NCBI GenBank assembly: GCA_002269645.1
Contig: NIVC01003075.1
Location: 1-64,000 of the forward strand
Length of the DNA: 64,000 nt
Source: Macrostomum lignano
Lineage: Eukaryota
Direction: 5' to 3'
Made by a program: the position numbers and the translations under genes. The notes beneath the pieces are model-generated. The model searched no databases. It was not told the DNA's origin and saw only the letters and a program-made list of their open reading frames with translations. Shown piece after piece: positions 1 through 64,000 of the stretch; positions within the stretch are counted from its first letter, which is position 1, and each line of letters begins with the position of its first letter.

Positions 1-827
1 CAAGCCTCAACATCGTAGGGATTCCCAAATGAATCTCTTAACTTTGACATGAAGCTTCTTTATTTTTTACATTACGCTTTTTTATCAGCGATCCCTCCCC
101 TGAGGAGGCATCAAATAATGTAATAAAAAGTTTTCAATAAACTACATGTAGCTTCTGACTTTAGCCTTGAAATCTCATTTATACCCCGTGAGCCTTGACA
201 TCTCAGCTATTCCCCCGTAAGCCTTGACATGTCAGCAATGGCCCCCATAAACCTTGAAACTAAAATATCCCTGTTAACCTTGAAACCCGATAAAATATAA
301 CCCTCAACCCACACCTGACCTAAACTAACTTTAACCCAACCTAAGCCTTGAAATCTCAGCAATTCTCTTCTCCCTAAGCCTTGACATTTTAGTGATTCTT
401 CTTTAAGAATCACAGCACTATAACGATTTCCACCAAGCTTTGACATCGTAGCAATTCCAAATGAATCTTTTAACTTCGACATGACTTTTCTTTTATGTAT
501 ACATAGTGCTACTTTTATTTTTTACATGACTTTCTTCTATCAGCGCCCCCGTGACGAGCCAACAAAGAATGCAATAAAAAAATGGAGTAAAGTACATGAA
601 CTTTGAAGTAGCTTCTGACTTTTGCTTTGACATCTCAGAAACCCCCCCCCCCGTAATCTCAGTTATTCTCTGAGAGCTTTACGTCTCAGTTTTCTCCCCA
701 GCACAGCATTATAGTTGCATTTAATTTTGCATGAACCCTTCATGTCTGACATGACGTTTCTTTTATTCTACCGTGACGCTTCTTAATTTTTTAAAATGAC
801 ACTTTCATTAGTTTTTAAATGAGGCTT

Positions 828-3800
828 CTATGATTTTTCTTGACGCTTCTATGATTTTTACATGACGCTTCTATGAATGTTTACATGACGCTTCTATGAT
901 TGTTTACATGACGCTTCTACGATTTTTTACATGACGCTTCTATGATTGTTTACATGACGCTTCTATGATTGTTTCATGACGCTTCTATGATTGTTTACAT
1001 GACGCTTCTATGATTGTTTACATGACGCTTCTACGATTTTTTACATGACGCTTCTATGATTGTTTACATGACGCTTCTATGATTGTTTACATGACGCTTC
1101 TATGATTGTTTACATGACGCTTCTATGATTGTTTACATGACGCTTCTATGATTGTTTACATGACGCTTCTATGATTGTTTACATGACGCTTCTATGATTG
1201 TTTACATGACGCTTCTATGATTGTTTACATGACGCTTCTATGATTGTTTACATGACGCTTCTACGATTTTTTACATGACGCTTCTATGATTGTTTACATG
1301 ACGTTCTATGATTGTTTACAGAATGCTTCTATGATTGTTTAAATGACGCTTCTACGATTTTTACATGACGCTTCTATGATTGTTTACATGACGCTTCTAT
1401 GATTGTTTACATGGCGCTTCTATGATTGTTTACATGACGCTTCTATGATTGTTTACATGACGCTTCTATGATTGTTTACATGACGCTTCTACGATTTTTT
1501 ACATGACGCTTCTACGATTTTTTACATGACGCTTCTATGATTGTTTACATGACGCTTCTATGATTTTTTAAATGACGCTTCTATGATTGTTTACATGACG
1601 CTTCTACGATTTATATGACGCTTCTATGATTTTTAAATGACGCTTCTATGATTGTTTACATGACGCTTCTACGATTTTTACATGACGCTTCTATGATTGT
1701 TTACATGACGCTCTAAGATTTTTTAAATGACGCTTCTATGATTGTTTACATGACGCTTCTATGATTGTTTACATGACGCTTCTATGATTGTTTACATGAC
1801 GCTTCTATGATTGTTTTACATGACGCTTCTACGATTTTTACATGACGCTTCTATGATTGTTTACATGACGCCTCTAAGATTTTTTAAATGACGCTTCTAT
1901 GATTGTTTACATGACGCTTCTATGATTGTTTACATGACGCTTCTACGATTTTTTACATGACGCTTCTATGATTGCTTACATGACGCTTCTACGATTTTTT
2001 ACATGACGCTTCTATGATTGTTCACATGACGCTTCTATGATTGTTTACATGACGCTTCTATGATTGTTTACATGACGCTTCTACGATTTTTTACATGACG
2101 CTTCTATGATTGTTTACATGACGCTTCTATGATTGTTTACATGACGCTTCTATGATTGTTTACATGACGCTTCTATGATTGTTTACATGACGCTTCTATG
2201 ATTGTTTACATGACGCTTCTACGATTTTTTACATGACGCTTCTATGATTGTTACATGACGCTTCTAGATTTTTACATGACGCTTCTATGATTGTTTACAT
2301 GACGCTTCTATGATTGTTTACATGACGCTTCTATGATTGTTTACATGACGCTTCTATGATTGTTTACATGACGCTTCTATGATTGTTTACATGACGCTTC
2401 TATGATTGTTTACATGACGCTTCTATGATTGTTTACATGACGCTTCTATGAATTTTTACATGACGCTTCTATGATTGTTTACATGACGCTTCTATGATTG
2501 TTTACATGACGCTTCTATGATTGTTTACATGACGCTTCTATGATTGTTTACATGACGCTTCTATGATTGTTTACATGACGCTTCTATGATTTTTACATGA
2601 CGCTTCTATGATTGTTTACATGACGCTTCTATGATTTTTACATGACGCTTCTATGATTGTTTACATGACGCTTTGATTGTTTACATGACGCTTCTATGAT
2701 TTTTTACATGACGCTTCTATGATTTTTACATGACGCTTCTATGATTGTTTACATGACGCTTCTATGATTTTTACATGACGCTTCTATGATTTTTACATGA
2801 CGCTTCTATGATTTTTACATGACGCTTCTATGATTTTTTACATGACGCTTCTATGAGTTTACATGACGCTTCTATGATTGTTTACATGACGCTTCTATGA
2901 TTGTTTACATGACGCTTTATGATTGTTTACATGACGCTATGATTTTTACATGACCTTCATGTTGACATGACGTTTCTTTTATTCTACCATGATGCTTCTT
3001 AATTTTTAAAATGACTTTCATTAGTTTTAAAAAAAGGCTTCTATGATTTTTACATGACGCTTCTATGATTTTTAAATGACGCTTCTATGATTTTTTACAT
3101 GACGCTTCTATGATTTTTTACATGACGCTTCTATGATTTTTACTGACGCTTCTATGATTTTTTACATGACGCTTCTATGATTTTTTACATGACGCTTCTA
3201 TGATTGTTTCATGACGCTTGTATGATTTTTATATGACGCTTCTATGATTGTTTACATGACGCTTCTATGATTGTTTACATGACGCTTCTAGATTGTTTAC
3301 ATGACGCTTCTATGATTGTTTACATGACGCTTCTATGATTGTTTACATGACGCTTCTATGATTGTTTACATGACGCTTCTATGATTGTTTACATGACGCT
3401 TCTATGATTGTTTACATGACGCTTCTATGATTGTTTACATGACGCTTCTATGATTGTTTACATGACGCTTCTATGATTGTTTACATGACGCTTCTATGAT
3501 TGTTTACATGACGCTTCTATGATTGTTTACATGACGCTTCTATGATTGTTTACATGACGCTTCTATGATTGTTTACATGACGCTTCTATGATTGTTTACA
3601 TGACGCTTCTATGATTTTTTACATGACGCTTCTATGATTGTTTACATGACGCTTCTATGATTTTTATATGACGCTTCTTTGATTTTTTAAATGACGCTTC
3701 TATGATTTTTTAATGACGCTTCTATGATTTTTAATGACGCTTCTATGATTTTTACATGACGCTTCTATGATTGTTTACATGACGCTTCTATGATTTTTTA

Positions 3801-6800
3801 CATGACGCTTCTATGTTTTTTAAATGACGCTTCTATGATTGTTTACATGACGCTTCTGCGATTTTTACATGACGCATCTATGATTGTTTACATGACGCTC
3901 TAAGATTTTTAAATGACGCTTCTATGATTGTTTACATGACGCTTCTATGATTGTTTACATGACGCTTCTATGATTGTTTACATGACGCTTCTATGATTGT
4001 TTACATGACGCTTCTACGATTTTTTACATGACGCTTCTATGATTGTTTACATGACGCCTCTAAGATTTTTTAAATGACGCTTCTATGATTGTTTACATGA
4101 CGCTTCTATGATTGTTTACATGACGCTTCTATGATTGTTTACATGACGCTTCTACGATTTTTTACATGACGCTTCTATGATTGCTTACATGACGCTTCTA
4201 CGATTTTTTACATGACGCTTCTATGATTGTTCACATGACGCTTCTATGATTGTTTACATGACGCTTCTATGATTGTTTACATGACGCTTCTACGATTTTT
4301 TACATGACGCTTCTATGATTGTTTACATGACGCTTCTATGATTGTTTACATGACGCTTCTATGATTGTTTACATGACGCTTCTATGATTTTTTACATGAC
4401 GCTTCTATGATTGTTTACATGACGCTTCTATAATGTTTTACATGGCGCTTCTATGATTGTTTACATGACGCTTCTATGATTGTTTACATGACGCTTCTAT
4501 GATTGTTTACATGTCGCTTCTAAGATTTTTTACATGACGCTTCTATGATTGTTTACATGACGCTTCTATGATTGTTTACATGACGCTTCTATGATTGTTT
4601 ACATGACGCTTCTATGATTGTTTACATGACGCTTCTATGATTGTTTACATGACGCTTCTATGATTGTTTACATGACGCTTCTATGATTGTTTACATGACG
4701 CTTCTATGATTGTTTACATGACGCTTCTACGATTTTTACATGACGCTTCTATGATTGTTTACATGACGCTTCTATGATTGTTTACAGAATGCTTCTATGA
4801 TTGTTTACATGACGCTTCTACGATTTTTTACATGACGCTTCTATGATTGTTTACATGACGCTTCTATGATTGTTTACATGACGCTTCTATGATTGTTTAC
4901 ATGACGCTTCTATGATTGTTTACATGACGCTTCTATGATTGTTTACATGACGCTTCTAAGATTTTTTACATGACGCTTCTACGATTTTTTACATGACGCT
5001 TCTATGATTTTTTACATGACGCTTCTATGATTTTTTAAATGACGCTTCTATGATTGTTTACATGACGCTTCTACGATTTTTATATGACGCTTCTATGATT
5101 GTTTACATGACGCTTCTATGATTGTTTACATGACGCTTCTATGATTGTTTACATGACGCTTCTATGATTGTTTACATGACGCTTCTATGATTGTTTACAT
5201 GACGCTTGTATGATTTTTATATGACGCTTCTATGATTGTTTACCTGACGCTTCTATGATTGTTTACATGACGCTTCTATGATTGTTTACATGACGCTTCT
5301 ATGATTGTTTACATGACGCTTCTATGATTGTTTACATGACGCTTCTATGATTGTTTACATGACGCTTCTATGATTGTTTACATGACGCTTCTATGATTGT
5401 TTACATGACGCTTCTATGATTGTTTACATGACGCTTCTATGATTGTTTACATGACGCTTCTATGATTGTTATATGACGCTTCTATGATTTTTACATGACG
5501 CTTCTATGATTGTTACATGACGCTTCTATGATTTTTACATGACGCTTCTATGATTTTTACATGACGCTTCTATGATTTTTAAATGACGCATCTATGATTC
5601 TTCTATGACGCTTCTATGATTTTTTACATGACGCTTCTATGATTGTTTACATGACGCTTCTATGATTTTTTACATGACGCTTCTATGATTTTTTACATGA
5701 CGCTTCTATGATTGTTTACATGACGCTTCTATGATTTTTTAATGACGCTTCTATGATTGTTTACATGACGCTTCTATGATTTTTTATGACGCTTCTATGA
5801 TTTTTTAATGACGCTTCTATGATTTTTTAATGACGCTTCTATGATTTTTACATGACGCTTCTATGATTTTTAATGACGCTTCTATGATTGTTTACATGAC
5901 GCTTCTATGATTTTTACATGACGCTTCTATGATTTTTTACATGACGCTTCTATGATTGTTTACATGACGCTTCTACGATTTTTTACATGACGCTTCTATG
6001 ATTGTTTACATGACGCTTCTATGATTTTTTAAATGACGCTTCTATGATTGTTTACATGACGCTTCTATGATTGTTTACATGACGCTTCTATGATTGTTTA
6101 CATGACGCTTCTATGATTGTTTACATGACGCTTCTACGATTTTTACATGACGCTTCTATGATTGTTTACATGACGCCTTCTATGATTTTTAATGACGCTT
6201 CTATGATTGTTTACATGACGCTTCTATGATTGTTTACATGACGCTTCTATGATTGTTTACATGACGCTTCTACGATTTTTACATGACGCTTCTATGATTG
6301 CTTACATGACGCTTCTATGATTTTTACATGACGCTTCTATGATTGTTCACATGACGCTTCTATGATTGTTTACATGACGCTTCTATGATTGTTTACATGA
6401 CGCTTCTATGATTTTTACATGACGCTTCTATGATTGTTTACATGACGCTTCTATGATTGTTTACATGACGCTTCTATGATTGTTTACATGACGCTTCTAT
6501 GATTTTTACATGACGCTTCTATGATTGTTTACATGACGCTTCTATGATTGTTTACATGACGCTTCTATGATTGTTTACATGACGCTTCTATGATTGTTTA
6601 CATGACGCTTCTATGATTGTTTACATGACGCTTCTATGATTTTTTACATGACGCTTCTATGATTGTTTACATGACGCTTCTATGATTGTTTACATGACGC
6701 TTCTATGATTGTTTACATGACGCTTCTATGATTTTTACATGACGCTTCTATGATTGTTTACATGACGCTTCTATGATTGTTTACATGACGCTTCTATGAT

Positions 6801-8445
6801 TTTTTAAATGACGCTTCTATGATTTTTACATGACGCTTCTATGATTGTTTACATGACGCTTCTATGATTTTTTACATGACGCTTCTATGATTTTTATATG
6901 ACGCTTCTATGATTTTACATGACGCTTCTATGATTGTTTACATGACGCTTCTATGATTGTTTACATGACGCTTTTATGATTTTTACATGACGCTTCTTTC
7001 ATGTCTGACATGACGTTTCTTTTATTCTACCGTGATGCTTCTTAATTTTTAATGACACTTTCATTAGTTTTTAAATAAGCTTTTATGATTTTTTACATGA
7101 CGCTTCTATGATTTTTAAATGACGCTTCTATGATTTTTTACATGACGCTTCTATGATTTTTTACATGACGCTTCTATGATTTTTTACTGACGCTTCTATG
7201 ATTTTTTACATGACGCTTCTATGATTTTTTACATGACGCTTCTATGATTGTTTCATGACGCTTGTATGATTTTTATATGACGCTTCTATGATTGTTTACC
7301 TGACGCTTCTATGATTGTTTACATGACGCTTCTAGGATTGTTTACATGACGCTTCTATGATTGTTTACATGACGCTTCTATGATTGTTTACATGACGCTT
7401 CTATGATTGTTTACATGACGCTTCTATGATTGTTTACATGACGCTTCTATGATTTTTTACATGACGCTTGTATGATTTTTATATGACGCTTCTATGATTT
7501 TTTACATGACGCTTCTATGATTGTTTACATGACGCTTCTATGATATTTTACATGACGCTTCTATGATTTTTTAAATGACGCATCTATGATTGTTTACATG
7601 ACGCTTCTATGATTTTTTACATGACGCTTCTATGATTTTTTACATGGCATTTCTATGATTTTTTACATGACGCTTCTATGATTGTTTACATGACGCTTCT
7701 ATGATTGTTTACATGACGCTTCTATGATTGTTTACATGACGCTTCTATGATTTTTTACATGACGCTTCTATGATTGTTTACATGACGCTTCTATGATTGT
7801 TTACATGACGCTTGTATGATTTTTATATGACGCTTCTATGATTGTTTACCTGACGCTTCTATGATTGTTTACATGACGCTTCTAGATTGTTTACATGACG
7901 CTTCTATGATTGTTTACATGACGCTTCTATGATTGTTTACATGACGCTTCTATGATTGTTTACATGACGCTTCTATGATTGTTCACATGACGCTTCTATG
8001 ATTTTTTACATGACGCTTGTATGATTTTTATATGACGCTTCTATGATTGTTTACATGACGCTTCTATGATTGTTATATGACGCTTCTATGATTTTTTACA
8101 TGACGCTTCTATGATTGTTAACATGACGCTTCTATGATTTTTTACATGACGCTTCTATGATATTTTACATGACGCTTCTATGATTTTTTAAATGACGCAT
8201 CTATGATTCTTCTATGACGCTTCTATGATTTTTTAAATGACGCATCTATGATTGTTTACATGACGCTACTATGATTTTTTAAATGACGCTTCTATGATTG
8301 TTTACATGACGCTTCTATGATTGTTTACATGACGCTTCTATGATTGTTTACATGACGCTTTTATGATTGTTTACATGACGCTTTTATGATTTTTACATGA
8401 CGCTTTTATGATTTTTACATGACGCTTCTATGATTTTTACATTAC
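828..8445. repeat. 23-bp satellite (CATGACGCTTCTATGATTGTTTA)n, about 7.6 kb, with higher-order structure
   Basis: Direct reading; ~90-bp spacer recurs at about 739, 2955 and 6998. Confidence 0.97.
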
Positions 8446-8449
8446 GCTT

Positions 8450-9808
8450 CTTTTTAAAAAGTCTTTTAGTTTTCCTGACGTTGAAAAGTTTTAATTAAAA
8501 AAATTATACTCTATGAAAATTCGAACCATCGTCGCTGCATTTAGCAGTTCAGTTTGTTTACCTCTAGGCTAGCTCTCATCGTTTTGATAACATCATAATT
8601 ATATAATTCAACACTTGAAAATCCAAGCATAGAGTAAATCACACGAAGCAGTTATGACATAATCAGTTTCTCAGTCAGTCAGTATCAGTTAACAATATGG
8701 TTACGCAATTTAAATCAAGTCTGGTGCTACGCTTCCACACTGCATTTTCAATTCAAGTCGGAGTTACAATTCAGTTATGATGCAATCTATTTCAGAATCA
8801 GAATTCAACCAGTCATTTTTTTCTCTAGCATTCTTACAATGCATTTCAAGTCGAAAAGTTTGCTTGACCTTTGCAAAAAAGCATGTTTTTCGAATATTTA
8901 ATGCCTTTAGCATCGAGCAATTTCTTATCCACGATGCATGTACCGTCACGGGAAAATTTCTGATCGAACAGTGCAAGTTCGAACAAAATCGGTCCAGCCA
9001 TTTTTTCTCTAATCTATCACATATATATATATATATATATAGACATCACATTTTTAGTATATAGGATTTAGCAGTTCAGTTTGTTCACCTCTAGGCTAGC
9101 TCTCATCGTTTTGATAACATGAAATTTTGCACTTAAATAATTCAACACTTTAAAATCCAAGCATAGAGTAAATCACACGAAGCAGTTATGACATAATCAG
9201 TTTCTCAGTCAGTCAGTATCAGTTAACAATTATGGTTACGCAATTTAAATCAAGTCTGGTGCTACGCTTCCACACTGCATTTTCAATTCAAGTCAGAGTT
9301 ACAATTCAGTTATGATGCAATCTATTTCAGAGTCAGAATTCAACCAGTCAGTTTTTTCTCTAGCATTCTTACAATGCATTTCAAGTCAAAAAGTTTGCTT
9401 GACCTTTGCAAAAAAGCATGTTTTTCGAATATTTAATGCCTTTAGCATCGAGCAATTTCTTAGCCACGATGCATGTACCGTCACGGGAAAATTTCTGATC
9501 GAACAGTGCTAGTTCGAACAAAATCGGTCCAGCCATTTTTTCTCTAATCTATCACATATATATATATATATATATAGACATCACATTTTTAGTATATAGG
9601 AAGAGCTGCTTGACCTTTGCAAAAAAGCATGTTTTTCGAATATTTAATCCCTTTATCATTGAGCAATTTTTTAGCCAAGATGCATGTACCGTCCCAGGAA
9701 AATTTCTGATCGAATGGTGCAAGTTTGAAGAAAATCGGTTGAGCCATTTTTTCTGAAATCTATCGCATACCTACCCACATACAGACAACTCATTTTTAGT
9801 ATATAGGA
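8450..9808 (-). mobile_element. Three tandem Helitron-like 5' segments (5' ends at about 9808, 9601, 9066)
   Basis: Near-identical cores each beginning TCCTATATACTAAAAATG on the minus strand; the last continues into the 23-bp satellite. Confidence 0.7.
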
Positions 9809-9944
9809 CTAGCAATCTTTGCCCCCCGATGGGGGACATCTGGATAGAATCCTTGTTTTTTACAAATAACAAATAGACAGCGAAATAAAGCCTTCAGAAA
9901 AAACAACAGACATTCCCTCTTAAAAACAAAACATCCCAAGACAG

Positions 9945-10750
9945 CAAGCATCCTCAGACAACATTCAAGCATTGATCCCCAAATAGCAAGCATCCCCCAG
10001 ACTGCAAGCATCCCCCAGATAGCAAGCATCCCCAGATAGCAAGCATCCCCCAGACTGCAAGCATCCCCCGATAGCAAGCATTCCCCCAGACCCCAGATAG
10101 CAAGCATCCCCCAGATAGCAAGCATCCCGCAGATAGCAAGCATCCCCCAGATAGCAAGCATTCCTCAGATAGCAAGCATCCCCCAGATCGCAAGCATCCC
10201 CAGATAGCAAGCATTCCCCCAGACCCCAGATAGCAAGCGTCCCCAGATGGCAAGCATCCCCAGATAGCAAGCATCCCCCAGACTGCAAGCATCCCCCCGA
10301 TAGCAAGCATTCCCCAGACCCCAGATAGCAAGCATCCCCCAGATAGCAAGCATCCCGCAGATAGCAAGCATCCCCCAGATAGCAAGCATTCCTCAGATAG
10401 CAAGCATCCCCCAGATCGCAAGCATCCCCAGATAGCAAGCATTCCCCAGACCCCAGATAGCAAGCGTCCCCCAGATAGCAAGCATCCCGCAGATAGCAAG
10501 CATCCCCAGATAGCAAGCATCCCGCAGATAGCAAGCATCCCCTAGATAGCAAGCATCCCCCCCCCAGATAGCAAGCATCCCCCAGACAGCAAGCAACCCC
10601 TGATAGCAAGCATAACCTGGATACAAAGATACCTTATAGATATCTAGCAACCCCCTCTCAGATAGCAAGTACTCTCCACCCCCAAGAGCAAGCATCCCCC
10701 TGATAGCAAGTATCCATCCTTAAATAGCAAGCATCCACCAGAGAACAAGT
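9945..10750. repeat. ~18-bp minisatellite (CCCCAGATAGCAAGCATC)n
   Basis: Direct reading. Confidence 0.95.
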
Positions 10751-10789
10751 AGCTAGTGCAACAATTTCCTTAGCTTTATAATGGTTTCA

Positions 10790-12620
10790 TTTTGTTTGGC
10801 ATGACACTTCTTTTATGTTTGAAATGGTGTCTCTTTTTTGTTTAAAAAAGTGGCTTTTTAATGTTTGACATGGTAGCTCTTTTGTGTTTGACATGATAGC
10901 TCTTTAATGTTGGACGTGGTGGCCCTTTTGTGTTTGACATGGTAGCTCTTTAATGTTTGACATGGTGGCTCTTCTATGTTTGCCATGGCGGCCCTTTTAC
11001 GTTTGAAATGGTGTCTCTGTTATGTTTGACATGGTGGCTTAGTTGTTTGACATGGTGGCTCTTCTATGTTTGACATGGTGGCTCTTCTATGTTTGACATG
11101 GCGGCCCTTTTACATTTGAAATTGTGTCTTTTTATATTGGGCATAATGGCTCAATAATGTTTTGACATGGTAGCTCTTTTATGTTTGATATGGTGGCTCC
11201 CTTATGTGTGACATGGTGTCTTTTTTATTTTTAATGTTTGACATGGAGTCATATATGTTTGACATGGAGTCATATATGTTTGACATGGAGTCATATATGT
11301 TTGACATGGTGGCTCTTTAATGTTTGACATGGAGTCACGTATATGTTTGACATGGTGGCTCTTTAATGTTTGACATTGAGTCACGTATATGTTTCACATG
11401 ATGGCTCTTTTATGTTTGACATGATGGCTCTTTTATGTTTGACATGGTAGCTCTTTTATATTTTACATGGTGGCTCTTTTATGTTCGACATGGCTGATCT
11501 TGAATGTTTGACATGGTGGCTCTTTAATGTTTGACATGGTGGCTCTTTAATGTTTGACATGGTGGCTCTTTTATGTTTGACATGGTGGCTCCTTAATGTT
11601 GAACATGGTGGCTCTTTAATGTTCGACATGGTGGCTCTTTTATGTTTGACATGATGGCTCTTTTATGTTTGACATGGTAGATCTTTTATGTTTGACATGG
11701 TGGCTCTTAAATGTTTGAAATGTTGTCTCTGTTATGTTCGACATGGTGTCTCTTGAATGTTTGACATGGTGGCTCTTTAATGTTTGACATGGTGGCTCTT
11801 TTATGTTCGACATGGTGGCTCTTTTATGCTCGACATGGTGGCTCTTTAATGTTTGACATGGTGGCTCTTTAATGTTCAACATGGTGGCTATTTTATGCTC
11901 GACATGGTGGCTCTTTTATGTTTGACATGGTGGCTCTTAAATGTTTGAAATGTTGTCTCTGTTATGTTCGACATGGTTTCTCTTGAATGTTTGACATGGT
12001 GGCTCTTTAATGTTTGACATGGTGGCTCTTTTATGTTTGACATGGTGGCTCTTTTATGCTCGACATGGTGGCTCTTTTATGTTTGACATGGTGGCTCTTA
12101 AATGTTTGAAATGTTGTCTCTGTTATGTTCGACATGGTGGCTCTTTTATGTTTGACATGGTAGCTCTTTTATATTTTACTTGGTGGCTCTTTAATGTTTG
12201 ACATGGTGGCTCTTCAATGTTCAACATGGTGGCTCTTTAATGTTCGACATGGTGGCTCTTTAATGTTTGACATGATGGCTCTTTTATGTTTGAAATGTTG
12301 TCTCTGTTATGTTTGACATAGTGGCTCTTTAATGTTCGACATGGTGGCTCTTTTATGTTTGACATGATGGCTCTTTTATGTTTGAAATGTTGTCTCTGTT
12401 ATGTTCGACATGGTGGCTCTTTAATGTTTGACATGGTGGCTCTTTAATGTTTGACATTGAGTCACGTATATGTTTCACATGGTGGCTCTTTTATGTTTGA
12501 AATGGTGGCTCTTTTATGTTTGACATGGTGTCTCTTCTGTGTTCTACATGGTGGCACTTTTTTTTGTTTGGCATGGTGGCTCTTTTATATTTGACATTGC
12601 GCTTCTTTTATGTTTAGCAT
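10790..12620. repeat. 23-bp minisatellite (ATGTTTGACATGGTGGCTCTTTA)n
   Basis: Direct reading. Confidence 0.95.
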
Positions 12621-13199
12621 TTTGTGTTTTAAAGTGTTTTAATAAAAAAATGTTTTTGCACTACTAAGATTCGAACCCAGGTCGCTACATTAGCAGTCCA
12701 GTCTGTTCCCATCTTGGCTATCTCTTTTCAATTGGAGAACATGTATTGTGGCCCTTATAATTCAATTCTTATAGCAAGTCAGTTAGAGTAAAAAGTTATG
12801 ACATAATCAATTTCTCAGTCAGCCAGTATCAGTCTCAATTCAAGTTAGCAATATGGTTACGCAATTACAATCAAGTCTTGTGTGCATTTTTTCGACACTG
12901 TTTTCATCTTGTTGTGATGCAATCTTTATCACAATTGAAATTCAGTCAGTCAGTTTTTTCTTTCGCATTTTTACAATTCATTTCAGGTCGAAAGAGCTGC
13001 TTGACCTTTGCAAAAAAGCATGTTTTTCGAATATTTAATCCCTTTAAAATTGAGCAATTTCTTAGCCAAGATGCATGTACCGTCCCAGGAAAATTTCTGA
13101 TCAAATGGTGCAAGTTTGAAGAAAATCGGTTGAGCCACTTTTTCTGAAATCTATCGCATAGCTAGATAGTTACAGACATTTCATTTTTAGTATATAAGA

Positions 13200-13571
13200 C
13201 TAGCAGGGGTAGGCTGTCTGCCAGCATCCAGAATTTTTATTATACCCCCCGGGTAGGCTTGCGCAAGTTAAATAGAGTAATTATCTCGGCAGTGGGGCGG
13301 GGTGAGTTTTCTTATCAGTTGGCTCTGGCGCAATCATTAAAATTGGCAGTGAAGTTTCTCGCTGATAGAATTTTGCATTGAAAAAGCCCATTTAAAACAG
13401 TTTTTCGAATATTTAATCCCCTTAGCATTGAGCTAGAGCCTAATAAAATTACATGTACCGTCCCGGGCACATTTGACATGTTTTGGCGAAGAAACGGAGA
13501 AAATCGGTTGAGCCGTTCGGGAGATAATCGATTGCATACAAGCAAGCAAGATTTTCATTTTTAGTATATTA
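13200..13571 (-). mobile_element. Short diverged Helitron-like family member
   Basis: Shares TTTTTCGAATATTTAATCCC, CATGTACCGTCCC, AAAATCGGTTGAGCC and ATACTAAAAATG; ends in CTAG at 13200 abutting the next element. Confidence 0.6.
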
Positions 13572-14160
13572 CGAGGCCAACTCCTCCTCTGGAGGAGAAA
13601 GGGGAAGAATTCCCATCACCGGAACTCCATTCCCTGAAATGCCATTCCCTGAATCCCATCATCCAACTCCTCTCCGCGAAACTGAACATCATCGAAATCT
13701 TCTCCGTAAAAGAAAACTCCATCAAACACCTCTCCGTGAAACTGACATTCATCAAAATCCCCTCCGAGAAATAGAAATCCTCTCCGTGAAACTGGACTCC
13801 ATGGAAATCCTCTCCGTGAAACTGACATTCATCAAAATCCCCTCCGAGAAACAGAAATCCTCTCCGTGAAACTGGACTCCATGGAAATCCTCTCCGTGAA
13901 ACTGACATCCATCAAAATCGTCTTCGCGAAACAGAAATTCTCTCCATTAAACTGGACTGAATCGAAATTTTCTCCGTAAAAAAGAATCAACTCTCAGGAT
14001 TTAGTGGTTAGGGTTAGGGTTAGGGTTAGGGTTAGAGCTACAACGCAGCAGCGTGTTGAACCAATTGAATTAATTGAATGCGCAACCGATTTCACAGTCA
14101 GTCAGTATCAGTCTCGGTAAAAGTTAACAAAAAGATTGCGCAAACTAAATCAACCCTCCA
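13572..14160 (-). mobile_element. 5'-truncated Helitron-like element with internal ~30/81-bp repeats and TTAGGG tract
   Basis: Hairpin CTCCTCC-TCT-GGAGGAG next to the junction (CTCG in place of CTAG); CAGTCAGTCAGTATCAGT core homology at about 14095-14115. Confidence 0.45.
14008..14031 (+). repeat. Interstitial (TTAGGG)4
   Basis: Four perfect units flanked by degenerate ones. Confidence 0.85.
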
Positions 14161-15071
14161 ATACACAGCGACTGACCCCCTTCCAATACGCAGTGGCAAT
14201 TAAAAGTTGAACCCCCCCCCTCCCACCAACTGTTGGGGGGTTGGTCGAACCCCCATTGAACTCCAAAATGAGTACACTGCCGAAAGTTAAAAGTATGGAA
14301 ATCGTTTTTTAAATGCTGTGCTTTTTGTTTTCACATTTAAAGCAAACAACTTATATCCCCGAACTCAGTATTGCAAGATCTTTCCAGTAATATAAGTCTC
14401 TCCTCTGAAAGTTTAAAACTCGAGGAACAGTTAGCGCTTGAAATTTCCTGATTTAAAGCATTAAAGTATCGAGTGTACGTTCACAGCCTGCTAAAGAGGC
14501 TCGCAAGTTTATTCATTAAATTTTACTGCCCAGCAAATACACATGGCTGCCTATTGAATGCCGCCGATAATAAAACCAATTAAATCTCGACACAGTCCTA
14601 GCTATCTCCTTACACTGTACAACTGCTATGTACACTCAGCCCAAGCCCAACCCCCTCCCATTCCGGGGGAATCGTTAAATTTAATTGAACCCCCCAACAC
14701 GCGGGGGGGGGTTATTTGCATTGAACGCGGAACACGCGCACCCACCACCCCTCAATACACAGCGGCCCGCGGGCGGAGGTTGGGGTGGCTATTTTTACAA
14801 ACTGGCTGCAGCCCCAGGCAGAGTGGCCAAAGAAGGTTATTGAGGGTTAAAAAAACAGTTTTCTGCTTTTTTAGGGATCTTAAAATGTAAAAATGAAAGA
14901 TTAAAATAGCTATAAACCCAATCCGGAAAATTTGCAGTTTTCCCATATAAGTTTCAACGCTGACTTGCCAGTAGTTTAGGAGAAAAATTGCAACACACAA
15001 ACAAACATCGCACCAGTTTTAGTATTAAGAGAACATACAAAGCTTAGAGATTTAGTATATTTAGATATAAG

Positions 15072-15260
15072 GGGGGCCGTAGCCCAGCGGTAGCGCAGCT
15101 GCTCTGGTGTGCCAGCGACCCAAGCTCAATTCCAAGTGCAGTCACATTAATTTGGGGCTGAATTGGAATCTCGGCTTGGCTCTGCTCGTGCAATTAACGG
15201 CCTTGAGAGCCAATCCCCCAAGGCACAGTGAAGTGTACATGCCTAACGATAATATAAAGT
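15072..15260 (+). mobile_element. tRNA-derived SINE-like head
   Basis: GGGGGCCGTAGCCCAGCGGTAG (A box) with a degenerate B box GCTCAATTCC; 3' extent uncertain. Confidence 0.4.
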
Positions 15261-15518
15261 TAGGGCCGCTGTACACTCCTGTGTTTGGTCACAGGTGTGT
15301 GCCTGTGCGTATGACTGCGTACGTATCCGCGCGCTTGTGTGCCTGCTCAGGGGAGTCGGCGGAATGGGCAGCAATGCCTCTCGCCGGTTGTGTGCCAATG
15401 TCGCTTAAAGTGCGCCAGGGTGCACACAACCCCCTGCCTCTAATAAAAAATAAAAAAGTACGTAATATTAAAAAGTACACGTGTACTAAATAAAAGTACA
15501 TAAAAATACTTTGGCAGT

Positions 15519-15904
15519 GGGGCATCACAAACCCGAAAAATCACAACTCCGAAAAGCGCTTTCCATCATAAGCCCGAAATATCACAAACCCGAAATGTAA
15601 TAAACTCCAAAAATCACAAACCCGAAATATCACAAACCCGAAATATCATAAACCCGAAATATCATAAACGCGCAATATCACAAACCCGAAATATCATAAA
15701 CCCGAAATATCATAAACCCGAAATATCACAATCCCGATATATCATAAACCCGAAAACAAAAGTAGCAGTACCCATCACAAACCTGAAAAATCATAAACCC
15801 GAAATATCATAACTCCGAAAGTTCTAGCAATGTCCAACACTATTTTGGTTTTCGGAGTTATGATATTTCGTGCCCATGATAGTTCGGGTTTGTGATGGCG
15901 ATCT
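15519..15904. mobile_element. Mutator-like MITE
   Basis: 10-bp TSD CTTTGGCAGT (15509-15518, 15905-15914); TIR core CATCACAAACCCGAA; internal ~19-bp subrepeats. Confidence 0.75.
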
Positions 15905-16900
15905 CTTTGGCAGTTAAGGATCAAATTTTAAAAGGAAAAAACTACATGCGTACTCAAAAATACGAGAACTGCCTATGATATTATGATGAAATATGAATCC
16001 TAATAAAAACTGACCTTTATATAATAAGTGAATCGCATTTTTCACTCCCCGCCAGACGGCCGAACGACGAACTGCCAATTTCCTTCCAGACTTCCACCGC
16101 CCCTATTCGGCGGTCAATCTATTCGTCTACTCCCTCTCTTAAAGCGTTTTATTATATAGCATGACCCTCTCCGTTCGATCTCTCAGCTCAATAGAAAGTG
16201 AAATTTCCTCAAACGTGAGCTTCTTACATCCGCTGGTTTGCCTGCATTTCGCGGGCATTTTTTCATATTTGCTTTCACCCAGCGGCCAGGCTTTAGGGAG
16301 GATTTTCTCTTTCGCTTTTTTTTCTCTTTTTCTTCTTCTTTCGGAAGGAGCATCGACCCTTCAAGACACTGAATATTTGAAGTAAAGCTGTGTGTGATTA
16401 AAAGGCAAGCAGTCACTTGTGGGTAGAGAAAGTTGAAGAAGCTAGAAAAATAACCACTACGACGACAATGTTCGTTCTTCACTATAATTATTTTAAAGAG
16501 TGGCTGCTCTTCCGATTCTTATCGATTTTTTTGCGTCGAGAAAAAACTATACTGAAGCCTCAATACCGATAGCAATTCCCCAAAGTTGAGACTCAAAATC
16601 GAAGCTCAAGCCTGGGGATTAAGTAAGAGTGTAGCTTTTCTGAATCGCGAGATTTTATGCCTTGCGCCTTGGGATACATAAATTTCAGGCTAAAATCGTA
16701 TTCTACTTTAGTGTTAGCTTTCTCTGGCGATTCTGGTTTGAGTTATGATAAAATTTTGTTTAAATTTATTCATCCACACATTCAAGCTTTTATGTTCTCT
16801 GGCCTTTTCAAGTTATCCTTTAGAGTCGATCGCTTTCAGAGGCTCGAAATTTAGCATTTTTTTTGTTCAATTTGCATTGTAGACAATTTTTGCTAGTCAC

Positions 16901-17036
16901 ATTGCTATAGCTCAAATCCCATTGCTATAGCTCAAATCTCATTGCTAAAGCTCAAATCTCATTGCTATAGCTCAAATCTCATTGCTATAGCTCAAATCTC
17001 ATTGCTAAAGCTCAAATCTCATTGCTATAGCTCAAA
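16901..17036. repeat. 20-bp minisatellite (ATTGCTATAGCTCAAATCTC)n
   Basis: About 6-7 copies. Confidence 0.92.
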
Positions 17037-17059
17037 ATGTTATTGATATTGACGACAAA

Positions 17060-17342
17060 GATCTTCAGGCTTCCATGTGAAGTCTCAAACACATCTACAG
17101 ATCTTCAAGCTTCAATGTGAAGTCTCAAACACATCTACAGATCTTCAGGCTTCAATGTGAAGCCACAAACACATCTACAGATCTTCAAGCTTCAATGTGA
17201 AGTCTCAAACACATCTACAGATCTTCAGGCTTCAATGTGAAGCCACAAACACATCTACAGATCTTCAGGCTTCAATGTGAAGTCTCAAACACATCTACAG
17301 ATCTTCAGGCTTCAATGTGAAGTCTCAAACACATCTACAGAT
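17060..17342. repeat. 40-bp minisatellite (ATCTTCAGGCTTCAATGTGAAGTCTCAAACACATCTACAG)n
   Basis: About 7 copies. Confidence 0.93.
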
Positions 17343-17677
17343 GTGCACCTTTTAGACAATTTTTAAGCATTTAAATTTGTCAATATAGTCAATACCAAGC
17401 ACAGAATTACATCTGCCATTGAGTGTAATACGAGGAACAAAAGTGGCAGACTTGTAAAGCTTCTATGCAGAGAGGAAACAATAGATGAGATGTACTTTTG
17501 TTACCTTTTCAATACAACTTTTTGTCTTTTAAGCCTGTCGCAGACTTTTGTTCTTTTTTATTGAGTGAAAAATGAAATTTCAAAAGTCACAGTTAGAGTT
17601 AAAACGTTTTAAACGCGTGACAATAACAAATTACATGCGTTAGTTCATCCATGCATTGAAAAATACAATGGCAGTAT

Positions 17678-18103
17678 GACTGCCACATATTGACTGTCAG
17701 ATAAATCACTGCCGACAATTTAGACTTATAATTGAGGAATTATAGTTAGGGTTAGGTTTATGTTTTAGGAATTATGGTTAAGTTTAGGTTTTAGGGATTA
17801 TGGTTTAGGTTAGGGTTAGGTTTTAGGAATATGGTTTAGGTTAGGGTTAGGTTTTAGGGAATATGGTTTAGGTTTTAGTTAGGTTTTAGGGATTATGGTT
17901 TAGGTTAAGGTTAGGTTTTAGGGATTATATATGGTTTAGGTTAAGGTTAGGTTTTAGGGAATACGGTTTAGGTTAAGGTTGGGTTTTAGGGAATACGGTT
18001 TAGGTTAGGGTTAGGTTTTTGGAATTACAATTTAGTTTAGGGTTGGAGTTAATGAATTATGATTTAGGTTAGGGTTGGAGTTGACAGTCAATTTGTGGCA
18101 GTC
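17678..18103. mobile_element. MITE-like element with degenerate TTAGG(G) filling
   Basis: Inverted repeats GACTGCCACATATTGACTGTCA / TGACAGTCAATTTGTGGCAGTC (21/22 match). Confidence 0.55.
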
Positions 18104-18869
18104 TTTATCTTCTTGGATTGGTATTTATTTTTCCTAAGGGTAAACAAACAACTCAGTAAAGTAATGTTTACACTTTCCTATGCAATTAGTGACAGTTCCT
18201 CTTATCTGTTGCAGCCACGTCCTTGGAAGATATCTAGATAGAAAAATAAATTTTCCTGGTAAATAATGGTATCGCTTCCTTCAATAGATCTCCCTTCGAC
18301 CAGTTGAATTGATTTAATTTAGATGGGATTGCAGCGAATTAAGATTTCACCGATGAATAGAAAGTCAGTTAAAAATTGCTTTTTTGAAATAAAGTGAGAA
18401 TCTCGGCTTTAAGCGTTGGCAAACTATATGTTAGCCCCAACCATTAATGCAAGTATGCAGGCCACGGTAAAAGTACACATATTAGTAATAATCTAGTAGC
18501 GAGAAATATTACTGATAAAATCCTGACTCTAGATTATATTGTGAATAAAACAGCGATTCATAAAAGTACAACGCCGAGTAAGCCGAGTTCAATTTGCCTG
18601 ATTGCTTCTGGGATCCCAGCCAAAATTATCCGAGCAAGCAGATGTAAAAAGCGAAAAGCAGATTTAAAATTATATCTGCTTTAATAAGCACTCAGTGTCC
18701 GAGAAAGCTTGATTCAATTAGGTCCTACTAGTCTGGTAATTAAAATTCACAATTCCCAATGTCTGCAAACCTGACGCTAAGCTTTAGCAACATGCTCAAA
18801 TATTCGAAATACAGATTTTATTAATTAACTAGAACACCAACTCTTTTACACGCAAAAATTTTAGGGTTC

Positions 18870-19645
18870 AGGCTTAAGCTATCCAACTTATCTACAGACA
18901 GGATCTTCAGGCCTCGGGTTTAAGCCACCAACTTATCTACAGACAGGATCTTCAGGCCTCGGGTTTAAGCCACCAACTTATCTACAGACAGGATCTTCAG
19001 ACCTCGGATTTAAGCCACCAACTCATCTACAGACAGGATCTTCAGACCTCGGGTTTAAGCCCCCAACTCATCTACAGACAGGATCTTCAGGCCTCGGGTT
19101 TAAGCCACCAACTTATCTACAGACAGGATCTTCAGGCCTCGGGTTTAAGCCACCAACTTATCTACAGACAGGATCTTCAGACCTCGGATTTAAGCCACCA
19201 ACTTATCTACAGACAGGATCTTCAGGCCTCGGGTTTAAGCCACCAACTTATCTACAGACAGGATCTTCAGGCCTCGGGTTTAAGCCACCAACTTATCTAC
19301 AGACAGGATCTTCAGACCTCGGATTTAAGCCACCAACTTATCTACAGACAGGATCTTCAGGCCTCGGGTTTAAGCCACCAACTTATCTACAGACAGGATC
19401 TTCAGGCCTCGGGTTTAAGCCACCAACTTATCTACAGACAGGATCTTCAGACCTCGGATTTAAGCCACCAACTCATCTACAGACAGGATCTTCAGACCTC
19501 GGGTTTAAGCCACCAACTCATCTACAGACAGGATCTTCAGACCTCGGGTTTAAGCCACCAACTCATCTACAGACAGGATCTTCAGGCCTCGGGTTTAAGC
19601 CACCAACTTATCTACAGACAGGATCTTCAGACCTCGGGTTTAGGT
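18870..19645. repeat. 45-bp minisatellite (GGATCTTCAGGCCTCGGGTTTAAGCCACCAACTTATCTACAGACA)n
   Basis: About 17 copies. Confidence 0.95.
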
Positions 19646-21044
19646 CAGCAACTATATTCGAGTCTCAAGGCTAGGTTAATTAATACCCTTGCAATGGAAG
19701 TATTCAGGTTAATCATGTTAGCAAACTTGCCCGTCACTGATGCAGCTAATCTGCTTTCTGTGTCTATCTTTTGTGCATCCACGTGTTTTCCTCTTAAGAA
19801 AGCGCAAGTTTCTGCTCCAGTAGGGAGACAGTATGGATGCATGCGATATACGCGTTGTTAACAGAAAAATGATTACACTCGCGGTACTGTATTAAAGCGT
19901 TTGCGCGCACAAGACGAAAACGAACTGGCCTAATAATTGTAATACGAATAATAACTACTTATAGGCTAGGAGAGAACAGACCCGGCAGTCTTGTTTCGCT
20001 CTGCTTCCTTATTATCTCAATCTCTCTATCATCATCTCTACAGATGGGGGGGGGCAAGCATGGCGCATTACTATATACTTGAGTCAACTTGTAAAAAAAT
20101 CGATAACAAAGTTAATTGTATTTTATTCAATCTAGATAAGTTGTATCGTCAAAACAAACCAAACCGTAGTTAGGATCAGTTTAGTAAAAGATGACACAGT
20201 GATTTGTGTGTCGTTTGTCGCGCTACGAGTAGTTGAAGCGCCGAAGCGGTCTGGGTTTTCAGGCCTCCTTGACTAATCTGTCAGGTCCCCCCTCTCTCTC
20301 TCTCTCCAACAACAAGGACGCGAGTTGCCCCGGGCCGCTATAACCCCCCCTCCCCTCCCCTATTCCTGTAGCCTGAGCAGAGAAGTCAGCAAGGAGAATG
20401 AGAGGTTTCCAATCAGCAGTGTATCTCTCTATAGGAGCAGCTGCTGCAGCGCTGGGTGCGTGTGTGCGAGAAGATAAAAAATTAGAAGTAGCAACCAGTA
20501 TGAGACGGGGACCGGGATAGCTAGTGTATAGTGTTGCTCACGAGGCTTGAGCTCGAGGCTACGGGGAGATCTAAGGCGCCTATAGATTGAGCACAGAGCT
20601 TAGCTACTTAATAATAATAAGATTCTCAGAAAATTAGATTTCCGCTATTTAGGTATATTGCTGCACCGACATTGGTGAGGGAAAGCGACGGTCCTGACAA
20701 GGTTTTTTGAAGTGTGGCTCGACTTGATGAAGAGATGGAAGATGAGGAACGGGGAGTTGAGAAGAGAGACAAGGTTGAAGAAAGAGAGAAGAGACCCGAG
20801 CGAGGGAAGAAACTAAGTGTTGTCTAAGAAGGCAAAAGACAATTAATGCAACATAAGAGTCGAAAACAATGATAAAGACAGATGATAAAACTACAAGACT
20901 GACAGCCTGCAACACTATTTGACAATTTAGTACACTATATGAAATTGCTATTTTTCACAGCTCATTCAGTCAATGAATAGATTGAGCACATTATTAACAC
21001 TTACTGTCATATTAACTAAGCAGTCAGTCAGTTTATTGACCAAA

Positions 21045-21800
21045 CTGATTGAGCACATTGATTGAGCACACTTAGTTGAGCACAGTAAGTGAGTACAATG
21101 ATTGAGCACACTAGTTGAGCACAGTAAGTGAATAAAATGATTGAGCACACTAGTTGAGCACACTACTTGAGCACACTGTTTCAGCACACTAATTGAGCAC
21201 ACTGATTGAGCACGCAAATTGAGCACACTGATTGAGCACACTGATTGAGCACACTGATTGAGCACACTGATTAAGTACAATGATTGAGCACACTGATTGA
21301 GCTAGCACACTGATTGAGCACACTGATTGAGCACACTAACTGAGCACACTGATTGAGCACGCTAATTGAGCACACTGATTGAGCACACTAACTGAGCACA
21401 CTGATTGAGCACGCAAATTGAGCACACTGATTGAGCACACTGATTGAGCACACTGATTGAGCACACTGATTAAGTACAATGATTGAGCACACTGATTGAG
21501 CTAGCACACTGATTGAGCACACTGATTGAGCACACTAACTGAGCACACTGATTGAGCACGCTAATTGAGCACACTGATTGAGCACACTAACTGAGCACAC
21601 TGATTGAGCACGCTAATTGAGCACACTGATTGAGCACACTGATTGAGCACACTGATTGAGCACACTGATTGAGCACGCTAATTGAGCACACTGATTGAGC
21701 ACACTAACTGAGCACACTGATTGAGCACACTAACTGAGCACACTGATTGAGCACACTTACTGAGCACACTGATTGAGCAGGCTAATTGAGCACACTAATT
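21045..21800. repeat. 13-bp minisatellite (TGATTGAGCACAC)n, start of tomosyn intron 8
   Basis: Direct reading. Confidence 0.95.
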
Positions 21801-21817
21801 TAGTACAGGACCCTTAC

Positions 21818-28609
<6,792 letters not shown>

Positions 28610-28621
28610 GGCCAGCACAAA

Positions 28622-28996
28622 CTTAAGTAAGCATAAAGAAAGAATATAAAAATATCACATTGAAAATGATTAATGATATGTTGCTTAAGTAGGGGAGAAC
28701 ACTGAAAGATTTTCTTTCTATATTTTTTAAATCCTACCTATTGTTCGCAATTTAAATTAGCAAAGTGACGCGATACAGCTTAAGTAAACAAATTACTTTA
28801 ACTGTATTCGTATTTATTTGGTAAAATTCTAAAGCTAAGTGACTTAAAAAGTAACAAAAGAAAATACTTTATAAATCCTATGTAAAAAAGTTAACATATG
28901 AAAGACAAAGGTAATGCAAGTTCTTTAGCGTTTAGTTAAATGATCGACTTTCCAAGAACTTATCAAGCGAGTTCTGTTTTGCTTTTCATTTTTCAG
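28622..28996. promoter_or_regulatory. Bidirectional promoter region tomosyn/PXK with candidate 5'UTR introns
   Basis: ATGs at 28609(-) and 29068(+) are 458 bp apart. Candidate UTR introns: 28737-28622(-) (AG|GTAGGA...TTAAG) and 28911-28996(+) (AAG|GTAATG...TTTTCAG). Confidence 0.6.
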
Positions 28997-29067
28997 TTAT
29001 AAAGTTATAAATAGCATATAAAAAGGGTTTAAAAAATACTCTTCTGTACGTATGTTATATATCTACT

Positions 29068-29163
29068 ATGGCCCTTTTTAGTGCATCGGAGTCCAAGATT
29101 TTGGATGACTACTATAAGCTTACTGTTTCAATAGAAGGTAGCCAAGATCTAAAGGAATATGTG
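29068..29163 (+). CDS. PXK: PXK coding exon 1
   Basis: MALFSASESKILDDYYKLTVSIEGSQDLKEYV; donor GTAAGT; resembles the PXK N-terminus (LLDD..PLT..IE.SQ). Confidence 0.85.
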
Positions 29164-32100
29164 GTAAGTATTGTCTTAGGAAGTTAGGTGGGACTCGGGA
29201 GCAGAAACTGTTTATAAACAGTTGCTTGAAACTGCCTTTTAAGTATATTTTGAGGTATCAGTTTTAAATTTATACCAATGTTATAAAGTAGGGCCTATAT
29301 CACACCTAGGGACCTAGTATTTGCTATTTGGTTAAGATTTTCAGTGTTTTAATTAATGATTTAAAAAAGGTAGCTATATGCTAAAATATGGAGACTAAAA
29401 TTAAACTAAAATATAACAATTATTTTAATTAAAATATAATTAATATTTATTAGTATATTAATTATTATATATTGCAATATATAATAATTGATAAATATAT
29501 AACTGATATAACTGTTTAGCATAGGTTAATTTTTATTATTTAGTGAAATGTAATATTAAATTTATTTGAAAAGGAGTATGAGTATAAGTAAACAATGATT
29601 TATAGGGTCATTCAGATAAATCTGGAACAACTTTAAATGATTCTAAGAAATTAACTATAGGACCTGCAATTAGTTTCTTGTTAATCTGCATCATATGCTG
29701 CATATTTTATTCAATATGGCTGCTTCTAGCTGCCACCACATGCTCAACTCAGCGCCTAAAAGCTTGGACAGCCCGTGCTACCTCTGCAAAATCTAGGGCA
29801 GCCATTTGCTGCCTAATGGCAGCCTTCAGCTGGTCTACGTTGCTATGGAAGGTGGCACAGGCTGGGTTTAGGTCTAGGCTGTTCGGCATCCACACACAGC
29901 TCAGCCAAAAATGTGGCACATTTGCAGCCAACCACTGCTTGATAAGCCTTAACTTGTAGACTAGCATAGAGTCCTGCTAGAAGATGTTTGGCCACTTAGC
30001 AGCTGCCTTGTCCATCCACTGCTTCACTTTTGCCTCTAGGATGCGCTGGTATACCTCCTTGGTCATGGTCTCCCCTTGGCCAAAGAAGTGTAGCGGCATC
30101 ACGTGACTGTTGCTAGAGATAATGGCCAAGACCATGACAGACACTGGCTTCTTGCTCCAGCAGTTAGCTGGCACTTCAGCTATGTCCTAGTAGACCCACC
30201 TATCATTCTAAGAGTTGCACAAGCAGTTGATTATAAAAATTTTTTTGTCTGAGAAGAAGCAAAGGGGGCCACCCATTGACTTGAAAGAAGAAATGAGCTG
30301 GTGGCATTTGTCAACTCGGCCACCTTCTCATACATGCGCAACAGTCGGCCGAGTCGGCCGATCTGGCCAACCGATTTGGCAGCCAACCAAGGATGTCGCA
30401 AAAATGCCCACCCAAAAATACCAAAGTAGTAGTACTAAGTAGCTGACGAGGCATTTTGACTTAATAAGACAGTTATAGTTACTCCTGCCGTTTACCCACA
30501 GTTGCATTAATTTTGCGTTAGGGTTTTTTTTACATGTAAGTCGCATTTTTGGCCAAAAACTACGTCGCATTTTTGTTAAAACTAAGTCGCATGGCCGACC
30601 GAATTTTGGAGGTTGCGCATGTATGCACCTTCTGCTGCACCATCAGCAGCTGCGGGATCTTCAGCAAGAAGCTGCGGCATCCTAGGTCTCAATTGACAGC
30701 TTGCGAGATCATTGGCTGACTGACTGTCTACTTCTTGGCCAGCTCAGACATGGCTGGCCTGGTGCTGCCTGAATTGACCATTTCAGTCTAACCAGGGAGC
30801 AAGATGTCCAAATTTGATCCTGACAAGCAGTGTGCAGCTTTCTTTCGGGACTGCCAATTGACTTGAAGCAATGAACAATGTCATAAATGATGCTTTTGGG
30901 ATAACCAAGGAGCTTTGAAATTTGAAAAGGAGTGTGTCCCATGTGGAACAAATCAATAATCAATTTTTGGCAATCAATTTCCATGAATAGGAAGCAGGAG
31001 TAATAACAAGCTGGAATGCAGAAGAAGGCAGGGATGCAGGGCTACAATTCCCTGTAGTGGTGAGGACGTGAAACTCAATTTAAATTTCTGGCAGGTGAAA
31101 CAAATTGTTCTAGATTTATTTAAACAACCCTGTATATTTAACACCTATAGGTAGGTCCTTATAATATACATTATCTGCTTACCCAAATATCCTAAACTTT
31201 TAAACACCTGTTCTTTATGAAATTTTGTAGGACATTTTATAGATAAAAAACAGAAGACATTTTGCAATATATATTATTTAACAAGTTTTACTTTAACTAG
31301 TATTAATTAGTTAACAGGTTATTTTGTTGCTTAAAAGTTAATTTTTATAGGCCCTATATATAATTTTTTAACTAATTGACTAATTCTTATTATTGACTTT
31401 AGTTTGATTTTCTTTTTTGCTACTAAATTTTTTCTTGTTTAAATTAACAATAATACTCCTTATTATAACTAATATATATCATATACTAAGCAATTGTTTT
31501 ATAAAATAAAAATATTAGGTTATTTAGTGTTCCAAATGTGTTAGATGGCATTGTGGCATTGATATAAAAAAGGAAAGGGGTTTGGTTATACTTTGGATAA
31601 AATTAAATGTTTTATTCCATATTGCAGCCAATGGCAATTTTTAGATAGTGTTTAATATAGATTAGTTTAGCAATAACATAATACATAGAGGCCTATATAT
31701 TAAGGAGGTGCAATGCATATGTAGGGAGTAGCAAGGGATAGATATCTAGCATAGAAAAAGAGGGCATGTGATAAGAGATATGAAAAGTTATTTTCTAAAA
31801 ATCACTATTTTTATGGCTTTAAAATAAATCAACAAAAAGTGCAAATTAGTTTGATTTTACATTTTTTAAACTTTAAATTAACTTTTTTATCTAATTGTCA
31901 GGAATTGCACAAAGAATTGTTGCTTGTTTGTTGTTTTATAGTATGTAGAATTAGACTTTTAAAAAACTATTTATGGTGTGTGTCAGAAAGTTCTAGGACT
32001 GGGCTCACAGAAACTTCATTAGCAAAAATCGATTAGAATCAAATCTGGCTCCTTCAAAGTACTCCCCTGAGCCAAATGCACTTGTCCATTCTTCTGCTCT

Positions 32101-35100
32101 TGGCTTCCATGCAGCCCTGGAAGGCTTCTTTGGAAATACTTTGCAGTTTTCTCATTGTGGCCCTTCTGATGGTATCAACATCAGGAAATTGAGTACCCTT
32201 GAGAACCTCCTTGAGCTTGGGAAATAGGAAAACACATGGAGCTAGATTGGGTGAATATGGAAGCTAGGTCTAGCACTGTGACATTACTATTTGTGAGATC
32301 CACCCTGACTCTTAGAGCATTGTGAGCACATTAGCACATTGTTCTGATGAATAAACCACGAGTTAGTTGGCTTCCCACAAATTGCATCTCTTGTCTTTGC
32401 TGCAGGATCCCTTTGTACTTGTAAACGTGCTGATTGATAGTCTGGCCTTGGCACAGAAACTCTGTGGACAATGCCTTTAACATTTGACATTGAAGGTCTT
32501 CCACGCCTGGTGTCATCCTCAACCCTTTCCCATCCCTTCTCAAATTGCTTGTGCCACTGAAAAACTCTGGAGCAATACATAGCATTATCTCCATACACTT
32601 GTTGCAAAAGTGCAAGTGCTTTCAAGGGCAATTTTCAAATCAGACCAGATATTTTAGATTACTTCATTGCTCTGTGCTCATTGGCATGGTGATTGTTAAA
32701 CAACTTACTGAACATTAATAACAGCACAGATTAGCCCAAAAGTATGTAATATATGTGATAAGTTTGTGGTTTGGTTGTATGAAAATATTTTTGCAAATAG
32801 AATTAAAATTATTGCTGTTTCATAATTTTTTATTCATGTTACCAGGTGTTTACTCTTTATAAAATAGACCCTCATGAAATAAAATGAATATGAAATAAAT
32901 TCTTTTGCATATTGTATCCACTTTCACAGGAGTACATTCTGAAGGTAAACAGAGGTGACTCAGATTCTTGGAAAGTTTACCGACGCTACAACGATTTTGT
33001 CAGTTTAGACAATGTACTGAAAATTTCTGGCTATGAATTGCCACTGCCACCTAAGAAATGGGTTGGCAACAAGGGCAGAGAGTTTGTGGCTACTAGGCAG
33101 AAAGAGTTGCAAAACTATGTGAATGTTCTCTTGAGCATTCCTCTCCTGGAGCAGTCGTTTCCAGTGAAACAGTTCCTTGATCCTGATAACTATTGCTTTA
33201 ACTATCAAGGTGAGTTGCTTGTCTCCGAAGGGGTAATTGATATGACTGACACCTTCCCAGATTCTCATTTGCTGGGCCAGCCTCCTAAAGTATCAGTTGC
33301 TGGGCCAGCCTCCCAAAGTATCAGTTGCTAGGCCAGCCTCCCAAAGTATCAGTTGCTGGGCCAGCCTCCCAAAGTATCAGTTGCTAGGCCAGCCTCCCAG
33401 ATCCTCAGTTGCTGGGCCAGCCTCCCAGATCCTCAGTTGTTGGGCCAGCCTCCCAGATCCTCAGTTGCTGGGCCAGCCTCCCAGATCCTCAGTTGCTGGG
33501 CAACCAGCCTCCTAGATCCTCAGTTGCTGGGCCAGCCTCCCAGATCCTCAGTTGCTGGGCCAGCCTCCCAGATCCTCAGTTGCTGGGCCAGCCTCCCAGA
33601 TCTTTAGTTGCTAGGTCACCATCATCCTCCCAGATGCTCATGCTGTTATTCCTTTATCAACAATAATTTCTTTCCACTCTTGCATCCTCACAGAGCTGTC
33701 ACTGCAACACGTGTCGATGGTTCTCAGATCCGAAAGCACTTTTCAGGTGTTGCAACCCTGTTCGTTTATGGGTAAGTTATTAAAACTTGAAGCTTATAAA
33801 GTGGCATTGAATTTCAGTGAGTCATGATTTACAATTTACAGGAACAAGAATTCGTAAAACTTATTTCACTGCGGAGAGTGCTCTGCCCACGGACAGGAAT
33901 GAGTACCTGATGACTTGGGTGAGTGTTTATTCAATATATTTTCTTAGTAGTTGAATTTCATTTAAAGAGTTTTTTTTCGTTTTTATCTAGGTTGGCTACG
34001 GACCGTTTTGCAATTTGGACCAGAAAGACACGGCTGCCGTTGTGTCCTGTCTAACGTCGATTAGCGTAATTTTATCTATTTTTTCTTTACTTTCTACTTA
34101 CAGTAAAGTAGTTTGTTCATTATTATTGTTTCTTGTTCTAATGCTGAAATTCTAGCACCCATTCATTGCCAATGCCAACATTTGCGGAGCCGTTAAGCAC
34201 GGATTTTATTGCGTCAGACAATTTGAAAGGCACGGCTCAGTTCGAGACCTACTGCACAAGGTGGGCCTTAAAAAGATTGTTAACCTGTTACACTTCACGT
34301 TTACACTTTAAAGTTCTAATGTACATACTGGTTTAATTTTTATAGGCAAAGCCAAAGTTGGACTGTCTAAAGAAGTACGGCCGACAAAAAGGAGCTTCGT
34401 CTTCTAGCGGCGGTCTCAGTGTGCCGCAGATCCAGTCGTTTGGTCGGCAGATTCTTGAAGCACTCAAGTTTATGCACTCGAAGGGCTTCGCCTACGGTGA
34501 GTTATCGATTATGGGCTACGTCACGTGTTCTTAGATAGTGTACTTTTAAGGTCATGTGTCTTCTGAGTAGTTAGGGAGTCACGTGTCCTCAGAGTCAGGG
34601 AGTCACGTGTCCTCAGAGTCAGTAGGGAGTCACGTGTCTTCAGAGTCAGTAGGGAGTCACGTGTCTTCAGGGTCAGTAGGGAGTCACGTGTCCTCAGGGT
34701 CAGTAGGGAGTCACGTGTCTTCAGGGTCAGTAGGGAGTCACGAGTCCTCAGGGTCAGTAGGGAGTCACGTGTCCTCAGAGTCAGTAGGGAGTCACGTGTC
34801 CTCAGAGTCAGTAGGGAGTCACGTGTCTTCAGGGTCAGTAGGGAGTCACGTGTCCTCAGAGTCAGTAGGGAGTCACGTGTCTTCAGGGTAAGTAGGGAGT
34901 CACGTGTCTTCAGGGTCAGTAGGGAGTCACGTGTCTTCAGGGTAAGTAGGGAGTCACGTGTCTTCAGGGTCAGTAGGGAGTCACGAGTCCTCAGGGTCAG
35001 TAGGGAGTCACGTGTCCTCAGAGTCAGTAGGGAGTCACGTGTCCTCAGAGTCAGTAGGGAGTCACGTGTCTTCAGGGTCAGTAGGGAGTCACGTGTCTTC

Positions 35101-38100
35101 AGGGTCAGTAGGGAGTCACGAGTCCTCAGGGTCAGTAGGGAGTCACGTGTCTTCAGGGTCAGTAGGGAGTCACGTGTCCTCAGGGTCAGGGAGTCACATG
35201 TCCTCAGAGTTAGTAGGGAGTCACGTGTCCTCAGGGTCAGTAGGGAGTCACGTGTCCTCAGAGTCAGTAGGGAGTCACGTGTCTTCAGGGTCAGTAGGGA
35301 GTCACGTGTCTTCAGGGTCAGTAGGGAGTCACGTGTCCTCAGAGTCAGTAGGGAGTCACGTGTCCTCAGAGTCAGTAGGGAGTCACGTGTCCTCAGAGCC
35401 AGTAGGGAGTCACGTGTCCAATGCTTAAACAAGTCATGTAAAATCCAATGCTCAAACTGCTTTACCCAGGACATCTCCACCTTGGAAACGTGCTTGTATC
35501 TGAGAACGGCTGCAAGCTGACAGACCTTGAGAACGGTCTGCTAGGCCTGAGCTGCTCGCTTCGTCAACGAGTTCTGTCGTTGAAACGTCTGAAATCTTTT
35601 GAAGAAATTGACGTTTATTCGTTCGGCCACTGCCTGTACGAAATGGCCACTGGTCAGGTGTTAACTTCGTCCTATGTGGACACGCACTCGCTGACCTGCT
35701 CCACTGATCTGAGTGAGTTGTTGAGTTTTAAGGTTGTTGTTTTTATCATTTTAATTTGTTTTCTTTTCAATTCTTTATCCAATTCCAGAGAATATTATTC
35801 AATCGATTTTAACCGAAGATGCCATTAGATCTGGGATGCCTACAGTTCCAGAACTGTTGGAAAATCCGTAAGTTAAAGATAGTGAAGGTCACTGCCTAAT
35901 CCCGGGGTTGGCAGACTTTTTTACCTCAAGACTCAGATTAAGAATCCTGCTCTTGGCTGCGGGCCAGACGAGAGTGGAAAGATGAGAGAAGATAAGAGAG
36001 AAAAGAGTAAGAGAGGAGAGGCGAGAGATGAAATGGGAGAAGAGACATGAGAGAAAGGAGGGAAAGGGAAGAAAGGAGATGGGAGAGAGGAAGGGGGTAG
36101 AAGAGGGGAGAGGGAAGAGAGAAGAGAGAGGGAAGAGTGGAGAGAGAAGAGGGGAGAGAGGTGAGTCGAGAGATGAGAGGGGAGAGGGGAGAAGAGACAC
36201 AAACATTGAGACCCGAAGGCCAGATAGAGAGGCTTCGCGGGCCGGAGTTAGCCGATCCTGGCCTAATCCGTTGGCTGGGTGGGGTATTTTTATAAAATTA
36301 TTCCGATTCAGAAGCAATCGATTTGGCCCGGCGCATAACGAGGGAAAATGGAACTCCATTTTTATGGCATGATTTCAATAAGCTCAAAAATTCAACAATA
36401 GTTTTGAAAATTGAGAGTCTATGGCAGTGGTTGCTGCTGGCATCCTTCATTGTGCAGATGTCTATGGCCGAAGTATCAACTTGCTTGCCTTGCAGGCAAT
36501 AGTAAGGCAGGGAAGCCTCTATGGTCGCTGCGCTCCCCAGGAAGGGACACTCACCTGCCCCACGCCACTCCGCTATACAAGTTTAGGGGAATGGCATAGA
36601 ATATGAAATGATGCTGCTGCTTATCGATTTCTCGCTAGAGCAGTTTGTACGCGAACTTTTGTAACACCTCTCGTATTTCATAGCTTGCTAACTGGAAAAA
36701 GAATATATACACAGCCGGAGCTTCTCGAAAATGGATCTCTGCAATTCCCCGAAAGTGGACAGCAGCAGAGTTGGAGAAGTTGCGCTGCGATCCAAAGCAC
36801 AACTACCGGATCTGCTCGCTGCATTTTTCGGAAAGGTTCTTTGTAACAAACTCTTAGGACTCCAACTCCAGCCGTAAGCGCTCCGCATTTGCATATGCAG
36901 ATGGACAAGCAAAGAAGCTGAAAAATCGACGCTTGGTTCACTTCTGATGCCGTACCCAGCATCTTTCCAAACGCGCCATCCTACTTCATCGAAACTGTTC
37001 CTGAGAAGCGACCTACCACAATGACATCTGCGCTCAGACTCGGCGAGAGAGTGCCATGCTAGGATGAGGCAGATAGATAGTCAAAACTATCTGAGAAATT
37101 GAGCTAGTAGCTCTGATGTATACTCGTAGTAGACTTTGCTTTTGTTTTATGGAGTCATAAAAAGTGCTATTTTTATACAGCTTGCACCAGCAATTGTCTG
37201 CTCTGTTTGTAAGTTAATTTCACTCTCTTTTGCTTAATTATCACCTAAGGGTAACCATTTCATTTTTATTTCATATGTTTGAATGGCCTGAAGGGTTGTA
37301 AAGTATTTTTTGCGCACTAACAAAACAAGAGTTTTTTGAATAATACAACTTAACCTTGGAGACCTAAAGTTCTCCAAATGTTTTGCGTTGAATAGTGCAA
37401 ACCGCATCTTTCTATGACTTTTAGTTAAAAAGTTATCAATCAAAAAAATGAAAAAACGTTGCATTTTCCTATTCATTTACTGCTTTCCAATTGGGTTTTT
37501 ACCCCTAAACTTGTATGCTGCCTAAACTAGTGTCCCTTCTTAGGGAGCGCAGCGACCATGGAGGCTTCTTTGAGTAAGGAAATGAAGTTCTGTGGCCAGA
37601 ATGCTTAGTTGGAAACTTGGTCTTTTAACCAAAGATGAATTGGGGATTATTTTTTTATACGGAACGCAATGACTCATAAATTTAGTGCTCAAAAATCCCA
37701 ACTCAAGCTTCTTCGCATCCACGCCGGTTCACTATCTGGCCAAGCCGCAGTGGAAGATTGCTGGCAGAGCTAAAGAGGTGCTCACCGCCTACAAGGCTGC
37801 TCAAGAGTTCCGACTGCGAGAGGACCAGCGCCAAGTGAGCCTGGTGAAACGGCGTTCGAGAGCGGCCAACCTTACTGAGGATGAAAGGCGGGCAAGAAGG
37901 ACAGCGAAATTTTCTGTGAGTTCTGTTTTAAAAGCTTTGGTTTGACCAGCTCCTGCAGCTTCCAATAGAAGTTTTCTTTCTATGAATTAAAACGGTTCTC
38001 TTTATTCTTCCGTCTTGTTGCAGTCCGCAGACGGTGATGCTACTAAAGTCAACCGTAAGTGAAAAGCCGAGTACTTCAATATCGATCGGTTTGACCTAGA

Positions 38101-38717
38101 CACCCATCCCAACTCCAATATCAATCGATTAGACTAAGACACCCATTCCAGTCCAATATATCGATCGATTGGATCAAGACACCCATTCTACACCAATATC
38201 AATCGATTAGACCAAGACACCCATCTCAACTCAAATATCGATCGATTAAACTTAGACACCCATTCCACCCCAATATCGATCGATTTGACCAGGACACCCA
38301 TCTCAACTCAAATATCGATCGATCAAACTTAGACACCCATCCCACTCCAATATCGATCGATTGGACAAAGACACCCATTCCACTCCAATATCGATCGATT
38401 TTACAAAGGCATCAATTTCACCCCAATATCGATCGATTGGACCAGGACACCCATTCCACTCCAATATCGATCGATTTGACCAGGACAAATCGTACATTTT
38501 TATTAATACAGCGAGCGCGCAACAGCAGCAGCCGCCTCCTCCTCCTCCGCCTCCTGGTGTCCCACCGCCGCCACCACCGCTGATGCCACCAAGCGGTGAC
38601 CCTGGAGCGGCTGGCGGTGGCCAGGGCCGCGGCGCGCTGCTATCGGATATCGCCGGATTCCGCAAGGACGGCTTAAAGAAGGCCGTCACTAACGATCGCA
38701 GTCAGCCCTCTGTTTAG
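29068..38717 (+). CDS. PXK: PX domain-containing protein kinase-like protein (PX + pseudokinase + Pro-rich + WH2), complete, 542 aa
   Basis: join(29068-29163, 32930-33209, 33694-33771, 33842-33918, 33991-34065, 34156-34260, 34346-34496, 35470-35712, 35789-35867, 37708-37915, 38024-38054, 38512-38717) = 1629 nt, phase-consistent GT-AG. PX motif YRRYNDF..L...LPPKK; pseudokinase GHLHLGNV and LTDLENGLLG (no HRD/DFG); C-terminal WH2 GRGALLSDIAGFRKDGLKK. Confidence 0.95.
29603..31132 (-). mobile_element. Decayed Tc1/mariner (maT/DD37D-like) element in PXK intron 1
   Basis: TA TSDs; TIRs TAGGGTCATTCAGATAAATCTGGAACAA / CAGGGTTGTTTAAATAAATCTAGAACAA; broken transposase pieces (HTH: LFHMGHTPFQISKLLGYPKS; KKPVSVMV..HVMPLHFF; WMPNSLDLNP). 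Confidence 0.85.
30329..30625. mobile_element. MITE with 8-bp TSD (hAT- or P-type) nested in the Tc1/mariner
   Basis: Perfect 14-bp TIR CATACATGCGCAAC; TSD CACCTTCT at 30321-30328 and 30626-30633. Confidence 0.85.
31972..32875 (-). mobile_element. Internally deleted, decayed mariner (DD34D-type)
   Basis: VYGDNAM..SRVFQWHKQF...EDDTRRGRPS joined directly to KGIVH.EFL.QGQTIN; later PYSPNLAPC..LFPKLK; ends approximate. Confidence 0.85.
32930..33209 (+). CDS. PXK: PXK exon 2 (PX domain)
   Basis: EYILKVNRG...WKVYRRYNDF...FLDPDNYCFNYQ. Confidence 0.95.
33265..33615. repeat. 28-bp minisatellite (GGGCCAGCCTCCCAGATCCTCAGTTGCT)n, PXK intron 2
   Basis: Direct reading. Confidence 0.94.
33694..33771 (+). 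CDS. PXK: PXK exon 3
   Basis: ELSLQHVSMVLRSESTFQVLQPCSFMG. Confidence 0.92.
33842..33918 (+). CDS. PXK: PXK exon 4
   Basis: GTRIRKTYFTAESALPTDRNEYLMTW. Confidence 0.92.
33991..34065 (+). CDS. PXK: PXK exon 5
   Basis: VGYGPFCNLDQKDTAAVVSCLTSIS. Confidence 0.9.
34156..34260 (+). CDS. PXK: PXK exon 6
   Basis: HPFIANANICGAVKHGFYCVRQFERHGSVRDLLHK. Confidence 0.92.
34346..34496 (+). CDS. PXK: PXK exon 7
   Basis: AKPKLDCLKKYG...QIQSFGRQILEALKFMHSKGFAY. Confidence 0.94.
34570..35418. repeat. 27-bp minisatellite (AGTAGGGAGTCACGTGTCCTCAGAGTC)n, PXK intron 7
   Basis: Direct reading. Confidence 0.96.
35470..35712 (+). CDS. PXK: PXK exon 8
   Basis: GHLHLGNV...LTDLENGLLGL...IDVYSFGHCLYEMATG...CSTDL. 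Confidence 0.94.
35789..35867 (+). CDS. PXK: PXK exon 9
   Basis: KNIIQSILTEDAIRSGMPTVPELLENP. Confidence 0.9.
35902..36260. mobile_element. hAT (Charlie-like) MITE with GA-rich interior, PXK intron 9
   Basis: 8-bp TSD GCCTAATC (35894-35901, 36261-36268); termini CCGGGGTTGGCAGACT / AGTTAGCCGATCCTG; subterminal GCGGGCC motifs. Confidence 0.8.
36508..37572 (-). mobile_element. P-superfamily-like non-autonomous element, PXK intron 9
   Basis: ~43-bp TIR CA(GG/AA)GAAGCCTCYATGGTCGCTGCGCTCCCYARGAAGGGACAC; 7-bp TSD AGTAAGG (36501-36507, 37573-37579); possible decayed THAP remnants at about 36740-36900. Confidence 0.65.
37708..37915 (+). CDS. PXK: PXK exon 10
   Basis: FFASTPVHYLAKPQWKIAGRAKEVL...RLREDQRQV...EDERRARRTAKFS; acceptor has a weak pyrimidine tract. 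Confidence 0.88.
38024..38054 (+). CDS. PXK: PXK exon 11 (micro-exon)
   Basis: TTGCAG/SADGDATKVN/GTAAGT; required to restore phase into the last exon. Confidence 0.75.
38075..38490. repeat. ~39-bp diverged minisatellite with AATATCGATCG core, PXK intron 11
   Basis: Direct reading. Confidence 0.9.
38512..38717 (+). CDS. PXK: PXK last exon (Pro-rich + WH2)
   Basis: poly-Pro then GRGALLSDIAGFRKDGLKKAVTNDRSQPSV-stop. Confidence 0.93.
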
Positions 38718-39449
38718 CCGGCAAGCTACTGCTAGTAGTGCGTTCGTAGGACTTTTTCTGTTAGAGTACAAAAAACAAGTGGCTAAGGTCTCACTGAAAC
38801 AGTGCTACGATCAAATAATTGTTAAAAATTGATTGATTGATTTATTATCTTAGTAAATCGCTTTGATTTTGTTATTTGTACACCAAACTGTAGCTCACAC
38901 TTTTTAGTTAACCTTCGATTGCTTGTGATTTGTTACCTATACCGGTACCTGATAGTGATAAGAAGCCCACTCGTTTATACGAAATGAAAATTAAGTAATT
39001 GGAATTAGTGTTAAATTTCTCTTTCTAAAATCACTTTCATGTACAGCGTGTTGTAGCTATCGATGTAAGGTAATCTCGTCATTGTTTCAATCAATTATTC
39101 CCCATATATATATGTGTATATTCAGTGCCAATATTCAATGGATACTTTCATTTTCAACGCATGCCTGATCTGGTACACACTGGTACAAACTATAATATAG
39201 GTATTTGAGGCAGTTGATTTGTCTCATCGAAAGAAAAAAAATATTTCGCAAGGCGACTCAACTTCCAACCTTGAATCTGTAGAAGCTTCATATTTTGATT
39301 AAATAATATCAAATATAAAAACGCTTTGAAAGTCTATACGTACTTGATATGGCGTATCAAAACTGCTTGTATTCAAGAGCTAGCTGTCTAACTTTTTTTA
39401 CTTCTACATGTACGAGTACTCCTGTATCTGACGGGTCCGAAATACACAG

Positions 39450-39915
39450 TGGCCAGCCAAACCCAGCGGGGAGTGGGGTGGGTGCGCGATGGGTCTGAAC
39501 TGCAAAGCGTGGCCAGCCAAACCCAGCGGGAAGTGGGGTGGGTGCGCGCGATGGGTCTGAACTGCAAAGCGTAGCCAGCCAAACCCAGCGAGGAGTGGGG
39601 TGGGTGCGCGATGGGTCTGAACTGCAAAGCGTGGCCAGCCAAACCCAGCGAGGAGTGGGGTGGGTGCGCGCGATGGGTCTGAACTGCAAAGCGTAGCCAG
39701 CCAAACCCAGCGAGGAGTGGGGTGGGTGCGCGATGGGTCTGAACTGCAAAGCGTAGCCAGCCAAACCCAGCGGGGAGTGGGGTGGGTGCGCGATGGGTCT
39801 GAACTGCAAAGCGTAGCCAGCCAAACCCAGCGGGAAGTGGGGTGGGTGCGCGATGGGTCTGAACTGCAAAGCGTAGCCAGCCAAACCCAGCGGGAAGTGG
39901 GGTGGGTGCACGATG
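39450..39915. repeat. 60-bp G-rich minisatellite between the PXK and paralog 3' ends
   Basis: About 8 copies of GGCCAGCCAAACCCAGCGGGGAGTGGGGTGGGTGCGCGATGGGTCTGAACTGCAAAGCGT. Confidence 0.95.
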
Positions 39916-40534
39916 GGTATAAAGTGAATAATAAGGACAGGAATATTTTTATGAAATCAACATTCACTGCAATAATTAATATGGCACATGGCTCCAAATA
40001 TATATATATTAATTAACTATGCATTTAAATAGGTTACTGCTTAATTTAAGCGCATATAACAATAAGACACATGTAGGAAATTATTAACTTGATATACTGC
40101 ATATTAGTGTGGAAATATTTTAAAAGGAATGCATAAAAGCATCGGTAGGTAACAAAGGAACTCTAGATAACAGATAAAATTTAATTACAGGATAGATTTA
40201 GCCAATGGCTAAATTTGCATTTGCACAGAAGTAGATTGCAATTTTATGATTGGTAAAGCACGTGATTATTAACTATAGATGAACAAATATTCAATACATC
40301 GACATTCACAGTGGCATTGTCATGAAAGAAGAAGGCTTTATTCTATATTAGCCAACTGATTACCTTTAAAACGTGAAAGAAGAGAGTAAGATTCTTAGCT
40401 TACGAGTAAAAAAGAAAACACAACAAAGAAGTGTAAAACACGATTCAAAACACAGACACCCCAGATCACCTATATTTATAAATACAAAACATGACTTGCA
40501 GATAAATACATATAACTATATATCGGTCGATTAT

Positions 40535-40792
40535 AACAAGACACCCACTCACTCTAATATCGATCCGATTCGATCGGTTTGACCAAGACACCCACCCCTA
40601 CTTCAATATCGATCGGTTTAGCCAAGACACCCACCCCACTTCAATATCGATCGGTTTAGCCAAGACACCCACCCCACTTCAATATCGATCGGTTTAGCCA
40701 AGACACCCACCCCACTTCAATATCGATCGGTTTAGCCAAGACACCCACCCCACTTCAATATCGATCGGTTTAGCCAAGACACCCACCCCAAC
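40535..40792. repeat. 38-bp minisatellite (AAGACACCCACCCCACTTCAATATCGATCGGTTTAGCC)n
   Basis: Same family as 38075-38490. Confidence 0.93.
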
Positions 40793-40982
40793 TGGGTTTT
40801 GATAAAAATATATTGATTTTATTCCAGACACCCAACCTTAACAATATTATTGATTGGGGCAAGGACAGCCACCTTCACCCCAAACTCAACCGTTAGAAAA
40901 TCTTCGCTAAAGAGGTAGATTAAGAATCTTATCAATAAATATGGTTTGATGAAGGTTCATGCACAACATTAACTAATCAGTT

Positions 40983-43169
40983 TCAGCGGAACACGCCGGT
41001 AACTAAGGGCAGCAGGCCTTCCCTGCCAGGCACAAGCAGCATCTGTCGCAAATTCTCATCCTCCTGAATTCCTTGGCCCAGCCGGCTGCAACAAACGGCT
41101 ACAGAGTCGCAGAGCAGACTGGCTCGTTTAACGTCGATCGCCGCCTCGGCCGTGTTCCGGACGCTGCCAGTACGATAGGCGAGTCTCCAACGCTTCCGAT
41201 AGTTGGTGCACAGAGCGGCTAAGTCGTGCAAAACGGCCAGCGAATGCCGATACTGTCCAAGTCGAAGCCGCTTCGTCACCATGGAAACGCTTAGTGGAAA
41301 ATTCGATTTCCAACTCTTCTGACAACGGCGAGGTCGACGATCGGCTAAGAAAGCGAGGCCGAACAGGCGACGCCAGCAGGGTCGGCGACATTCTTGAAGA
41401 CAGGAGAGCATGCGGTCCAGCAGTAGCGACTCTGAGCGCCGAGATGAGGCAGATTCGGTTGTCGACAAAACGGCAGTCTTTGTCGCGTTGTCTTGGTCCA
41501 ACTGTTTTGAAGTTGGTTGAAATTTATGCGAGATAATTAAGGCAACTGAACTTTAAATATAGGTCATGGTATTCAGAGTTAAAACAGGCAACTTCTCAGA
41601 GATTTATGGAATAGAGACAGACTCAAAGACGGGATAAACAGACTCAAAGACCGGATAAACAGACTCAAAGAGAGGATAAACAGACTCAAAGAGCGGATAA
41701 ACAGACTCAAAGAGCGGATAAACAGACTCAAAGAGAGGATAAACAGACTCAAAGAGCGGATAAACAGACTCAAAGAGAGGATAAACAGACTCAAAGAGCG
41801 GATAAACAGACTCAAAGAGCGGATAAACAGACTCAAAGAGCGGATAAACAGACTCAAAGAGAGGATAAACAGACTCAAAGAGCGGATAAACAGACTCAAA
41901 GAGAGGATAAACAGACTCAAAGAGCGGATAAACAGACTCAAAGAGAGAATAAACAGACTCAAAGAGAGGATAAACAGACTCAAAGAGAGGATAAACAGAC
42001 TCAAAGAGCGGATAAACAGACTCAAAGAGCGTATAAACAGACTCGAAGAGAGGATAAACAGACTCAAAGAGCGTATAAACAGACTCGAAGAGAGGATAAA
42101 CAGACTCAAAGAGCGTATAAACAGACTCGAAGAGTGGATAGTCAGACTTAGAGAGCGGATAAACCGACTCAAGCCTCAAGGAGCGGATAAACAGACCGAA
42201 GCCTCAAGGAGTGGATAAACAGACTACAAGAGCGGATAAACAGACTCAAACACAAATTTCACTAACCGGCAGCATCTCCCACGGGCTGACACGATCCTCG
42301 CCGACTTCATCATCCCACTGAACTCTGACGCAACGCCAGCCGCTGACTAGATTTCGTTTGTCAAAGCCCAGCACTGTGCCAAGTCGGTCAGACTCCGCTT
42401 TACTATTGTTGCCATGACAACAGCGGTAACGACACTTGTCACCAACGTGCCACTGCATTTGCATAGCAGTATTATAGACAGAATGTGGCACAAGAAACTG
42501 TGGCATAGCAAGGCTGCTAGACTCTGTAGAATTACTACCAATCAAAGGCCAGGTGACATCAATAAATTCGGGCACTGTTGATTTAGATTGAGCACAATTT
42601 TCACCGATAATTCTCAGGCGCAGCCGCATCAACCAGTCGGCTGGCTGGTCGGGTTTCCGACATTGGACGTAGCGAATGCCGCGCACTCGGACCACAGCTC
42701 GCTCGGGTCTAACAGCGTCGGGTGCTTCTTCAACAAGTTTACTACTATAAGTAGGAGCAACGAGTTTATGCTTCTGTCGATAATTATTAAACCAGCCGGT
42801 GTGGGCGTCAGCTAAGTAAACAGCCAGATCGCCAACCTGAGGCGTGTAAGGCAATATGGAGGCTGATATAATCCATTGCCTAGGCTGGTCGATTTGGCTT
42901 GAACAGCGATTGGCTGCAGGTAAGATTTTCAATCGAGTCAATTTAACAACTGGTTTTAAATGGAGGAGTTTAGTTAAAGTGCCGGACTGATTGCATTTTT
43001 CAATGCCGTCTGATTTAGCTGGCAATTCGATTCTAGATATGGATTGGCTCTCTAGATCCAGGACAATGCGTTCAAGATTAACAAAGCTGGACAGAGCAGA
43101 CTCAGCAGGTACTGAAGACGGTGAGCAATGTGTCGCGGTTTTGTTCGATTCCAGACGAAGAGCGGCCAT
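40983..43169 (-). CDS. Diverged BRWD/PHIP-derived paralog: Tudor-like region + degenerate bromodomain, no WD40, about 473 aa
   Basis: join(43169-42267, 41501-40983), CCG|GTTAGT...AAACAG|TTG in phase 0. Aligns by eye to the neighbouring BRWD: QWIISASILPYTPQVGDLAVYL vs EWLTSTLPRHSPYVPQIGDEIVYF; QFLV..SVY..AM..QWHVGDK vs DFMV..TYD.AL..NWQVGDR; VQWDD..EDRVSPWE vs AKWDN..EENLSLWD; FPLSVSMVTKRLRLGQYR vs YPIDLSTIRSRLRNMYYR. Confidence 0.82.
41612..42245. repeat. 21-bp minisatellite (GATAAACAGACTCAAAGAGCG)n, paralog intron
   Basis: Direct reading. Confidence 0.96.
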
Positions 43170-43364
43170 GAGACGACGGCTGACAGAAAAGCACAGATAA
43201 TTAGATTGCGCGTGTTCTTATCACAGGTAATTTATTGTAAATAAATTGTTTTTATTACTTTAATTATACCAATACAGCAATTAGTATAATTATTACTCTT
43301 TAGAGATAAGCTTGAGTTAATCTAAAGTGAACGCGAAAATACAAACTACGAAGCTAAAATGAAT

Positions 43365-43640
43365 CGTAATAATAATTGATTACACCTGCGCTAATGAGCA
43401 GATGTGCAACCGACAGCTCAGCCACAGCTGTTCAGTCCAAGGACTGGGGGGTCGCCACACACCCTCAATTATCCCAGCTAATGCTGGCACCCATTTTACA
43501 GCTGGGTGAACTGAAGCAATACAGAGTTAAGTGTCTTCTTGTCTTGCTCAATGACACAAATTGTTCCAGTGGGATCAGGAATCGAACTCCCGACCTTCAA
43601 GTCGTAAGTCCGACGCTCTAACCACTAGGCTAAAAACCCT
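43365..43640 (-). mobile_element. tRNA-derived CORE-type SINE
   Basis: A box TAGCCTAGTGG, B box GAGTTCGATTCC; CORE-like GTGTCATTGAGCAAG..CACTTAACTCT..CAGTTCACCCAGCTGTAAAATGGG; (ATT)n tail. Confidence 0.8.
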
Positions 43641-44961
43641 CTAGTGGGCCCCCTACTCCCTACTGATTAGCATTAGTACATACCACACATACTAAAATAC
43701 CTAGATGGGCCACTCAGGCATATATACTTAGTAAAACAGCTTTCTACTTTCAGTTCAGTAGCAAAGAAGAATACGTAAACTATTTCATCAAAACAAGGCA
43801 GCTGAAATGACTTTGATAAGCCTAGAAGCCCAAGCTTGCAGGCGTAAACAACTTGCTAATTGGTTCAGCAATAATGTACATTAGTCAGTCCACTGAAACA
43901 TAGATAAAGTATACTTTATCTATGCACTGAAATGTACATGGCAGCTTTAGGCTGGAATTCCGAGAAAGGCAATAAAAATTGGGGCGGGGCGGGGGTAGTG
44001 TGGAAAGGTGGTCGGATGGTTTAAGCTGGGGAGGGGTAAGAGCCAATAAATGAGCCTTGGCTTTAAAATACATTAAAATGCTCCTGCTCAACTTACTACT
44101 GAACTGAAAGTAGCTTAAATGCAAATGTGCTGAGTGGCCCATCTAGATATTCTAGTTTCTGTGCTACATACGAAGCTATGGTCTACAAAAATCAATAAAC
44201 AATATAATTTCTAGTTGTATATACTACAATAAAATCGATAATAAATCAAGGCGTTGCAGAGACAGATAAGCATTATTAATAATATTACTGAGGATAATTT
44301 ATTTGAATACACGTATATACAAGTCCAACAGAATATAAATATAATTTTAATTTTCAGTTCACATTTTCAAACTATTAAAACAAAAATAACACCCAAAGAC
44401 GGGTGATTTGGGGATGCTAAAATTGCTAATTGTTATTATTCATAGTCCGGAAAGAGCAAGTTGGCACAGAGAAAATGATTAAAACAAGATGAAACAATGG
44501 CCATACAATCGTAATTAGTTAATATATGGCACTGTACAAATATGACAGAAGGAAAGTCAGAAAAGACAAAAAAGGTAATTGCCAACGCTTACACTAACAA
44601 TAGGAAAATGAAATAAATAAAAGCCAACTATTTATACTAGAGAGAGCCGAATTCGGACACAGCATACTACTGTTAATAAGTAGTAAGAAAAGCATTTACA
44701 CTATCAAGAAAGCATAAATTACATATGCTATGAAAATAAAACCTTGCAAGTTAATGAAAATAGTTATTGGTTTCTTTACAAATTCCTGCTAGTATTCATA
44801 ACTGCATTACACTTGTAATTAACAATACAAATAATAACCGTGCACATTTTGTCGGCAACAAATTTATAGATCACACAGCAAACATAAGCACAGCAGCAAC
44901 TGTAGGCACATCTTAGTTCTGTATTAGCAAATAATATTAACGGTACAGTCTAAATTGTGTC

Positions 44962-45660
44962 TTATTCCTTATCGACTGCCTCTCACGCCAGCAATGTACA
45001 TCCCCACTGTACATTGCGTATCGATCGCCTCTAAGGCCAGCGATGTGCATTCCCAATGTACATTCCTTATCGACTGCCTCTCACGCCAGCAATGTTCATC
45101 CCCACTGTACATTGCGTATCGATCGCCTCTAAGGCCAGCGATGTGCATTCCCAATGTACATTCCTTATCGACTGCCTCTCACGCCAGCAATGTACATCCC
45201 CACTGTACATTGCTTTTCGATCGCCTCTAAGGCCAGCAATGTGCATTCCCAGTGTACATTCCTTATCGACTGCCTCTCACGCCAGCAATGTACATCCCCA
45301 CTGTACATTGCGTATCGATCGCCTCTAAGGCCAGCGATGTGCATTCCCAATGTACATTCCTTATCGACTGCCTCTCACGCCAGCAATGTTCATCCCCACT
45401 GTACATTGCGTATCGATCGCCTCTAAGGCAAGCAATGTGCATTCCCAGTGTACATTCCTTATCGACTGCCTCTCACGCCAGCAATGTACATCCCCACTGT
45501 ACATTGCGTATCGATCGCCTCTAAGGCCAGCAATGTGCATTCCCAGTGTACATTCCTTATCGACTGCCTCTCTCGCCAGCAATGTGCATTCCCAATGTAC
45601 ATTCCTTATCGACTGCCTCTCACGCCAGCAATGTACATTCCCAATGGCATCGCAATTGCA
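44962..45660. repeat. 98-bp tandem repeat built from two ~49-bp subunits
   Basis: About 7 copies; ORF-track starts are spaced 98 nt apart (45056, 45154, 45252, 45350, 45448). Confidence 0.95.
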
Positions 45661-45822
45661 ATGTACACTCTAGAAGCGACGTACACTAAATCGATCGTCT
45701 CTAAGCTAAAGTCACCAATCTGTGACTAGTTTAATTCAAATAATAACCAAATCGATTTTGTCTTCATAATCTACGACTCACACAGCGCTAGTGAGATTGA
45801 GATATAATCAGATTTAGAATCA

Positions 45823-46410
45823 TTAATCTTCATCAGACTTCGCAGACGAGTCGTCGTTACCTTCAGCATCAACCTCGGCAGGTGCTTCATCATCATTAGT
45901 ATCGGCATTATTCTGAATCTCAGAAGCGCCTTCGTCGCTGTCATCGACATTTTCATCGTCTCCTTCTAGCATGGCTCGATAATCTGGTCGATGCCGACGC
46001 AATGGTCGACCGCTGGCAGACTGCTGCTGTTCAGGAGACTGGCGTCGTTGACGCTTCCGTCTGGCTTGTTGACTGTCCTCGTCTTCTAACTGAGCAACCG
46101 GCTGCTGCTGCTGCTGCTCATCCTCCGAGGTGTCCACCATCACAGCTCGTCGAGGTCGTTTTGGCCGAGTAGACGCCGCCACCGCCACCTGATGCCGCTG
46201 GCGTCGAAGTCGACGACGCTCTTGAAGCTGTACACGACGTCTGGTACGCGGATGATGCTTTCGGTCAACTGAGCTGTCCATGTTGGAGTTGTTTGAGTTG
46301 TCATTGTCGGTGCCGTGGTTGCAGCGGTCCCCGGCGCTGTCCATGTCGTTTTCAGCGTCGTGGTCTTCGTCCGAATCATCATCGTCGTCGTCTGATTCGC
46401 AGTAGTTCAC
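45823..46410 (-). CDS. BRWD3: BRWD terminal exon (acidic/basic low complexity)
   Basis: RKRVAQ|VNYCES junction in phase; ends SAKSDED-TAA. Confidence 0.88.
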   Translation of the reverse strand: MNYCESDDDDDDSDEDHDAENDMDSAGDRCNHGTDNDNSNNSNMDSSVDRKHHPRTRRRVQLQERRRLRRQRHQVAVAASTRPKRPRRAVMVDTSEDEQQQQQPVAQLEDEDSQQARRKRQRRQSPEQQQSASGRPLRRHRPDYRAMLEGDDENVDDSDEGASEIQNNADTNDDEAPAEVDAEGNDDSSAKSDED

Positions 46411-47802
46411 CTGGATAGATTTTTTGATGAGCAGGTGAGTCTTACACTGGGTTTGGTTGATTAGTGAAGAGATCATGGGATTGGGAAGTTGAATTGTGGG
46501 ACTGGGAAATGGGATCATGGGATTAGGAAATGGGATCATGGGATTGAGAAATGGGATCATGGGATTGAGAAATGGGATCATGGGATTGGGAAATGGGATC
46601 ATGGGATTGGGAAGTTGAATTGTGGGACTGGGAAATGGGATCATGGGATTGGGAAATGGGATCATGGGATTGGGAAATGGGATCATGAGATTGAGAAATG
46701 GGATCATGGGATTGAGAAATGGGATCATGGGATTGGGAAATGGGATCATGGGATTGAGAAATGGGATCATGGGATTGGGAAGTGGGATCATGGGATTGGG
46801 AAGTGGGATCATGGGATTGAGAAATGGGATCATGGGATTGAGAAATGGGATCATGGGACTGGGAATTGGGATCATGGGACTTGGTAATGGGGATTATTGG
46901 ACTCTTATATAGGAAATTAGACGCAGGAAAGAAAAACAATAAAATCCCACCTGGGCAACTCGCTTCCTGAGTCCGCCGCCGCCGCTTCCCAATCCAGCCG
47001 AGGACGACGAGGAAGCCGCAGCCGATCTGCCTCGATTCGGTGCCGCAGTGGCTTTCTTTCGCAAATTCTGCTGCTGCTGTTGCTGCTGTTGCTGCTGCCG
47101 ATCCCGCTGAAGATTTCGTTTGCCAACCGTCGGAGCTGCAACCGACTCAACTGACGCCTGTTTTCGTTTCCGTTCTCTAATTCTAGAGCGTCTCTGCTGC
47201 TGCTGCGGCTGCTGACGCCTGGTTGGTCTACATCTGGCACCAGATGCACCACCTGTGGAGGCGGCGGCAGCAGCGGCGCCAGCCGAGCCGTCGAGACCGC
47301 GCGCTCGCAATCGGCGCCATCGTTTCAAAGCGCCGCTCATTAGTCGTTCAAATTCCCGTTGCAGGCTCAGCGTCATCTGATAAATTCTCGAAGTTGGCAC
47401 AGTATTGTAGGCCCGAGAGTTGCTAAACATTCTCTGTAGATCGCGGAAAAAATCCAACGGACTTGCGTAGCAACCGTTGCTAAGGCGTTGCCGGGCTGTG
47501 CTTAAATCGATGGGATCGGAGACCACGTCTAAATAGTCTGGATAGGCTTCCAGATCCACTGGCTGCTGGAAGGGCAGGGACTCGTCTCGCTGGGTGAGCT
47601 TGGCCAGCACCCGGTAGCACAACCGGGTCCACAGGGGCGGCCCATCCGCTGGGAGCGATGATGAAGCTTCGGGATCGGCGTCCGGCTGCTGCTCCTCCTG
47701 ATGAGGCTGACCGGCGGCAACCTGAGCAGTGGAAATATTAAAGGATAAGAAATATAAGGTTTGGGCCCATCCTATCTGCCTGACCCAGCGCCAGACATAG
47801 CC

Positions 47803-47876
<74 letters not shown>

Positions 47877-47900
47877 ACAGACAGACAGACAGACAGACAC

Positions 47901-47987
<87 letters not shown>

Positions 47988-48046
47988 GGCAGGCAGGCAG
48001 GAAGGCAGGCAGGCAGGCAGGCAGACAGGCAGACAGACACACAGAC

Positions 48047-48110
<64 letters not shown>

Positions 48111-51100
48111 TGACAGACAGACAGACAGACAGACAGACAGGCAATCTATCAAACCGCCACTCACATCTGCATCGCTGGAAATTCTCTTCCGCTTCCTGGG
48201 CACAGCCTCCGCAGCCTCATCCTCCTCGTCCTCATCAGCCGAGGCCGAATCGCCTTCGCTCTCAATCGAAGCGTCACCTTCGCTACCGTCGCCGCTGCCA
48301 CCCTCAGCATCCGGCGGTTCCTCTTCCTCATCGTCTTCAAACTCGCTCAAATGCAATCCGTTGCGATGCTCCTCATCCAGGCTATCCAGCATCTCTCGAT
48401 GGAGCTGGCCAATATCCGAGCAGTCGGTCTTGCTAATAAACTCCAACAGCAGATCGGTGAGCAGCCGGGCTCGCCTAACAATCACGGTGTCGGCCTCATT
48501 AAAGTACTCGGCATTGTTAGCTAGAAATCGAACATCGTATTGCACAGACAATAGCCGACGATAGTACATGTTCCTTAGGCGGCTCCGGATGGTGCTCAAA
48601 TCGATTGGATAGGCAATCATAAATCCGTAGGTTGGATACAGTTCCAAGTCTACTGGCTTGGCGAACTCAGCGAATACGGGCAGGTCGATTAGGTAGTCGA
48701 GGGCGGCGGCTAGTCTGGCACAATCGGCTGGTCGACCGTCGGGGTGAGGCCATTCGCGCGGACATGGGGTGTACTGGAGGCTGGCGAATTCCGCGGCGGT
48801 GACGGGCCGGTTCTCGGCGGCTTCCGCTTCCGAGCTGGAAATTCATTGTTGGTATTATTGTTATTTGTAATTTTATTATTACTCGTACTAACCTAAGGTC
48901 ATAGACAGAGGTCCATAAGAAGGTCATAGACGCTTATAAGTGGGTCATAGACTGACGCTCAAAAGAAGGCCATAGACAGACGCTCATAAGTGGGTCATAG
49001 ACACACGCTCATAAGAAGGTCATAGATAGACGCTCATAAGAAGGTCATAGACAGACGCTCATAAGAAGGTCATAGACAGACGCTCATAAGTGGGTTATAG
49101 ACAGACGCTCATAAGTGGGTTATAGACAGACGCTCATAGTGGTCATAGACAGACGCTCATAGTGGTCATAGACAGACGCTCATAAGTGGGTTATAGACAG
49201 ACGCTCATAAGTGGGTCATAGACAGACGCTCATAAGTGGGTCATAGACAGACGCTAATGAGTGGATTATAGACAAACGCTCATAAGTGGGTCATAGACAG
49301 ACGCTCATAAGTGGGTCATAGACAGACGCTAATGAGTGGATTATAGACAGACGCTCATTAGTGGGTCATAGACAGACGCTCATAAGGTTATAGACAGATG
49401 CTCATAAGTGAGTCATAGACAGACGTTCATAAGAGGATCATATAGGGCCATAGAGAACTACTCACCCATCCTCTCCAACATTTAGCGGATGCAGATCCCA
49501 CAGACTCAAGTTCTCCTCACTGCCATCGTTATCCCATTTAGCTCGAACGCTGAGCCAATGAGATTCCGGGAACGCTGCATCGTGAGCCGCTATGCCCACA
49601 ATGGTTCCCGACCACCAATAGTCGTCGATAATGGCCCGAAATCGATCTCCAACCTGCCAGTTTCGCTCCAACGCTCGATCGTAAGTCTGACGCAGGACCA
49701 TAAAATCCAGCACGTTGTCCATGTCGTGAAAGCGTAATTGAAATTTGCCTCGAGAGCCGTCAGCGAATGCCAGTGTCATTTGTACTAAGCGAGGCGATTT
49801 TGTTAACAAAGGCTTCATACCGGACACTTTCATTTGCTCGTGTGGCGACAGGTCGGGCATGCGTAGCCAGGGCAGTTCGCGGTCAACTTTGTAGGCATCG
49901 ATAGCCTGATAGAAAAATTTTTGTATGATTTATGACCCATGGTTTTGCTGACGTTTTAAGTGGGAATTTATATTAATGTATTTTGTAACCGACAGTTAAC
50001 TAGCAACATTCGCCTGAATCCATGCTAAACCACTCGTTCCCTCTACCTATATCGCATCGATCTCTATCCCATTTATCTCTATTAAATCTATCTACCATCT
50101 AATCCATCTCCATCTGATCCATTTCTGTCCCATCCATCTCTCCCATCCATCTCTATCCCATCTAACTCTATCCCATCCATATCTATCCCATCAACGTCTA
50201 TCCCATCCATATCTATCCCATCAACGTCTATCCCATCAACGTCTATCCCATCCATCTCTATCTCATCAATCTCTATCCCAGCCATCTCTATCCCAGTCAT
50301 CTCTATCCCATCTATCTCTATCCCAGTCATCTCTATCCCATCTATCTCTATCCCATCCATCTCTATTCCATCCAACTCTATCCCATCCAACTCTATCCCA
50401 TCTAAATCTATCCCATCCAACTCTATCCCATCCAACTCTATCCCATCTAAATCTATCCCATCCAACTCTATCCCATCCAACTCTATCCCATCCAACTCTA
50501 TCCCATCCAACTCTATCCCATCCAACTCTATCCCATCCAACTCTATCCCATCCAACTCTATCCCATCCAACTCTATCCCAGAATTAACTATATCACCCAT
50601 CTCCATTCAAACGTTTCTAGAACATTCTATGCATCTATTTTATCTTTAAATAACCCTCATCTAGCAATCATATATGCTTATATTTACCTGCTATCGACAA
50701 CCTTCGACACGTAAACACATATTCTCACCTGGACGCTATCAATGTACTGCTGATGGCCCTGCCTAAAGTACACAATCTCGTCGCCAATCTGCGGCACGTA
50801 GGGACTGTGCCTGGGCAGCGTAGAGGTCAGCCATTCGGGCGGCCGGTAGTCGTCAGACAGCTTCAGTTTACGCCGACTTTGATGCTGCAGCTGCTGGTGA
50901 TACTGATAGGAAGGACCGGCCATAGACGATGACGGGGCGGCGTCGGCGTCTGCTCTGACCGCGGGACGACGAGACGACGACCGAGTCGGTTTCGATGTTG
51001 TAGCCTTTGAAGTTGCCGGCATTGACGTTGCCTTGCTACTGGAACGATTGTTATTGGTTGAATTGGCTAATATTGAACGCTTGGACTGCTTTGGCGGGCG

Positions 51101-51292
51101 GCCACGGCGTCTGGGCGAGGGCGAGTTGGCGACGACCGGCGACTGCAAACAGGGCGAGAAGGCGAGAGAGCGATTAAAGCAACGATTTTTTAATTAAAAT
51201 TCCAATTCGCTTATGCTACTTAGAAGTAGCTTAATAGTAAATAAAACCTTTTTTGACATTTCGATTCGCTAAAAAAGCTAAGCAACTAACTG

Positions 51293-51343
<51 letters not shown>

Positions 51344-51368
51344 GACTAACTAACTAACTAACTAACTG

Positions 51369-51423
<55 letters not shown>

Positions 51424-51496
51424 GACTAACTAACTAACTAACTAACTGACTAACTAACTAACTGACTAACTAACTAACTGACTAACTAACTAACTG

Positions 51497-51539
<43 letters not shown>

Positions 51540-51609
51540 GACTAACTGACTGACTAACTAACTAACTAACTAACTGACTAACTAACTAACTGACTAACTG
51601 ACTAACTAT

Positions 51610-51664
<55 letters not shown>

Positions 51665-51665
51665 C

Positions 51666-51747
<82 letters not shown>

Positions 51748-51849
51748 GACTAACTATCTAACTAACTAACTAACTAACTGACTAACTGACTGACTAACTA
51801 ACTAACTAACTAACTGACTAACTAACTAACTGACTAACTGACTAACTAT

Positions 51850-51887
<38 letters not shown>

Positions 51888-51900
51888 GACTAACTAACTG

Positions 51901-51957
<57 letters not shown>

Positions 51958-51997
51958 CTAACTAACTAACTGACTAACTAACTGACTAACTAACTAT

Positions 51998-52043
<46 letters not shown>

Positions 52044-52113
52044 GACTAACTGACTGACTAACTAACTAACTAACTAACTGACTAACTAACTAACTGACTA
52101 ACTGACTAACTAT

Positions 52114-52163
<50 letters not shown>

Positions 52164-52176
52164 GACTAACTAACTG

Positions 52177-52225
<49 letters not shown>

Positions 52226-52265
52226 CTAACTAACTATCTGACTAACTAACTGACTAACTAACTAT

Positions 52266-52327
<62 letters not shown>

Positions 52328-52397
52328 GACTAACTGACTGACTAACTAACTAACTAACTAACTGACTAACTAACTAACTGACTAACTGACTAACTAT

Positions 52398-52445
<48 letters not shown>

Positions 52446-52460
52446 CTGACTAACTAACTG

Positions 52461-52497
<37 letters not shown>

Positions 52498-52537
52498 CTA
52501 ACTAACTAACTGACTAACTAACTGACTAACTAACTAT

Positions 52538-52575
<38 letters not shown>

Positions 52576-52620
52576 GACTAACTATCTAACTAACTAACTA
52601 ACTAACTGACTAACTGACTG

Positions 52621-52655
<35 letters not shown>

Positions 52656-52704
52656 GACTAACTGACTAACTATCTAACTAACTAACTAACTAACTAACTA
52701 ACTG

Positions 52705-52737
<33 letters not shown>

Positions 52738-52901
52738 CTAACTAACTAATTAACTAACTAACTAACTAACTAACTAATTAACTAACTAACTAACTAACTG
52801 ACTAACTATCTAACTAACTAACTAACTAACTGACTAACTGACTGACTAACTAACTAACTAACTAACTGACTAACTAACTAACTGACTAACTGACTAACTA
52901 T

Positions 52902-52951
<50 letters not shown>

Positions 52952-52964
52952 GACTAACTAACTG

Positions 52965-53009
<45 letters not shown>

Positions 53010-53049
53010 CTAACTAACTAACTGACTAACTAACTGACTAACTAACTAT

Positions 53050-53091
<42 letters not shown>

Positions 53092-53136
53092 GACTAACTA
53101 TCTAACTAACTAACTAACTAACTGACTAACTGACTG

Positions 53137-53175
<39 letters not shown>

Positions 53176-53193
53176 GACTAACTGACTAACTAT

Positions 53194-53227
<34 letters not shown>

Positions 53228-53236
53228 GACTAACTG

Positions 53237-53267
<31 letters not shown>

Positions 53268-53276
53268 GACTAACTG

Positions 53277-53355
<79 letters not shown>

Positions 53356-53364
53356 GACTGACTG

Positions 53365-53411
<47 letters not shown>

Positions 53412-53596
53412 GACTAACTGACTAACTATCTAACTAACTAACTAACTAACTGACTAACTGACTGACTAACTAACTAACTAACTAACTAATTAACTAACTA
53501 ATTAACTAACTGACTAACTGACTGACTAACTAACTAACTAACTGACTAACTAACTAACTAACTGACTGACTAACTGACTAACTGACTGACTAACTG

Positions 53597-53631
<35 letters not shown>

Positions 53632-56600
53632 GACTGACTAACTAACTAACTAACTAACTAACTAGCTAACTTACTAACAAAAACTAACTAACTGACTGAG
53701 TAATTATCTAACGAACTAACTAACTAAATAGCTAGCTAATTACTTCTTGTATAACTAATCAACAAAGGAATTTAGAACGGAGAAATTTGGATACAACAAC
53801 TAAGCTTCACATATTGTCACTTTTCACCAACCTTTGCCTCTCCAGCTGATTCCGATTCGTCAGAATCATCCGAATTCGAACTAGTCGTCGTCTCAGACTC
53901 TTCTTCATCATCTGAGCTGCCAGAATCGCTCGAACCATGGGACGATGAAGACTCCCTGCCTGCCTGAGATGTTGAAGCTGCAGCAGCAGCAGCCGCAGCG
54001 GCCGCGGCAGCGACTGCCGCTGGTCGACGAACTTTTCGACGTTGCACCCGTTTAGGCATGGCCATCCTGCCGGCGCCCTGCGGATGCGTGTGGGTCAGCA
54101 ATTCCCGTACATTATCTACACCAAATGGGAATTCCCGTACATTATCCACACCAAATGGGAATTCCCTTACATTATCTACACCAAATGGGAATTCCCTTAC
54201 ATTATCTACACCAAATGGGAATTCCCTTACATTATCTACACCAAATGGGAATTCCCTTATGTTATCTACACCAAATGGGAATTCCCTTATATTATCTACA
54301 CTAAATGGGAATTCCCTTACATTATCTACACCAAATGGGAATTTCCTTAGATTAGCTACATTAAATGGGAATTCCCTCATACTATCTGCAAATGGGAAAT
54401 CCCTGAAAATGAAATATCCCGCAGAAAAAGGACCGCAAAGCTCACCTCATCCTCCAGCCAGTCAGAGTACTCAGACTCCGTAGTTCTATCGTCGCTGGAG
54501 TCGTCCCCAGCTGCCTCCAGCTGAGCGTACACCCTGTCAACATCTTCGCCGCTGCCGCCAGTCTCAACATCCGTGTCGTACAGAGCGCGAGCGGTTAGGC
54601 GATTGAAGGTTGCGGACTCCACCGCAGCGGGCACCGTGGACTCGACAGGGAGGGCCTGACTTAACGGCTGCTGAAATGGTGCGGTTGTATAACGGGCGTA
54701 CGTTTAATGATAATTATGAAGGAAATGGAGACTATTTTAAGCAACAATTATACTACAAAGGGAATTCCCTACTCCAAACTTCATCTCTAACTAGATTAAG
54801 ATCAAAGAGATCGCATTTGTAGACTGTCTTCTTAACTACTGAGAATTACTATCTTAGTAATCGTAGTTACCCTAAATACCTGGGGAATACCAAACTGGGA
54901 GCTCTATATGTAACTAGAAACTTCTCTAATTGGGAGCTCCGTTCGTATCTATAGGAATTCCTTCACTAAGAGCTTCTTATGTAACTGAGGTTATTTTCAA
55001 AGTGGGTACTCCCTAAGTAACTAGGGGAATTTCCCACACTGGGAGCTCCCTAAGTAACTAGGGGAATTCCCACACTGGGAGCTCCCTAAGTAACTAGGGG
55101 AATTCCACACTAGGAGCTCCCTAAGTAACTAGGGGAATTCCCACACTAGGAACACCCTAAGTAACTAGGGGAATTCCCACACTGGGAGCTCCCTAAGTAA
55201 CTAGGGGAATTCCAACACTGGGAGCTCCCTAAGTAACTAGGGGAATTGCCATACTAGGAACACCCTAAGTAACTAGGGGAATTCCCACACTGGGAGCTTC
55301 CTAAGTAACTAGGGGAATTCCCACACTGGTAGCTCCCTAAATAACTAGGGGAATTTCCCACACTGGGAACTCCCTAAGTAACTAGGGGAATTTCCCACAC
55401 TGGGAGCTCCCTAAATAACTAGGGTAATTCCCAAACTCGGAGCTCCCTAAGTAACTGGGGAATTCCCACACTGGGAGCTTCCTAAGTAACTAGGGGTATT
55501 CCCACACTGGGAGCTTCCTAAGTAACTAGGGGTATTCCCACACTGGGAGCTTCCTAAGTAACTAGGGGAATTCCCACACTGGGAGCTCCCTAAGTAACTA
55601 GGGGAATTCCAACACTGGGAGCTCCCTAAGTAACTAGGGGAATTCCCATACTAGGAACACCCTAAGTAACTAGGGGAATTCCCACACTGGTAGCTTCCTA
55701 AGTAACTGGGGAATTCCCACACTGGTAGCTCCCTAAATAACTAGGGGAATTTCCCACACTGGGAACTCCCTAAGTAACTAGGGGAATTTCCCACACTGGG
55801 AGCTCCCTAAATAACTAGGGTAATTCCCAAACTCGGAGCTCCCTAAGTAACTAGGGGAATTCCCACACTGGGAGCTTCCTAAGTAACTAGGGAATTCCCA
55901 CACTGGGAGCTTCCTAAGTAACTAGGGGAATTCCCACACTGGGAGCTTCCTAAGTAACTAGGGGAATTCCCACACTGGGAGCTCCCTAAGTAACTAGGGG
56001 AATTCCCACACTGGGAGCTTCCTAAGTAACTAGGGGAATTCCCATACTGGGAGCTTTCTAAGTTAGGGGAATTCCCACACTGGGAGCTCCCTAAGTAACT
56101 AGGGAAATTCCCAAACTCGGAGCTCCCTAAGTTAGGGGAATTCCCACACTGGGAGCTTCCTAAGTAACTAGGGAAATTCCCAAACTGGGAGCTCCCTATG
56201 GAAGGTATTGAAGAGATCTACATGATAAAACAACTCGGACAGTTCCTCAATTAATAAGGCACCAACCTGCTGTTGCGACATCAGCTGCTGCTGCTGTTGC
56301 GACTCTCTGTGAGACATCGACTGTTGATCAGCTGCTGACGCCGCCGCCGCCGCCGATCCAGCTGACGTGGACGACAACGAATGACCGACAATAGTCGACG
56401 ATTGACTCGAAGAGCCTGCAGTCCCGCTATGAAGGGCTGGTAGCTGAGCATCATGCTGATGCTGCTGCTGTCGAGAAGCTCTCGCCAACATCGGCGCCTG
56501 AGAGTCGGCCGGCTTCAACCGGCATTCGATGCAGAATTGTCGAACTTCCCGATCCCCGGCAGCCAGACGACGTGCTGTGGACTGCTCGAGCTGGGAGCCG

Positions 56601-59600
56601 GTCAGTGGCGGCACAAGTCGCCGGGTCTGCCACACGGAGGTTTGCAGGTAGGCTCGGGCGGACCGAACACCCGATCTCGGGCGGCAATAGACTCCGCAAT
56701 CGAGTCATCGATGACTCTCATGTCGCCAGCCTCGTCCGTCCGGCTGTAGGGGATCAGCTCCTGCAGGGGGAGCGACTCGCGACCCGGCACCTGTGCCAGA
56801 TTTGGTGATGATTGATGCGTTGTCCTCTCACAGAAATCTCACCCCAGTCCACAGAAATCTCACCCCAGTCCACAGAAATCTCACCCCTCCTACAAAAGTC
56901 TCACCCCTTTTCACAAAAATCTCACCCCCTCCCACAGAAATCTTACACCTGTCACAAATCTTACAATTTTCACAGAAATCTCACCCCTTTCACAGAAATC
57001 TCACACTTATTAACACAAATCTCACTCTTTCACAAGCAAACATAGAAATCTCACTCTTTAACAAGCACACACGAAAATCTCACTCTTATACACGGAAATC
57101 TCACCCTTACACACAGGGAAATCTCACTCTTACACACACGGAAATTTCGCTTTTACACACACGGAAATCTCACTTTTACACACACGGAAATCTCACTCTT
57201 ATACACGGAAATCTCACCCTTACACACTCGGAAATCTCACCCTTACATACACGGAAATCTCACTCTTATACACTCGGAAATCTCACTCTTATACACGGAA
57301 ATCTCACCCTTACACACAGGGAAATCTCACTCTTACACACACGGAAATTTCGCTTTTACACACACGGAAATCTCACTTTTACACACACGGAAATCTCACT
57401 CTTATACACGGAAATCTCACCCTTACACACAGGGAAATCTCACTCTTACACACACGGAAATCTCACTCTTATACACTCGGAAATCTCACTCTTATACACG
57501 GAAATCTCACTCTTATACACTCGGAAATCTCACTCTTATACACGGAAATCTCACCCTTACACACAGGGAAATCTCACTCTTACACACACGGAAATCTCAC
57601 TCTTATACACTCGGAAATCTCACTCTTATACACGGAAATCTCACCCTTACACACAGGGAAATCTCACTCTTACACACACGGAAATTTCGCTTTTACACAC
57701 ACGGAAATCTCACCCTTACACACGGAAATCTCACTCTTTCACACGGAAATCCCACTTTTTCACAAGCAAACATGGAAATCTCACTCTTTCACAAGCACAC
57801 AGGGAAATCTCTTTCTTACACACACGGAAACCTCACTCTTACACACGGAAATCTTACCCTTACACACACGGAAATCTCACCCTTACACACACGGAAATCT
57901 CACTCTTACACACCGAAATCTCACCCTTACACACACGGAAATCTCACCCTTACACACACGGAAATCTCACTCTTACACACGGAAATCTCACCCTTACACA
58001 CACGGAAATCTCACTCTTACACACGAAAATCTCACTCTTTCACGAGCACACCCGGAAATCTCACCCTTCTCTGCACATCAGCAGGATAAGGCTGCATCAG
58101 TGCATCAACCAGATAAGGAGGCGGCATCAAATGCGGCTGCCGTTGCGTTGCCTCGTCCAGCGGCCATCCGTTAGCATCAAGCGCGGGCGGGGCGAAGAAG
58201 TCCGTGTGAAAGAACTGCTCGTCCAGCGCGTGAGCATCGATTTCGTCATCAGAGGCTAAGCCGAACAACAGCAGATGTCCGATCGCGTCCACAACCGCCA
58301 GGGAGTCGCCGTCGGGACTGAATTTGGCTTCAAATAGGCTGACAGGCTGGCGAGTGTTGCTTGCCTGCGGTATTCGAGAAATAAGCCATGCTTTGTAATT
58401 TTAACACTACTAATAGTAGGCTATAAAGTTTAAATTCAAAGCTAGAGTCTTGTGTAAATTTCACCACAGGTTAAAAACTAAATAAAGGAATTATTTAGAT
58501 TTATAAGGACTCAAAGGACTTTATTATTCTGATTGTCCAAGAATTCAGGGGGAATTATTCAGATTGTTAATGATCGCATAGGGAATTATTCACATGATTC
58601 TAAGTGGAATTATTTAGATGCTTATGAGGGGAATTATTCAGATGATTGAGGGGAACTATTTAGATTATTCTAAGGGGAATTATTCAGATGATTCTAAGGG
58701 AGATTATCCAGATGATTCTGAGGGGAATTATTCAGATGATTCTTAGGGGGAATTATTCAGACGATTCTTAGGGGGGATTATTCAGATGATTCTTAGGGGG
58801 AATTATTCAGACGATTCTTAGGGGGAATTATTCAGATGATTCTTAGGGGGAATTATTCAGACGATTCTTAGGGGGTATTATTCAAATGATTCTTAGGGGG
58901 AATTATTCAGACGATTCTTAGGGGGAATTATTCAGACGATTCTTAGGGACAATTATTCAGACGATTCTTAGGGGGTATTATTCAAATGATTCTTAGGGGG
59001 AATTATTCAGACGATTCTTAGGGGGAATTATTCAGACGATTCTTAGGGGGTATTATTCAAATGATTCTTAGGGGGAATTATTCAGACGATTCTTAGGGGG
59101 GGGATTATTCAGACGATTCTTAGGGGGGATTATTCAGACGATTCTTAGGGGGTATTATTAAAATGATTCTTAAGGGGGATTATTCAGATGATTCTTAGGG
59201 GGGATTATTCAGATGATTCTTAGGGGGAATTATTCAGACGATTCTTAGGGGGGACTATTCAGACGATTCTTAGGGGTATTATTCAAATGATTCTTAGGGG
59301 AATTATTCAGACGATTCTTAGGGGGATTATTCAGACGATTCTTAGGGGGTATTATTCAAATGATTCTTAAGGGGAATTATTCAGACGATTCTTAGGGGGG
59401 GATTATTCAGACGATTCTTAGGGGGTATTATTCAGATGATTCTTAGGGGGAATTATTCAAATGATTCTTAGGGGGAATTATTCAGACGATTCTTAGGGGG
59501 GATTATTCAGACGATTCTTAGGGGGTATTATTCAAATGATTCTTAGGGGGAATTATTCAGACGATTCTTAGGGGGAATTATTCAGACGATTCTTAGGGGG

Positions 59601-62600
59601 GATTATTCAGATGATTCTTAGGGGGAATTATTCAGATGATTCTTAGGGGGAATTATTCAGACGATTCTTAGGGAGAATTATTCAGACGATTCTTAGGGGG
59701 AATTATTCAGATGATTCTTAGGGAGAATTATTCAGACGATTCTTAGGCAGAATTATTCAGACGATTCTTAGGGGGAATTATTCAGACGATTCTTAGGGGG
59801 GATTATTCAGACGATTCTTAGGGGGTATTATTCAAATGATTCTTAGGGGAAATTATTCAGATGATTTTTAGGGAGAATTATTCAGACGATTCTTAGGGGG
59901 GGATTATTCAGACGATTCTTAGGGGGAATTATTCAGACGATTCTTAGGGGGGATTATTCAGACGATTCTTAGGGGTATTATTCAAATGATTCTTAGGGGA
60001 ATTATTCAGACGATTCTTAGGGGAATTATTCAGACGATTCTTAGGGGGAATTATTCAGACGATTCTTAGGGGTATTATTCAAATGATTCTTAGGGGGAAT
60101 TATTCAGACGATTCTTAGGGGGAATTATTCAGACGATTCTTAGGGGGGATTATTCAGATGATTCTTAGGGGGAATTATTCAGATGATTCTTAGGGGGAAT
60201 TATTCAGATGATTCTTAGGGGGAATTATTCAGACGATTCTTAGGGAGAATTATTCAGACGATTCTTAGGGACAATTATTCAGACGATTCTTAGGGGGTAT
60301 TATTCAAATGATTCTTAGGGGGAATTATTCAGACGATTCTTAGGGGGAATTATTCAGACGATTCTTAGGGGTATTATTCAAATGATTCTTAGGGGGAATT
60401 ATTCAGACGATTCTTAGGGGGGGATTATTCAGACGATTCTTAGGGGGATTATTCAGACGATTCTTAGGGGTATTATTAAAATGATTCTTAGGGGGATTAT
60501 TCAGATGATTCTTAGGGGGGATTATTCAGATGATTCTTAGGGAGAATTATTCAGACGATTCTTAGGGGGAATTATTCAGACGATTCTTAGGGGGGGACTA
60601 TTCAGACGATTCTTAGGGGGTATTATTCAAATGATTCTTAGGGGGAATTATTCAGACGATTCTTAGGGGGGATTATTCAGACGATTCTTAGGGGGTATTA
60701 TTCAAATGATTCTTAAGGGGAATTATTCAGACGATTCTTAGGGGGGATTATTCAGACGATTCTTAGGGGGTATTATTCAGATGATTCTTAGGGGGAATTA
60801 TTCAAATGATTCTTAGGGGGAATTATTCAGACGATTCTTAGGGGGGATTATTCAGACGATTCTTAGGGGGTATTATTCAAATGATTCTTAGGGGGAATTA
60901 TTCAGACGATTCTTAGGGGGAATTATTCAGACGATTCTTAGGGGGGATTATTCAGATGATTCTTAGGGGGAATTATTCAGATGATTCTTAGGGGGAATTA
61001 TTCAGACGATTCTTAGGGAGAATTATTCAGACGATTCTTAGGGGGAATTATTCAGATGATTCTTAGGGAGAATTATTCAGACGATTCTTAGGCAGAATTA
61101 TTCAGACGATTCTTAGGGGGAATTATTCAGACGATTCTTAGGGGGATTATTCAGACGATTCTTAGGGGGTATTATTCAAATGATTCTTAGGGGAAATTAT
61201 TCAGATGATTTTTAGGGAGAATTATTCAGACGATTCTTAGGGGGGGATTATTCAGACGATTCTTAGGGGGAATTATTCAGACGATTCTTAGGGGGGATTA
61301 TTCAGACGATTCTTAGGGGTATTATTCAAATGATTCTTAGGGGGAATTATTCAGACGATTCTTAGGGGGAATTATTCAGACGATTCTTAGGGGGAATTAT
61401 TCAGACGATTCTTAGGGGTATTATTCAAATGATTCTTAGGGGGAATTATTCAGACGATTCTTAGGGGGAATTATTCAGACGATTCTTAGGGGGGATTATT
61501 CAGATGATTCTTAGGGGGAATTATTCAGATGATTCTTAGGGGGAATTATTCAGATGATTCTTAGGGGGAATTATTCAGACGATTCTTAGGGAGAATTATT
61601 CAGACGATTCTTAGGGACAATTATTCAGACGATTCTTAGGCAGAATTATTCAGATGATCCTTAGGGAGAATTATTCAAACGATTCTTAGGGAGAATTATT
61701 CAGACGATTCTTAGGGGGAATTATTCAAATGATTCTTAGGGGGAATTATTCAGACGATTCTTAGGGGGTATTATTCAAATGATTCTTAGGGGGAATTATT
61801 CAGACGATTCTTAGGGGGAATTATTCAGACGATTCTTAGGGGGAATTATTCAGACGATTCTTAGGGGTATTATTCAAATGATTCTTAGGGGGAATTATTC
61901 AGACGATTCTTAGGGGGAATTATTCAGACGATTCTTAGGGGGGATTATTCAGATGATTCTTAGGGGGAATTATTCAGATGATTCTTAGGGGGAATTATTC
62001 AGATGATTCTTAGGGGGAATTATTCAGACGATTCTTAGGGAGAATTATTCAGACGATTCTTAGGGACAATTATTCAGACGATTCTTAGGGGGAATTATTC
62101 AGATGATCCTTAGGGAGAATTATTCAAACGATTCTTAGGGAGAATTATTCAGACGATTCTTAGGGGGAATTATTCAAATGATTCTTAGGGGGAATTATTC
62201 AGACGATTCTTAGGGGGTATTATTCAAATGATTCTTAGGGGGAATTATTCAGACGATTCTTAGGGGGGGGGGATTATTCAGACGATTCTTAGGGAGAATT
62301 ATTCAGACGATTCTTAGGGGGGGATTATTCAGACGATTCTTAGGGGGGGATTATTCAGACGATTCTTAGGGGGGGATTATTCAGACGATTCTTAGGGAGA
62401 ATTATTCAGACGATTCTTAGGGGGGGGGATTATTCAGACGATTCTTAGGGGGAATTATTCAGACGATTCTTAGGGGGTATTATTCAAATGATTCTTAGGG
62501 GGAATTATTCAGATGATTCTTATGGGGTATTATTCAGATGATTCTTAGTGGGAATAATTCAGGTGATTCTTAGGGGGTATTATTTAGATGATTCTTAGTG

Positions 62601-63083
62601 GGAATAATTCAGGTGATTCTTAGGGGGTATTATTTAGATGATTCTTTTGGGGGTATTATTCAAATGACTCTAAGGGGAATTATTCAGATGGTTCTTATGG
62701 GGGAATTATTAAGGTGGTTCTTAGGAGGAATTATTCAGATGATTCTGAGGGGGGAATAAATCAGATGATTCTGGGGCATTATTCTAATGATTCTGAAGGG
62801 GGAATTATTTAAATGACTTTGATGATAATTATTTAGACATACAAAAGCATCTAGAAAAAGCAAAATAACCTGGTTGAAATGCCGGAACGCCGAACTAGAC
62901 GACTGCAAATCTCGCACAGCAATTTTGCCATCGTAGCCGGCCGTGAGGAACAGCCGCGGATTCGACGGGTGGCAATCCACAACGAATACGTCGTCGCGGT
63001 GGTCGCGAAATACGGCTAATAAATGACCGCGCCGGCTGTCCCAGCAGTGCACCAGGTGATTCGAATGGGTAGTAACTATGCAC
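45823..63083 (-). CDS. BRWD3: Bromodomain and WD repeat-containing protein (BRWD1/BRWD3/PHIP family), last 10 exons; 5' exons lie beyond the window
   Basis: join(63083-62870, 58364-58065, 56790-56267 [frameshift], 54670-54446, 54077-53832, 51142-50729, 49905-49466, 48834-48165, 47721-46951, 46410-45823). Motifs: WD40 (HRDDVFVVDCHPSNPRLFLTAGYDG; FSPDG; QFFHTDF; QPHLMPPP; VPGRE), [33 protein letters not shown].VGDRF, and two bromodomains ([12 protein letters not shown]..YY...NAEYFN; PIDLST..RL..GCY...NSRAYN). Family is clear; exact vertebrate paralog name is not resolvable. Confidence 0.93.
46475..46880. repeat. 21-bp minisatellite (GGGATCATGGGATTGAGAAAT)n, last BRWD intron
   Basis: Direct reading. 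Confidence 0.95.
46951..47721 (-). CDS. BRWD3: BRWD exon (bromodomain 2)
   Basis: SLPFQQPVDLEAYPDYLDVVSDPIDLST...FSNSRAYNT..SRIY. Confidence 0.94.
47800..48140. repeat. (GACA)n/(GGCA)n microsatellite, BRWD intron
   Basis: Direct reading. Confidence 0.96.
48165..48834 (-). CDS. BRWD3: BRWD exon (bromodomain 1)
   Basis: [37 protein letters not shown]...NNAEYFNE. Confidence 0.94.
48895..49440. repeat. 25-bp minisatellite (TCATAGACAGACGCTCATAAGTGGG)n, BRWD intron
   Basis: Direct reading. Confidence 0.94.
49466..49905 (-). CDS. BRWD3: BRWD exon (cryptic Tudor region)
   Basis: LPWLR...[38 protein letters not shown]...WDNDGSEENLSLWDLHP. Confidence 0.94.
50055..50605. repeat. 15-bp minisatellite (CCATCCAACTCTATC)n, BRWD intron
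   Basis: Direct reading. Confidence 0.94.
50729..51142 (-). CDS. BRWD3: BRWD exon (AT-hook-like RRRGRPPK, Tudor start)
   Basis: SPVVANSP..RRRGRPPK...[40 protein letters not shown]. Confidence 0.93.
51285..53725. repeat. (CTAA)n microsatellite with CTGA/CTAT variants, about 2.4 kb, BRWD intron
   Basis: Direct reading. Confidence 0.97.
53832..54077 (-). CDS. BRWD3: BRWD exon (low complexity)
   Basis: GAGRMAMPKRVQRRK..poly-A..S/D/E-rich..GEAK; phase 0 both sides. Confidence 0.82.
54098..54400. repeat. 30-bp minisatellite (CCAAATGGGAATTCCCTTACATTATCTACA)n, BRWD intron
   Basis: Direct reading. Confidence 0.94.
54446..54670 (-). CDS. BRWD3: BRWD exon
   Basis: QPLSQALP...TTESEYSDWLEDE; 225 nt. 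Confidence 0.88.
54985..56200. repeat. 36-bp quasi-palindromic minisatellite (GGGAGCTCCCTAAGTAACTAGGGGAATTCCCACACT)n, BRWD intron
   Basis: Direct reading. Confidence 0.96.
56267..56790 (-). CDS. BRWD3: BRWD exon with apparent frameshift
   Basis: Starts VPGRESLP (phase 0) and ends SQQQ (phase 0), but is 524 nt (3n+2); the conserved W..RR.VPPL segment is in a different frame. Confidence 0.8.
56830..58068. repeat. 21-23-bp minisatellite (GGAAATCTCACYCTTACACACAC)n, BRWD intron
   Basis: Direct reading; the first sense-strand unit overlaps the splice donor. Confidence 0.95.
58065..58364 (-). CDS. BRWD3: BRWD exon (WD40 end)
   Basis: LFEAKFSPDGDSLAVVDAIGHLLLFG...QFFHTDF...PHLMPPPYLVD...VQRR. Confidence 0.93.
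58520..62800. repeat. 25-bp satellite (TTCTTAGGGGGAATTATTCAGACGA)n, about 4.3 kb, BRWD intron
   Basis: Direct reading. Confidence 0.97.
62870..63083 (-). CDS. BRWD3: BRWD exon (WD40)
   Basis: CIVTTHSNHLVHCWDSRRGHLLAVFRDHRDDVFVVDCHP...FRHFNQ. Confidence 0.92.
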
Positions 63084-63090
63084 CTGGAGC

Positions 63091-63790
63091 CGATATGTAT
63101 GGAAACAATTATTTAGATTAAAGATAAAATAGACTAACTAACTACTAAACTAATACGTTATACAAGCGTATGCATTGTAAAGACAAAAGCTTATCGAACG
63201 ATATGTATCGAAAAAATGTATTAAGAAATTTTTATTAATTTAAATGACATTATGCATCCGATGGCGCTCTTGACCAGATAGTCCGATATGTATCGAAAGA
63301 ACACTTTACAAAGCGTATAATTTATTATTAAACGAATCCTTTTCACTGATAATAACAATCAAAACCATACTTTTCAAAACGCGAAATATCATCAACAATA
63401 TGTATTGAAAGAATGTTTTAAAAAAACAAAATTATATACCCTAATTTCTGGGTACTGAAACTTGACTCATATAACTTTAGAAAAGACAATTTAAAAAGAC
63501 TTATTCACAAACTAGTACGCATCCGATATGTATCGAAAGAACACTTACACAAATTATCTCATTTATTATTAAACAAAGCTCTTTTAATTTTAATGCATCA
63601 AAACAATGCAAAATTAAATCAACGATATGTATCGAAATAATGTTTTACAAAACTAAAATTTTATATATACCAACTTTTAGGTTCTGAAACTAACCTAGTA
63701 ACCGCATGTTACTTTCAAATGACAATTTGAGAGCCTAATTCATAGAATAACACACAACCGATATGTATCGAAATAATGTTTTACAAAGCC
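63091..63790. repeat. Old diverged repeat with conserved CGATATGTATCGAAA core (7 copies)
   Basis: Cores at 63091, 63199, 63284, 63396, 63524, 63623, 63759. Confidence 0.8.
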
Positions 63791-63814
63791 AAAATTTTAT
63801 GTATGCTAACTTTT

Positions 63815-64000
63815 TCCAATATACTAAAAATGAGTTGTCTGTATGTGGGTAGGTAGGTATGCGATAGATTTCAGAAAAAATGGCTCAACCGATTTTCTTC
63901 AAACTTGCACCATTCGATCAGAAATTTTCCTGGGACGGTACATGCATCCTGGCTAAGAAACTGCTCAATGTTAAAGGGATTAAATATTCGAAAAACATGC
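63815..64000 (+). mobile_element. Helitron-like element 5' end (same family), runs off window
   Basis: TCCAATATACTAAAAATG start; near-identical reverse complement of 9601-9808; lies in a BRWD intron. Confidence 0.75.

What the first reader, a model, noticed from the sequence alone, without database searches (positions are those of the whole stretch)
40983..43179. Free-standing BRWD-derived gene: Tudor-like module plus a bromodomain lacking the acetyl-lysine Asn, in tandem behind its parent
Seen: two long open exons (301 + 172 codons) with phase-matched GT-AG ends, 2.6 kb downstream of the BRWD stop and in the same orientation. They align only to the Tudor region and bromodomain 1 of BRWD. There is no WD40 and no second bromodomain, and a new ~95-aa N-terminus is present. 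The bromodomain segment NNAEYFN reads CTNYRKRW, so the conserved Kac-binding Asn is gone. The aromatic DYWW of the Tudor region is replaced by CCHGNNSK. Intron positions differ from the parent, and the paralog keeps SPWE where the neighbour has SLWD. Established: the BC-loop Asn is needed for bromodomain Kac binding, and the PHIP/BRWD cryptic Tudor reads methylated H3K4. Inference: intact ORFs despite this much divergence imply an old, selected gene. It could be a reader-dead decoy, an adaptor, or a neofunctionalised (e.g. germline) chromatin factor. I know of no described family with this architecture.
Basis: partly seen in the sequence, partly recalled or inferred. Interest (0 to 1): 0.8.

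Follow-up and report, generated by a model that had tools for sequence, protein, structure and literature searches.

The report
Truncated, divergent BRWD paralog in flatworm
Next to the full-length BRWD/PHIP chromatin-reader gene of the flatworm Macrostomum lignano sits a real, transcribed 473-aa gene that keeps only BRWD's Tudor-like module and a badly eroded first bromodomain, apparently without the usual histone-mark pockets; this is a modestly interesting lineage-specific offshoot, not a new kind of system.

Summary
The window is Macrostomum lignano contig NIVC01003075.1. The two exons (43169-42267 and 41501-40983, minus strand, GT/AG, phase 0) give a 473-aa protein identical to GenBank PAA53517.1 (Mlig025752.g1, "hypothetical protein"), whose model comes from RNA-seq. 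A second genomic copy has the same structure and neighbours.

Profile comparison with BRWD Tudor-BD1 gives probability 99.2%, E 2e-19. Pfam ARF_AD passes its cut-off. Foldseek finds the ARF DD-AD fold first and bromodomains weakly. There is no WD40 domain and no second bromodomain (BD2).

The Trp equivalent to PHIP W1081 is replaced by a longer, non-aromatic loop. The bromodomain-like part keeps only the alphaA-alphaB signature, has lost the PVD and YPxY motifs, and has become very basic (net +16). Loss of the acetyl-lysine Asn is likely but depends on the alignment.

An open frame of 473 codons at about 26% identity argues for selection (P about 1e-9). No orthologs were found, and dN/dS between the two copies (0.32, 5 nonsynonymous to 5 synonymous) is underpowered.

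Best reading: a lineage-restricted partial duplicate that works as a scaffold without canonical histone reading. Its function is untested. It is a new variant of a known family, of moderate interest.

The parts
40983..43181 (-). Whole gene as annotated in GenBank (BOX15_Mlig025752g1, PAA53517.1; 5'-partial CDS of 477 aa, or 473 aa from the first ATG)
   Evidence: The protein is 100% identical, and the record range 40983-43181 of NIVC01003075.1 matches the window coordinates.
43180..43195 (-). Pyrimidine tract plus AG (ctgtgcttttctgtcAG) directly at the 5' end of the transcript model. It is a candidate spliced-leader trans-splice acceptor.
   Evidence: Sequence. The annotated CDS starts here. 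38.8% of M. lignano genes are trans-spliced, and gene boundaries were set from trans-splice reads (PMC5730564). Trans-splicing of this particular gene is inferred, not shown.
42885..43169 (-). N-terminal ~95 aa with no detectable homology, predicted disordered
   Evidence: AF2 pLDDT is 22-34 over residues 1-111. hhalign homology starts at residue 91 in P0001 numbering. There is no significant DNA or protein similarity to the parent's linker.
42267..42884 (-). Double Tudor-like module (BRWD/PHIP cryptic Tudor, equivalent to the ARF DD-AD fold), aa 96-301, in a single exon
   Evidence: hhalign probability 99.2%, E 2e-19. tblastn with an insect BRWD3-like protein gives E 1.4e-12 over 238 columns. 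Foldseek finds the ARF DNA-binding domain structures 6sdg and 4ldy at E 9e-6 and 2e-5.
42267..42497 (-). Second Tudor barrel (ARF_AD / BRWD_AD match), aa 225-301
   Evidence: Pfam PF06507 scores 37.3 bits (cut-off 27), E 2.6e-9. PF25313 scores 29.4 bits (cut-off 40). PDB ARF sequences match at E 6.6e-5.
42378..42422 (-). Loop CCHGNNSKAESDRLG (aa 250-264) replacing the DDxWW methyl-lysine cage loop. It has no aromatic residue, is 7 residues longer than in BRWD, and has an ARF-like length.
   Evidence: Alignment. The spacing from the first Trp of WW to the BD1 Asn is 158 residues in five BRWDs, which equals 1239 minus 1081 in human PHIP. W1081A abolishes H3K4me binding (PMC5710144).
41502..42266 (-). 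The gene's only intron (GT..AG), 83% of which is a 21-bp minisatellite (41617-42250, 29.5 copies)
   Evidence: The intron is 702 nt in the sister copy because of a different repeat number.
40983..41501 (-). Exon 2, aa 302-473 plus the stop codon (40983-40985)
   Evidence: There are 0 differences in 519 nt between the two genomic copies.
41073..41435 (-). Bromodomain-1-derived helical module (aa 324-444). pI 10.6, net charge +16, 8 Cys.
   Evidence: AF2 helices at 323-343, 346-352, 377-385, 392-416 and 419-444, with pLDDT 62-78. Foldseek finds bromodomains at TM 0.5-0.66, E 0.15-0.3.
41199..41309 (-). The only clearly conserved bromodomain stretch: KSNFPLSVSMVTKRLRLGQYRHSLAVLHDLAALCTNY (alphaA to alphaB)
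   Evidence: The BRWD BD1 HMM scores 18.5 bits, against a maximum of 6.6 in 2000 shuffles. hhalign gives E 2.3e-4 for exon 2 alone. Pfam Bromodomain gives only 12 bits, E 0.22.
41295..41351 (-). ZA-loop equivalent FLADRRPRRCQKSWKSNFP. It has the same length as the parent's loop, but PVD becomes ADR and YPTY becomes RCQK, and it is strongly basic.
   Evidence: Read directly from the sequence and the ungapped comparison with the parent.
41187..41213 (-). LCTNYRKRW, where the parent has LANNAEYFN. Trp sits at the ungapped position of the acetyl-lysine Asn. The alternative Asn417 lies 11 residues further on (41154-41156).
40818..40823 (-). AATAAA, a candidate poly(A) signal 160 nt after the stop codon
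   Evidence: Sequence. Usage was not tested.
45823..51142 (-). Context: the C-terminal part of the neighbouring full-length BRWD gene. Tudor exons lie at 51142-50729 and 49905-49466. The BD1 exon starts at 48834 (Asn codon 48500-48498). BD2 lies around 47631-47317. The stop codon is at 45825-45823.
   Evidence: WD40 exons lie further upstream (63079-62867, 58337-58050).

Best explanation
Shown:
- This is Mlig025752, a real, spliced, transcribed protein-coding gene of Macrostomum lignano. It lies head-to-tail 2.6 kb behind the full-length BRWD/PHIP gene.
- It belongs to the BRWD/PHIP lineage but keeps only that family's chromatin-binding core. The order is a disordered ~95-aa N-terminus, then the double Tudor-like 'cryptic Tudor', then a strongly eroded bromodomain-1-like helical module.
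- It has no WD40 propeller and no second bromodomain.

Inferred from family knowledge:
- Without WD40 it cannot act as a DDB1-CUL4 substrate receptor.
- The Trp equivalent to PHIP W1081 is replaced by a longer polar loop, the same solution seen in plant ARF ancillary domains. The bromodomain ZA and BC pocket motifs are replaced by Arg/Lys-rich sequence. It therefore most likely no longer reads H3K4me or H3K14ac.

Inferred origin:
- A DNA-level partial tandem duplication of the 3' half of BRWD produced it.
- Rapid divergence followed, while the reading frame stayed under selection.
- Expression was probably made easy by a splice acceptor that can take a spliced leader.

Speculative mechanism:
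- It works as a non-enzymatic scaffold or adaptor.
- The conserved Tudor-like fold serves as a structural or protein-binding platform. The newly basic helical module (net +16) may contact nucleic acid or acidic surfaces.
- In this view it is a 'pseudo-reader' rather than a competitor for histone marks.
For: - Identity and transcription: the model is 100% identical to PAA53517.1. The GenBank annotation of Mlig_3_7 derives only from RNA-seq assemblies, with boundaries set from trans-splice and poly(A) reads (PMC5730564). A second collinear copy has the same two-exon structure and the same neighbours, BRWD upstream and a PX-kinase-WH2 gene downstream.
- Homology: hhalign against BRWD Tudor-BD1 gives probability 99.2%, E 2e-19, over residues 91-408. 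Pfam ARF_AD scores above its cut-off. phmmer against 1.84 billion representatives returns only BRWD and ARF proteins, with alignments running from the Tudor into BD1. The BD1 HMM scores 18.5 bits, with 0 of 2000 shuffles reaching it.
- Fold: AF2 with a BRWD alignment gives Tudor strands and a four- to five-helix C-terminal module at pLDDT 60-83. Foldseek finds the ARF DD-AD fold at E about 1e-5, and bromodomains at TM 0.5-0.66.
- Lost sites: the loop alignment and the 158-residue spacing that maps W1081. The paralog has no PDB bromodomain hit even at E<=10, against 302 hits at E<=0.001 for the parent. Net charge is +16 against -3 for the parent's BD1.
- Selection: 0 stops observed against about 20 expected, P about 1.4e-9. 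pN between the two copies is 0.0046, the same as for the parent's exons.
- Precedent: the ARF DD-AD fold derives from a PHIP cTudor and functions without its hydrophobic cage (PMC11685440).
Against: - No ortholog was found in any other species, so long-term conservation is not demonstrated.
- dN/dS between the two copies is 0.32 on only 10 substitutions, which is not significantly below 1 (binomial P 0.07).
- The AF2 model has low overall confidence (mean pLDDT 52). It was guided by a BRWD alignment, so recovering a bromodomain-like bundle is partly circular. The single-sequence model is uninformative.
- An alternative alignment keeps an Asn at the BC-loop position. PHIP BD2 shows that non-Asn bromodomains can still bind acetyl-lysine (PMC8653789).
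- The high Arg content could simply follow the high GC content of exon 2 (57%).
- No expression pattern, localisation or binding data were found.
Confidence: 0.6

Rival explanations
1. The protein is still a histone-mark reader, but a non-canonical one. The Tudor-like barrel and/or the bromodomain-like bundle bind methyl- or acetyl-lysine (or another acyl or methyl mark) through different residues. It would then compete with full-length BRWD on chromatin as a WD40-less decoy or dominant negative.
For: - The structural core residues of the second Tudor barrel are kept: F in QFLV, W in QW, VQWDD and SPWE.
- A Smith-Waterman alignment places Asn417 exactly six residues before the conserved helix-C motif, as in the parent.
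- PHIP BD2 binds H4K12ac with Thr in place of Asn (PMC8653789).
- Mammals produce a WD40-less short PHIP isoform (PMC7267775).
Against: - The residue equivalent to W1081, whose mutation alone abolishes H3K4me binding, is absent, and its loop has been rebuilt.
- The PVD and YPxY pocket motifs of the ZA loop are replaced by ADR and RCQK at unchanged loop length.
- Pfam Bromodomain scores only 12 bits, and no PDB bromodomain is detectable by sequence.
Confidence: 0.15
2. It is a transcribed evolutionary relic: a partial duplicate with no selected function. It is kept open by chance or by recent gene conversion and is on its way to decay.
For: - It is restricted to one species in all the data available.
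- Both ligand pockets are degenerate.
- dN/dS between the copies is not significantly below 1.
- M. lignano carries massive recent duplication: 180-312 Mb of the assembly is duplicated (PMC5730564).
- One UniRef copy changes the conserved Trp of PRQW to Gln.
Against: - About 26% identity to every BRWD means many substitutions per site, yet 473 codons stay open. About 20 stops would be expected (P about 1e-9), and the other five frames are full of stops.
- The fold-defining residues and the alphaA-alphaB signature are retained.
- All five known copies are intact over the region they cover.
- Exon 2 has 0 differences in 519 nt between the copies, while the flanks differ by 1.1-2.9%.
Confidence: 0.1
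3. It is not an independent gene but a downstream cassette of the BRWD transcription unit. Either it is cis-spliced onto BRWD's WD40 exons as an alternative Tudor/BD module, or it is made only from a BRWD read-through polycistronic precursor.
For: - It has the same orientation as BRWD and lies only 2.6 kb behind the BRWD stop codon.
- The transcript model begins exactly at a 3' splice acceptor, and its frame is open to its 5' end, which is why the CDS is flagged 5'-partial.
- About 7% of M. lignano transcripts are polycistronic precursors (PMC5730564).
Against: - The RNA-seq-based annotation separates the two genes in both genomic copies.
- A good ATG lies 10 nt after the acceptor.
- The in-frame upstream sequence has stops before the acceptor.
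- BRWD has its own stop codon, with an ATTAAA about 85 nt downstream of it.
- A polycistronic precursor resolved by trans-splicing would still yield the free-standing protein described here.
Confidence: 0.08

Closest known systems
BRWD/PHIP family (human PHIP/BRWD2, BRWD1, BRWD3; Drosophila BRWD3), which are CRL4 substrate receptors with a Tudor-BD1-BD2 trivalent reader
   Same: The cryptic double Tudor followed by BD1 is homologous and collinear (hhalign E 2e-19). Motifs such as PY(x)PQ(x)GD, (D)F(x)V, W(x)(x)GD, WD(D/N) and SPW(D/E) are kept. The gene sits next to the genome's full-length BRWD.
   Different: It has no WD40 propellers, no BD2 and no long C-terminal tail. The W1081-equivalent Trp is lost and the BD1 pocket motifs are lost. 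Identity to any BRWD is only about 26%. It is a small 473-aa basic protein (pI 9.5).
Short (104 kDa) PHIP isoform of mammals, which lacks the WD40 repeats (Farhang-Fallah 2000 and Podcheko 2007, as cited in PMC7267775)
   Same: It is a WD40-less product of the same family that cannot serve as a CRL4 receptor.
   Different: The mammalian form is an isoform of the same gene with intact bromodomains. Here it is a separate, highly diverged gene with degenerate reader sites and only one bromodomain-like module.
Plant Auxin Response Factor DD-AD scaffold (Pfam ARF_AD PF06507; PDB 4ldx, 6sdg)
   Same: It is the best Pfam, PDB-sequence and Foldseek match. The beta1-beta2 loop is lengthened and non-aromatic where BRWD has WW. 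ARF is a documented case of a PHIP cTudor being co-opted as a scaffold whose hydrophobic cage is dispensable (PMC11685440).
   Different: It has no B3 DNA-binding insertion, no PB1 domain and no dimerisation helix. It comes from an animal, and its likeness to ARF loops is convergent or due to relaxed constraint, not shared ancestry within ARFs. It also carries a bromodomain remnant, which ARFs lack.
Atypical bromodomains without the BC-loop Asn (for example PHIP BD2, with Thr1396)
   Same: The canonical Asn is probably absent.
   Different: PHIP BD2 keeps a recognisable bromodomain sequence and binds H4K12ac (PMC8653789). The module here fails the Pfam cut-off, has lost the ZA-loop motifs as well, and is highly basic.

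Membership tests
BRWD/PHIP family | N-terminal WD40 beta-propellers (the DDB1-CUL4 docking part) | tested here: not met
   Pfam finds no WD40 hit in the 473-aa protein. Homology to BRWD starts at the Tudor. The neighbouring gene does have WD40 exons.
BRWD/PHIP family | Cryptic double Tudor immediately upstream of the bromodomains | tested here: met
   hhalign probability 99.2%, E 2e-19. tblastn with a BRWD3-like protein gives E 1.4e-12. Foldseek matches the ARF DD-AD fold at E 9e-6.
BRWD/PHIP family | BD1, a canonical class VII bromodomain | tested here: inconclusive
   Homology of the alphaA-alphaB stretch is beyond chance (18.5 bits, 0 of 2000 shuffles). However, Pfam gives 12 bits against a cut-off of 21.7. 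The paralog has no PDB bromodomain sequence hit, against 302 for the parent.
BRWD/PHIP family | Second bromodomain (BD2) | tested here: not met
   The protein ends about 30 residues after the BD1-like module.
Methyl-lysine-reading Tudor (PHIP cTudor type) | Aromatic cage Trp equivalent to PHIP W1081 | tested here: not met
   BRWD DDxWWxG aligns with GNNSKAE..SDRLG, which has no aromatic residue. The mapping of W1081 rests on the conserved 158-residue spacing to the BD1 Asn, so it is an inference.
Pfam ARF_AD (PF06507) / BRWD_AD (PF25313) domain | Score above the curated gathering cut-off | tested here: met
   ARF_AD scores 37.3 bits against a cut-off of 27. BRWD_AD scores 29.4 bits against 40, so it is not met in my scan, although it is listed among the precomputed hits.
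Bromodomain (PF00439) | BC-loop Asn, plus the ZA-loop PVD motif and conserved Tyr that form the acetyl-lysine pocket | tested here: inconclusive
   The ZA motifs are clearly replaced (ADR and RCQK) at equal loop length. The Asn column holds Trp in the ungapped alignment, but Asn417 fits if helix B carries an 11-residue insertion.
Bromodomain (PF00439) | Left-handed four-helix bundle | tested here: inconclusive
   AF2 helices have pLDDT 62-78, and Foldseek finds bromodomains at TM 0.5-0.66 but E 0.15-0.3. The model was guided by a BRWD alignment, and the single-sequence model is poor.
Auxin Response Factor family | B3 DNA-binding domain inserted in the DD, plus a C-terminal PB1 domain | tested here: not met
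   Pfam finds no B3 or PB1 hit. The organism is a flatworm.
Expressed protein-coding gene | Transcript with the predicted splice junction, and an ORF maintained beyond chance | tested here: met
   The GenBank CDS is identical to the model, and that annotation is RNA-seq-derived. There are 0 stops against about 20 expected. This is indirect evidence: I could not inspect reads.

The most novel reading that the evidence does not exclude
An animal counterpart of the event that created plant ARFs. A fragment of the BRWD/PHIP reader (cTudor plus a bromodomain remnant) was cut loose from its ubiquitin-ligase half, lost both histone-mark pockets and was re-purposed. Its newly Arg/Lys-rich helical module would act as a nucleic-acid- or nucleosome-surface-binding element. 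The result would be a selected, lineage-specific 'pseudo-reader' chromatin factor in a regenerating flatworm. Its birth may have been eased by spliced-leader trans-splicing, which can turn an internal exon acceptor into a gene start.
Probability: 0.2. Interest if true: 0.6.

Novelty: new variant of a known kind. Interest (0 to 1): 0.4.

Why it matters
If the protein is functional, it is a natural separation-of-function experiment on the BRWD/PHIP family. The chromatin-binding region exists here without the CRL4-docking WD40 half and without the canonical H3K4me and Kac pockets. It would show what the cTudor-bromodomain fold can do apart from reading marks. That would parallel the plant ARF scaffold, whose ancillary domain is essential for a still unknown reason.

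It is also a clean example of how partial tandem duplicates may become genes in a trans-splicing genome.

M. lignano has working RNAi, in situ hybridisation and transgenesis, so the question can be tested. If the gene has no phenotype and no orthologs, it is just one of many young duplicates in a highly duplicated genome.

Tried and rejected
- Ortholog search. The word-indexed search of 5.8 billion proteins returned only the gene's own 90% cluster. The exhaustive phmmer of 1.84 billion representatives returned 10 other hits. P0006 (E 3e-26) is a spurious match to a repetitive, low-complexity assembly artefact. The rest are plant ARFs or ordinary BRWDs.
- P0012 looked like a possible intermediate (SPWEILP, first Trp lost). 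Its contig L003 shows an ordinary BRWD exon with a canonical NARAYN BD1, closer to the parent than to the paralog. I rejected it as an ortholog.
- The collections for related loci cover viruses, metagenomes and prokaryote genomes only. Other Macrostomum genomes could not be searched.
- Expression data. 'Mlig025752' occurs in no paper text and in none of the held supplements of PMC5816591 or PMC5730564.
Look-ups of the 477-aa forms found only the two GenBank contigs and no transcript contigs.
- Single-sequence AF2 was uninformative, with pLDDT 38.6.
- No solved PHIP/BRWD Tudor structure exists in the PDB copy, so comparison with PHIP Tudor-BD1 was possible only through the ARF structures.
- The test for residual similarity between the paralog's N-terminus and the parent's linker was negative at both DNA and protein level.
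- The test of whether the paralog is specifically closer to its neighbour than to other BRWDs was negative.
- ARAGORN found no tRNA in the window.
Full report
**What the window is.** A search with the 473-aa conceptual product returned one cluster at 100% identity. It is GenBank PAA53517.1, 'hypothetical protein BOX15_Mlig025752g1, partial [Macrostomum lignano]'. The gene sits at 40983-43181 of contig NIVC01003075.1 (121 kb, assembly GCA_002269645.1, Mlig_3_7). The window coordinates therefore equal the contig coordinates. The organism is a free-living flatworm with a repeat-rich, heavily duplicated genome (PMC5730564).

**Check of the observation.**
- On the minus strand an ATG at 43169 opens 301 codons that end at a CCG|GTTAGT donor (42267/42266).
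- After a 765-nt intron, an aaaacag|TTG acceptor opens 172 more codons and a TGA (41501-40983).
- Both junctions are phase 0.
- The spliced product is exactly the GenBank protein, apart from four extra residues (SRRL) that GenBank adds because the transcript's frame is open to its 5' end.
- The BRWD stop codon is at 45823-45825, 2.64 kb upstream on the same strand.

**Is it a gene?** According to the genome paper, the GenBank annotation of Mlig_3_7 contains only transcripts assembled from RNA-seq. Gene boundaries were set from trans-splice and poly(A) reads. The splice junction and the separation from BRWD thus rest on RNA evidence, although I could not inspect the reads.
- A second genomic copy (PAA51489.1 on NIVC01003421.1, locus L001) is collinear over more than 20 kb. 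It has BRWD upstream, the same two-exon gene, and a convergent PX/kinase-like/WH2 gene downstream.
- Three further near-identical UniRef models exist.
- Composition-matched shuffles of the CDS carry on average 20.4 stop codons, and none of 20,000 shuffles had zero (Poisson P about 1.4e-9). The other five frames of the exons carry 2-32 stops each.
- Since the protein is only about 26% identical to any BRWD, an open frame of this length implies selection on the ORF during most of its divergence.
- Direct tests are weak. The two copies differ at 10 CDS positions, 5 synonymous and 5 nonsynonymous, all in exon 1. That gives dN/dS 0.32 (binomial P 0.07 against neutrality).
- For comparison, the parent's C-terminal exons show 22 synonymous and 8 nonsynonymous differences (0.11). 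pN is the same in both genes, 0.0046.
- Exon 2 shows 0 differences in 519 nt, while the flanks differ by 1.1-2.9%.

**Homology.**
- Within the window the protein matches only the neighbour's Tudor exons (E 3e-6 and 0.012) and, weakly, BD1.
- An insect BRWD3-like protein aligns to exon 1 over 238 columns at E 1.4e-12.
- Against an alignment of eleven BRWD Tudor-BD1 segments, hhalign gives probability 99.2%, E 2e-19. It covers 281 columns and runs collinearly from residue 91 to residue 408, from the PPEW motif through both Tudor barrels into helix B of BD1.
- Pfam reports ARF_AD above its gathering score (37.3 bits against 27), BRWD_AD below it (29.4 against 40) and Bromodomain at only 12 bits (E 0.22).
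- Exon 2 alone scores E 2.3e-4 by hhalign.
- Exon 2 also scores 18.5 bits against a BD1-only HMM, while the best of 2000 shuffles reaches 6.6 bits. The recognisable part is 37 residues: KSNFPLSVSMVTKRLRLGQYRHSLAVLHDLAALCTNY against vveYPidlstikarlenkfYrriesllfDvrylasna.
- The parent's BD1 hits 302 distinct PDB bromodomain sequences. The paralog hits none, even at E<=10.
- No WD40 domain and no second bromodomain are present.

**Structure.**
- AlphaFold2 with a 19-row alignment (paralog copies plus BRWD homologs) gives mean pLDDT 52.
- Residues 1-111 are disordered.
- Residues 119-305 form Tudor-like strands with pLDDT 57-83.
- Helices at 323-343, 346-352, 377-385, 392-416 and 419-444 have pLDDT 62-78, which is the Z / ZA / A / B / C order of a bromodomain.
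- Foldseek against the PDB puts the ARF DNA-binding domains first (6sdg at E 8.7e-6, 4ldy at E 2.4e-5). SAWADEE and KOW barrels follow, then many bromodomains (SMARCA2/4, ATAD2, PB1) at target TM 0.5-0.66 but E 0.15-0.3.
- No PHIP/BRWD Tudor structure is in the PDB, so ARF is the expected structural proxy. The ARF DD-AD fold has been shown to derive from a PHIP cTudor (PMC11685440).
- Because the alignment that guided the model consists of BRWDs, the bromodomain-like bundle is supportive but not independent evidence. The single-sequence model is poor.

**Ligand sites.**
- In PHIP, W1081A abolishes H3K4me binding and N1239A abolishes H3K14ac binding (PMC5710144, PMC8653789).
- In five animal BRWDs the first Trp of the DDxWW motif lies exactly 158 residues before the BD1 Asn, which equals 1239 minus 1081. 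W1081 is therefore that Trp; this is an inference.
- At that place the paralog has GNNSKAE..SDRLG. It contains no aromatic residue and is seven residues longer. Its length matches plant ARFs (EGEECPE..QRLAG), where the cage is blocked and dispensable.
- The rest of the barrel signature is kept: F of QFLV, W of QW, VQWDD and SPWE.
- In the bromodomain part, the ZA loop has the same length as in the parent. However, PVD reads ADR and YPTY reads RCQK.
- Where the parent has LANNAEYFN the paralog has LCTNYRKRW. In the ungapped reading Trp replaces the Asn.
- A Smith-Waterman alignment instead inserts 11 residues in helix B and aligns Asn417 (SVRN|TAEAAIDVKRASLL) with the parent's YFN|EADTVIVRRARLL. 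AF2 does predict longer B and C helices. The Asn loss is therefore probable but alignment-dependent.
- The module has become very basic. K+R is 24 and D+E is 8, for a net charge of +16 and pI 10.6. The parent's BD1 has net -3, and other BRWD BD1s range from -1 to +2. The module also holds 8 Cys against 2.

**Origin.**
- The parent splits the Tudor between two exons (51142-50729 and 49905-49466). It has a phase-2 intron seven codons after the last Tudor strand.
- The paralog lacks the first of these introns. Its only intron is in phase 0, directly after SPWEMLP. This fits a DNA-level partial duplication followed by one intron loss and a shifted boundary better than it fits retroposition, but it is not proof.
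- The paralog's transcript starts at a 3' splice acceptor (ttttctgtcAG). The distance from that acceptor to the conserved Trp codon is 304 nt, against 309 nt from the parent's exon acceptor. The 'new' N-terminus may therefore be the diverged counterpart of the parent's disordered linker.
- No residual sequence similarity supports that idea.
- The paralog is no closer to its neighbour than to amoebozoan or insect BRWDs. Tandem position is the only evidence for descent from this particular gene.
- The duplication predates the split of the two genomic copies, because both copies carry the gene.

**Most likely mechanism, and its rivals.**
- Shown: a transcribed, ORF-maintained, WD40-less, BD2-less BRWD offshoot with a conserved Tudor-like fold and a degenerate BD1.
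- Inferred: it cannot recruit CRL4, and it probably does not read H3K4me or H3K14ac.
- Speculative: it acts as a scaffold or adaptor whose basic helical module contacts nucleic acid or acidic surfaces.
- Rival 1 (0.15): a non-canonical reader or decoy.
- Rival 2 (0.10): a transcribed relic with no selected function.
- Rival 3 (0.08): a cassette of the BRWD transcription unit rather than an independent gene.
- The tests that would separate these are listed under the next steps.

**Comparison with what is known, and verdict.**
- The gene belongs to the BRWD/PHIP lineage by descent. It fails the family's architectural definition: WD40 and BD2 are absent and BD1 is inconclusive.
- It is not an ARF, because it has no B3 and no PB1 domain.
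- The nearest functional analogies are the WD40-less short PHIP isoform (PMC7267775) and the ARF co-option of the cTudor as a cage-independent scaffold.
- I found no description of such a stand-alone cTudor/pseudo-bromodomain gene in the literature. It is, however, already deposited as a hypothetical protein with the Tudor-like Pfam hits.
- Truncated duplicates are common in this highly duplicated genome, and nothing is yet known about this one's expression or function.
- I rate it a new variant of a known kind, with moderate interest (0.4).

Noticed in passing
window 41617-42250, 44964-45646, 46471-46891, 47802-48140, 48897-49442, 50050-50580, 51284-53739, 54100-54377, 55009-56000: Almost every intron and intergenic stretch around BRWD and the paralog is dominated by one long, regular micro- or minisatellite, each with a different unit. 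Examples are 21 bp x29.5 in the paralog's intron, 98 bp x7, (CAGA)85, 25 bp x22, 15 bp x35, and a 2.4-kb (AACT)n tract. Copy numbers differ between the two genomic copies, for instance a 765-nt versus a 702-nt intron.
   Followed up: partly
window 43570-43639 (- strand): A tRNA-like sequence about 400 nt upstream of the paralog's start, on the same strand. It scores 27.3 bits for Rfam tRNA, just under the gathering score of 29, and ARAGORN does not call it. With the conserved-looking tail that follows (to about 43440), it looks like the head of a tRNA-derived SINE. It is present in both genomic copies.
   Followed up: partly
window ~32100-38400 (+ strand); L001 14776-22136: The convergent downstream gene has a PX domain (32894-33328, E 1.5e-16), a kinase-like region and a WH2 motif, which is a PXK-like architecture. 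Its introns also hold long tandem arrays (for example 34524-35540).
   Followed up: partly
window 30712-31041 and 32290-32634 (- strand): Open frames that resemble DNA-transposase N-terminal helix-turn-helix regions. The first gives a weak hit to the Sleeping Beauty HTH domain (E 0.001, below cut-off). The second has no credible Pfam hit. They are probably decayed Tc1/mariner-type fragments.
   Followed up: partly
L002 1-7359 versus L001 1-7597: The annotated BRWD product is 1192 aa on this contig but 1943 aa on the sister contig. The C-terminal exons I compared are intact and 96-99% identical in both. The difference may be a transcript-model artefact, or a real difference further upstream.
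   Followed up: no
window 51142->50833 versus 43179->42875: The distance from the exon-start splice acceptor to the conserved Trp codon (PPEW / PRQW) is 309 nt in the parent's Tudor exon and 304 nt in the paralog's exon 1. This suggests that the paralog's gene start is the old internal exon boundary. No residual sequence similarity backs this up.
   Followed up: yes
window 38073-38487, 40570-40790, 39452-39918: Related 38-bp units (…AGACACCCA[C/T][C/T]CCAC…ATCGATCG…) form arrays at two places downstream of the paralog. A GC-rich 60-bp array lies between them. Together they create long spurious ORFs on both strands.
   Followed up: no
L003 348-1088 (ENA ERZ25069267 contig ctg9879): A BRWD gene from an unidentified eukaryote in a metagenome assembly has DDQCW instead of DDxWW, so the first cage Trp is lost, while its BD1 stays canonical (NARAYN). 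This shows that the W1081 position is not invariant in full-length BRWDs.
   Followed up: partly
proteins P0003-P0005 (UniRef A0A1I8HT91, A0A1I8INX6, A0A1I8IT30): The WormBase/UniRef models of the same gene are named 'DUF1618 domain-containing protein', and all stop at residue 389 (…GQYRHSL), in the middle of the bromodomain-like module. My Pfam scan shows no DUF1618 hit. The name and the truncation look like annotation artefacts. One copy carries 8 amino-acid changes, including the conserved Trp of PRQW changed to Gln.
   Followed up: no
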